Both the position numbers and the translations under genes were made by a program. The notes beneath the pieces are model-generated. The model did not search any database, was not told the origin of the DNA, and saw only the letters and a program-made list of their open reading frames with translations. 64,000 nt of DNA, taken from assembly GCF_036321535.1 (NCBI RefSeq), contig NC_087436.1, forward strand, positions 7,564,001 to 7,628,000. The letters run 5' to 3'. Source of the DNA: Camelus dromedarius. Taxonomy: Eukaryota. Below are positions 1 to 64,000 of this stretch, piece by piece; the first letter of the stretch is position 1; each line of letters opens with the position of its first letter.

Positions 1-630
1 TGTTATATTGGATTAAATGGTACAGCCCAAATATATACTGCTTGAATGAATCTCACTTTAACTGAAAACAGTGATATTTTAAAAGAAAAAATGATAGAAA
101 AATATTTACCATGTAAAAATGAATCAAAAGGAAGTTATAACAATTATATTATTATCAGATAAAATCTATTCCAGAACAATAATGTCAGGGATAGAATAAG
201 ACATATAATAATAATAAAGGGATCAACTTATCAACAGGATATAATGGTACTAAGTGTATATATTCACAATGATAGAGTTATAAAATACATGAAGTAAATA
301 TAAATAGGACTGAAAGTAGAAGTAGATAGCTTAGCATTTATTCTTGGAGATTTCAACATTCCTTTCTCTGTAATTGGAGAAACAAGTAGAAAGAAAACCA
401 GTGAGTATACAGAGACTTGTAAAACACTATCAATCAACTTGACCTCATTTCCATTTATGGAACAATTCACACAACAGCAGAAGACACATCCTTTTGAAAT
501 GCTCATAGGCTATTCACCAAAATAAACAATACTCCAGACCATAAAACAAGTTCAGTAAATTTCAAAGGTTTGAAATTATACAAAGTCTGCTTCCTTATCT
601 AAATGGAATTAGATAGAAGTCAATATAAAT
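1..630 (+). mobile_element. Old L1 (L1M) fragment, ORF2 endonuclease domain, degenerate
   Basis: ~344-370 reads LGDFNIPFS (L1 EN GDFNTPLS motif); downstream remnants 'aacactatcaatcaacttgacctc' (NTINQLDL) and 'aatggaattagatagaagtcaat' (like NGIKLEIN); many stops and frameshifts. Confidence 0.9.
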
Positions 631-649
631 AGATAATACACCAGGATAG

Positions 650-960
650 GAAGCACAGACTTGATTTGGTAGACCAGAGAGTTATTTATTGAAGGGTTTC
701 AAGCATGGAAGTATCACATTTGGTAGATTTCTCAGGTAGTAATTAGAGTAAAGGTCATAAGAGAGGCGAAGCTGGAGGGACTATGATATGAGAGGTACTG
801 CAGCTTGGGTGAAAGGTGACGAGGCCCTGCATAGAAACAGACTTGGGAAATACGTACCAGAAAAACACATGCAAGGCATGTTGACTAATTACAAAAAGGA
901 TGAAAAACAAGCACAAGATGGCTCCATGTCTCCTGCTTGAATGATGGGGTGCTAATAACT
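650..960 (-). mobile_element. L2 LINE fragment
   Basis: Purine-rich L2 antisense-like text (gaggtactgcagcttgggtgaaaggtgacgaggccctg). Confidence 0.55.
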
Positions 961-1121
961 GATAATGCAGATGAAAGAGGGAAAGTATTCTATTCCTCAC
1001 AACAGTCCTATCAGAGGGCACTAGTGCATCTCTCTTAATGGATGAAATCTGGAACTTGGGTCAAATGACTGTCCCAGACCAGACTGCCAGTACATAGTGG
1101 GACCTCAGTAAATGAGGTCTA

Positions 1122-1162
1122 GATGATGATGATGATGATGATGACGACGACTATTATTATTA
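1122..1162. repeat. (GAT)n/(GAC)n/(TAT)n microsatellite, probably a MIR tail
   Basis: gatgatgatgatgatgatgatgacgacgactattattat. Confidence 0.85.
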
Positions 1163-1724
1163 ACTTGTTGCGTCTTGGGAGAGAAGGAGTATTACATGAA
1201 AAGCCTGTCGGGACCTTATGACATCACTGTCACATCAGGGAACTAGGAAACTCCCAAGAGACTCCTGGGGGTGCTTGGCTTAGATACCCCACCATGGGTG
1301 ATGCCATCCCTGACTTCTCCCAGGTGCCCCTCTCATTGCTCACTCCTTCCCCTAAAACTTTCTTGAGCGGTAGCTAGGTGCTAAGTCCGGAAACTGAGGA
1401 TAAGACAGTCAGCACTATTGTCAGGGATAGGCATGATTCTTTTCCCCAAAGAAGATGATTAAATGAAACCAAAAGTTAAAACATATTGGGAAATGCCCTG
1501 CAACGAGGGAGGTAAAGACAACTATCCCCTTTTGGCAGGGTTACTGTGGAGTTAAAGGAGAAGTGGGATGTATGTATTTGGGGATGAAAATTTCCCATCT
1601 AATGGCTTCTAGTTCCTCTGTAGAGTGGGAACCTAGGACACCTCCTGAGGTGGTGAATGCAGAAGTTTTAGGAAGTGAAGGTTTGAAATAATATTGAGGA
1701 TGGGAAAGACAGTAGACCAGGTAA

Positions 1725-1840
1725 ATGACATAAACTACAAGAGGCAGGGAGCTTTTATCAGTTCTGTTCACTGATGTAGTCTACATGCTTAGAACAGTGC
1801 CGAGAAATACTAGACACTTTATATATACGGAATGAATGGT
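1725..1840 (+). mobile_element. L2 3' end
   Basis: gaggcagggagc...tgttcactgatgtagtc...ttagaacagtgcc...gaatgaat is the typical L2 3' terminus. Confidence 0.75.
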
Positions 1841-2340
1841 TCAATTTCCAGCAGTCTTTGAGCTATTCTTTCTAGATCAAGAGAGTATGGTCTTAACAAT
1901 GTCCTTGTGTGAAAGTGTGTGTGTGCATGCGTGCGTGCACGCGTGTGTGATTTTATCCAGCAGATACCAGCCACCTCCTATAAGACAAGCCTAAAAAGGC
2001 AGAGAGTTAGTATTTTACCAAAGAGGGACAATGAAAGAGAATGGCCATTGGGATGGTGGCAGTGGACAATGGCTTATATCATGTACCATGAGGAGTTAAA
2101 GATAAGAGGTAACATGACTAGGGCATATACAGAAGGAGCAATGTATTAGAGGTCCTTGCAAGGCTGGAAGATTGGCATGCTGAGGACAGAAGTTGGAAAG
2201 GCATAAGTTTGAGGTCAGAGGGTAGGATGTCGGAGGGTATTATTTCAGAAGGTACAGCTGTCCCTGGTCGGGAGCTCCAGGTCGAGGCCATAGTCATATT
2301 GGAACGGAGGCAAAGGGCTTTGAGATGAGGAAGCCTAATG

Positions 2341-2650
2341 CAGTGCTTTCCAACAGAAATACACAGAAATGTCTAAGCCACATGATTAAGCCACGTGTGC
2401 CATTTTTGATTTTTAAGTAGCCACACTTCAAAAAATCAGAAACCAACAGTTGAAATCATTTTAATAATGTATTTAATAGACTACAATCAAATATTTATTT
2501 CTAAATGCACTAATATAAAATATTAATGAGACATTTTATGTTATTTGTTTCAAACTAAGTCTTTGAAATCTGATGTATATTTTACATTTATAACCCATCT
2601 CAATCAGACTAGCCACAAATGAAGCACTCAGTAACCACGGCCCTAGTGGA
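2341..2650. mobile_element. MER33 (hAT-Charlie MITE)
   Basis: Starts cagtgctttccaacagaaat; internal 'tagccacac', 'actaagtctttgaaatctgatgtatattttaca' and 'catctcaatcagactagccac' match remembered MER33 consensus. Confidence 0.85.
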
Positions 2651-4099
2651 AAAACTCTGGTGATGGGACTCCGAGATCTTAGAAGCCAGGGCCCCTGAGG
2701 TGAGGGACTTGAACTTTAATTTACCAGCAAACTGCTCTATGGGGCATGGTTGACCTGAATTCTGTGTCATCCAACACTGTTAGCTGTGAGAGGCACTCCT
2801 TGGTCACTGAAGTTCCCAGAATACTAAGGTGCTTTGTAGCTTTGGAGAGTTTCTTACCACAGTGGCTCTCCTGATGGTAGTTTAGGAGATAAGACCTTTT
2901 GCTATTGACAATTCCCCTGAATCTCTGGCCTTTGAGGGAATTTCTGAATTCATATCTATAATTATTTTCCTAAAGTGAAAACTATTTTTACAGTAATGCC
3001 TCCTTTCTTTGCTGAAACATCTCTGCCCTATGTTCTCTGGCTGTGGGTGATGCTATTTTGTGGCTAGAATCTCTTGGGACACTTCCACTGTCAACCCTTT
3101 GCTCATTTCCTGATACTGTTCAATGTTTAGTCAGTGTTAGGCTATCTGTCTTAGCTCACTGTAAAGTCTTACTCACCTAGATTTTTCCCTATGATGCTGA
3201 ATGTGTAGACTAAAAACTCTACCGTCCTCGCCACTGTGGGAACTCATGACAAATATCAGAGGTGGACCTTCTCAGTATCCTCTGGCCTTCCATACCTACA
3301 AGAGAGGGGGCAGGCAGAGGATTAACCAGTGTAGAGCTTGATGTTTTCATGGTTTTCTTGTTTCTCTAGTTGCCTCATGGTTTTCAGTAAAAGCTGGGCA
3401 ACCTCAACTACAGCATTAGCTTCTAAAACATGGGTAGCTTAGGAGAAAAAGGCCAACTGGAGTGGAAGCCACAGTTGTGTTCCTCTCATTTTGAAGACTT
3501 TTATGGATAAGGAGCTTAAAGACCAGTCCCTAACTTGGTCCCACCCAAACTGAATAATATTAATTTTTAGCACAAGTTGGTGGTCTGGATCAAGGAAGAA
3601 TATTCAGGTGGTATCCCTAAAGCAACAGGGGTGCCCCATTTCTGACACTCCAAAACACAGCATTATTGAGGAGGAGGTAGTGCATTGTTGGGCGCAAGCT
3701 ATGTATCTAATCCTGCAGATTTGCCTTAACTTTGTGTCCATTTGTAACCTTAATGCATTTTTAGTTGCTCTTGGTGGGTTTTCCCTTGAGCGCCCCAAAA
3801 TGTCATTTCCTAAGTCACTGTCTTAGTGGTGTTCTGCTCAGCAGCAAGCAGCACTAAAGATTTAGGGAAAACCTTACACGTAGTAGCCTGACCTCAGTTG
3901 TTTTGGAAGTGATCCTTCTTTTCTTTCTCTTTCCAAATCTGAAAGTCCACTCTCTTTGTGACTTTATCTCTAGGAGCAACTAGACATCACAGGGGACCAA
4001 GGGGAGGCCTGGCCTCCATGAGCAGACCCCCTGCCCCCTGCCAGAGACTGATCTCTGACTGACAGAGAGTATGGAGCTCTTGTTAGAAATCACAGTATG

Positions 4100-5120
4100 A
4101 AAAAAATGGGGGAGGAACAAGTCCTCTGGCAGACAGACACCTACCATCAGGAAAAGATTGACAGATGCAGGCTTGAGGAGTTGACATGAGACTGTTGAGA
4201 CAAAAAGGCCGATAAATAGGGGTTACTTGGACATAAACTCTTTGGGACAGTTTTTAGTAAGGTTGGAATCAAGTAAGACATAGGGTTAAACATTGGAGCT
4301 GGTGGTGGTGAAGTAGCGAGATGGTGGGGGATGCCTGCATGAGTCAGTGAGATTCATGAGGTCCATCAAGTTTATTGAGACGCTGATACCCTGCGACTAG
4401 GTGGGGTCAGGGGAGTGGGTGGGATTCAGAGCCAAAGTGAGGTCTGGATGGAGAAGAGGATCTAATATCTGCGTGTTCTCTGGGGAAGAAGGGAAAAAGG
4501 CCAGTATAGGGCATGAAAGATGGTTCATCAGAGATGTGAGATACGGAGGTCAAAATGGCTCTGGTGACAAGAAGAAGACCAGTGTTGAGGGCGAAAAGTT
4601 GGACATTTCGAGGAAGGTATGTTACAGTGCCACAGAGCTCGCTGGTAGCAAAATGAGAAAGCTGGTGGTAGGGGTAAAAGAAAAATATATGAAATATTGA
4701 CAGAACTCAATAAAAAGGAGGGCTCTGAAGGCAGAGGAGAGCGGTGAATGAGGCTCTCAGTAAAGAGGGGAAGTCAGTGAAATCGTGGGCACTATGACAG
4801 AGTGGCCTCTGGTGGTAGAGAAGGAAATCAGTCATGATGGATAAAGAACGAAAAAGCATGAGACTCATTGTAAAGACAGAGGACGGCAAGGAAAGGGGAG
4901 ACGTGTGGGATGGAGGCTCAGGTGGGGCCTCCTTGTGTATTCACAGGCCTAGCCAGAGAGGCCGCTCACAGGCTCTCTTCAGCATCCAGGGAGAGGCTGA
5001 GAGCAAGAAGCGGACAGGGCTTCAACGGAGGGGCTGGTAACTGGTTTTCTAGAGTGTCTGCTGAGAAGATGTTTGCCAGAGTCTGAGATGAATCAGAGTT
5101 CCTGTGGAAGCCACAGGGAA
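4100..5120 (-). mobile_element. L2 internal (ORF2) fragment, degenerate
   Basis: Long purine-rich + strand with L2 antisense-like phrases (aagtcagtgaaatc...tatgacagagtggcctctggtggtagagaaggaaatcagtcatg); contains a G4 motif at 4403-4423. Confidence 0.55.
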
Positions 5121-5149
5121 CACAGAGGGAGGAGCAGCTTCCACAGGAT

Positions 5150-5650
5150 TCGCAAATAGTAGGCGGTCAGCCTCCGAGGACTGCACTGCACGTCTCATGA
5201 AGGGGTTTGCCGCAACAGCTGTAAAAAGTTGCCCTAATCAGGAAGCTGGTCCACATGGCTGTAGAGGACCTGAATAAGCAGGCAGGGTCCTCTGTGAGGA
5301 ATAATCAAGAACTTTTGTTTCACCCCAGCCACGGAGATGAGATCCACTGCCCTGCGGAGGACCCGGGCTTTCTGCAGAAAGTAGGGGGAGGGCACTGCTC
5401 AGGCCCCGCCCCTGGCATGGCCCCACCCCTTAGAGCATGGGGCGGGGCCTCCAGCCCAGGTCCCTCCCTGGGCTTCCCGTTTCCACAGCTAGTTTTGGAA
5501 CCTCACCGGTTGCTCAGCCACAGATGCTGGAACTAGAGCCAAAAGAATAGAACACAGTCTGTGTTCTAGGAGAAGATAGATAATTAAGGGGAAAGTTACA
5601 ACACAGTGTGAAAACTGCGCTGGGAGGCGTGAGGGCACAGATCCCAGTTG
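5150..5650. promoter_or_regulatory. Promoter/enhancer-like GC-rich segment: two inverted Sp1 GC boxes around a CACCC box, plus RFX-like half sites
   Basis: ccccgcccc 5404-5412, ccccacccc 5421-5429, ggggcgggg 5439-5447; gttgctcagccac 5509-5521; more CpGs than the flanks. Confidence 0.5.
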
Positions 5651-6139
5651 GGAGAGTAAAGCGAGAGGGAGAAAGTCGGGGAGAGAAACAGGGAAGGGAA
5701 ATGAAGAGAGAGATTGTTCCCCTTCTGAGGCTTTTCATCATCGTGGGGGCTCCTTTCCCTAATTAGGGGGATATACACTGTTGAAAACAAAACCCTAAGA
5801 AGGAGACTTTGATATTATGTCTCATGGTTGCCTTTAGGATGCTCAGTGCCCAGGCCTACATGGTCCCTTCAAAGGCAAATGACCCCACGGCCTCTATGCC
5901 ACACGTGGGCCATGCCTCCACTGCTGCAGGGGCTGGGAGTTTGATGCTTGATGTAGTTCTCGGGAAACACATCGTACTAAAATTTCTATTGGCCTCGTCT
6001 GTCTTTTTTTTTTTTTTTTTTTTTTTGTAGTAAAACAATAAGTCTCAGCCAAAAGTCCTACTGATGTACTATAATGTATATCTCCATGTAGTTTGATTCA
6101 TGTGTAATGTAGACAAATGTGCCTTGTGATCACGTTGGC

Positions 6140-6340
6140 TTTTTCTTTTAAGTCAGATTTATTAAGGTATACTTTGCTTTCAATAAAATCCTCTGTCTTT
6201 AGGTGCACAGTTGTAAGATTGTTGGATTTTGACAAATGTATATAGCACCTTTGTAAATAGCACCTTTGTCAAGATATACAATATTTTCATTACTCCTAAA
6301 TTTACCTGTGTGCCTCCTCTTAGTTAACTTTATTCCCTCA
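6140..6340 (-). mobile_element. L1M (L1MB/ME-type) 3' UTR end
   Basis: tttattaaggtatacttt...ggtgcacagtt...ttttgacaaatgtatata...aagatatacaatattttcattactcc. Confidence 0.75.
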
Positions 6341-7109
6341 TCTGTTTGGTGTTCACAGTGCATAGAACCTTCTCATTTACTGTCCCACAACAATTTAGCA
6401 AGGTTTTTTTCTTTTTTATGTAGACAAGAAAATTAGAAACAGAACTCCTAGGCAGAAGCTTCATTCTTTTGACTCTGTTGTCCATGCTTTTTTGACATTA
6501 TATCATTTATATTTTTGGACTCATGAAGTTAATAGTGACTATTAGTAATCATGAATTTTAAACCAAGCATACTTTGATCTGTAACCACATGTGAATTTCA
6601 CCAGATTCAGAAAAATAGAATGTATACTTTGAAAAAAAAATCCCATGTGCTTAATGAATTAATTCAATAAATAAGTTCTCCATGCAAAATGGAATGTGTA
6701 TTAATAATGTACCTATATCTTATATCTATTTATGTATTTATATCTATCTCTGAATCTAGGTCAATTTTGGGTGTCTAATCTGTATCTTTGTTGAAATTTA
6801 CATTTTTCTGTTTTCTTTGTGTATATGTTTTCTTCAGTAATTCTACTGGATGATTTATATCTTCCCCAGTGTACCACTCCTCTCCCACAGATAATCTTGA
6901 TTCTCTGAACAACCAAAATACAAGATATTAAGAAAAATGTGTTTGATTCTGCTTTAGTTTATCTATAAAGGCAGATCCCAATAGGGCTCAAGGGTAAAGC
7001 TATGGGAAGCATATTTCTTACTTTTCTACCATCTAAGACATTGCAAGTTATTTAATAGAGTAATACTTATAGTTATTAAGATAAATCATCTTCTTATTTT
7101 TCGTTTATT

Positions 7110-8530
7110 CATTTTTTCAGGGATTAACAAGTTTTATGATTTGTCAATGAAACTTTGAACTGTTCTTAAAAGAGATTTGAAGGTATGAAATGTCTAGAAG
7201 AAGTGAAATAAACGTTTCCTTGGTTTTAGCACCAGCTGTCTTTGAGTATGTTTAGAAGTTTCAGGAGTATTTGATTCTTATAGAATAATCCTGTATATTT
7301 TAAAAGACAATGTTTCTTTGAAAATCGTTACATTTCATCATAGGAGCTAATTTTGAGTCCATGGTGAACAGTAACGATCTCCCTGACCCTAGTCTTTTTC
7401 TTGGTTTGTTGCTTTTCCTTTATTCATCTTAATGGCGTTGGCATTGCTCTAAAATGAGTACCACAAATAACAAAGAATTTTTAAACTAAACATTTATCAT
7501 GGATGCATATAATATTCTTGTTTAGAATCACAAGTAATAAATGTATAAATCTAAAGAATTAAATTCATAAAAAAACTCTAGTTATTTCCCTTCCAATTTA
7601 GACAGGGAGCAACCAAGAGAACAAAGGAAAATTTTACATAAAAGTTAATGAGACACAAATAATCCATCTCTCTTGCTGCACAGACAAAATTTGCCATGGG
7701 ATATTGAACAGAGCATTGTGTAGGGAAATGGGAAGCCAATTTTTTCTCTTCAGTATAGAATCTTTCAAAATTTTAAACAAGATTTTTATCCATCATTCTC
7801 ATTATACAGAACTGAAGGTTGAAGTCAAACAGCACAATTTGTGACAGTCTGACTGCTTTCAATGGGAATATTTAGCAGGTCTGAAACTAATTCAATGAGA
7901 ATTACTCAGAAATATTTTAATTAGCTTTAGGGTTTAAATTACTTAGAAAGTAAGAAATAATTACTTGACACAAGTCAGTCTTATCATTCCTATTTTATAG
8001 ATTATAAATGAAACAAGGAAAAGTTTAAAAAACATAGCCAGAGTAGAGACTCAACTGTAAAAGTCATTAATGTCTGTGTTTTACGTATTTAAATAAGATG
8101 AAGATGATTACAAGGTTGAAAATATGCATTATATATACTATATGCACACATGTATATTTAATAACTATTCTTTGTTATTTATGTATTCATTTTAGAGCAA
8201 CTCCAATGCCATTATGATGAATAAAAGAAAAAAAAAACAAAGCAAAGCAAAGTCAAGGGTTGAGAAGATCATTACTGTTCACCATGGACTCAGAATTAAC
8301 TCCTACACTAAAATATACATAATGGTTTCCAAGGGAAGCATAGACTTTTAAAATATCCAGGATTATACAATAAGAATCAAGCATTTCTGAAACTTCTAAA
8401 CGTACTCAAGGACACCAAGAAAATGTTTATTTCATTTCTTTTATACATTTTATACCTTACTGTCTCTTTCAAGAACAGGTCAGTATTTCACTTACGAATT
8501 ATAAAGCTTATTAATGCCTAAAAATTAATT
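7110..8530. repeat. Long diverged inverted repeat: arms ~7110-7500 and ~8140-8530, spacer ~640 bp
   Basis: 7341-7390 vs reverse complement of 8256-8305 = 43/50 ungapped; 7237-7316 vs rc 8335-8414 = 68/80 ungapped; perfect 21-mer 7354-7374 / 8272-8292. Confidence 0.95.
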
Positions 8531-9474
8531 TATATGTATATACATTATTGAATTGCTATACCAAATTTAAATAATTATCATGGCTTTAATGAGTCATAGT
8601 CCATATATCTACTGCTTCCAAATAATCTGGATGATAAAATTAATATTCAGAAGCATAACTAATGGAACTTTACAACATTGAACTCATTTTTCCTAAACTT
8701 TCTATTATTTTAACTTTCACAATAAACTGATTTATTTATAGGCAGAGTCTTAAATGCAGTTTTTGGTTGTTTTTGCAGAATCTTTCCTGATTATTCTGAG
8801 AAGTACAACAGAAATGGAGCCATACATGAGAACATAGCTTTTGACTAACTGGGGATTTTTACCCAATAAACCACCATATGTTTCTTGACTTGCTTAGGTG
8901 ACAGTTTCCTCACTTATGAGATTATGGACACACCAAAGATACAGTTTGAGTCATATACACATCCTGAATACGAATACATAAAGAAATGTGTGCTAGAGAG
9001 ATGACAAAAAGTTTATGACACATAAAGAAACAGATGGGCGAAGGGGCTCACAAGGTAATTGGGGTAGGGCTCCAGCCATCCCTTTCAACAATTTCAGCTG
9101 AGCACCTGCTGGGGGCTGGCACCACCCTGGACATGGTATCATTTCACCGGAGGAGCTGTTAGACAAATCGTTGGAAATTCTAACTGTATGGGACATGGAG
9201 GCATCTTGCTTTGTTTACACACAAAATCAAGACACTGGTAAGGAGCTGCACCTAAGCCAGGATGAGGAGGGTACAGACAGTCTAAACGACATGGACTGAA
9301 CACTTGATCTGTAATCTTTCTCCTTGTCCTTGGGAACCAGTCAACTGTATCTTGGTGTCCCTTACTCTCAACTTTACCAAGGACTATAACAACCAAGAGA
9401 AATAGAAAAAGGAAGAAGAGGAAAGGATCTTAGCAGAGAACTTAGAAGGGTAGAGGTAAAATAATTTTTTTATC

Positions 9475-9590
9475 CTCTACAACCTCTCTTAATTAACTAA
9501 ATCAACAAAGACCCTGTTTTGAAAAAAGGTCACATTCACAGGTTGCAGGTGGGTGTGAATTTTGGAGGACACCATTCAACCCAGAACAGA
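9475..9590 (-). mobile_element. MLT1 (MaLR) LTR fragment
   Basis: caaagaccctgttt...aaggtcacattcacagg...gaattttggaggacaccattcaacccagaaca. Confidence 0.8.
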
Positions 9591-9599
9591 GACTCAGAA

Positions 9600-9730
9600 A
9601 CTGTGAGGTCAGCCTCAGTTTTCCTCATCTGTACCTCAACAGCGAGGATGTGAGGATGAAGTGAGCAGATCCAAAAAGAGGACTTCGCGCCAGCTCTAGT
9701 GGTCAATGCACGTTAGTTACTAACGTTGCT
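9600..9730 (+). mobile_element. MIR SINE fragment
   Basis: MIR core gcctcagttttcctcatctgta. Confidence 0.7.
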
Positions 9731-11629
9731 AAGAAGTCCTCCTCCTCATCCTCATGGACACCAGCATCTCCATCTTAATCATCCACCAGAGTTACAGGGG
9801 CCGTGAGAGACACCAGGAAGGACAGCACGTAGCCTCCACTGTCAAGGAGATTATGGTTTAGCTGTGGATGCAACCCTGACAGACCTTAAATTCCAAAGAG
9901 CTGAGCTCCATGTCACCAGGCAGAACCGTGGAGGAGCAGGCGGCCAGTGTGGGAGTGGTTTGAGTAGTCAGGACAGAAGATGTCCCACCAGGGTGAGCTT
10001 TGAAAGTATTCTCAGAAGCAATGTGGGCCCCCACGAAGCTGTGACCCTCTGCCTCAACAGGAACTCCTTCTCATTCCCTCACCGTGAGACCTGATCAGAG
10101 GCAGAGTCACAGGCCCTTGACATCCACGTGACTCATTACCGATGGAGTCTGAACTCCTGATTCTGAGAGGCTCTCACTTCTCACTGGGAAAAGTACATCT
10201 CTGACCAAAATAACATTGCCTGCCATTTGCTGAAAAGCCTTGGAGATTTAGAGTTCATGGGTGCTCCCAGGGGAGGCAGAATCATCTGACCTCCTTTACT
10301 TACCTTAAAGGTTCAGACAAAGAACAGCAGTGACATAGCTGGGGGCTCATCCCTTCTAAATCTACAACACCAGTACAATCCTAGCTGGGATGTGAAAACC
10401 ATAAAGGATGTGATTTGAATGTTTCTGGAAAACTTGAGATGTTGATGAAGTTCTTAGTAATACCAAAGACCAAGAATCAAGTTATTGTTAAAACCGTTCT
10501 TTGGAGCACTTGGTGGTTCTTGAATTGACAGCGTAAAATTGTCTTTGCTAGAGAGAGAACTTGGAAAGCCAGACAGACTGTCAGCCCAAGGTGGTACACT
10601 TCTGGAGGGTTCTGCTGAGGCAATTGGCTACCTTTCTTCTGCAGATGGCCTTGCCTTTCATGTTAGTATTATAAATAAGTTGAATCTTGTTCATCAATGA
10701 GTAAGGGCTAAGAGGCAAAATTGTTCCTTTAGTAATAGATTCCCTGGGCAAAATAATGTGCTTGGCTTTTTTAAAATATGAAATGAAAGGTAAATTTATT
10801 TATGTTGATGTGTTCCCCTTTGAAGAGTACTCCAATGCACTTAGTTGGTGTAAAACACTGTATGGTCAGTGGTTGCCTAGTGATGGATTATATCCTTAAA
10901 ATTTAGAAGTGAGTTGGCTGCTGGGACTTCATAACACTGGGTTCTGGGTTGATAGACCAACCTATCAAAGCAAAAAAAAAAAGAGAGAGCGAGAGAGAAG
11001 AGAAAGAAACAAAAATGCAGAATTTTTTCCTTAATAAAGAATATGACTACAGTTAAGCTATTTTGCATATTTTTGCATATTTTACCCTGTTTAGGCAAAC
11101 TAAGAAAACAGTTTCAAAGTCTTTGTCCCTAGGTACTAACAGACATTTCCTGCCATCTTTTATTGCAGGATTATCAAAAGAATCCACTGTAGTTTATACT
11201 AGTTTGGCTTTTCAGACACAAAATGTATTCTGGTTGTTTGGAACAGAGTGGGCTGTGTGATTTTTTTAACCTGAAAAGTCACCCATGAAATTATATATAC
11301 CCACAGAAAATAAAATCAAGCAAAGCAACATTTGACAAATTAAGTGCATAGGTGCTAGATATAAAGATATAATAGAGGTAGAAATATATATATATAGATA
11401 TCTATCTAGTTATATTAGTAATAGTTACCACCATCATAACATGATATGATACCTGAAAAATCCTGCTTTAATATAGTGATTTGAATTAAGTAAGTAGCTA
11501 ATTCTTTCACATTCTGTAGCACATCCTGATTTAGGAAATTAAATACAGTCGCCACATTTTGTTATTGTTTTTATTACATCATCACCTGACTTTTAGGTAC
11601 CAATTACTGCATCACTCAGGATAGGGTAA

Positions 11630-12015
11630 TATATTAGTTTGCTAGAAACTGCCCTTGAAAACTACCACAGACTTAGTGGCTTAAACAGCAGTTATTCCTT
11701 TTCTCATCATTCTGGAGGCTAGAAGTCCAAGATCAAGGTGCTGGTAGATTCAGTGTCTGGTGAGGACTCTCTTCCTGGTTTGCAGATGGCCGCCTTCTTG
11801 CTGTGTCCTCACGTGAACTTCCCTTTGTGAGCATGTATCCCTGGCGTCGTCTTGGGAACCCAGTTTTCTCTTCTTATAAGGATATCACCCTTAGGGCTCG
11901 TTTTAACTTACTCACCTCTTTAAAAGCTTAATATCCAAATATAGTCACATTCTGAGATACTGGGGGTTAGGGCTTCAACATTTAAATTGTGGGAAACAGA
12001 ATTCAGCCCCTAACA
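11630..12015 (-). mobile_element. MLT1B/C-type MaLR solo LTR
   Basis: tattagtttgctag...ttctggaggctagaagtccaagatcaaggtg...gtcacattctgagatactgggggttagggcttcaaca...ttcagcccctaaca. Confidence 0.9.
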
Positions 12016-12067
12016 ACTAGGTTATGTTGAGGTAATAGACAACACCCGAGTCTTAGTGACTTAACGT

Positions 12068-12266
12068 ACATCAGCAATGTTTTTCTGGGAAGGGCCAGAT
12101 GACAAATACTTTACTTTTTGTGGGCCAAGTAGTTACCACAACTACTCAACTCAGGCGTTTTAGTGTGAAAGCAGCCATAGACAGTATGTAATCCAAGGAG
12201 TGTGACTGTTGACAGAAACACATGATGAGCTAGATTGGACCCATGGGCTGTAGTTGCCAACCCTCA
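12068..12266 (-). mobile_element. MER58A (hAT-Charlie MITE)
   Basis: aagggccagatgacaaatacttt...caactactcaactc...gtgtgaaagcagccatagaca...tagttgccaaccct. Confidence 0.85.
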
Positions 12267-12464
12267 AGGGAGACAGCAGAGGTTCATTTTCCACTCATGC
12301 TGCAGATATATAAATATATCATGGCTCAGTAGAACCAGTGGAAAGTAGAAATGGTTAGTAAATGACACTGATAACTCCACAGTTACTGTTTGTCTAAAAA
12401 TGTTGGTGTTTCAGTAATCGAGTATCACCAGATATTTGTAGAAATATTAAGAATCCCCTCTTCT

Positions 12465-12600
12465 TAGGTGGGATGTAAATTCCACAAGGGTAGGTGCAAT
12501 GTGGTGTTTATTTTGATATCCTCGTCATCTCAGCAAGTGTGTTGCATGTAGTAGATTCTCAGTAAATATTTGGTAACTGCGAAAATAAATAAGTATTTAA
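12465..12600 (+). mobile_element. L2 3' end
   Basis: tgtaaattccacaagggtagg...gtagtagattctcagtaaatatttg. Confidence 0.65.
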
Positions 12601-13222
12601 ATAGACTGGAGAAAACCTTATTCCACTGAAAAGCCACTGCATTGAATTCATTGCAGAAAATGTTAGCTGAGGAATTAGCTTCTGAATATAGAAAAATTGA
12701 TTTAAATTTTTATTCACTGGTAAGGAAGATTCTAAATATCTTGACAGAAGAATTTCTAGTTTTCCATTTTACCTTTTATATATTTATTTTCTTATTTTAG
12801 ATGTATTTTAAGTGTTTTTTTTTCCTTCATATGTTTCAAAAAGAGTTTAGATAAAGCCTTTCCAGTAACTCTTATTGACTACTCTTTAGAAAGAAGACAT
12901 CAGGATATCTTAAAACATATCATATATATGTAACCATTAAAAATATTAAAACATTCATTTCATATTCTTGATCAATGAACCTAATGATAATCCAGAGAGT
13001 AATGTATTCTTTTCTTCTTTAATCATACTATTTGTTATTTTAATTAATTCTTAGTTACATCATCTTATTTTAACCCTAGTATAATTTATTGAAATTGATA
13101 TACTATTTATCTTTCCTTAAAACCCAAAACCTTATCTTTGGCATAAGTACAATTCCAGAACTGCTGGCCAAATTTCTCCCCTTTGGCCTCATCAGCTCTT
13201 AGCCTGTTAACATCTGTTTCCT

Positions 13223-13303
13223 TTTCTTTTTTTTTTTTAATTGAAGTATAGTCAGTTTACAATGTTATGTTAATTTCTGGTGTACAGCATAGTGATTCAG
13301 CCA

Positions 13304-13344
<41 letters not shown>

Positions 13345-13820
13345 CATATACATACACATATACACATATTCCTTTTCAGATTCTTTTTCATTATAGGCTA
13401 TTACAAGATATTGAATATAGTTCCCTGTGCTATACAGCAGGGCTTTGTTGTTTATCTGTTTATGTATAGTAATTAGTATCTGTAAATCCTCAACTCCCAA
13501 TTTATCCTTGCACCCCTTCTATCCCCGTGGTAATCATAAGTTTGTTTTCTATGCCTGTGAGCCTGTTTATGTTTTGTAAATAAATCTGTCTCATTTTTTT
13601 AGATTCCACATATAAGTGATATCATATGGTATTTTTTTCTCTTTCTGGCTTAACTTCACTTACTATGATAATCTTCAGGTCCAACCACGTTGCTGTAAAT
13701 GACATTATTTTGTTCTTTTTTATGGCTGAGTAGTATTCCATTGTATAAATATACTGCAACTTCTTTATCCAGTTATCTGTTGATGGATATTTAGTTTGCT
13801 TCCATGTCTTGGCTACCACT
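13223..13820 (-). mobile_element. 5'-truncated cetartiodactyl/camelid L1 (end of ORF2 + 3' UTR + poly(A))
   Basis: Poly(T) then ttaattgaagtatagtcagtttacaatg; ORF 13622-13843(-) contains the L1 ORF2 C-terminus WKQ..PSTDNWIKKL.YIYTMEYYSAIKKN; possible TSD acatctgtttcct / acatcagttttct. Confidence 0.95.
13311..13338. repeat. (GT)14 microsatellite inside the L1 3' UTR
   Basis: Direct read. Confidence 0.95.
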
Positions 13821-14797
13821 GACATCAGTTTTCTGATCAACAAGATGAAGGAATTTTTTTTTCTTTTTAGTTATTATATTTAGCTTCTTAAGGTCCAACA
13901 TCACTTAAACTTTTCTGTGTCTGTGAAAGGAACAGTGTACACAATGTGTGTGCAAGTAATTTGGCAGCAGTGGTCTCTTGCACTGGACTGGTCACCAGGA
14001 CTGAATGTCCTGATGCTGCTGTTTAAGGAAATGGTCCCTTCTTTACCTTCTCAGGGGCACTGCACTTGAAAAAATCGTAATCGTGCAGGTCATCTTCATG
14101 GTTCATTGTGAAACAGTTTTTTCCCCCAAAACTTTATAGAGTAATCCCAAGTTCTTTTTAAAGAGAAGAGAGACTCTTATCAAGGACCTTGACTTGTTGC
14201 TAAAATTAATTATAATTTAAAATCACCTAATGAATATGATTAGTCTTTGAAACTTACAAATACCACAAACATGACAAACTCAAAAACTCACTTCTTATTC
14301 AAATTGCAGTCTCAGTGATTTTTAATAACAAAAATTACATTTTGAAAGAGATGAATATAAAATCATATAGACTTTAGGAAAAATGTCATATTTATCACAT
14401 TTCTGTCTAGTTTGGGTCTAGTCTTTTTGGAGACATGCATATGACTCTTCCATTTGATTAAATTGAATACAATAGCAAATCACTGGCTGTCACACATTTC
14501 TCTAGATCTGTATTAAATACTATGAGATATGCAAGCATGAATGAGATGTTACATTACCTTTGCCCTCATGGCCTTGCAGCACATTTGCCATCAAGAACCT
14601 TCACTCTCTTCTAGTCTAACTATGCAATGACAAATAAAGTTGAAAGTTAACAATTGCTGGGATAGATTAAGTTTGAATATTTTCCAAATGTGCACTAAAT
14701 TTTTGTTCTTTGATTGGATTTTTGCTTTGATTGGACCATTTATAGCTCATCAATATGGTGAACCAAAATAAGGCCATAAATCTGGCTTTCTGTAAAC

Positions 14798-15018
14798 CTG
14801 AGGTTGACAAACACTTTCTTTCATGGGCCAAATAATACATATTTTAGATTCTGCAAGTCCTGTGATCTCAGTCACAACTACTGAACCTTCATGTCATGTG
14901 AAGGAGCACAGACCATATGTAAGCAAATGAGTATGGCTATAAATAAAACAAAATATTTATTTACAAAAAATGGTGGTGGGTCAGATTTGACCATGGGTGA
15001 TAGCTTCCTAACTTTTTG
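14798..15018 (-). mobile_element. MER58A (hAT-Charlie MITE)
   Basis: gggccaaataatacatattttag...tcacaactactgaac...tttatttacaaaaaatggtggtgggtcagatttgacc. Confidence 0.85.
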
Positions 15019-15026
15019 CTGTAGAC

Positions 15027-15230
15027 CTGTGCTGTTTAGTAAGGTAGCCTTTAGACAAGGCTATTTGTATTTAAATTAAATACAAATAACTAACATTAAT
15101 CATTCAGTTCCTCAGTCATACCAGCCATATTTCAACTGCTCGAAAGTCACACATGACTAGTGAGTCCCATATTGAGTGGTGCCTTAGAATGTTTCCATCA
15201 ACAGGGAACTTTCCGTTGGACTGCTCTGTG
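15027..15230 (-). mobile_element. MER3 (hAT-Charlie MITE), abutting MER58A
   Basis: ttcagttcctcagtcataccagccatatttcaactgctc...tagaatgtttccatca...ttggactgctctg. Confidence 0.85.
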
Positions 15231-16492
15231 GTCTAGACCAACTTAGTTGAGCTTATTGGGCAGGCTTTACATTACGCACTCAATTCCTAAACTAATCCTG
15301 ACCTCAGCAGAAAACATTACCCACAGCCGTGGTTGTCCATCTTGCAGATCCTTGGATTAAAGTTGCTGTCATTAAATCAGTATTTAGGGAATGAATTCTA
15401 AATCAATCTATGGCTTTAGAATAATCATCTTTTACACTTCTCACTACATGCCTGAGTGTTTTCTTTAGTTCTTAAGCCAATATGGAGGATTTAATGACCA
15501 TAAAATCTCCCCAATGTGCTTGGTCAGACATTATGTTTAGCTCTTCTAAGTCTTTTTGTTTCAGAGACTAGGCAATGTCATTCCCCAACTACCGTCAATG
15601 ACCCTGATTCACAGTGATGTTTGCTTGAGTTGGAATGTTACTGCATCCCCACGAATGACTCCCATGGCTCTTCTTCTGAATTGGACTCCCTTTTACAGTG
15701 ATTTTTGCCAAAACTATGTCAGAATAATGAAACTTCTTTCTGGTTCCAAAAAACATGCCAAGAGTCTAGACATCCAAATGAATGCTGCCCAAGCCAAAAT
15801 GGTCAGCCTGGAAGCTTTGCCTTTGTTCCAGTGATGCGCCATGACTTTAAACATTTTGGAAGGAGTCTGTGAGAATTGTCTTCACAGCTAGAACAACTTA
15901 GAATTTAGAAAGTATTTATTTCAGCATTTGCCATGTGCCCTGCACTGAGATATCACACAAAGCTTTCAGACTTGAGAAAGAAACAGTTTTTATCCTTAAC
16001 GTGCTCACAGAATAGGGCTAGTATGCACATATTGCCAAAACCATCTGCAGTGGAGCACTACATTTTGGCAATAGTATAAAAGAAACTCAGAGTGATCTGT
16101 TGACCAGGAAGACGACAAGCCCTTAACATATACTTTGGTATGTATTACAATGTGAAGTGTGATTACAGTATCAGTGCTTTTGTGCCTCTGAAAATAATTC
16201 TGCAAATATGCTATAATGTGACAGTTGCACCACTGACCTACAAGCATAGGCATTCCAAATAACCACACTGAGAGACAAGGCTAGTTTACAGTATAACTTT
16301 TATAATATGTGAATCCTGACTCTAACATATAAAGCGATAAAATTTATCGCCTTGTTACTCTCTGAATATTTAGCTATCAGTCAACTGGCAATATTGTTTT
16401 AAAATTATCTTCAGTAAGTCACAAGCTATGGGATTTTTCAAAAAGACTAAATAATTACTGGAATGATTGAACAGTACAAGGAAAGGCAGTAT

Positions 16493-16525
16493 ACACACAC
16501 ACACACACACGCATGCACGCACACA
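16493..16525. repeat. (CA)n microsatellite
   Basis: acacacacacacacacacgcatgcacgcacaca. Confidence 0.9.
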
Positions 16526-16979
16526 TTGGAAGAGAATGGGAGGCAGGTAGAGGCCAGGGATTGAATAGCTTCAAGGGATTCCCAAAATACTCATTTATTT
16601 ACTATGTCCCGGGCAGGTTAAAATTAATGATTTTTTAAAAATTGCTATATCTTAATTCCATGCATGGCATTATGCAGAATTTATTTATGTCTTCTAACAG
16701 AACCTGTTTTAGGCAATCTTATTTCTAAAAAATAATTTAATCACCAATACAGAATAAAAGTATGAAGAATAAGAAGGGCATATGCTGAGGTATGAAGAAC
16801 AAGGTCATGGTTTAGAAAGAAAACAAGCAGGTTAGGATAGGATGAAATGTCCCACTTGTATATGCATATTTCATATGTTTAAGTTACGTTTTGTTCCTCA
16901 CTATATAACTATGCTCTACCATTCTTTGCAAAAGAAAACATTTGAAGTATAAATGGGTTTTAGAGGTGTAATATTTGTG

Positions 16980-17240
16980 AGTATCTTTCTATATTTACAA
17001 GAAAAAGGCAAACATTGGAATTAAAAAGGGCAAAGGATGTGAATAAGCATGTCAGAAAGAGAAATTTCAGATGGTTAATCCAAAAATAAAATACAGAGGC
17101 TTAAACCACTAATCCTCAAGGAAGTGGGGAGAACAGAAGACCGCCATCTTTGTTGCTGTTGTTCATCCGATGTTTGATAACATTGGGTGCTGGCAGGTGT
17201 GTGGTAAACTCAACACCCTCACACAGATACTGCCCAACAA
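16980..17240 (+). mobile_element. Old L1M ORF2 3' fragment
   Basis: aaaaagggcaaaggatgtgaataagcat...cactaatcctcaaggaa...tgataacattgggtgctggcaggtgtgtgg resembles the L1 ORF2 C-terminal region. Confidence 0.65.
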
Positions 17241-18768
17241 ACTTGCACTTACTTCACATTGGGAAGGGGATACATCAAAAGTCATCTTTATCTTTAGAAT
17301 TTCCTTGCTGCGTTTTTCTCCTTCCAAGCATCCAGTCTGGGAATCACAGCTATGTGAGTGGTAGAGTGTTCCCAATCAACTTTTGAGCTACATGATACTT
17401 TCCAGGAAACTCGTTGCTTGTCTTTTGGAATCTACACAAGATCTAATCTCTCCCACCTGCTTGTGCAGCATCTTAGATCTCTAGGCAATCCTTTCTTCTT
17501 TCAAAAGAAAGTACTTGGGTAATATTTATTTAAATTCAAAAAGTGCTTATGTTTGAAACTACCTAAATATTAAATAGCTAGAAGTCAGAACCACAGGATT
17601 ATTTGCTTAATTACTTAAGTTATTATAATGTTTATAAATGTTATTAAAATGAAGCTGAATAAACAATGACTCCTAAACAGTGATTAATTTAAAGTCTATT
17701 AATCATGATTTCAGTGAGACACCGTCCTTAATTAAGATCAGCTAGGTAATGCTTCACTGTCTGTTACTGTCACAACCACAGAAAGGCTACAGTGAACGTT
17801 TGTAATTTACTTAGAATTTTAACATTGCTGTCAGTATAGGATGTGTAATTTTTTGGGTATTAATTCATGGAAACAATTCAGTTATGGGGATTTTACTACC
17901 AGGATGTGTAATTAGTAGTACAAATACCGCATTTTCTTTCACCCTTTCCTTTTTTAGCAGAAAATAAGCTTCAGAGATTATTTAAAAAACTGACCAATTA
18001 GTAGAGCTTTGGTTCTTCATATACAACACTTCAGATAATTGCCCACTCAATCTCCGAAATCTTCCCCTTTTCAATTTTCTTTAAATTATTTTGATTAAAT
18101 TGAGAAGAAAACCTCAATGGATATAGTCACGGTTCGTAGCCGATTGCTAACAGCAGCTTGCTAAATTGCTCAGTAACTGGGTGCAGCTAAAATCCCAAAC
18201 TCATGAATCCAAATTTCTTGAATCAGAATCCCTCTAAAGGGTCATGTAAAATTTAGATCAAACATTAGAAAGTGTGCAAATACAATAAGCTCCCCTTATT
18301 TACATTGTTTGATCTGAAGTAGTTACTGTAGGGGGCATCAAAGGAAAAGAGAAAACTTATACATAGCAGGCATTGAAATATTTGTTGATTTGAAATCTAA
18401 GTTGGCTTCTTAATTTTGCTTAGTGGTAATGGCAACTTAAAGCAAAACTATTTTTAAGGAGAATTTTCAAACAATGTATCATCAACTGCCTACACCTTAT
18501 TAAATAGACTTGACTTAGAGTGATTCCACTGGCACACTATTGAGTTAAAACGTATATGTCAATTCTCACAGTACTGAGCATCATCTTTGGTAAACAAACA
18601 AGGCAGAAGACAATTCAAGACCTGTACCAAGCTCAGAGCAGTATGGACAGTGTTTCTTGGGGAAACACAGGGAGAAAAAGCAGTAAGTGTTGCATGGTTA
18701 CTCCATCTGTAATAGCTTGAGCCACTGCAGAGATCTAAATGGGTCATACGTTAAGAATTCAGAAAAGA

Positions 18769-18864
18769 GGGATCAGGACAGAGTTCAGTAGTAGAGTAAA
18801 TACTTAGCATGTGCAAGGTTCTGGGTTCAATCCCCAGCACCTCCATAGCAAACAAACAAACAAA
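18769..18864 (+). mobile_element. Camelid tRNA-derived SINE (Vic-SINE type)
   Basis: Pol III B box ggttcaatccc, A-rich tail; 16-bp TSD aagaattcagaaaaga (18753-18768) / aagaattcaaaaaaga (18865-18880) after a TT|AAGA L1-EN site. Confidence 0.9.
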
Positions 18865-19489
18865 AAGAATTCAAAAAAGAAACTCAAGTCTTTGTGCTAA
18901 CCTTCGATAAGCTGCGTGCCTGGGGACACCCTGGTCCCTACCCTGCCATGGTCAGGAACAGAAGTCTAAGCCCAAGCCCTCCTCTTGGGCAAGCTGGCAT
19001 GCCAAGGATTTGCATGTCGCAGGAAGAGCCAGCATGATCCCTGAAGTTCAGATGCAGTGGCTTCCCAGCCCATCCCAGCTCTGCCCAGCCCTGGGCGATC
19101 ACAAATGAGTGGTGACCAATCACATCCAGGAGAGGAGAGTAGGGAGAAGTGAAGGAAGAGAGGATCTCAAACAGAGAAATGACAGCTCTGAGCAGGACGC
19201 TGGGAATCAATGAGTGTTCAGACCTGGACTGGACCACGAGCCCAGCGCGGGCTCAGGAGGGCTGCTTCAGAGTTCTCAGAAAAATTACCAATGAGTCAAA
19301 CGTGTCCTTTATTCTTTGCTTTCTCCCTCACCACATCCTATCCCCAGGCCTCTTTCCCCAGCCTCGATAGGCATCCAGTGTTGTACATAGATGTTCCCAT
19401 CTTTAACTTGTCCCACAGTGCAGACAACATCCACTCAAAGCCCATTTCCATTCCTAGATAACATTCTTACTCCTTCTGTATAATTCCAG

Positions 19490-19690
19490 AAACAGATTAT
19501 GTGCCAGGAACTCTGCTAGATGCCAGGGAGACAAAGGTAAATAAGAAATGGGCTCATCCTTCAAAGAACTTAAGTTTGCGGGCAGAAACGTACGTGGTTA
19601 CAGAACATCAGTTTTAGGCAATGTAATGAGGAGATTGGGATAATTCATGTTAAGGTATAATTCATGTTAAGGAGGAAATCAGTCTAGCGC
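19490..19690 (-). mobile_element. L2 3' end
   Basis: tatgtgccaggaactctgctagatgccagggagacaaaggtaaataaga; includes a small tandem duplication of taattcatgttaagg. Confidence 0.75.
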
Positions 19691-20874
19691 ATCAGGCTTA
19701 TAGGGTATTTATAGGTTGAGAAAGTCTGATAATTCAAATTATTTTTTGTTGAGTGAGAAAGAGATGTTAAAATCTTAGAGTGAATTTTTAAACAGTGCAG
19801 TGTAATTCAGCCACTTTCTAAAAAAACCATACCCTAATCATACTAATGGTAAGCCTTGAAGACTAATTTATCATGTACACAAGAAGCAAATGGGCAAGAA
19901 GCAAAGTGTCTTGATTGAAAGGAATTCAAACACATTAAATTACCCAGGCCATGGGCAGCCTTATTGCACTCATGACTGATGAGATAATTCTCAGTGTAAA
20001 GTAATGTCTTCTTCCACAGAGATTCTTAGGGAATTCTCATACAAACACTGCCTTAATAAGCCTGTCCTTTATTCAAAGCAGAAAAGAGTTAAATGAGTAG
20101 TTATATTTATCTCTAGGATTCCCATTCTACTTTTGTCTCTCCATCCAAGCATCCAGCCTAGTAACATGAGCTATATGAGTGAAAAGAGATCTCCAGTCAA
20201 CTTTCTGGTTACTTGGTTCTCTTAAGGAAACTCAATGCTTATCTGGGGGGACCCTGAGACAATCCCATTTAAATTCCAGTGACTGGTTCTTCTATCATCT
20301 TAGGCAGTTTAGGAAGGATGAGAACCCCAGTAACTGCAAAGGAAGCCTTTCCCAATGTTTCTAAGGGTGTCTGGGGTCTCACAAAGGAGTCAGGCAGGTC
20401 CCTGCAGGATATTGTTTTGTCTGCTGGGCTTCCCATCCCTTCCACGAGCCACTTAGCTTGCACTGGGGTTCTTCATATGTGCCTTTGAGCAACACCAGTG
20501 ACACCCTAGAGGAGCTCCCACAATGTCATCCTGGTGCCATTTTCTACACCAAAGTGGGGGAAATGTTCAGTAACCTCCAGCCTAGAGACAGTTTATCATA
20601 TAGAGACAAAATATGAACATTTTTTGAAAGGGGAAGGGGCCCTTTCCCTTTCAAAAACAGGGACCAATAAAGCAAGACTATGACTACCAGGGTAATTTGA
20701 AATAGAAGTCATAATGCTGCTAGAATCGTGGCCTCCCTACTGACCTTGAGTGTATTGAACAGAGTAGTGCGAGAAACAGAATACCTTACCCATCAAGATA
20801 AGTTTCAGTCATTTCAATTCAAAAAGGTTTCTTTGATTTTCAAGTAGTACTTTTAAGGTGTACATTTTTTTTTA

Positions 20875-21000
20875 AAGAAATAGTGAGGACTTTATCAGAT
20901 CTCACACGGTTAAATGATTTGTACGAAGGAACGTAGCCAGAGTGTGCAAAACTGACTTAAATCCAAGTCCTTCATTTGGAGCTTGGTGCTTATTTCACAT
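20875..21000 (-). mobile_element. MIR fragment
   Basis: ggttaaatgatttgtacgaaggaacgtagccag...ttaaatccaagtc. Confidence 0.55.
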
Positions 21001-23049
21001 AGTGTAGTTGAAGCACTTGGCTACTCTTGTGAACTGAGAGTTCTTTATGGTAATCAGTTATTATTAAATTCTAGTAAGTACAATCTGTCTCTGGTTCAAA
21101 AATACACAATTTTAGAGTCATTACTCATAGATTGCTCTAATTTTTACCTAAAATTATTAGGAGGAGCTATTTAGTTTTATACTTTTTAACAGTTAATTTG
21201 ATATAAAAGCATGTTTTACAATGATATTTTCCCTTGAAAAGGAATTTATTTTAGAAAACTGAACACGTTACCGACATCAATGTACACAGTTTAATAATTA
21301 GTTAATATGCTTCAAAATGACTTCCAAATTTCTTCTTGTTAGAACAGAAGTGGTGACTAATTTAGTTCCTGTTGCTATGGGTTAGCCCCTTTATTTATTC
21401 ACTTACTGAAATTCACTTTCAATTGTTTTAGTTTCCTTAAAAAAATAAACATGGTCTTATGAAGTCTAATGGGATATCGACTACTATTTCCTGAATCTAG
21501 CTTCTGATGACAAGGTGTTGATTACTGTTCATTGAATAATTCTTAGATAATTCTGCCCCACATCTACCTAAAATCACTCCTATGATAGCTCATAAAATTT
21601 TCATTTTTAATTATCAGTAATAGTACTCAAGAGAAAGTATGGTTCTATTTTTTTTTTTTAATAGAAAATGACAGCATGCAAAGGCATTTAATATCTCTAA
21701 GAGATGCTGTTAACTTCAGGGTTGTTCAGTAGTTTCCATTGTTAGAATACGTTCTCTGGGAATCACAGGATGAAGAGTTCATGGATAAGAAATGTTACTA
21801 ACATCAAATGGAATAAATTATTTCCTAAGTTACAATGATCTGATATAAACAATGACCTAACAAAAGTTTTCTTCTAAACTTGAGGTCATTTGACTTGGTC
21901 AGGCTGCAGTATCCCTCCATATTCAGGGATATTTTGTTTCCCATGGTTCTGGTGCCTCTAATATATCCTTATATGTCCAAGTGCTTTGCCACAAACCCAA
22001 CCATCTTATTGTCCACCCAGGGGGCCTAGCTAAAGAGCTTGTAGCTTTCAGTTTCATTGAATTACATTGTTATGCGTTCTCAGAAAAGAAACAAAGCTAA
22101 TCCTCATTGATAGATTTTTCCCTGTTCTTGCTGATACAGTATTTTGGTCTATGATACAAGTGTGAGTGTAACATGTAATAACCACAAATTCATATAATTA
22201 TAAAATACTTTTAATTTTGGAAGTTAGTAAATTGAAGTAACATTTGAAATTGTTAGTAAATGTAACATTTGAAATTTAAGTAACATTTGAAATTGTGAGG
22301 GAAGTATCTGTAGTTTAAATAAACTAGTGAAATAAAAAAGTTTTCATTTATGTTTCTATTAGAATATAGATTATTTTATGAACATTCTTTTCTAATTTAT
22401 ATTGTATTCTATTCTATATCTATACTGATCGCTGACACTGTATTGTAAACTTTAGTTTAATTTTGGAGGAAAAATTTTTAAAGTATTTTATCATTACATT
22501 TTTTGCCCCAAATGAAACTTCTTAATTTCAGACAATTTGAGAAATGGCCTAGAAATCAAATTCCTCTTCCCAGATTTCACTATTCACTGAAGGAGATTAT
22601 TGTAATCTTCCTCTGAAGAAATTACCTTCTGCAAAATTACTCTTAGCTTGTGAAATGGAAATGAAAGACTCTACTAATAATATTATCAATATTCAAAATC
22701 TTAGATTGGTTCTTAAATATAATAGATTTCAATTACTGTTTTAATTGATAAAAATGCATCTAATTTGAAGAAAAAAATTCTTTCCGGATTTCTCTATAGC
22801 ATACAATTTCTATGGAGAGACATTAGCAAATACTATTATAATATAGCATTTTAACCCCTAATCCCATGAAACATGCTTCTGCACTAAGAAAAATTTTAAC
22901 ATTCCTAATAGTTCACTTCATGGAGATTATACTGTATCATGCTTATAACATTTACCTTCAAGATGTTCTTATTTATAGATGAAATGCAACATGAAATTTT
23001 TAATTTTCTTAGCAGAAACAGGAAACAGCCAAACATTATTCAACGTACA

Positions 23050-24830
23050 ACTGTTTTCTGTTCATTTCCTGCATTCTTTGTTTCCTTCCCTTATTTTCTG
23101 CTTTATTTGATTTTAAGTGAACATTTTGCATGATTCAATTTTGTCTCCTTTCTTAGCATATCAGTTATATCTAAAAAAAAAAAAAAAAACTTAGTGACTG
23201 ACCTAAGCTTTATCATATACACTTTTAACCTAACTTCACCTTCACATAACACTATACCACTTCAAAAGTAGTACAAGTGTCTTAAAGCAGAATATTCTGA
23301 ATTCTGTTCCCCTTTTTCTTGTGATTTTGCTGTCATAAATTTTATTTAACCATAGGCAATGACCATCTAATACATTGTTACTACTATTACTTTCAAAAGA
23401 ATTATGTTTTGATCAATTAAGAATAAAATTAAGACATTTTAGTTAGTCTTAATTTATTCCTTCTCTGGTGCTCTTTTTTTTTTTTTTTACATAGATCTAA
23501 GTTTATGATATATATTATTTTTCTTTTGCCTGGATTATTTTAATACTTTCTTCAGCATAAGTTCCTGGTGGTGAATTTCCTTTGTTTTTGTCTAAGAAAG
23601 TTTCATTCCTTCTTCACTCTTGAAGGATAATTTTGCTGGATACGCAACATTAGGTGAGTGTTTTTTCTTTTTTTCAAAATTTAAATGACACTTTATACTC
23701 TTCCTGCTTGAATGGTTTTTGATGAGGAGCTTCCCTTAATTCTTATCCATGCTCCCATGTAGATCCGGAGTTCTTTCTTTGGTTTCTTTAAAGACATTCT
23801 TTTTGTCTTCAATTTTCTAAAGTTTGAGTATGATATGCTGATATGCCCAGTGCTTTTCCCTTTCCTTATAGTTATCCTGTTTAGTGTTTTCCGAGATTCC
23901 TGAATCTGTGATTTGGTATCTGCCATTTATTTTGAAAATTTCTCAATTAATATTGCCTCAAATATTACTTCTGCTCTCTATTCTTCTCTGGTATTTCAGT
24001 TAAGTGTATGTTATGCCATTTAAAATTCTCCAAACTTCTTGGATTTTCTGTTTTTTAAATGTTTTCCTGTTTGCATTTTAGTTTGAAAATTTCTGTTGAT
24101 CTATCTTCCATCACATTGATTCTTCCCTTGGCTGTGTCTAATCTACCTGTTGGTTAGCCTCTAAATCATTCTTCATTCCTGTTACAGTGTTTTTGAATTC
24201 TAGCATTTCCTCTTGATTCTTTCCTTGAGTTTATCTTCTTACATTACCAGTCAGTTCTTTCATGTTGCCTGCTTTCCTCTTTAGAGCAATTAACATATTA
24301 AACATAGTTCATTTGAATTCAGTTCTTTAATAATTCCAACACTTGTGTCATATCTGAGTCAAATTCTGACACTTGCTTTTCTCTTCAGGCTGGGTTTTTC
24401 CTCGTGTTTTGACACGCCTTGTGATTTTCTGTTGAAAGCTGGACATGTATCAGGAGGTAGGAACTGCAGCATGAAGATTTGGGTTGCTCTGGCTAGGTAC
24501 TGAGCTCTGTTTAATGTTTGCTATTGGTGTAAGAGGCTTTACATCCTTCTAGGGTCTTTGTTTGTATCTCCTTTCTTGATTTTGTGCTTTCCTAAGTACT
24601 TCCCTCAGAGATGAGTCTCTGCAACTTTTTCAGTTTAATCCACTTATTATACAGGAGCCTTGCTGATGTGGTCATGGAGTATGAAGACAGAGAATGTTCT
24701 GTAGTTTTCCAATTAAATCTCAGTGTTTTAGTGCACCTGTGTCTTGGAGCTAGTTGTGACCTTGATAAGGGTCCTCCAGTAACATAGCTCTTTTTCCATT
24801 GCCCTCTATTCTTTTCCCAGCAGATCATTT
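23050..24830 (-). mobile_element. Old L1 (L1MC/MD-like) 5' region with ORF1 remnant
   Basis: ORF 23693-23926(-) MADTKSQIQESRKTLNRI...IRIKGSSSSKTIQAGR matches L1 ORF1 (cf. DTKPQIQEAQRTPSRI...IRITADFSSETMQARR). Confidence 0.9.
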
Positions 24831-24994
24831 AAAGACTGTATCAGGAAAGGGCACAGCATACCATGTCTTCTACTATATCACTCAAGGCAGCCACAGGGAC
24901 TATCCAGATTTAATAAAATGAAGACCAAAAAATCAACAACAGCTTTTAGTTGGGGGTCAAATTGCAGCATGTGAGATACGACATATAATAAGCC

Positions 24995-25540
24995 ATAGTT
25001 ATCAGTTTCTATTGCTGTATAAAAATTGACCCCCAAACTTAGAAGCTCCAAAACCAGTCTCATGAATTCATGGGAGCAGGCAGTTCTTTCTTGGGGTCTT
25101 TCCGGCAGTCACAGTTAGGTGGTACATGAGACTTCAGTCCACTGAATTCTCAACTAGTCTAGACGTCCAAGGTCGCACACTCACATGAGTGATGGTTGAT
25201 GCTGGTTGTTTGCTGGGAGCTCAGCTTGGACCACTCACTTGCACAGCTACACCTGGCAGGTCCATGTGGCTTGGGTCTCCTGACTTGCCAGCTGGATTCT
25301 GAGGTGCATCCTGAGAGTGAGTGTTCCAAGAGAGTCAGCTGATAACTGTGAGGCTTTTTATGACTTTGCCTTAGATGTCCCAGAACGTTATTTCATTTGT
25401 ATTCTGTTGGTTAACGAAGTCAAGTCAGTCAGCCTAGATCCAAGAGGAGGAGAATCAGGACTCTCGATGACAGTGAGGAAGACCCTCTGGGATGGGAGTA
25501 CCTCTTGTGGTTGTCTTTGGAAAATATAATCTACCGTTTA
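24995..25540 (-). mobile_element. MLT1H-type MaLR solo LTR
   Basis: tatcagtttctattgctgtataa...gctgggagctcagct...tctttggaaaatataatctacc. Confidence 0.85.
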
Positions 25541-25614
25541 CCTTTTGCTCTTTTGTTTGTTTGTTTTGGTTGTTGGATCTCTCTATTTGCTTCATAGGAA
25601 GTCTTGCATTTTTC

Positions 25615-26062
25615 TTGTTATCCGTTGTTTCAGAACCATTCTAAAAGCTCAATGACAAAATAATAATTTATTATTATCTTTTATGGTTCTGAGGCCATCA
25701 AATGATGGTCTCAGCTGGGTAGTCTTTGTATGGTGCCTCTCCTGTGCTGGCAGTCAGATAACAATGGGACTGCAGTCAGCTGAGTGCTTCTTTGTTCACA
25801 GAACCCCTGTGGGATAGTCAAGCATCTCTCTTTCCATTGTCTCTGGGTGTGGCCAGTAACTTTCATGGCCTCAGGGCTCCAAATGATCAAGGAAGAAACT
25901 GCAGATCTTTTAAAAGAAAGGCCTGGATGAACATAGCATCACTTTTGCTTAACTCTAGCGTCAAAGCAATCACTGGTAAGTTCAAAGTCAAGGAGAGGGG
26001 AAATAGACTATATCTCTGGAAGGAAGGAGTGCTAAATGTACAGCCATCTTTAACCTGACTTA
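25615..26062 (-). mobile_element. MLT1H1/H2-like MaLR solo LTR
   Basis: tttattattatcttttatggttctg...ctcagctgggtagtc...caaagcaatcac...cagccatctttaacctgac. Confidence 0.75.
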
Positions 26063-26853
26063 TTCGTGAAGGAACTAGTCCTTTCCCTGTTGTATGTGTT
26101 GCAAGTGATTGTCCCAGTTTGTTTTTGTCATTATGCTTTTGTACTCAACACATTAAAGGAAAACAACAACTCTATTTTCAAGTCTGACATAACTTCATAG
26201 ATGGAAAACTTAAAATATTTGTTAAGTCAATGACTAATAACGTTCATTTTAAACGAGCCATTATGTGCACATGTGTAATCTATCTACACAAGAATTGATG
26301 TGCAAGAACACAGGTTTAGACACACACCTACATACATAAACAGATGTAATCTCTGATGTTAGTAACATTCCACATACTGAATTCATCAGTGGAGATGTTC
26401 TTATATGGTGTCTCTGATGAGAAAACCATCTGAAGTGCTTTGAAGGTCAATAAATTCTGACCTCAGCATGTGAAATGGTAATTAACGTGATGTAGATGAA
26501 TGTTGCTTTTGGAACGGCTATTACTGCAAGGAGAAGCATTGAACTTTTCAATGTCCATAAATATTTACCAGACAACATAAAATTGTAGAATATGAAACCA
26601 AATGTTTACAGAACATCACATTTTTAATTTATTAATCTATAGTGAGAACAAAGAAGCCCCCACATGTGGGTAATGTATCACTTATTGAAGAATCATAGAA
26701 ATAATATCGCCATGTTTTTTTCAAGACTTTTAACTTTTATTTAAAATGATAGTTTATCATGTTTGGTATAGTCATAAAAAAAGGAAACATTTTGTTAATT
26801 AGAAACACAGAATGCTATAATTAACTAATAAATATGATAAGAATACACTAAGT

Positions 26854-26966
26854 AGGGGGAGGGTAGAGCTTGTGGTTGGCATGCACGAGGTCCTGGGTTC
26901 AATCCCCAGTACCTCCATTAAAAAAATAAAGAAGTAAAAAATAAATAACTCTTCTCAGAAAAAATA
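26854..26966 (+). mobile_element. Camelid tRNA-derived SINE with an internal A-box deletion
   Basis: gcatgcacgaggtcctgggttcaatccccagtacctccattaaaaaaa; TSD aagaatacactaagt (26839-26853) / aagaatacattaagt (26967-26981). Confidence 0.92.
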
Positions 26967-27619
26967 AAGAATACATTAAGTGCAAGAGGATTTGAGAAGG
27001 GGTAGCACTCATGATAAACGTTTGAAGTCTGTTTTGTCACAAAGGAATACGTTGGAAAATCCTGAATATATTACCTGCCCATGTAGGCAATAAATAAGAT
27101 GCACGTCTTATACAAAAATAAGTTTTCTTTCAAGAAAGGTGTGTTTTCACCTGACGTATTTAAATTAATTTTCTTTACAGAGCGTGCTATCTGTTATTCT
27201 GACATGTTGTATGTGACAGGGCTTTCCGGATGCCTCTGCATGCCCCAATGAGCACTCTTTCCATTACCCACAAAATCAAAATTTAGAATACATCACCCAC
27301 ACTATTAAAGATGCCTTTCTTGAAAGTCAGTCTTTTGAAGAGTAGTCACCAATGGAACTTTTTTTGATGTAAAAAGGACTGGAAGAATATTTTATTCTAT
27401 TTACTCAGATACTTTTTCTTTTCACAGAGATATTTCATCCTTGATACTCAAAAGTTTGGGGTTGAGGGGCTAACCAAGCCAGCTTGCTGGCTTCCTTTTG
27501 GAATAGAATTTATTTGTGTTTTATTTTTACACATAAGTATTCTGTGGCTTTTAAGTGAATTTCTACTTTTCAAAAGCCGGCAGTAATATCTGCTAGAGCA
27601 GACCATGTGCAAAATCTAA

Positions 27620-28057
27620 AACCTAAAAACCCAGCAGAAATGTGTATGCATATTGACCCAAAATCCTGCATTGTAATGTTCATCACAGCAGTATTTGTGT
27701 TAGTCCCAAACTGTAAGCTGCCCAAATGCCTCTCAGGAGGGAAATAGGTAAACGGTATGAATGATTCACGCAAACACAAGTGTCGAGTGGAAGGAGTCAG
27801 ACACAGGGCACTGCGCGCTGTGTGAGTCCAATCAAATAACCTGCGAACCAGGTGAAACTAACCCACGCTGTTCGAAGTAGAGACCGTGGTTACTCTCGTT
27901 GGGTGGTGACTGGAGGGGGCATTAGAGAGACTTCTGATTCCTAGTGCCGTAATCAAGCTAGTAGAGCCTCACATGGATGTGCTCAGTTTCTGAAAAAAAT
28001 TAAGCTTACGGACTTATGGGCACGGTTCTGTACATATATTCTAATTCAGTAAGTTTT
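27620..28057 (+). mobile_element. L1ME 3' region
   Basis: aatgttcatcacagcagtatttgt...gagtcagacac...ggtgaaactaacccacgctgttcgaagtagagaccgtggttact. Confidence 0.8.
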
Positions 28058-29399
28058 CACGGTGCTGCCAGTCAGCTGGAAAATCAGACTGGTACACTTA
28101 GAATCTCGTTACTGGGGCTACTTTCCTATAATTGGCGTAATTGACTTGTCACAACGCTTAGGAAGTGAATGCTATTTTGTCAACAGTGGAAATAAAAAGG
28201 AATCACATTTTCTTGTACAAATCAAGACCAAAACAGTACAATACCAATGTGCATTTGTGGTATTTTCCAGGTTATAGAGTTATCTGAAGATACATCATTT
28301 GACTTTCTCCTCATTCTTGCATTCTGTTACACTACACAGAGCCTCGTCCTATCTTGGGAAACAAAACAAAACAAAAATGTCTGTTTATGAAGCTGCTATT
28401 TCTAGGGTATAACTTAAAATCATAGAAAAAAATTTAACATGAAAATTTTGATAAATTTACAGACAATTGGCAGAGGTATTGGTGTTCAACGTCGTATGAA
28501 CTTTTCGAGGTTTCGTCTGATAATTATGGCAGTATTTTAAGGTCCCTTTGCGTGGGGCTAGAGTTATTTCCCACTATTTGTAATTTTGAATTAAAAAAAA
28601 AAAGTTTTCTAGGCTTTAGAATGAATGAACAGAGTGTATTTGGAGAAATCGTCTCTGTATTTATTCATATGTGCTGATAATCATGACCTCTAATTAGGTG
28701 CTTCATAAACATTCTGGACATACCCCCAGCTAATTAAATTGTAAAGAGCAACCTATCCTGTTGCTGTAATGAGAAATCATGTTGGCTTCACCAGGAAACA
28801 GAAGGATGAATTTATGTGACTTAAGCCTTGATTCTGTCACACCTCTTTGTCTTCCCCGAGTATCCGCAGCTGTAATCACGGAGGCAATAAATACCTGAAC
28901 TTAAAACGCACGCTTGCAATATGGTTTCAGCTTTATTTAGCCTCAGTTGCTGATTCCATTCGACCGATCATCCTTCTTGAAAATGAAGACTCACAAACAC
29001 TTCTTGCAACTTTCTTGTGTTTTCCAAACGCAAAAGCCCTGTTTTGCTTTTGTGATTCAGAGAATGCATGAAAAATAGCACTTACCTCGTCTTTACTACT
29101 TTCTAAATATCAGATGATATTATTACTATCTTCATCGGGGTAAATAAATAAGATACATAAAATATCAGGTGCTTAACAAATGCTTGGTGAATGAAAGGGT
29201 GGTTGCAAGTTGTTCTAAAATATTCTCTAGTTTTATCTGTAAGGAGCAGAAGTTACGTCTGGTCTAGGAAATGTATTCTGAACAATTTTATAGTGATTGT
29301 TTCTATTATTAAAAATGATTTTTTCCCATTCTTCAATTTCAGAAACATTTCCCATTACTCTTCTAAAAACCATACGTTTTGTTTTACAATATTTTTTAC

Positions 29400-30390
29400 T
29401 GCAAAGATACCCCATACACCTCAAGCCACTTTCCCCTATTGCTAACATTTAACGTGACTCTGATCCATTTCTCACAATTAATGACTAATATGAATAAGTG
29501 ATTGTTAATGAAAACCCATATTTTGTTCAGATTTCATTAAATTTCCTTAATTACATTTCTGTTTCAGCATCCCGTTAGGGTGCCACATCACAGTTACTCA
29601 TTGTACCTGCTAAGGCGCCTCTTGGCTGAGACAGTGTCTCAGAATTTTTCGCTTTGGATGACCTGGGCAGTTCCAGGAGCACAGTTCAGGCATTTGGTAA
29701 AATATCCCTCAACGTGGGTTTGCTCAATTTTTTTTTCTTGGTTGGACCGAGATTATGGTATTTTAGGAAGAAGATCACAGAGGCAAAATACCGTTTTCAT
29801 CACATCACCTCAAAGGTATGGACTGTGAATTATCACGGTTGATGTTAACCATGATTACCTGGCGAAGGTAACGTTTATCGTATCTTCGCTGTAAAGTTAC
29901 CTTTCCCCTCTTCCCATGCTGTCTTCTTTGGAAGCAAGTTACTCTGTGGCCCACACTTAAGAAGTAGGAGAATGTGCTTCATCTCCTTGAAAGACGATTT
30001 TCACATAAGTTATTTGAAGTTTTTCTACACAGATTTTTCTCCTCTTCTTTATTTACTTATTTATTCAATCCTTTATTTATGCCAGCATAGATATTAATTT
30101 TGTTCCTTTGTCCATGTACTTCAGAGTAATATACAGTCATATGTTTACTATTGTTGTTGTTATTATTATTATTATTAATCAAATTGTTCTATTTGTGACC
30201 ACTGGAGGCCCTTTTGTTTGGGTGACATACCTCCATCCTTTTGCTTTGATGACTGCCTTTCTGGTACTACGAGATGCTTGAGGTTTATCTTGTACATCCC
30301 TCGTCTTAGTCGAAGAATCATCATCTCTCCAAGGAGCACTGATTTCTTTTATTGGACAGTGACATCAGGAGCCAGGATTAGGCCACCGGC
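29400..30390 (-). mobile_element. L1MC3/MC4-like 3' UTR
   Basis: cctcttggctgagacagtgtctcaga...ggaagaagatcacagaggcaaaataccgttttcatcacatca...tttctggtactacgagatgcttgagg. Confidence 0.8.
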
Positions 30391-30413
30391 TTCAGAACAC
30401 ATTTGAAAAAAAA

Positions 30414-30702
30414 ATTTTTATTTTATTGAAGTATAGTTCATTTACAATGTTGTGTTAGTTTCTGATGTACAGTATAGTGATCCAGTTATACATAAATATA
30501 TATTCCTTTTCATATTCTTTTAAAATTATAAGATATCACAAGATATTGAATATAGTTCCCTGTGCTCTACAGTAGGACCTTGTTGTTCATCTATTTTATA
30601 TGTAGTAGTTGGTATCTGAAAATTCTGAATTCTCAGTTTATCCCTCTACCTCCCCCTTTCCCCCGTAACCACAAGTTTGTTTTCTATGCCTGTGAGTCTG
30701 CT
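30414..30702 (-). mobile_element. Short cetartiodactyl L1 3' UTR insertion
   Basis: attgaagtatagttcatttacaatgttgtgttagtttctg...gatattgaatatagttccctgtgct; same family as 13223-13820. Confidence 0.92.
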
Positions 30703-31980
30703 TCCCACAGTATTTTTTATATCAAAAGATATTTTAGAATATCGATATTAAATCTCTATCAATTTACAAATTATTTCCAATAATTAGATCCATTTTAGTT
30801 TCATAATCTTACTAAAATTCTCCTATAAAGTGTATTATACTCAAATTCTGGTTAGATAATGAAACTAAGATATCTTGTCTGTGAGATAAAATCTTGTTCA
30901 CTTTGAAAGGTTTATTAATACTTAACAATATAAATGTACTAGGCAGAAAGGAATCTCTGCAGTTAAAACCCTTAAGAGGATGTGCATTTTTTTTTTGAAT
31001 ACACATCAATATTTTCCTTACTTGAAAAGAAGTCTCAGGTGTGTGTTCTATTACTAAAATATCCCCAAAACAATAGAAAACAGACTATTTTCTGAGATTC
31101 CTTGGCAGTATCTTTGATCATACACAGTAGAAATAAGGCAAGGAGAGAAAATGAAGATATGAATTTAGAGGGTTAAGATAAGAAATCACTCACCCAAAGG
31201 AAAAGTGTACAGAACTTTTTCTGCTTTTATTATATAAAACTTTTTCAAAAGCAGAAAGCTGATTTACTGCTGACTTACACAATCTATTTGCAAAAAATGC
31301 CTTTTTCTCACATTGGTTCTATTTTCTATTATAAGAGGTGAGAGATAAGCATCACTTACTTGTTTATTTGCTTTAGTGTTTGTGTTATTCAAAGTGCTCC
31401 TTAATGTCCTAGTTACAACTTTTCTAAAGATGAACAAATGGATAGAGATATAGAGCGCTTCTTTTGAAGCTAAAAATGGGGTGTTTGAATTAAGATATCA
31501 CTCAATCAGAGTGTCCATTTTCTTCAATTTTATACTCAGGGATGGAGATAGAAATCCAAATGTGTAATCTTGCCTCCTATAAAATGAAGATGAATTAGCT
31601 AAGAGATGATTTTTCAAGTCCCATCCAGTTTTGAAATTAAATGTCTGCAGAGAAACTTACATTGAATGGTCATACACTCTGTGAAGTTTTCGGCAGCTGT
31701 CATAAAGGTGGAAATTCTCAGAACAAATAAAGAAAAATTCAGTTTTTCACTTGATGCTACCAAAGAGACATGGGCTATATCACTATCTCCTTTGCAAAGC
31801 TGAAACATGTTTTAGAAGTGTGACCTTCCTGATCGATTTCAGAGTTTGAGCTCACTGATTGGTTTGTTGACTTCCTTTGCTCTCTGGTGGCTGAAAATTT
31901 GAGAATCAGCAAAATCTCAAGTAGGCAGAACAAACTACTATTATAATAAAATAGTAATGTGGTTGGAACAGGAGTAATTT

Positions 31981-32154
31981 TTTAATAAATAACTTTTAAA
32001 ATATTTTATTTATTATTGTATTATTTAACTATTTTATTTTGGCAGAAGAGGGGGTAATTAAGTTTATTTATTTTTAGAAGAGGTGCTGGGAATTGAACCC
32101 AAGACCTTGTGCACGCTAGGCATGCACTCTACCAGTTGAGCTATACCCTCCCTC
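31981..32154 (-). mobile_element. Camelid tRNA-derived SINE, long-tail variant
   Basis: Reverse complement reads agggagggtatagctcaactggtagagtgcatgcctagcgtgcacaaggtcttgggttcaattcccagcacct; degenerate TSD tggaacaggagtaattt / tggaataagagtgattt. Confidence 0.92.
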
Positions 32155-35138
32155 TGGAATAAGAGTGATTTCTCTTGTTACTTTTAGTACCATTTCCCCA
32201 ATGCTCTTTAGGTCTATTCTGAACTGTTGTAGAGTTGTATGTAGTATAACCTGTCAGTCATTAATCATGGTCCCTCCAGATTTCTTGGTTGGTTTTCCAG
32301 GTTTATCTAACTCAAATGCAGAGCTCCATAAATCCGCATCAAAAAACAAAATTTGGCTGAAGGTCTCAAAGTTGGATACTGCTCTATCTTAACAGAGACC
32401 TGAATTTACCCAATTCTGATGATCAGTTATTGTTTGACAGGAGAGGAAGATATCCCTTTGTTCCTTCTGATCACATATTCATTTCTTCAGAAAGCGTAGG
32501 AAGAATTCAGGGGATGCTTTTTTAAATGAAGATCAAAATCTGAGTAAGTGAGGGTTGAAAGAAAGGTGGTTACCATTACTTTCTTAGCATTCCAACCCAA
32601 ACAGAAGGATTGATTTCAAGTCTTGTTTCATGCTGCTTATTGTGCCAGGGTCAGGACCATTTTGGAGATTCAACTTCACTATGGGGGAAGGATCAAGGGG
32701 ACTGGGAAAGTTTACCAGAGCACCTATGAAGTCCTGAAAACATTTTTTTTTGCTTTCCCCCCAAATAAAGCAATAAACACAACCTGTAAAATATATCAAT
32801 TACATTTCTGTGTCTTATAATGATGGTAATAGATATTGCATATTTTATTGTCATCTTCTCTGTGGTAGAAATTTTACAAGACCACATCATCGCTTCAGGA
32901 AGTTGCTCGTAAAGATGTTTGACGTTGCTGTGCATCACCAAAGGGGCTTAATAACAAGCTTTTTGGGTATGGTGACTGCTTTTGTGTTCAACTATCCAGT
33001 GCTGTCCTGATGTTTGACCCTTGGTAACTGTGGTGTCAGAGTTAAGACGGGCTTTTTAGTTGGAAAAACGCTGACTAAAGTCTCTTGAATCTACCATTCA
33101 TAGCTGCACTGGCATTTCCCCTTGATATAAAATAGCAGCCTTCCTCTTGCTTGTGATAAATTATGTCAAATCACATATGACAAATTGACTTACGTGTATT
33201 CCAGCTATCAGTCCCCCAGCTTAATTGGAAAGTAGGCCTGAGTTTCTATTTCCTGAGTTTCCCTTACCTCTCCCAAGTTTTGTTGAAAAATCTTTCATTC
33301 TTGCCCTTTCTTACTTTATTTTCCCTTTATATCCCTGAAACTAGTATTCCTGTCTTTCCAAATTGTGTTGTGTGAGCACTGTATCTGCACACTGAATACA
33401 GATGCGATAGCAGATAGTCCCCCACTCAAATATGCTTGAATTTCAAGTAAAAAACTATGCAGGGCAAAAATGACTAAATAACTCCTTTTATCAAAGCCAG
33501 AGGAACCTGAGTGTCATCAGTTCATAGTACTTGGTTTAATGCTGAAACTGGGATTTCAGGTTTGGGTGGCTTGGCCCAACGAACAGTAAGAATTTGCACA
33601 CCTCATGTCTTGCCTTTGAGATTTTTGATTTCCTAGATGTAAAAGAAGTATGTGAGATTGTGATTCTGATTTCTTTCAAATTTAGCATTTTATGGGTTAT
33701 GATTTCATGAAGAATGGAAAAGAAATAATATGAATTTAAATACAGGCTTCTTGTATTTAACATAAATATATTATAAACAATTTAGAAGATCAAAATTACC
33801 CACGCCTACCCTACTATCACGGAGCCAGGCACAGAAATGCAGAGGATGGATCAAAGCCACCTGAGGGCTGTAACACTCATGTGCGTGTTCGTATAACCAC
33901 GCCTGCATCAACGTGATACTTACTAAACATCGTACTTCCTTTTTCCTTTTAACTTCATTATTGTCTATCCTGGACTTCTAGTCTCCAATTATTTTTCACT
34001 ACCCAGTTCTTCACATGTTTGTTTTTATATCTATTTAGTTTAAACACATTTGTTTTTTATTAGGACTGTTTTCCCCAAAAGATGAACAATAAAATTTGAA
34101 CTGATGAATGTTTAAATGGACTGTGTGGGGAAAGTGCACCTAGCCTCAGTGCCTGGATACGCATGATTTATTCTCTCTGATTTCACCCCACATTTTGACT
34201 TTCCTTTATACTTTACACCGAATTCTTTATCTTTTATAATCTTATTGAAGTGTTTATATATCTCTAAGCCATTATAGAAACCTTTTGGGATATAAAGCAG
34301 AGTGTAAATAAATAATTGATATATTCCTCCTCAACTCTCATACTCTCTGGATTCTCCAATCTGATTCCTATTTCTAGGTCACCATGAATGCCATTTTCTA
34401 AAATAACTCCACCCAGTGGCATCGTTTGAACCCATTTTATTTGGTTAAGTGTCAGCTTCATCCTGAAAAATGGTGTCTGGAGGCCCTGTAACTGGTTCAC
34501 CTCACGTGACACCACAAGGTCCCTTTTCTAACAATTCCAACTTAATCAGGCCACTTGCACTTGTAAATTTCTAATGATCAATGTGGTAAAGGTCAACAGC
34601 TTTAACATGGCATAAAAATTCTTTAATACTTTGTTTACTTAGTTCTTAGTGAGTTTATTTCCTGCCATACCCTTCTGTCTACCTTCCATTCCGCCCACAT
34701 AGATCAATTTGCAAGTTTCTTAGGAGTTATGTCCTTGAATGCCTGCAGGGAGTTTTGAAGTATAAAGGCAGCCTGGCACCCCATCTGAGACAGAGACGGC
34801 AAGCAGCCTGTGAAATCTCTACCTCTCGAAATTCAACACATGTTACCATGAGTCAAGCTTTCCATTATTTCCCCAGGCGGAAGTATTTCATTCCATTGTA
34901 TTCATACAGAGCCTACACACACCTTTCTTGTGGCATCGTGATGTATTTTATTTACATGTTACTTTTTCTCACTAAACTGTAAACTCGAGGCTAACCTCTT
35001 AAGAAGGCACTCAATATATGGTCAGCAAAGGAGTGACTATATAAAATAAATAAACTGATGGGGCAGCAAATCGTTCTCTAGGTAAATAAGAACTTTTAAT
35101 ATAATGGAAACAGGATAACACTTTCGGATTTTTGTCCC

Positions 35139-35687
35139 TGCTAGGTAGGTAGGGAAGCGGGGGCACCAGGTTGATAAAGAGGAGAGGAAGGATGGTCCAG
35201 ATGATGGCAGTGTGCCTGCCTCCAGCATAAAGGGGCTTTACTTCCTTTAAATGAGCGCCAGCAAGAAACCGGTTAGAACCTGACAGCACGACTACGCAGT
35301 AACCACAAGGACTTGACCGGACAGCAGGACCCAGTGCTCACTGTAATATAATTAACATTTCAGTTTAGCCCCAAAACCCCATGGGGTTTTCTGTGTGCAT
35401 CATGGGTAAGGATATACTCAAAGGAAACAAACATGAGTATGCACGCCACGGGCAAGAGCCGTCCACCAATCAAGAGACCCCCTCTAAGCGAGGGTGTAAG
35501 AGGAGGGGGCAGAGACCACTGCTATCCGCCCTCGGATCAGCCCGCCTCCCTATCTTGGAGGGGTACTTTCCTTTTGCTAAACAAATCCTTTAAAATCTTT
35601 CAGTAAACAACACACTCCGTCTCCCTTCTGAATTCTTGTCTTTTGGATAAGACAGGACTAGGGTCTTTTCCTTGTTGGTGGGTAACA
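35139..35687 (+). mobile_element. ERV1-class solo LTR (TG...CA, 549 bp), family not named
   Basis: Perfect 4-bp TSD TCCC (35135-35138 / 35688-35691); CCAAT at 35466-35470; homologous to 49384-49938. Confidence 0.9.
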
Positions 35688-37821
35688 TCCCCATCGTGGA
35701 GAATGGAGGAACCCTCCAGCAGAAACTACTGCACGATGTAAACACAAACCTGTGTTCAGAGAACGTGAAGGAAATGTAAGCTAGAAGGTCTTAGCTAACC
35801 TCAGTTGAATTTAATAAGAGAGAATGGGAAAGATGGAAAACTACATAATGTTTCTAGTTTCTTGCTCAGTTTGTTGAACTTTTGTCAAAATGTGGGCTCA
35901 GAAATGAGTAAGAGAGCTGCTACTGCTACATCCTAAAGTTAAAATAATCAATGTTTATAAAATCTAAAATATTTAAAATTGATAGCCCATTGGCTACACA
36001 TACACACCACACCACACACACGGGTGGGTATATATTTTATACATACGAAGGGAAATAGACGTATACCTGAGGCTTTCAAGTTTCTTTGCAGGAAAAATGA
36101 GCCTGTTAGTAATTCACTTTATTTTGTTACAGACAAATTAACATTTTTAACAGTCAGTTGATACACTATGTTAGAAGTCTAGTCCAATAAACTGCAGTTT
36201 GCTTCTTTGTGGCTTATGTGTTGTAAGTTTTGTTGATCTTTCCTTTTTGACCTCAATAAAGATGAAAGAAAATATTAAGAACAAGTCAAAAAGAAGACAT
36301 AAAAGTCAAAAAGTAACATACTCACTAACCCAGTGAATTATGATTCCAATAGAAAGCAGAGGGTATGAATCAGAGTGAAAAGAAAAAAAAAATAGAGAGA
36401 AAATGAAGGTTTTGTTCCCCTGCTTTGACACTAGAGAAAGCAGAATGGATAGAAGATAATTTGGACTTTCCAGGAAGTAAGAGGAAATTACTTTCACGAC
36501 CGGCCGGTACCTGCGAGCCCCACTTTTCACACTCTACAGGAACGAAAGTCAGACAAGGAAGCAACAGATGAGGCCTCTTCTAGCTTCATTATTTTATATT
36601 TGCAATGTTTCTTAACTGCTGTGAGTGTAGGACCACAGCATTTGTGCATTAGATACACACAAAAAAGGGCAAAGACAGCGCTTGCTGTGGAAGTCATAAT
36701 GTTTAGCCAACAAAGATGTGCTTTATAAAAACCTTAACCATGAACTGGTTAACACAGGAGAAATGATAATCCCCAGTTTATATGACAGCCCCTGAAATAG
36801 TTGAATAAATTCACTTAAAGACCAGAAGCCGGACATCCCCCTTGGGTATACATTTCGAAGACGCTGGGACATAAAATGTGGGTTATTTCCATCTTCCTGT
36901 GCTGTCTTCAGCCATCACTTAGGTGATGTATTGTAATGACATCCTGGTCCAAACGCAAGAGAAATGACTGATGATGCTTTTAACCCTCATGGATGAAAAG
37001 TTAATCATGTCACAAACAGTAATTCTATTAAAATATGCCACAGCCCTTCGATGGGCTCTTGACATTTTTCTCAGGAAAATATGCTTGTGTAACGTCTTTG
37101 TAAATATGACTGGCAATATCATAAGTGGCTAAAACGTAATTGGTCATAAAATTCTGTGAAATGCTACATATTCTCTGAATGCATTCTAGAACTCCTATTA
37201 ATGTTAATGGGAATAACTAAGCTAGCACAAATGGGAACAAGATGTTTTAACATCTAACACTTTGGAAACTTAACAGTCATAAGCAAAATCAATAGGACTT
37301 GGGCCATATATGTGAATCCATCCTTGTAAATGGCCGCAATCTGGCATGAAAACATATCTTCTCTTGGCCGAGCTATCATTTCCTTTCTGCCTGTGAGTCT
37401 CAGTATAGAAGTAATAATATCAAAAACCTTATGCCATCATCCTTTAAGGAAAATACTATAAGATTACAAAATGCTATATATATATATATTTATCCATTTG
37501 TCTTATTAAGTAGCATTTAATGATTTCAAATGGTGTCTAGGAGTGTGGAAGCCACAATTTCTTTCTTTCTTTCTTTCTTTTTTGGCTCAATCATTTCTGG
37601 GATTCTGGATAAGGTGTTGAGCATTTATGTGCTTCAGCTTATGAAGCTGTAAAATTTGTACAAAGCAGCCATCATGCCCTGTATTAACCTGATGAGAAAA
37701 TGAATTTAAAATACAGTTGTACTAGAAATATTTCTACTATCCATATATAGGGCACACATTTGAGGTGACACCACAGAGTCCCTTCCAGATTATAACTACC
37801 AGATGGTTTGTCGCTTTCTCT

Positions 37822-37945
37822 CTCTCTACTTCTTCTTCTCTTCTTTTTTTTTTTCTTTTTAATGGAGAGACTAGGGATTGAACCCACGATCTCATGCATG
37901 CTAAGCATGTGCTCTACCAGTAAACTACACTCACACTCTCTCCCC
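37822..37945 (-). mobile_element. Camelid tRNA-derived SINE
   Basis: Poly(T) then aatggagagactagggattgaacccacgatctcatgcatgctaagcatgtgctctacc; possible TSD gctttctct. Confidence 0.88.
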
Positions 37946-38067
37946 AGGGGCTTTCTCTTCTAAACTATTACTTTGGGATAGTATATCTCCTTTTCACCCT
38001 TTCTCCTCCCTATTACTCTCTTTTATTTTTAATTTGACATTGGTTAAGTTTATTATTTTTTCTTAAT

Positions 38068-38362
38068 TCTTTTTTATTGAAGTGTAGTTGATTTACAATG
38101 TTAATTTCATGTATACAGCAAAGTGATTCAGTTATATATTTTTCAGATTGTTTTATGTTATATGTTATATTCTTTTATGTTATATGTTATTAAAATAAAT
38201 TGAATAGAGTTCCCTTTGCTATATAGTAGGTCCTTATTGTTTATCTATTTTATATATATTAATGGGTATCTGTTAATCCCAAAATCCTAATCTATCCTTC
38301 CCTTCCCTTCCCCCCTGGTAACCACAGTTTGTTTTCTATGTCCATGAGTCTATTTCTGGTCT
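38068..38362 (-). mobile_element. Short cetartiodactyl L1 3' UTR insertion
   Basis: ttttattgaagtgtagttgatttacaatg...ctggtaaccacagtttgttttctatgtccatgagtct. Confidence 0.9.
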
Positions 38363-38429
38363 ACTCTATACCTAGTGTTCAGCTTGATAAACTTTTATCA
38401 GACTAAAATAGTCATAATTTTTCTATTCA

Positions 38430-39700
38430 ACGGCTATTTACTAAATGCCTTCCAAGAGTTAGAAGTGAACTTTTGCTCTGCAGAGTCAACAACCCCTGCC
38501 CTTGGTAAAATGATGTTCTGGTGGGTGATCAGAGAAAATAAATGAGTCCAATAAATTGCATAGTATACTAGAGGAAACATGGGCAAAATGAGACAGTGGA
38601 GGAGACAGGGAGTGCTAATGGGATGTGTTGCAATTTTACACAGAGTTGTCAGGAAGACTTCCTGAAACAAAGACGTTTGAGTAAAGACTGTTTAAGAAGG
38701 AAGTATGGAAATATCCGGGGGAAGAGAATTCCAGGCAGAGGTTGGAGCAAGGGCGGGCAATTCTTAGAGTTGAGGGAGTGACTGGTGTGTGTGCAGAACA
38801 GCAATGAGGCCAGTGAGGTTTTGCAGAATGAACTGGGGGCTGGTAGTAGGAGATGTGGCCATATAGGTGGCTGGTGAGAGGGTTTTGGCATTTACTCTGA
38901 GTTCGGTGGAAAGCTATGGGGAGGTTTTAAGCTGAGTATGATATGGAATGAATTACATTTTAAGGTAATCACTCTGTCTGGTGTTTTGAGAACAGATACT
39001 GAAGAGGCACAGATGGAAGTAGGGAGACCAGTTTGGAGGCTGTTGCAATAATCCATGGGAGAGATGATGGTGGCTTTGACTAAGGCGGTAAGTAAGGATG
39101 CTGAGAAATGGTGAGTCTGGATATGTTTTGCATATAGAATCAAGATGATTGCTTTTCAATTGAAATTTTGATGCAGGAGACAGTACATCTCCAAGGATTT
39201 TGGCCTGAACACCAGAGAAGACTGACGTTGACAATAATTGAGATGTAAAAGACTGTAGTGATGGGAGAAATCAGGAGATTCATTTCAGATACATTGGGTT
39301 TGCAACATATGTTATCATCAGAATAAAAATGATGACTGGAGGACTGCAGATTCTAATCTGGAGTTAAGGAAAGGTCGTTTCTGGAGCTATAGATTTGGCA
39401 ATCATAAGCAGATAAATTTATTTCAAGTCAGGGAACTGGACCAGATCACCAAAGGAGTAGGTATAGACCGAATATAAAATAGAACTAAGGCTTAAATCTT
39501 GAAGCCCTGCAACAGAAAGAGACCAGGCAGATGAGGAGAAGCCAGAGGGTCTGGGAAGTAGTAGCCAGTGAGGCAGAGGCAAATCCACAAGAGTGATTCC
39601 AAGAAGCCAAGGAAAGAAAGCGTTTCAAGAAGGAGGGAGAAGTCAAGGAGAAGTTCTTTAAATGAGAGAGTTAATGGAATATTTCTAAGTGTTTGCATAA
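38430..39700 (-). mobile_element. L2a long 3' fragment
   Basis: ORF 38892-39143(-) contains ATIISPMDYCNSLQTGLP (L2 ORF2 'SRLDYCNSLL.GLP' motif); typical L2 antisense text throughout. Confidence 0.9.
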
Positions 39701-40279
39701 TCGCTGGTCTTCATTTTCCTTAGTGAAATGAGAAGCAAAGTTATCATCTTACAGTAAGTACAGGGAAGTCATGTTGGATGTTTGAGGATTGGAGACTTAG
39801 AAAGTAAACAAATTAGGAGAACGTGTGATCACCTAGAAGGATGTTGAGTCTAATACAAACTAATGTCACAGTCATGAGAGGATGTGAGTGTTGGACAGTT
39901 TTGAGAATCACTTCCAGATCTCCATGTTCTTTTTTCATTGTCTCTTTTCTTTTCTTTTCTTTTTTTAATCCTTCTTTTCCTGCCATCACAGAATCCGTGT
40001 GACATCTCAGTAGATCATCCCAGGCCAGCTTGACAGAGACAAGGGACATATCAGATTACTAAAGAACAGAATTTAAGTAATATTCTAAGTGACTCCATAC
40101 TCTGACAACTCTCCAAGTCTTAAAAAGAACTCAATTACCACTTCTGGGGACTTTCCCTTTTGTGTTTGGTGTTGCTGTATGACACACACATGCTTTATTT
40201 CTGATTCTTTGGGCAGGATGCCTGCTGTCTCTATCTCAGCTCAGACCCATGACATCTGCTCCATGTTGTGTATTTCACA

Positions 40280-40890
40280 TTCTGTTTTTAGACGATTTTT
40301 TTTATCCCCTTTGCCTGAACCTGACTTTGGGCCCTCATTATCCTTCATGTGGACTATAGTATTTTCTTCCTGAAAATGCTCACTGTTTCTCATTTCCACA
40401 TTCTGAAATTCAAGCCACATGCTATTTTAAAACAGAATGGATCATGCTTCTTTCTGCCTCAAAAATCATGCAATAGACTGGATTGCCATTATGATAAATT
40501 TTAAATTTAAATTATGGTAAATTTCATAACCCTGGCTAAACTTCCTGGTCTCTTTTACATACTTCCTTCCTGTATGCCCACTCATCACAAACCATTTGCT
40601 CTTTTCCAAATGTGCCATGCTCTTCCAGCCTTCCATCCATGTGGATGTGCTTTTTCCACTTAGGGAAGGACAGTCCAATAAATCTAACCAAGTATCTCTT
40701 TCAGGATGAAGTCTCCCTCCATTTTTTTTTTGTGTGCAGTTACCAGTTTGCTCATCTGTGTTTTTCCCTCCTCCCTAGAACATTAAGTTTCACCAGGGCA
40801 GCAGTTTTGGTTTACTGCAATAACCCTTATGTCTAGAATTGTTCTTGGCTAAATGTAGAAGCACAAAAACTACTGAATGAGTAAGGAACA
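40280..40890 (+). mobile_element. L2 3' fragment
   Basis: gccctcattatccttcatgtggacta...ccctagaacattaagtttcaccagggcagc...tgaatgagt. Confidence 0.7.
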
Positions 40891-40974
40891 CCTTGACTCA
40901 TATGGTACCATCTGGAACATATCAAACATGGAAAAATGGCTATTGTATGCTTCCCACTACGTTACTTCTCAACC

Positions 40975-41028
40975 AAAAAAGAAATTATATCTTTGATGAA
41001 AATAGATGCAAAAATTCTCAACAAAATC
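40975..41028 (+). mobile_element. Isolated ~55-bp L1 ORF2 RT snippet
   Basis: ttgatgaaaatagatgcaaaaattctcaacaaaatc = LMKIDAKILNKI (L1 RT ISLMNIDAKILNKIL). Confidence 0.75.
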
Positions 41029-41744
41029 TCCTATCACATCCTTTCCAACTCACCTGCAATTTTATTTTTGTGAATGCACTGCATCAAGCATGTAAAAGGA
41101 AAACATAACAAAAATAACAAAAAAGTTAATTATGCCATTTTGGATGGCATGCACAAGGAGGTAAGAGACACTGATTTCCCATCTCTGTGGTCTTACATCT
41201 TACATCCTTACATCTAGAGCATGGTCACCTAAAAAGCTCTGCCTCTTCTCTCTTAGGATGGTCATAGACAGCAACATGTGGTTGAAAGTTAAGTGCTTTT
41301 TGATGGCTGCGCAAATTTTATTGAACAGAAATTTCAGTCTTTGCTTTCTTTTCATGATTTATTTTAATTGGGAAGCAATAACTTTATTTGCTAATAAAGT
41401 ATTGTTTTTGCAGTGGAAGGGGCCAGAGAAGTATTTGTAAGGAATATTTTGCTGTACAAACCTAAAAATAATGAAATCAACCATTCATTGTTTCTGTGGA
41501 CCATCTTCCCAAAGCTGACAGCTTTATCAAGATTAAAGGTTCCTAGGTCTACATATAGAATGCCGCATTTTTAATTCTAAGCCTGTGCAAGATGTTAGAT
41601 TAGCCTGTCACAGTTACTTTTCATTTACTTTTAATACTTGTATTTCTTTACATTCTTACTTCAAGTAGTTGGGCTTACTGTCAGCTGACAAACTATAGTG
41701 ACTATGGTGTTAGCAAGAGTGGAAAAATTGTAATGATTTTTTTG

Positions 41745-42120
41745 TTTTTCATTAATAGACCTTATTTTTTAGAGTAGTTTCAAGTTTACAAAAATATTGA
41801 CTGAAAAGTACAGAGCATTTCCTTATATTTTCTCTCCTCTCCCAAAGTTTTTTTTTATTATGAAGATCTTGTATGAGTGTTTATTACAACTGACGAGCTG
41901 ATGTTGATACATTGTTATTAACTAAAGTTCGTAGTTTACACTAGGGTTCACTCTGTGTTGTATATTCTATGGGTTTTCACAAAATATATAATGACTTGTA
42001 TTCACCATTATAGTATCATGCAGAATATTTTCATTAGCCTAAAACTCCCTCCCTCTTCCCAAACCTCTGGTAACCACTGATCTTCTTACTGTCTTCATCG
42101 TGTTGCCTCTTTCAGAATGA
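41745..42120 (-). mobile_element. L1MC1/MC2 3' end
   Basis: aatagaccttatttttagagtagttt...aagtacagag...ttgatacattgttattaactaaagttc...ggtaaccactgatctt. Confidence 0.88.
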
Positions 42121-42810
42121 CTTTGATTTTTACCAAAGCATGTGATACACTTGCTTGAAAAATGGAGTAAGGTCTGTCTGGTTCATTACAAATATAGTTT
42201 TTTTTTATGACAATTAAAATCTGCTTATCCAAAATCAATTGTTTAAACTACTCTTTTCTGACCAGAATATTCAAAAATGACCTGTCTGTTACTGCTGTCT
42301 ACCAGATGTCACTCAGTAACTACTTGATATCTTACATTGTCAATTAAGATTTACACAATGCTATCTCAGCAAAATGGCTCAGTGTTAATAGAATACTACA
42401 TGCATGCCAACCTTATGGATATAATTTTGTAACTGATGAAAGTAAGAAATATTTTTAAAAATTGAATGTAGTACCTATATGTGTACATTTCACAACTATT
42501 TAGGATACCCTGGTCCCACAGATTTTAAATTTGATCTTAAATTTAATGCTCCTGGCTCCATCCACTTTTTGCCAGATTGCCAAGATTTTTTTTTTCTCTG
42601 CTCCCTCCCTTTCTTCTTTCTCCATCACTTCTTCTTTCCTTCCTCCTTCCTTCTGGTCTTCTTCCCTTTGTTCACTCTTCAGAATGTTTATTAGTACATC
42701 TCTGCGTCCTAATTTCTTTCCCTGCCTCCTCCTTTTCCTACTTGCTATCGTTTTAACAGGCACTTATTTAGCAGCCGTGACTACCAAATAAGCTATGTGA
42801 GCGTGGTGAT

Positions 42811-43170
42811 TACTGTGGGCTGAGTGTTTGTGTCCTCCTGAAATTTACACATTGAATTTCTAAGTCCCGTGTGACGGCATTAGGAGGAGGGGGGCTGGGG
42901 ACTTCGGGAGGTGCTTAGGTCATAAGAGCGGATCCCACACGAATGGGATTTGTGCCCTTATCAAAGAGACTCCACATCTCTCTGCCCACATGAGGGGACG
43001 AGAAAACAGCCTTCTGTGAACCAGGAAGTGGGGACCCATCAGACGCCTTGGACAACGCCTTAGCCTTGGACTTCGCAATTTCCCTAATTGTGTAAAATCA
43101 ATCAATGTTTATTGTTTAAGCCACCCCGTCTATGGTATTTTTTCTTACATCAACCTGAATGGACTAACAT
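42811..43170 (+). mobile_element. MLT1A-type MaLR 5' LTR
   Basis: tactgtgggctgagtgtttgtgtcc...ttgtttaagccaccccgtctatggtatttt...tggactaacata. Confidence 0.9.
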
Positions 43171-44420
43171 AGAAATTGATGCCAAGAAGTGGAGTGCTGT
43201 TACATCTAATATCTAAAAATGGAGAAATAGCTTTGGAACTGTGTATTGGGTAGAGGCTGAAGGCGTTTTTGAGGTGTGTGCTACAAAAAGCCTAAATGGC
43301 TGTGGATGGAATTTGAAAGATGGTTCCGGTGAGGGCTCACAAAGAAAAGAGAAAGCTCCCACGTTCGCAGAGAACACTTCGTCATCACAAAGAGAATGTT
43401 GATAGAAACAGAGGAAGTTGAGGCCATGCTGATGAGGGCTCACCTGGAAATGAGGAACATGTTACTGAGCAATGGGAAAAAAAAAGGGATCTTTGTGATA
43501 AACTGGCAAAGAGTTTGGCAAATTGTATTTGTGTCCCAGTGTTTTGTGGAAGACAGAACTCTCAAGTGACGGAAGCGGATATTCAGCCGAGGAGGCTTGT
43601 AAGCAGAGTGCTGATGGAGAGGCTTGGTTCTTCCCCACTGCTTATCATGAAATGTGAGAGGAGAGGAATAACTCCCAGGTCAAATGGCTAAGCTAAAAGG
43701 AATCAGAACTTAAAGATTTGGAAAATTCTCAGCCTCTCCATATAATAAAAAATGAAGAAGTGTGTTCAGGCTATGGCCACATGACCGTTTGATAAAGCCA
43801 TCTGTGTGGGCATGAATCAAGTACCTAGCAAGACATGCCAGCTGAAGTCAGGCATGTTCTTCAAGACAAGGGGAAAATGACTCTCCCAGGGTGATCTCTG
43901 GATCCTAAGGGCTGCCTCTCCCATCACAGGCATAGAAGGTAAGAGCCCAGAGGAGAGCAGTTTCAAAGGGTGAGGCCACATTTCTGGTTCAGCGAGGCCA
44001 AGACACCCTGCACAGTGCCCTGGGGTGAGCCCTGCCAAGTGCTGTGGTGTGGATCTGTGGTGATGAGGTTGCCAGGAGCTTGGGGACATAACCCCAGCTT
44101 GAGAGAGCCTTCTGTGTATAACTCTAGCCCAGGAGAGCCACGGAGGTGAAACCAGCACCCCAGTGGGTCCAGAGGACAGAGTATCAAGCCAGAGGCTCAT
44201 TCTCAAGTCTTAAGGCATAGTGTTGTTTGCCCTGTTAGGCTTTTGGCTTACTTGGGACCCAATATCCCTTTATTTTTTTCCTCTTTCTCCCTTTTGAAAT
44301 AGAAATGTCTGTCCTATGCCTGCCTGACCCCTGCATTATGGAAGCACATGACGTGTTGGTTTCACAGGCTCACAGTTGGAGAGGAATTTTGCTTCAGGAT
44401 GGATCATCTATGGAATTACC
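43171..44420 (+). mobile_element. MLT1A-int (MaLR internal sequence), 3' LTR not seen
   Basis: Begins gaaattgatgccaagaagtggagtgctgtt directly after the LTR; ctttggaactg...gggtagaggctgaagg and gaaatgaggaacatgttactg are typical MaLR-int text. Confidence 0.85.
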
Positions 44421-44429
44421 TTAGAGCTG

Positions 44430-45316
44430 CCCAAACAGATTAAGGCAGTGATGATCTTGAAAACCTCTCCCAGTTCTTCCCACTCCAGATACTCTCAACA
44501 ATTCCACCATCACGCTGCTCATTCAAGTCACCAACATCTCACCCTTGTTTCACAGAAATAGCCTCTAAACTCTATAAATACTCTTACCCCTCATTTGATT
44601 TTCTCTACATGTTGCAGCATCCTTTGAATAATACAGATAGGGCAGTGACACCTCCCATCACTTAAAACCTTTCAATGGTGCCCAGTTACAATTAGGAAAA
44701 ACCTCAACGTGGCAGACTCCCACCTACTCCGCCAGCCTCATCTGGCCCGATTTCTGTGTTCTTCAGCCCCACAGCCGTTCTCTCAGCTGATTAAGCCATG
44801 ATGCTCTCTTTCATTCGAGATCAGTCACATGGACTTCTGGGTTACTTATGACTTTGTGCACACTTAAGTGTACAAAGCTCTTCCCTTCCCTGTTTCTGAC
44901 TCCACTCCCCATCCAGGGAACACAGTACAGATTTTTCAAGTACTAATTCAATAGTCATTTTCAGGAAAAAAATACAGAATAAATGCCACTTTCTTGTTAT
45001 CGAATTTAATGATAGCTTGCTTTCATTTTGTATGCACATTTTTGTAACTACATATTTTTGTGTGATTATTTGTTTTTTTTCTACATTGAAGCATAAACTC
45101 CATGCAGACTGGACCTATATTGGTAGAGGTTTTTTTTTTTTTTTTAATTAAATTTTATTTATTCAGCTTTTGAGGGTTATATGGTTGTTTTCATTCTGGT
45201 TATTGTGAATAGGTAAAGTTTGAATTTGTGTTCAAAACCAAATTTCACAGAGGGCTTTTAATGAAGCAGGAAATATGTATTTGTTGAGTAAGTGAGGGAA
45301 TGAATGAATGAATGGC
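44430..45316 (+). mobile_element. L2 3' fragment, interrupted at ~45122-45221
   Basis: caccaacatctcacc...cacttaaaacctttcaatgg...taaactccatg...tatttgttgag...gaatgaatgaatgaat. Confidence 0.75.
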
Positions 45317-46626
45317 TATATCTCCATGATCCTGAGATGGGTATTATATTTTTTGTATCTAAGCTAATTCATTATTTCAGTTTTCTGCTAAGTAGTACAA
45401 TGTAATAGTGCTTATAATTAGTATTATTAAATTGTAGGAAGTGGATGGTAAGTAACAAATCAACTGGTTTTTTTTTTTTTTTTTTTTACTGGTAGGTGAA
45501 TACTAATGAATGTTAGTATTTTCTAGTCCATCAACTACTCTCATCTTAAAAATCTAGTTGTCTTTTACTGGTTATGGCTGGATTCCCCCTGACCTCCCCT
45601 CAATTTCAGAGATTCATAGTCAGTGCTTGGTCTAGTTTCTGAATGTCTTGGTTGGGCGATTAAGAATATCCTTTAAGTATTAATACTGTCCAAGTGAAAT
45701 CTTCTGAAACATGGGTGGAAATATGCTCCCGTTTTTAGACCAGACTCTTATAAATACATCTTTTTCGGCTGCATGGGTGTTTAATGGGCACTTCACCCAC
45801 CACTCCCTACTTTATGGGCTGCATGAGTCCTGCTTTTTTTCTAGTTTTCCATTTCTTTTTTTTTTTTTTTTAATGTGTTCTGGTAATTACACTGCAAACT
45901 CTACTCTAGATAAAGGAAATAGAATAAAACTCAGTTTAGTCCTGAAACTGAAAACTCTGTTTCTTTCTCCTGCCTCCACACCACTGAAAAGTCCCATGGG
46001 CTCTCCTCCCCTCCTGCGGATCAATACTTCTTGTCTTAGTTTAATGAACATGCCTGCATTGATCTCTCTCAGGTGGTGCTACTTTATGACAAGTTTCTTG
46101 GTTACAACTGGCTCTTAGTAAGTCAACGGAGCAACCTGCCATCCCTACACAAAGCAGACTGCAAAAATGGGAACTTTATTCATCCCAGGTTAATATGTGA
46201 TTTTTTTTCCCTTGGGAAAGGAACAAATAGATTTTTTTTTTTCCATTTAATTCTCTAACTTCATTCTTTGGTTACATTTCTGGAAGAATTATAAAAGCAG
46301 TTTAAGAATGGTCTGAGGAAACAGCAAGAAGAAATTGTGACTTTTTAAAAGCTTCTAAAACATTTTTCAAAAAAACCCCTGAAAGTTACAATAGTCATGT
46401 TGCTTATTTTTTTATTTGCTTTATATCTTGTTACCATAGTAGCAGATCATTGAATCATTTCTGTCCCCAGGAAGATACAGCAGATGTACCTGCCCTGGAA
46501 AAGTAACTCCTATTTCCAAAGACAGTGCTCCCATCTGAGTTGTCCTGTCCTGGTGGCAAGAAAGACATCAGGAATGTGAGTGGAGGCACAGTAAGCACAT
46601 GGCTGTTGCTCTTTTTAAAAAGCGTT

Positions 46627-48056
46627 TAAAATTTTTTCATTGCAGTATACTTGATTTACAATGTTGTGTTAGTTTCTGGTGTACAACATAGTGATTCAGT
46701 TTTTTATATATATATATATTCAGTTATATACATATATATGTATATATTCTTTTTCATTATAGGTTATTATAAGATATTGAATATAGTTCCCTGTGCTCTA
46801 CAGTAAGACCTTGCTTCCGTATTTTATATACAGTAGTGTGTTTCTGTTAATCCCAAACTCCTGATTTATCCCTCTCCCTGTCTTTCCTCTTTGGTAACCA
46901 TAAGTTTGTTTTCTATGTCTGTGAGTCTGTTTCTGTTTTGTAAACAAGTTCATGTGTATCATTTTTTTTTTAGATTCCACATATAAGTGATATATGATAT
47001 TTGTCTTTGTCTAATTTACTTCATTTAGTATGATAATCTTTAGGTCCATCCATGTTGCTGCAAACAGCATTATTTTATTTTTCACCCCTGAGTAGTATTC
47101 CATTGTATAAATATACCACAACTTCTTTATCTAGTCATCTGTTGATGTGCATTTAGGTTGTTTCTGTGTCTTGGCTATTGTAAATAGTGCTGCTATGAAC
47201 ATTGAGGTGCATGTATCTTTTCGAATTACAGTTCCTTCCAGATATATGCCCAGGAGTGGGATTGCTGCTGGATCATATTGTAATAGAAAAGAACAAATCT
47301 GACTCCATATTAGATCTGTTCCTTTAGCTTTAACCCTATACCCTGTTTACCAGACTTAATCTTGCTACCTCTGCACTGTTCATAAAAGAATGTTGCCTTT
47401 AGCCTGAAATATACAGGACAGCCTATTCTCAAGGCTCTGACTTTTAAGGATATTAATACTTTTGCACGTATATAAAGATAAACAGATTGCAGAATAAAAA
47501 ATAACATTTGTTTTGTTGGAGGTTTTAACGGGGCACCGTGACCTGACCCACGTGGACAGCTGAAGGAACAAAGAATTTCTACACCAAGGAGTTTGCAACA
47601 ACCAACTTCACCCCCTCCCCTTTTTTTTAGTATAAAAGTAGCCTGAATTCTCACTTGGGGAAGATGGTTCTCCAAGACATTATTTGGCCATCTTCTCAGT
47701 CTGCCAGCTTTCTGAATAAAGTCGCTATTCCTTGCCCCAACACTTCGTCTCCTGATTTATTGGCCTGTCGTGCAGTAAGCAGAACGAGTTTGGACTTGGT
47801 AACAATATCTTAAGTTTATTTTTAGTTTTTTAAGCAATCTCCATACTGTTTTCCATAACAGTTGCACCAAATCTCATTCCCACCAACAGTCTAGGAGGGT
47901 TCCCTTTTCTCCACACCCACTCTAACATTTAAAATTTGTGGCCATTTTAATGATGACCATTCTCATTGATGTGAGGTGATACCTCACTGTAGTTTGATTT
48001 GCATTTCTCTAATAATTTGTGATGTTGAGCATCTTTTCAAGTGCATATTGGCCACC
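46627..48056 (-). mobile_element. Cetartiodactyl/camelid L1 3' part, split by an LTR at 47279-47804
   Basis: 3' UTR as in 13223-13820; ORF2 3' text gctggatcatat|...|cttaagtttatttttagttttttaagcaatctccatactgttttccata is continuous across the LTR. Confidence 0.95.
47279..47804 (+). mobile_element. ERV1 solo LTR, MER41-like (cetartiodactyl type)
   Basis: TG...CA termini, perfect TSD ATAT (47275-47278 / 47805-47808), TATAAAA 47631-47637, AATAAA 47715-47720; the family name rests on the 5' 'aacaaatctgactccatatt' and is less certain. Confidence 0.88.
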
Positions 48057-48857
48057 ATGGACAAGTGCTCTTGATTCTCCATAGTGAAAGAGTTTTCACG
48101 AGTTCTCATGTTCTTGTGGCTTTTCTTTCTGCTGTCACACCGTGTGTGGTGATTAACAAAGCAACGATCTGCTCAGGAGACATTCCAGTTCAATTTGTTC
48201 TTGGGCCTCGTTTACCGGGTTCGCCTCTCTGTGCCTGATGAATCTCCCAACTGCGATTGCGATTCCAAGAAAAAATTTTCCTTTACTGTTTACTTAAGCT
48301 AATTGCTAACTCAGTTGTCTTTGTCTTTTTTTTTTTCCAATGGTTTCTTAGAGGTAAATCACTTTTTGTTGTTGTTTTCTCCTAAAAAATGAACACCAAG
48401 TAACTCCACTCTGAGATACTACCAAAGTGTAACACAGTCAGAACAGGGAGAAGGTGCACCTCTTTGGATTTGCAGCAAAAATGAGAATCAATTCTATGGT
48501 TCTGTTTAAATACTGATCCATACTGGAGAGACCCAAGATTTGACATTGACATTGAGTTCTCATTTTTTCCAGCAAACCCTTTGTGTCTCCTTTCAAAAAA
48601 TGCTCAGCACCCCACCATCTCTTCCTTCTCCCAGTACTGTTGCCATCTCTGCTTCTCTAGAAGAGTTCACAACATTCTCAGTCTGAATCCACCCTTGCCC
48701 ATGAAAAGACTAATTCTGGCACTGCAGCCAGCTGACCCTTTAAAACTGAAGATAGATCAGATCACCTTTCCTCAGGATAATCTATTGACTCCCCCACATT
48801 CCTCACAATAAAGTCAACATCTGTATAAGGGATAATGGATACATGCTTGGGGTAAAC

Positions 48858-49207
48858 TGTCTTAGATTGTACATGCTACTAAAATACGATAGATTAGGTC
48901 AACAAACAACAGAAATTTATTTCTCACCAATTGGGAGGTGGGACGTATGAGGTCAGGGTGTCCACGTGGTTGGGGGAGTGCCCTTTTCTGGGCTGAAGAT
49001 GCTGACTCTTCACTGGGTCCCCAGGTGGAGGATGGAGGGGGGGACCTCAGGGTCTCTTTTATATGAACCCTAATCTCATCCACGAGGGCTCTGTCTTCAT
49101 GACCTGATCACCTCCCACAGGCCCCACTTCATAACACCACCATCTGGGGCACTAGGTTTGCTCTATGTGAGTGTAGGGGGTGGGCACGGACATTCAGACG
49201 ATAGACA
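48858..49207 (-). mobile_element. MLT1A-type MaLR solo LTR
   Basis: tgtcttag...acaacagaaatttatttctcac...catgacctgatcacctcccacaggcccca...acattcagacgatagaca. Confidence 0.9.
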
Positions 49208-49383
49208 CGCTGCCCTCCATGCTCTTCCTTGAATACAGTCAGTGCCACTTCACATCAAATAAGCACTGACTGTTTCTTCTGGCTGGATGCTTTTCCACTA
49301 GCTAATCACAGGACTCAAGCCCTCCCTTCTGGCAAGTCTTTATTCAAAAGTCAGCTCATCCCTAAGGCCTTCCCTGATGAACC

Positions 49384-49938
49384 TGTTACCCCAAAGGGGG
49401 AAGGGAAAAGACGCCAATTCTTGTTTTACTCGAAAGAGAAGATTTCAGACAGGAGACGGAAGCGTTGTGTAGCGAAAGATTTTAAAGGTTTTATTAAGCA
49501 AAGGAAAAGTACACCTTCAAGAATGGGGGGGGGGGTGATCCAAGGGTGGATAGCAGTGGTCTTTGCCCCCTCCTCTTACACCCTCACTTAGAGGGGGGTC
49601 TCTTGATTGGTTGACAGCTCTTGCCCTGGGAATGCTCAGTCATGTTTGTCCCCTTTGTGCATGTTCTTACCCATGATGCACACAGAAAACCCATGATGGG
49701 GGCTAAACCACAATGTTAATTATATTACAATGAGCCTTGGGTCATGTCCGGTTAGGTCCTTGTCGCTACTGTGAAGTTACGGCTCTCCGGTTCTAACTGG
49801 TTTCTTGCTGGCACTTGTTTAGAGGAAGCGAGTTGGGCCCCCCTTAATGCTGGAGTTGGGCACAATGCCATCTTCCAGACCATCCTCTCTCTCCTCCACC
49901 TGTCTGCCTGGTGCCCCCACTTACCTAACTACCTAACA
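49384..49938 (-). mobile_element. ERV1-class solo LTR (555 bp), same family as 35139-35687, opposite orientation
   Basis: TG...CA termini, TSD aacc/aatc; AATAAA on the minus strand at 49490-49495; collinear homology to the first copy. Confidence 0.9.
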
Positions 49939-50889
49939 AATCTATTCTAAAGTGGGCCCATTTACAGCTCTGTCTTGATCTTTACCTTATTTACTGTCTC
50001 CTCCTGTTGGAATGTAAGCTCCCCAAAGTCAGAGCTTTGGTCTATTTTTTTTTTTCACTCTATATATCCCATACCCAGAGCAGTGACTGATACATCACAC
50101 CTAATAAATTCTATCAAATGGATGAAAATGTCAAGATTAATACCATTTTTTTTTTTTTTGGTGGGAAATTAACTTCTTACATCATAGAGACAAGTCCTAA
50201 GTCTACGATCTACTGGCTAAAGAAAGCACAGTTAAATCTCCTGAGATATGTTGGGGGTTATGAGTACACGGTCATGAACTCTGTATTGGAGTTCAGGGGA
50301 CAGTGAGAGTAAGGACTGAAAGATACTGGATCTCCCTGCTGAAATCAACACTTGAAACATACCCAACTTAGATCAATTCTCTAGTCACACCTTTTTAGTT
50401 ATTTTTTAAGCAGTCTTAGCAACTTCTTTGTTATTGCATTTTTTTTTTCTGCAATGGGCATCTCTTTTCATCAACCTACTGTGAAATGGAATGCTATTTC
50501 ACAGCTGTTTTACTAAATGTTGAAATCAGGTTGAGTATATATAATTTCCACAGAGGGTGGGTCAAGGAGGCAGAAAGAAATATTTGCAATAAAAATGCCA
50601 AGCAATCCTTTCCTTAATTTTACCCTGCCCTCCAATTAAAAAGAAGCATTAAACTTCTGGTCATATATTTAGTACTTATTTCCCATTTCATTTAATCTGA
50701 TGATGTCACCAAGGAAACTGGCTTACTTGGAGATTTGGGAATGACTGCTCTAAAACATTTTCTAACACGTCAGTTTGCAATGAGCTTTACCGCAATTTAA
50801 AGAGAGATTGAGAGAGGGAGTTTAAATCAGTTAGACAATTGGATAATAGGGGATACACTCCTACACAGTTCAGCCACATATGAGCTACA

Positions 50890-51050
50890 TTGATGCTGAC
50901 TTTGCAAAACAACTATTGCCTGCCTGAACCTCACTGTTCTCTTTTGAAGATGGGCATAATAAAACCTACCTTGCGGGGTTGTCAAGGATTAATGTAAATG
51001 GGAAATACAAATGTAACTGTGAATGTAAAAATCTTTGGCACACAGTTTTG
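50890..51050 (+). mobile_element. MIR fragment
   Basis: ctgaacctcactgttctcttttgaagatgggcataataaaacctacc...aggattaa. Confidence 0.7.
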
Positions 51051-52249
51051 TTAAAAAGCCTCATTTTTTAGAATTCTGTTCTGTCCTGCTTCATTTATTC
51101 AAGCACATATTAACTGTATTCTGTGCTGGGCATTCAAGATGCAAAGATGACTCAGACATAGTCCTTGATATCTGTGTATTCCTCCTGGATACCTCAGATT
51201 TAGTCTTCATTCTGACTATAGTATCTGAAACCCCCTCCCCTCAACACACACACCTTTTTTTTTCAGTAGTGAATTGTAAGTTTTTTTTTTGGAACATGTT
51301 GTAATGAGACCATCAGTCTGTATTCATATACTCAGATTCAACATGAGTCATTTTGGAAAACAGCTAATTTCTGTAAAATAACTGATTCCTAAAAACACTT
51401 TTTTTTGTACACTCAAAAATGTTTTTGCTTTCTTAGCTGAATTGAAATACATCTCCTTATAATTTAGTTTCCTCCTTCACTGCTCATAAATGATTATACA
51501 CATTCTGGAGATTTTTTTTTTTTCCTCCCTGACAATTCATTACATTGAATGACACATGCAATATCCCATCTGTCTTTCTAAAGGCACATCAATATCGGCC
51601 CACTTTGATGGAACTATTTAGACCAGCAATTCATTAACCCAGGACACACGAGGCCTACTGTTTCATTGTTGCTCCCTTAATGCTTCTCTGTTATTCAGAG
51701 ATAACAGGAAGTTTCCAGTCTTCCACTTGAATAATTTAGCTTTATAAAATACAATTATTTTCCTCTCTGATTCAAGGGCTAGATCACTAGCCTGTGGATC
51801 CAAGGCTGTAGTAAGGAAGTCTGCCAGCCATTATATAATACTGAATAATCAAGAACCATCTCATAGACTTCTCCTTTGTATCTTATTGCATTTTTCTCTG
51901 TCTGTCACTACATTTTAAATTACATTCTTTTATTCTAGCTCTCTTATTTAATTAGGTTGTGGGCTAAAATGGAAATGAAGAGTTTACTTTCTTCTTCATC
52001 TTCTTGGTAAGAAATTCTTTTTATTTTTGATGGTTTAGACTGACAGTGGAGTAAATCATCTCATGTCAGCTGGTACTGGTGGTAAATACTGAGTTGTAAC
52101 ATCGGTTGATATTCTTAAATGTAGTTGGGTACCCTCTACCACTTTCTTCTCATTGGAACTGTCTCCTTCCTCTCTGCTATATCAGAATTATTTTTGGTTG
52201 TAAATATCAGTTGGAAATCACACATTGCTCCCTGAGAGTTGATATTCTA

Positions 52250-52670
52250 ATGGACAGAAGGAAAAAAATTAAGCAAACAGCAAGATGTCAAGTGATAAAT
52301 TTGGTTTCTTCACACAAGCTGTGGAAACATCCAGCTGAGTGGGACATGTTGAGTTGAACTAGATGTGAAATACTTAAGAGGGAAAGGTATGAAGGGAATT
52401 CAAGAGAGAGATTTAGAATAGAGAATAAATTTGAATTCAGTAGCATGTTTGTAGGTAAAGCTATGAGGCTGGTTTGTCATGAAAGAAGAGATAAAGGTCT
52501 AAGACAGATTATGGGGGACAAAAATGCATTTAAGGGAATGTATATAAAGAAAATTTACAAATTCTCCTGAGGAAGAGCAATCAGATAGGGAGAAAGATAA
52601 GTGATATCTTAAAATCAAAATAAGAGTTTCAGAGAGTGACTGGTCAATGATGTTAAATTTCTTATATAAA
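52250..52670 (-). mobile_element. L2 fragment
   Basis: gggacatgttgagttga...taaatttgaattcagtagcatg...tggtcaatgatgttaaat. Confidence 0.6.
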
Positions 52671-54082
52671 CGTTGAGTTACAAATCAAAGTAGTTCTGCT
52701 TGATTGAGACACTTATTTGATTATTTGCCTTTTGAAAGGCAAATCTAATTTTAAAAAAGAAATATGATATTAGCTTCATATAATTTTCCCCTTTATTCGG
52801 AAGGAAAGTTAAAACCTTATTATGATTATCTGTGGAGTACTCATTTACATTCTGATGTACTAACCAGTATCGATCTAGAATGAAGTAAAGATACTTATTG
52901 AGAAAGAAAAAAGGCAATTTATTGCAAATAAAAATAACATAGAGTTGAATCTTAATTGGTAATTCCTTTGAAAAATGAGTATTCTTTTAAACAGATCTAT
53001 TTGGACAAGAAGGGGCTTAGAAATAAGCTCTAGTCATCTCGGGGATGAGTTGTTGGTATAGAAAATGGGGAAGACGCTGAGACAACACATGATTTTGTGG
53101 ACCAGGCTCTGGTTTTCACCTGAGAAGTGGAAGACCCTACTGAGCCTTGGCTGTGTGTGATCCCCGGACTCTCAGAAGAGAGCTTGTCTTAGAGGGCCAT
53201 GATTCCTGGCGGCCTTGGCAGAGTTATGTAAGAAGAACTTTGCCTCCTATCTCGATATAAATTGGAAAAACCATTCATATTCTGGAATGCATCTCTTTAT
53301 CTTCTGTATTATATTACTTGTCTCTGGTTTTCATTTCTGAATACAATTTTTAAGTGGTAACATGGAGATAATAAAATCAAAGGAGAGTTATCTGGCCTCT
53401 TATTTAGAAGAATCTTGGCGAAAATCCCAAAGGTCTTGAACTGATAAAATGGGTATGTAACCAGGGCATCTGAGTACAGGTCAGGGGATTATTTCCATGT
53501 CTCTGAGCAGATGGTTATGTGAAGAAAAAATGTCATTCTTAATCAACCCTTTGAAATCTCTGAGGAGGCTGGTCCTTATGCTAAATACCCTTTTGAGTAA
53601 GATTTTCTAAAGCTACTCACAAATATGCTAAGTTGTAACAGGTTTTGCTTTTTGATTTAATGCCTTTTTTTCCCCTCTAATGTCTGTGAGCAGTTTAGGA
53701 AAATGAAACACGTTATATGCTGATATGATAGTACAGTCGGATGAGCTGTCATTAATATCCTTGCATGGCACTTCTATTATCCCACACAAAACCCTTCCTC
53801 ACCTGCAAGTTACAGAGAGAGCCAGTATGCACAGCAAAGGGGCAGCGAATGTGTGGTTAGGACTAAGCACAAAACATTACTATTATCAATATTTTCACGT
53901 GGTGGCTTTGGCACACTGGATAATTTCTCTTAATTATAGAAAGTATAGTATAGAGGAAATTGTCTATGGTGATCATGTACCTGAGATTATATGAAAGGAC
54001 TTGTCACAGAGCAAGACATTAATGCATGTCATTTACTTTCTCTTGTCCCTTTCCTCCCTCATGGTTGTCTCCCTTATGTTTT

Positions 54083-54140
54083 CCCCTCCCTCCCTCCCTC
54101 TCTCCCTCTCTCCTTCCTTCCTTCCTTTGTCTTCCTTTCT
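54083..54140. repeat. (CCCT)n/(CCTT)n polypyrimidine simple repeat
   Basis: ccctccctccctccctctctccctctctccttccttccttcc. Confidence 0.85.
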
Positions 54141-54599
54141 TCCATCTTTCACTTCCTTTTTCGCCTGAATAATCATGAAGCTCTTACTTGACATCAAAGC
54201 CCTACAAAATCCCATCTGCATTTTTCCAGTCTTTTCAACCATGTCACTCCTGTTAATCACCATAAAAGTTTTATTCCAAGAAGGATAATTTATCCACAGC
54301 TCCCAAGCATGGTTTGTCTTTTCTGATTATACATTTTTGCTTGTGTTGTTCCCTAGAATAGGAATGTTCTCTCCATTTGAATCTTTTAGAATAAACTAGC
54401 AGTCCTTCTAAGGTCATCTTGACAAAACAATCAAAACAAAAAGACTTCTGCTGTTTTTGAACTCCTATGATCATACACTCTAAAATTTGAACTTAATCTG
54501 ACTTGCATCATTACTTGATTCATCAAGTGTGATTGATATATATTTTAATTTTATATCATTTTATCTGTTTCAAACTAATCACTGTAGAAATCAAACATG

Positions 54600-54740
54600 A
54601 TAGATACTAATATGCTCAACCTACAGATGATCAAACAAGCTTAAGAAGATAAATGTTTCCTCCAAATCATACAGCTTGTAAGAGGCAGAGCTGAAGCACC
54701 AACCAGGCTTCCTGATTTCAAGCACAGTGTTTTAAACCAT
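54600..54740 (-). mobile_element. MIR fragment
   Basis: tacagatgatcaaacaagcttaag...aatcatacagcttgtaagaggcagagctg...ctgatttcaagc. Confidence 0.7.
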
Positions 54741-57104
54741 GCAAATGCATTTTATATGTGTTACAAGTACAAAATTATAGTATCACAAACTAATAAAGTA
54801 TAGAAAACTTGAAGGGAAAATATCTATAACTTAATATATGTATATTTTTGTGTATTTTAAGCCCATTCACTCATTCTTGAACATAGCATATATAAAGACA
54901 GTGGAGTAAATAGGGCCATTCTCACATATTTCAAAAATATATGGGTTTTTTTAAGAAATAAAATTATATAACACTGTATGATTTGTTCATTTTTTTTCCC
55001 CAGAAATAAAAATCACCGTGGATGAGAAAAAGGGAGAAAAGTACCTTTGCAATCATTTCCGAAGTTACAGTCATGCTGACACAATAGTAAGGTGTGAAAT
55101 TGCTAACTATGGTTGTGGAAGTATGTCAAGAACACGCCTTGTACTATACTGGATTACAGTAATAGGGCATCTGATTTCCGAGGAGAAGCTGAGCTGTTTT
55201 ATAGATATCCTCTTCCTGAAAATCACTATCTCATTTTTCACCAAGTCTTGATCCTCTAGTGGATTTGCTCATGTTCCTTTAAAGTAAATTGTTGCTTATT
55301 TCAATCATGCTGAACATTAACCCTGTATTTCTACTTCCTCCATTAGCAAATTGACATTTTGACTTGGTGATCATATTTACCAGCTTATTTGGTTTCTATT
55401 TTGCTAAAATAAAGATGTTTTACTTTATAGGAAAGGTAACTTTGTAGTGTATTGAGTTTCTCAGGGTTGGGTGATAAACACCAGATACCATTATTCCAAC
55501 TGCCATCTTTTCTCTTCGTAGAGACAAACACATTTAAAGCTCATACTGATGCAGAATTCACAGCCAGAGCACTCTTCCTTCTTGTGACCAAGGTATCATT
55601 AAAGGTCCATACAAGTAAGATCAGGGCTTGAGTCAGGCTGAATACTTCTTATGTATATATTCATAGCTTGAGTCCAGCCAGAATATTTAAAAAAAAATTA
55701 TTTTATCAAAAAATACTTTCAGTTACTGCTCGAAGTGTTGTTGCATAGCAACTAATTGTTCGTGGAGCACAACCCAATAATACCCAACCCATGTGACATT
55801 ACATCTATTTTTTTAAAATTTCAATTCTGTCTCCCAAAAAATCAAGGTGGATAATTACAGTGACCCGAACAATTTAAAGATACAGGCTCATTTTTTAAAA
55901 TTGATATTTGATGAACGTTCTATTCAGGAAATGTGTTTTTTTTCTAAGATGTGCATGTCAGCTTAAAACTGTTTTAATCCAGGATGAGACTAAAACAAAT
56001 ATGTTTTTCAGCTAAGATATTTAGGTCAACCAAAGGAATAAAGACTTGATTAAGAGCTCACCAACTGACCAACACTTTGTTAACAAAATTATAAAAAAAA
56101 GTAGTTGCTGATTTTTCTGTTTTTCTCTCCGGATACTTTTGTGTTTTGAGAGATATTTTCTGTCTTATTGTATATTCCAAATTTTAAATCCTGGAGTTTA
56201 TTTAGAATAGTTATAACAATTTCCTTGCTAGAAAAATCTGGATAGTAACATATTTCAAGTATTTTTATTTGTAGAATTATAGTAATAATAATAATGATAG
56301 TAAAAGATAAAGCATCAAGAGGGTTTGATTCCCACCTCCAACATTTATAGACAGCTATGTAATTGTTAACCAAGTTGTTGTCTAACCATTGGTTAGTAAT
56401 TTCATATATGAAGACAACACCTACCAAACAGGTGGAGGTTGTGGGGGTTAAACATGCATCACGTGGAAAAACGCTTCCTACAAATGCCTGACAAACGGCA
56501 TATGATTGGCTCATGTTGTGCATCAATCCTTTTGTTTCATTTCCGATAAACTAAGTTCTTTTATTGACAGAACAATTCTCCTGCAAAACGTCATACTCTG
56601 CAGTTAGAATTTTGGTCAATTAGGTGGTAACCTTGTATTTTGATGTGGTTCTGGAGTCTCAGATTCCTTCTGGAAAACAGTCAACATTTCTTTTTCCTTC
56701 TTATTTTTCCCGATATTGTGAGAAGGAAAAGAACTAGAACTCCAGTCCTTTGCTATAGAGAGAGGAAGGAGAGTGTAGCGTTAGCTCACAGCTAGGTCCT
56801 TCCTCGAAAGCAGAGAGTGATCAATGCGGGTGGTAGATTACGCAAAAGAAACATTCATTCCAGCGTCATGGTTATATAACATAAGGTACGCTACCAAGTT
56901 TCAGGAGGAACAAAAGTGATAAGGCTCATAATCAAAGTCAAAATTCAGCGTTTAAAATGTATTTAAAGAATGGAGAGATGAGATCAATCCAATAAGCTAA
57001 AACTTTAAAAGAATTGAATATAACTTGCTTTATAGGGTTTCTAACGATAAATTGCTTAAGTACCACATGACTTAGAAGCACTATGGATGAAGGTGATTTA
57101 GGAA

Positions 57105-57593
57105 TTACATTAGTTCTCTACCAGTGCCATAACAAATTATCATAAATTCAGTAGCATAAAATAACGCAGATTTATTATCTTACAGTTGGAAGGTTAGAAG
57201 TCCAAACGTTTTTCTTACAAGGGATCAAATCCAGGTTCCAGCAGCAGTACATTCTCTGGAGACTCTGGGAGAGCGTCCTTTCCTTCTCTTTTCCAGCTTC
57301 CAGGGGCTGCCTGTGCTCCTTGGCTGTTGGCTCCCTTCCAGAAATAGCATCACTCTGACTTTTGTCTCTGTTGTCACATCTCCTTCTCCGACTCTGATCC
57401 CACTGCCTCCCTGTAGTAAGGATCCCGTAATTACCTGGGGCCCACCCAGCTAGTCCGGGACCACCTCCCTATCTTAAGTCCCTTAGCCTCACCCCACTGC
57501 AAAGTCTCTGTGCCGTGCAGAGTCACACAGTCACAGGTTCAGGGGATTAGGGTGTGACATCTTCAGGGAGGGCGCATTATTCTGCCTGCCCAG
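57105..57593 (-). mobile_element. MLT1D-type MaLR solo LTR
   Basis: tgccataacaaattatcataaattcagtagc...ttttccagcttccaggggctgcc...cacaggttcaggggattagg...cattattctgcctgccca. Confidence 0.9.
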
Positions 57594-57719
57594 GGGCTTT
57601 GGGGGAATAATTCCGATACAAAACTGCCATGTAATTGAGTGTAAGTAACATCAATATGACATCAGCCTTTCAGTGACAGAAAACCAAATGTTTTTTTAAT
57701 GGAAGAAACAGTCCAGCTC

Positions 57720-58130
57720 AACTGTAATGGTCACAGTGGACTGGGACTAGAATGATGAATGGACTTAAAAACATCATGACTGGTTGTTCAAATCTGAAAA
57801 GGTTTATGTACAAAAGGACAATACAGTCTTTCCCTCAAATATTTATAAGGGTGTCTGCTGCATGAAGGAAGGATTGGCATCGTTCTGTTAGGTTCAAAGA
57901 GCTACAAACAGCACCAGTCAGCAGAAGCTGTGGTGCAGCAAAGCCTTGGGTCAGCATGAAAGAAAACATGTTTCCTTTCTGGACGTTTTCCTTCTCTAGA
58001 CATCTTCGAGCCCGGAATTTGCCAAACCCTTAATGGGCATGCGGTAAAGGACATTAAAGAATCAGATAGGAAGTTGGATCAAGCTACGTTAGTTTTGAAG
58101 TTACTTTCAAAACTTTGATTTTGTAATTTG
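57720..58130 (+). mobile_element. L3/CR1 LINE 3' fragment
   Basis: ctcaaatatttataagggtgtc...gaaggaaggattggcatcgttctgt...cagataggaagttggatc...ctttcaaaactttgatttt. Confidence 0.65.
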
Positions 58131-58832
58131 ATATTGCTACCATATCTCACTGATATTCAGGACACAGTCACTGTAGAGTTTGTTATTATTAGATTTTTTT
58201 TTCCTATCTGACAAGTTAAGAGCTGCTTGATATAAGTCCATACTGATCTCAACTAAGAGATCTTCAATCAAGAGGTGAGTGAATCAGAAACAGAACCAGA
58301 GCATCTCTATAAAAAAGCTGATACACTGTATCATGAATGAGAAATTTGTATTTAAATAACACAATGTAGGGTAAATATTCTCACTTTGAAAAGTCCGTAC
58401 TGATAGTAGAGCAGGAGAGCTTTAATGCAGTTGGAGCACAGAAGAAAATCAGAAACAATCCCTTTCCAAGTGCACAGAAGGCCACGTGATGAGTGAGAAT
58501 TATGTCTGTTCACCTTTGTAAAACTGCACAAAATTATGTGTATAAAATATGTTATTAACCCACTGAGAGAAGGAAACACAGATATCACCCAAACTTAATA
58601 TACAAAATAGTGTATTGATGGATTATTTTCTTCAATGGAAATAAAATAACTGTCCTCTCAATGGCATCATTGAATTTGGAGAAACAAATTGGATTATCTG
58701 TCCAAACTACAGAATCTGAAGTGCTGAAGAAATATATCTGTCTGTTTCTGTCTGTCTGCCTGTGTCTTTCTTATTTTATTTATCTTAATTCTTAAAAGCA
58801 TTTAAAACCTAACTGTAAGCCTCAAACCCCAT

Positions 58833-58866
58833 AAAAGAGAAAGAAAAGAGAGAAAGAGAGAAAGAG

Positions 58867-58937
<71 letters not shown>

Positions 58938-58939
58938 AA
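58833..58939. repeat. 107-nt pure purine tract ending in (GAAA)18
   Basis: Direct read; uninterrupted GAAA units at 58868-58939. Confidence 0.95.
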
Positions 58940-61845
58940 CAAGTAAGTAAGAGAGAAAACATAAAGATATGCTTTTTAAGTTTTTTTAAATACAAAAATT
59001 ACCTTGATAGGTAGTAATAAAGTTGATAACAACAAAAAAAATCACTTAGCAATTTGGAAAATAAAGACAAGTTCTCAGTACACTGAAAAAGATATAAAGA
59101 GTGAACAAAACATGATGAAAAACTTGCAGGAAGATAAAACGTGCTATTTTTTCATAAAACATATTTTACTTGTGATAAAAAACTGCCTTACCATGCTTTA
59201 AAGCATGAAAGATTTTAAAGAATTAGGTACAATACAAATAAGAAGGAAATTTTCTAAAAGATTCGATTAACTACAAAAAAATAGAAGTTAAATGGTGAAA
59301 ATAGTCAAATAAGTAAAGAGCGAAGAGAGAATAAATATTTTATGTTATTCATACTTTAAAGTCAGATTTATCTAATAGCAAATTAAAATCTTATCACAAA
59401 ATTTTTAGAAAGAAGTAAAATTCACAGTGCTTCACAACAAACAAAAAGGCCTGGTGACAGGGAGACTGTCCAGCCAGGTTAGGGATACACAAACATATAT
59501 TTTTCAAGTACCTGTACAGAAAGTCAACGTTGATTTGCTACAAGAATACATCCTTACAGTGAGAAAGGGTCCATGAAATATTTCCAATGGAGAATAAAGA
59601 ATTAAACTAGTTTCAAAGCTACAAGCCAAGCTTCTTCTCTTAAAAACATACAACATCCCTCCAAAAGCTATGCTCAGTTTCATCAAGGAAGAGTCCAAAC
59701 TGCAAACCGTGAGAGAAGCCAGAGTCCACCCAGGTCACACATCTGTCAAGCACGTTCATTCTATCCAGTAACTAAGAGAGAAAAGACCAAGTCTACCACG
59801 TGTTAATCTGATTTGCTTTTGTTGAAGTTAAGAAAGAATTGAGTCCTGAACATAACAATGCTTCAACATGTTTCTATATAAAGTCCAAAATCTGGTAAGT
59901 AAACAAGAGCATGGTTTGGCAACGTGGTGTATGGTTGCGATGTACCAGAAGTGTCCTAGAAATGATCCCTTTGGTGTAAAACAAGAAGTGTCATAAATCT
60001 TCTTCAAAATGATTTTTGCAAATCATTCTTAAACTATGAAACATAACTTGAAAATGCTATAATGACAAGAATGTAAACCAGCCCTTTGGAAGAACAGTAT
60101 TTCACACCACTTAAAAAATAAAACATATGATTGATTGTAAACTTCCTTTGAAGGCATAAACAGTATTCTTCACTTTGATTCCCTTTGTCATCAGTGATTT
60201 GGAAATCAATTCTGCATGTGTCACCTGTTAGACAGGAGGATATATTTAAACAAAGAGTCTCAAAGTTACTACTGGAGGGGGAAGGAGGGGGTGGACATGT
60301 GATACTTCACAAGAAGCAGCATGTAATCCATTTACCTTTCAAGTCAATCATGGAGCAATTCTTTTTTTAATTTTTTTGGCCAGTAATAATTTAACACAAG
60401 CAACAACTCAAGCCTCTAAAACACATGCACAAAGATCTAGAAATGAAACAGAGAACACTTAACCACTTGGGTTAAGAGTTGTCATTCATTCTTCAGTGAG
60501 AGGAACCTGGGGATTTGTATCAGATGTCACTGGATAACCTTGAGTGGTAACCTGAATGTTTAGTAAACCTGCATGTTCCAAGCCTCTGCTCAGACATTCT
60601 GACTCCATATTGTGAAAAATCTGTCAAAATAATGGAATGCTAACAATTCTTATGTCTCTCTGGATGTTCTTATATATCACCAACACTGAAGTTATTTTCC
60701 ACCAGCAAAGGACTGACATGGATGTAAACACCTTGCGAAGATATTTCACAGGTGGAAATTTGGAAACACATGTGTGCTTAACACGTGGGGCTTAGCAGTT
60801 ATATACTGCCTTCACAGGGATCGCGGGCATGTTAGGACGGTAGATGGTCTTTTCACCTAAAGACATTAATCTTAAGGAAAATAAATCATCCATCAGTTAT
60901 ATTGAGCAGGTGGTACTTTCCCGATCTGTCTGCCCCCTAGTTTCCACCTGCAGTGTGAAGACTAATTGAATTTTCCTTAGAATGCCCTTATGAAGGCAAA
61001 ATGAAAACAGTTTAAAAGAATACAAATTCAATGCATTGCCAGTTTACCAGATTGAGTCTCCTAGTCCTGCGTGGGTTATTTCAGAGTTCAGACATTTCAA
61101 AACTTCCATTTCTTATGATCTGCTTCACAAATAAGGATTCTGAAACCAGGGGTAACTGTGAGTTAACTGAGCTCATAGAGAGAGTTGATAAGAATCCAAG
61201 GTTTCTAATATTTGGTCTGAACTTTTAATTGTATTAGGAAATCTGATTTTAAAGCTCCTTTCCTATAAAAACTGAAGGTTTTACCCTTTTGGTGGTCCAA
61301 GCCACACTGTCTGCCTAACCACTTCTCATCAACTTTGCTGTCAAGATAGGATAGAAAGACCAGTTTTGTAGAAGTAAGACATTTTTTTTTAAGTCATGGG
61401 GCTCCTGTTGTTAACTAGTAGTTTTCTCTAGGTTAGTGTGATGGTTATTTACGGTCAGCTCCCTGCTGGAGCAGGAGTCTGCACACTACATTTGACCCGT
61501 TTGGCAGGAACTCGAGCGAAAAAAATGTAAGGCGATCATTAGAGGGAAATGGGAAAGTGGGAGGAGCAGAGAAGACTCTTCTTATTTTCCATTCTTAATA
61601 GTGCTGCTCCGGCAAGAAGCCGCTTGCAGCTCCACGTGTCACTTTGGGGGGCACTGTGCTGCAGCCCCTTGGGGAGGCCAAGACCAAGCACTCACATATC
61701 CTTCATTGGTTCCAAGCTCGACTTCACATTCCCACCCCCACCCCGCCCCCTAATCTGTCCAAGCACCAGCAACGTAGAGGGTGAGCCTCCAGCACTGGAG
61801 GTAGAAGCTGCTGCCTTCTGTGATCACTGCATCTGGCTTACCCCA

Positions 61846-62497
61846 CATGCAGAAGAGGATTAACTCAGCAGGCCTGAGTTGTTCAAACCCCACACATTCC
61901 CAGGATCTGCCCTTCGCTCCCTTGGAGATGAGTTCTGAGCCCTTGGCATATTCTAACAGATAAGAGTATTTTTGCATGTCGGAGGCCTTGGAACATGAGG
62001 TAACTGTTTGATCAGATACTTGATACTAATGACGTGATTCAGGGTAAACACTTATTTTTGTATGTCTGAGGCTACAAGACTTTGATTAGATACTCGATGC
62101 TAGTAATGTGACTTACAGCAAATGCCTACTTGTGTGCTGGTGTGTTAGAGTCCGAGCAGCTGAGGTCAGTCACTGCATGTCTGCCCACCTGACTCCCTGA
62201 AAAGCCCTGTACACCAGGGCTTGGTGAGCTACCTTGGTTAACAACCCTTTGCATATGTGGTCACGCTTCACTACTGGGAAGACGAAGTGTGTTCATGCGA
62301 TTTCAGTGGGCGAGGACATTTGGAAACTTGTGCCTGCTTCCTTCTGGACTTCGCTTCATCTTTTCCCTTTGCTAATTTTAATCAGGATTTGTCTACTGTA
62401 ATAAATTGTCACCCAGAGAGCAACAGCTCTCCTGATTCCTGTGAATTGTGGTGGTGAATTGTCATTCCTTAGCATGGTCTCGGGGACGCCTGATACA
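61846..62497 (+). mobile_element. MER77-like ERVL solo LTR
   Basis: tgcagaagaggattaactcagcaggcctgag...gcccttggcatattctaacagataagagt...ttttccctttgctaattttaatc...gtctcggggacgcctgataca; possible 5-bp TSD cccca/accca. Confidence 0.8.
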
Positions 62498-62894
62498 ACC
62501 CAGCTTCTGGTTTTCTCTTTCAGCCTTGGTAACATCTACATAACAAGACTTTAAATTAAATATTCACTCGGTCTGAAATACTTTGAATGATGTCTACTTT
62601 CCTGATTGGACATTGGTTGCTAATGAACATTTTTAGTACAAAACTACTTATAGGTATAATGAGTGATTTGTAAGAGATGCTCTCTGTGAGTCTGTGTCTC
62701 CTTCACCAGAAATGCTTTTCTCCCTCACTGTCTTGGGCATGGGCCATTTATGTGTCAAAGAAAGAGCACTTTTAATATTTTCTTATTCTAACTTTTAAGA
62801 GACAAGTTTACATTACATCCTAGATTCATGTAACAGACCCCAGCCCTTCACTCCAACTTTCAGAATTATTTCAGATACCTCCTCTTTTAATTCT

Positions 62895-64000
62895 TCTCCA
62901 GCCTTCTTGAGATATAATTGACAAGTAGAATTGAATATATTTAAAGTGTATAACGTGATGATTTGATATAAGTATACTTTGTGAAATTGTTACCACTATC
63001 GGGTTAATTAACACATCCATCACCTTATATACTTACTTTTTTTCTTGTGGTAAGGACACTTAAGACCTACCCTCTTAGCAAATTTCAAGCATATAATTTA
63101 TGTTATTAACTATAGTCACCATGCTGCATGTTAGATAGCCAGCATGTACTCACTTTATAACTGAAGGCTTTAACTGTTTGACCAGCATCTGCTGTCCACT
63201 CCTCCACCTACCCCCAAATCCACCATTCTACTCTATTTCTATGAGTTTGATGTTTTTTTTAATTTAGATTTCACATGTGAGTGAGGTTATTTGTCTTTCT
63301 CTGTCTTGTGTATTTCACTGAGCACAATGTCTTCTAGTTTCATTTATATTATGGCAAATGGCAGGAACTCCTTCTTTCTCATGGCTGAATAATATACCAT
63401 TTTGTATGTACGTATGTCTACGTCACATCTTCTTTATCCATTCATCCACTGATAGACACCTAGCTTGTTCTGTAACTTGGCTATTCTGAATAATGTTACA
63501 GCGAGCATGGGGGAGCAGATATCTCTTCAGAAGGTACTAATTTTGTTTACAAATTCAAGAGTGGAATTGCTGGATCATATGGTAGTTCTAATTTTAAGTT
63601 TTTGAGGAATTACCATACTGTTTTCTAAACAGCTATAGCAGTTTATATGCCCTCAAACAGTGCCCAAGGGTTCCCTTTTCTAAACATTCTCCCCACCATT
63701 TGTTACTTTTTGTTTCTTTTATAAGACCATCTAACAGATCTGAGGTGATTTGCACTTCCATGGTGATTAGTAATGTCGATAACCTTTTCATTTACCGTTT
63801 TACCATTTGGATGTCCTTGGAAAAATATTTATTCAAATCCATTGCCCATTTTTTAAATCAGTTGAATTCCAGCTATTGAGTTGGATAGGTTCTTCAAATA
63901 TTTCAGATATTAACCTCTTGGATACCTTATTTGCAAATATTTTCTTCCATTCCATAGGTTGTCTTTTAATTTAGTTCATGGTTTCATTTGCTGTGCAGAA
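62895..64000 (-). mobile_element. L1MA9/MA10-like 3' end, running off the window
   Basis: ttgagatataattgaca...tttaaagtgtataacgtgatgatttgatata...ttcattcatccactgatagacac...gaattgctggatcatatggtagttcta. Confidence 0.9.

Follow-up and report, generated by a model that had tools for sequence, protein, structure and literature searches.

Inverted duplicates, two reverse-complementary arms on either side of a spacer, were defined by Chen et al. (2017, PMC5398296) as arms of 10-10,000 nt with a spacer of 0-1,000 nt; by this loose definition, the sections of that paper cited here count 4.3 million human cases, mostly with arms shorter than 36 nt. Inverted Alu and other SINE pairs are described as ADAR substrates by Bazak et al. 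(2014, PMC4066801) and reviewed in PMC11263572; according to the cited part of the former, Alu editability falls off with distance (decay length ~800 bp) and is only weakly dependent on identity. Rearrangement also generates inverted copies. As far as the cited sections of the two studies go, published short-range template switches are smaller events, enriched in apes at poly(dA:dT) tracts (Walker et al. 2021, PMC7954356), and published fold-back duplications are large, leave a single-copy spacer and lie beside terminal deletions, translocations or rings (Hermetz et al. 2014, PMC3907307). We analyzed a 64-kb stretch of dromedary DNA (hereafter the window, to which all coordinates refer) in which a sequence-only reading had pointed to an inverted repeat at 7110-7500 / 8140-8530. 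Its arms of ~370 nt and spacer of ~665 nt fall within the definition of PMC5398296. With the mammalian cases in the cited sections it shares reverse-complementary arms, a spacer below 1,000 nt and a predicted stable hairpin, and it belongs to their longest class (36-10,000 nt); most of the human cases have arms below 36 nt, whereas this locus combines ~370-nt arms with the lack of an assignable repeat family. It resembles inverted Alu/SINE pairs in arm length, and its spacing lies within the ~800-bp decay length given in the cited part of PMC4066801, but its arms are AT-rich (30-32% GC), and both a SINE derivation and transcription would be putative here. With template-switch and fold-back duplications it has in common an inverted copy beside its source, a single-copy spacer and A/T tracts at its ends, but it is intermediate in size between the events in the cited sections of PMC7954356 and PMC3907307, and microhomology at its junctions is no longer readable because the arms are 18% diverged. 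We consider the chances slightly better than even that the locus arose when ~370 nt of non-coding DNA were duplicated once, locally and in inverted orientation, and that it has been decaying neutrally since. As a neutral fossil it would matter little: one dated, mid-sized local inverted duplication between short template switches and large fold-backs.

The inverted repeat itself is real. Self-BLASTN of the window paired 7107-7515 with 8529-8135 on the minus strand (75.5% over 416 columns including gaps, E 1e-75), and the local alignment score of the arms was 310 against a maximum of 34 among 100 shuffles. Global alignment of the left arm (7114-7490, + strand) with the reverse complement of the right arm (8156-8524, - strand) yielded 293 matches, 66 mismatches and 28 gap columns, corresponding to 82% identity (293/359 aligned bases) and a whole-arm divergence of 18% (K2P 0.212), which replaces the ~15% estimated earlier. 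The left arm is non-coding, with 32% GC over 7114-7478; its alignment is good to 7478 and fades by ~7490. Four ungapped blocks, 77-88% complementary, share one axis: 7114-7224 / 8414-8524 (79%), 7237-7316 / 8335-8414 (85% of 80, which recovers a hand-aligned block reported as 68/80), 7329-7416 / 8230-8317 (77%) and 7413-7461 / 8183-8231 (88%). Another hand-aligned block, 43/50 between 7341-7390 and 8256-8305, proved correct by eye count on the global alignment, which also contains the reported perfect 21-mer, the longest perfect inter-arm match (7354-7374, + strand, partner 8272-8292), and the 13-nt segment present in the left arm only (7224-7236, + strand). The outer edge of the repeat is fairly sharp and lies at a T/A tract: the left arm carries at its outer edge a T-tract with a splice-acceptor-like site (7112-7121, + strand), the right arm carries the mirror-image A-tract at its own (8520-8524, + strand), and the arms are co-extensive. 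Weaker similarity had been proposed as far out as ~6900/8790. This was not borne out, as the best local outer alignment was equalled in 38/300 shuffles, anchored extensions of 100, 200, 300 and 400 nt were equalled by 240, 28, 29 and 11 of 300 shuffles, respectively, and the motif pair quoted for the extension aligns over 11 nt alone; a faint older extension beyond the arms may still exist. Nor did the arms extend significantly inward into the spacer (inner local alignment matched by 41% of 500 shuffles; further tests 43/500 and 245/500). The spacer (7491-8155) is single copy and, as the earlier reading had stated, present, but its size is about 665 nt instead of ~640 bp. The MIR-like remnant placed within it found no support from two tests, both weak: a profile built from 7 hand-picked putative MIR copies of the window had no match in 7700-8155, and 0 of 9 pairwise comparisons exceeded shuffles (best 28/300). 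The stretch near 7770-7880 is one that we take to resemble MIR.

A sequencing-run search over 5200-12200 found part of this stretch in 20/24 runs among the matches listed. Seventeen listed runs contained 0.98-0.99 of its words; 15 of these are possibly the source of the assembly, and 2 come from 2 further studies. Word recovery of 0.98-0.99 in the 2 further studies, together with the 18% divergence between arms, makes an assembly artefact unlikely. Word content of the same stretch was 0.35 and 0.32 in two presumed-RNA runs and 0.06 in one RNA run, which gives no evidence of transcription.

The sequence-only reading had set out from the premise that closely spaced long inverted repeats tend to be unstable; this premise is inapplicable at ~665 nt spacing and 82% identity. 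In the eukaryotic tests described in the cited part of PMC7999016, inverted Alus stalled replication forks with a 12-bp spacer and not with one of 52 bp, and wild-type yeast stably maintained 6-kb inverted Ty elements separated by 280 bp. A 665-nt spacer combined with 18% mismatch is well beyond the unstable range. Instability is not expected at this spacing and identity, so the survival of the repeat requires no selection: it would persist because DNA hairpin extrusion is unlikely with hundreds of bases between arms that mismatch at 18%. The instability paradox was accordingly dropped, as spacers of 52 bp and 280 bp abolish stalling or fragility in the tests covered by the cited part of PMC7999016.

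An ordinary copying accident would account for the geometry. A replicating strand would have stalled or broken and switched to the nearby opposite strand; ~370 nt would then have been copied backwards before the strand rejoined (a template switch or templated insertion). We only infer this mechanism, because neither PMC7954356 nor PMC3907307, in the sections cited, covers events of exactly this size. Poly(dA:dT) tracts do occur at both outer ends of the repeat, and such tracts are common in the local DNA. No third copy of an arm was found in the rest of the 64-kb window (the best of the 10 nhmmer matches listed had E 0.27, and self-BLASTN likewise found none). Exact 18-mer scans were made of contig collections that hold little mammalian DNA: metagenome contigs gave 5 loci, of which 5/5 were chance matches with no alignment longer than 21 nt, and viral contigs gave 0 loci, negatives of almost no weight given that content. 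At an assumed neutral rate of 2-2.5e-9 per site per year, a K2P of 0.21 would correspond to an age of roughly 40-55 My, that is, some tens of millions of years. The arms are as diverged as dispersed repeats of the same window, with a K2P of 0.212 compared with 0.203 for an LTR-like pair and 0.18 and 0.20 for two L1-like pairs; as a counter-point, two copies of an unrecognised repeat would yield an identical neutral pattern.

All internal tests of a maintained RNA hairpin came out neutral, with modest power: the selection tests rest on ~43 informative differences, and weak selection would be missed. A duplex selected on one strand should bias inter-arm differences toward G-U pairs on that strand. 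Differences forming G-U pairs numbered 23 on the + strand and 20 on the - strand (p=0.76), showing no strand bias. Predicted duplex energies differed between strands (-357 vs -340 kcal/mol), an asymmetry equalled in 25/60 arm-swap null draws. Homogenised arms or a protected helix of Dicer length should leave the differences clustered, and window variance was not above the null at either 40 nt or 25 nt. At 21 nt, the longest stretch of perfect identity is what chance predicts (null mean 21.3, P=0.49; 10,000 permutations of 70 events in 355 columns). A gene-conversion patch at the 21-mer was considered and rejected, given this run length and the lack of any homogenised patch within the arm pair. 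Between the arms, 42 transitions and 21 transversions (2:1) were counted, and no frame of the 4 gap-free blocks showed a synonymous excess (4/4; 38, 98, 168 and 185 of 300). One observation may lean toward a maintained duplex: with G-U pairs allowed, uninterrupted runs of at least 19 pairs numbered three on the + strand (23, 32 and 27) and one on the - strand (30). Rfam placed no family over the arms; its 2 matches in the window were both tRNA-like and lay elsewhere. The arms have diverged as unselected DNA does, and an ordinary old copying accident is therefore the most likely origin, not a working hairpin-RNA gene. Among the three origins proposed by the sequence-only reading, an old local duplication is thus supported, a retained hairpin RNA is unsupported and a long-TIR transposon has little in its favour.

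The same neutral pattern would follow if the arms were two independent insertions, or one insertion and a local copy, of an unnamed interspersed repeat in opposite orientation, to which we give a minor but real chance. In the right-arm + / left-arm - orientation, both copies terminate in a short A-tract placed ~16 nt past an AATAAA-like hexamer, the arrangement expected of a retroposed sequence truncated at its 5' end; the A-tracts stand at both outer ends with variant poly(A)-signal hexamers just inside, the arm divergence equals that of the dispersed LTR-like and L1-like copies of the window, and annotated TEs make up ~36% of camelid genomes (PMC8605555, cited part). However, direct repeats around either arm were not above chance (468/500 and 188/500 shuffles as long), while by contrast the three solo-LTR-like elements of the window (35139-35687, 49384-49938 and 47279-47804) retain TG...CA ends and 4-bp target duplications (TCCC; AACC/AATC; ATAT). 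These elements serve as a control, with 2 duplications exact and 1 carrying one mismatch, and two of them show the same degree of mutual divergence as the arms. Over the 64 kb the arms moreover have no further copy, compared with ~4 occurrences each of L1-like and SINE-like repeats, and a rare repeat is unlikely to have landed twice at a distance of 665 nt. Long inverted arms around an unrelated middle are typical of MULE/MuDR and foldback-type transposons, and the terminal inverted repeats (TIRs) of hAT-Charlie and TcMar-Tigger elements are short. That the whole 1.4-kb unit is a non-autonomous DNA transposon of the former kind, with ~370-nt TIRs and unrelated DNA in the middle, is the least probable of the readings weighed here. 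The overall layout (long arms, an unrelated middle and fairly sharp outer ends) is in its favour, and the ends accommodate TA or TTA duplications, of the TA or TWA kind that TcMar and PIF/Harbinger elements make; several 2-4-bp matches fit the A/T-rich flanks, however, and such matches are expected in A/T runs and hence uninformative. Where long-TIR elements would be set apart, the locus departs from them: no target duplication of 8, 9 or 10 bp, the length range of hAT and MULE elements, was present among 110 end pairs tried, the longest direct repeat of the outer flanks is 5 nt (488/500 shuffles as long), no transposase remnant was found by Pfam on window peptides or by an ESM Atlas search with the right arm's 69-aa frame, which gave no usable match, and 64 kb hold no second element. 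Camelid DNA transposons are, moreover, mainly hAT-Charlie and TcMar-Tigger (PMC8605555, cited part). An undescribed mammalian DNA transposon family with ~370-nt TIRs is less likely than a maintained transcript duplex; if the arm were such a TIR the locus would matter, and no measurement favours that.

The repeat could also derive from a gene end or be kept for its RNA. A tail-to-tail duplication of a terminal exon or 3' UTR, with the left arm running from a splice acceptor toward AATAAA at 7536 and the right arm being its inverted, decayed copy, seems to us highly improbable. Similarity does start at an acceptor-like site (7121, score 8.7), and poly(A)-signal hexamers lie at or just past the inner ends (AATAAA 7536 and ATTAAA 7558 on the + strand, ATTAAA 8157 on the - strand), yet the right-arm counterpart of the acceptor scores -0.03, and acceptor-like sites scoring at least 7.8 occur 3.6 times per kb in the local DNA, all by crude matrices of approximate frequencies. 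The arms show no codon signal, comparison of 1-7100 with 8541-64000 revealed no paralogy (3 BLAST rows, all E 0.33), and Pfam gave no match at curated cut-offs among the window peptides (sets of 144 and 110), the 5 faint rows lying below them. Coding paralogy was rejected, and a duplicated coding exon is unsupported, there being no synonymous excess and no conserved acceptor in the right arm. It is likewise improbable, if a little less so, that the arms pair in a transcript and that selection keeps the hairpin because ADAR or Dicer acts on it or because it serves splicing or localisation, with a GC-box cluster at ~5400 possibly driving expression. A long duplex is predicted for both strands (about -340 to -360 kcal/mol), and the 1461-nt stretch folds with arm-arm pairing; any inverted repeat would fold, though. 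The distance between arms lies inside the range of inverted-Alu editing (decay length ~800 bp; PMC4066801, cited part), and splice-acceptor-like sites occur on the + strand at 6891, 7121 and 7754. Against selection stand the neutral-like divergence, the absence of any G-U or energy strand bias or homogenised patch, the lack of an Rfam family over the arms and of a CpG island at 5400, and the failure to identify a host gene from window peptides (Pfam) or from an exon-like frame at 55 kb (weak homologue search). In the cited part of PMC5398296, moreover, human intergenic inverted duplicates are expressed in 7.8% of cases, barely above the 7.4% of mirror controls. A specific form of this selected-hairpin reading supposes non-TE arms within one transcript, for instance in the last exon or 3' UTR of an unannotated gene started at the GC-box cluster near 5400, where a ~350-bp imperfect duplex would have been kept for tens of My as a lineage-specific ADAR, Staufen or Dicer substrate. 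We regard it as improbable too. Unique sequence would then do what inverted SINE pairs do elsewhere, and a maintained non-TE duplex would matter because inverted SINEs are the source usually invoked for long dsRNA in mammals; nothing measured favours it.

On present evidence, the locus does nothing. Were it transcribed, its arms would pair and receive light ADAR editing as a by-product, much as inverted SINE pairs do. The fit in the cited part of PMC4066801 would give ~1.5% mean editing at 665 nt if the locus is transcribed, and probably less for an AT-rich duplex. The predicted arm duplex is weaker than that of the window's LTR-like pair (about -1.0 vs -1.4 kcal/mol per nt). A search of the literature on camel A-to-I RNA editing and SINEs returned nothing relevant among the matches listed.

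The window as a whole is AT-rich, repeat-laden mammalian DNA (37.6% GC, CpG o/e 0.23) with tRNA-headed SINE-like copies, L1-like copies and solo-LTR-like elements, and the comparison of its 144 + 110 peptides with Pfam identified no coding exon. The promoter-like element noted at ~5400 consists of three GC-box/CACCC-type motifs (5406, 5421 and 5440; cluster 5406-5445) within the most GC-rich 300 nt of the window. The motifs are thus present, but without a CpG island (CpG o/e 0.27-0.35); the cluster could be an enhancer or a tissue-specific promoter, and nothing ties it to the inverted repeat. Around and inside the repeat, crude scores mark strong acceptor-like sites on the + strand at 6891 (12.1), 7754 (10.6) and 8779 (7.8), and those at 6891 and 8779 each lead into a short frame closed by a stop, in the manner of a last exon. 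Far from the repeat, an exon-like stretch at 55004-55091 (+ strand) combines strong acceptor and donor scores with a 28-codon open frame and has no Pfam match; a weak homologue search with this frame returned 1 candidate, none scored. The four tRNA-headed SINE-like copies (~18770-18850, ~26855-26925, 32078-32150 on the - strand and 37863-37934 on the - strand) are 74-81% identical to one another, those at 32078-32150 and 37863-37934 reach the Rfam tRNA cut-off, and all presumably resemble camelid SINEs. The LTR-like elements at 35139-35687 and 49384-49938 are mutually inverted, 82% identical and 13.7 kb apart, and the one at 47279-47804 lies within an L1-like copy. A diverged direct repeat (17218-17423 / 20036-20244; 69% over 210 columns, E 3e-13, 2.8 kb apart) may be a local duplication of greater age or a pair of old repeat copies. 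Short near-perfect palindromes occur at 20621-20657 (37 nt, 92%) and 15062-15088 (27 nt, 96%), and a long pure GAAA-type simple repeat spans ~58840-58940.
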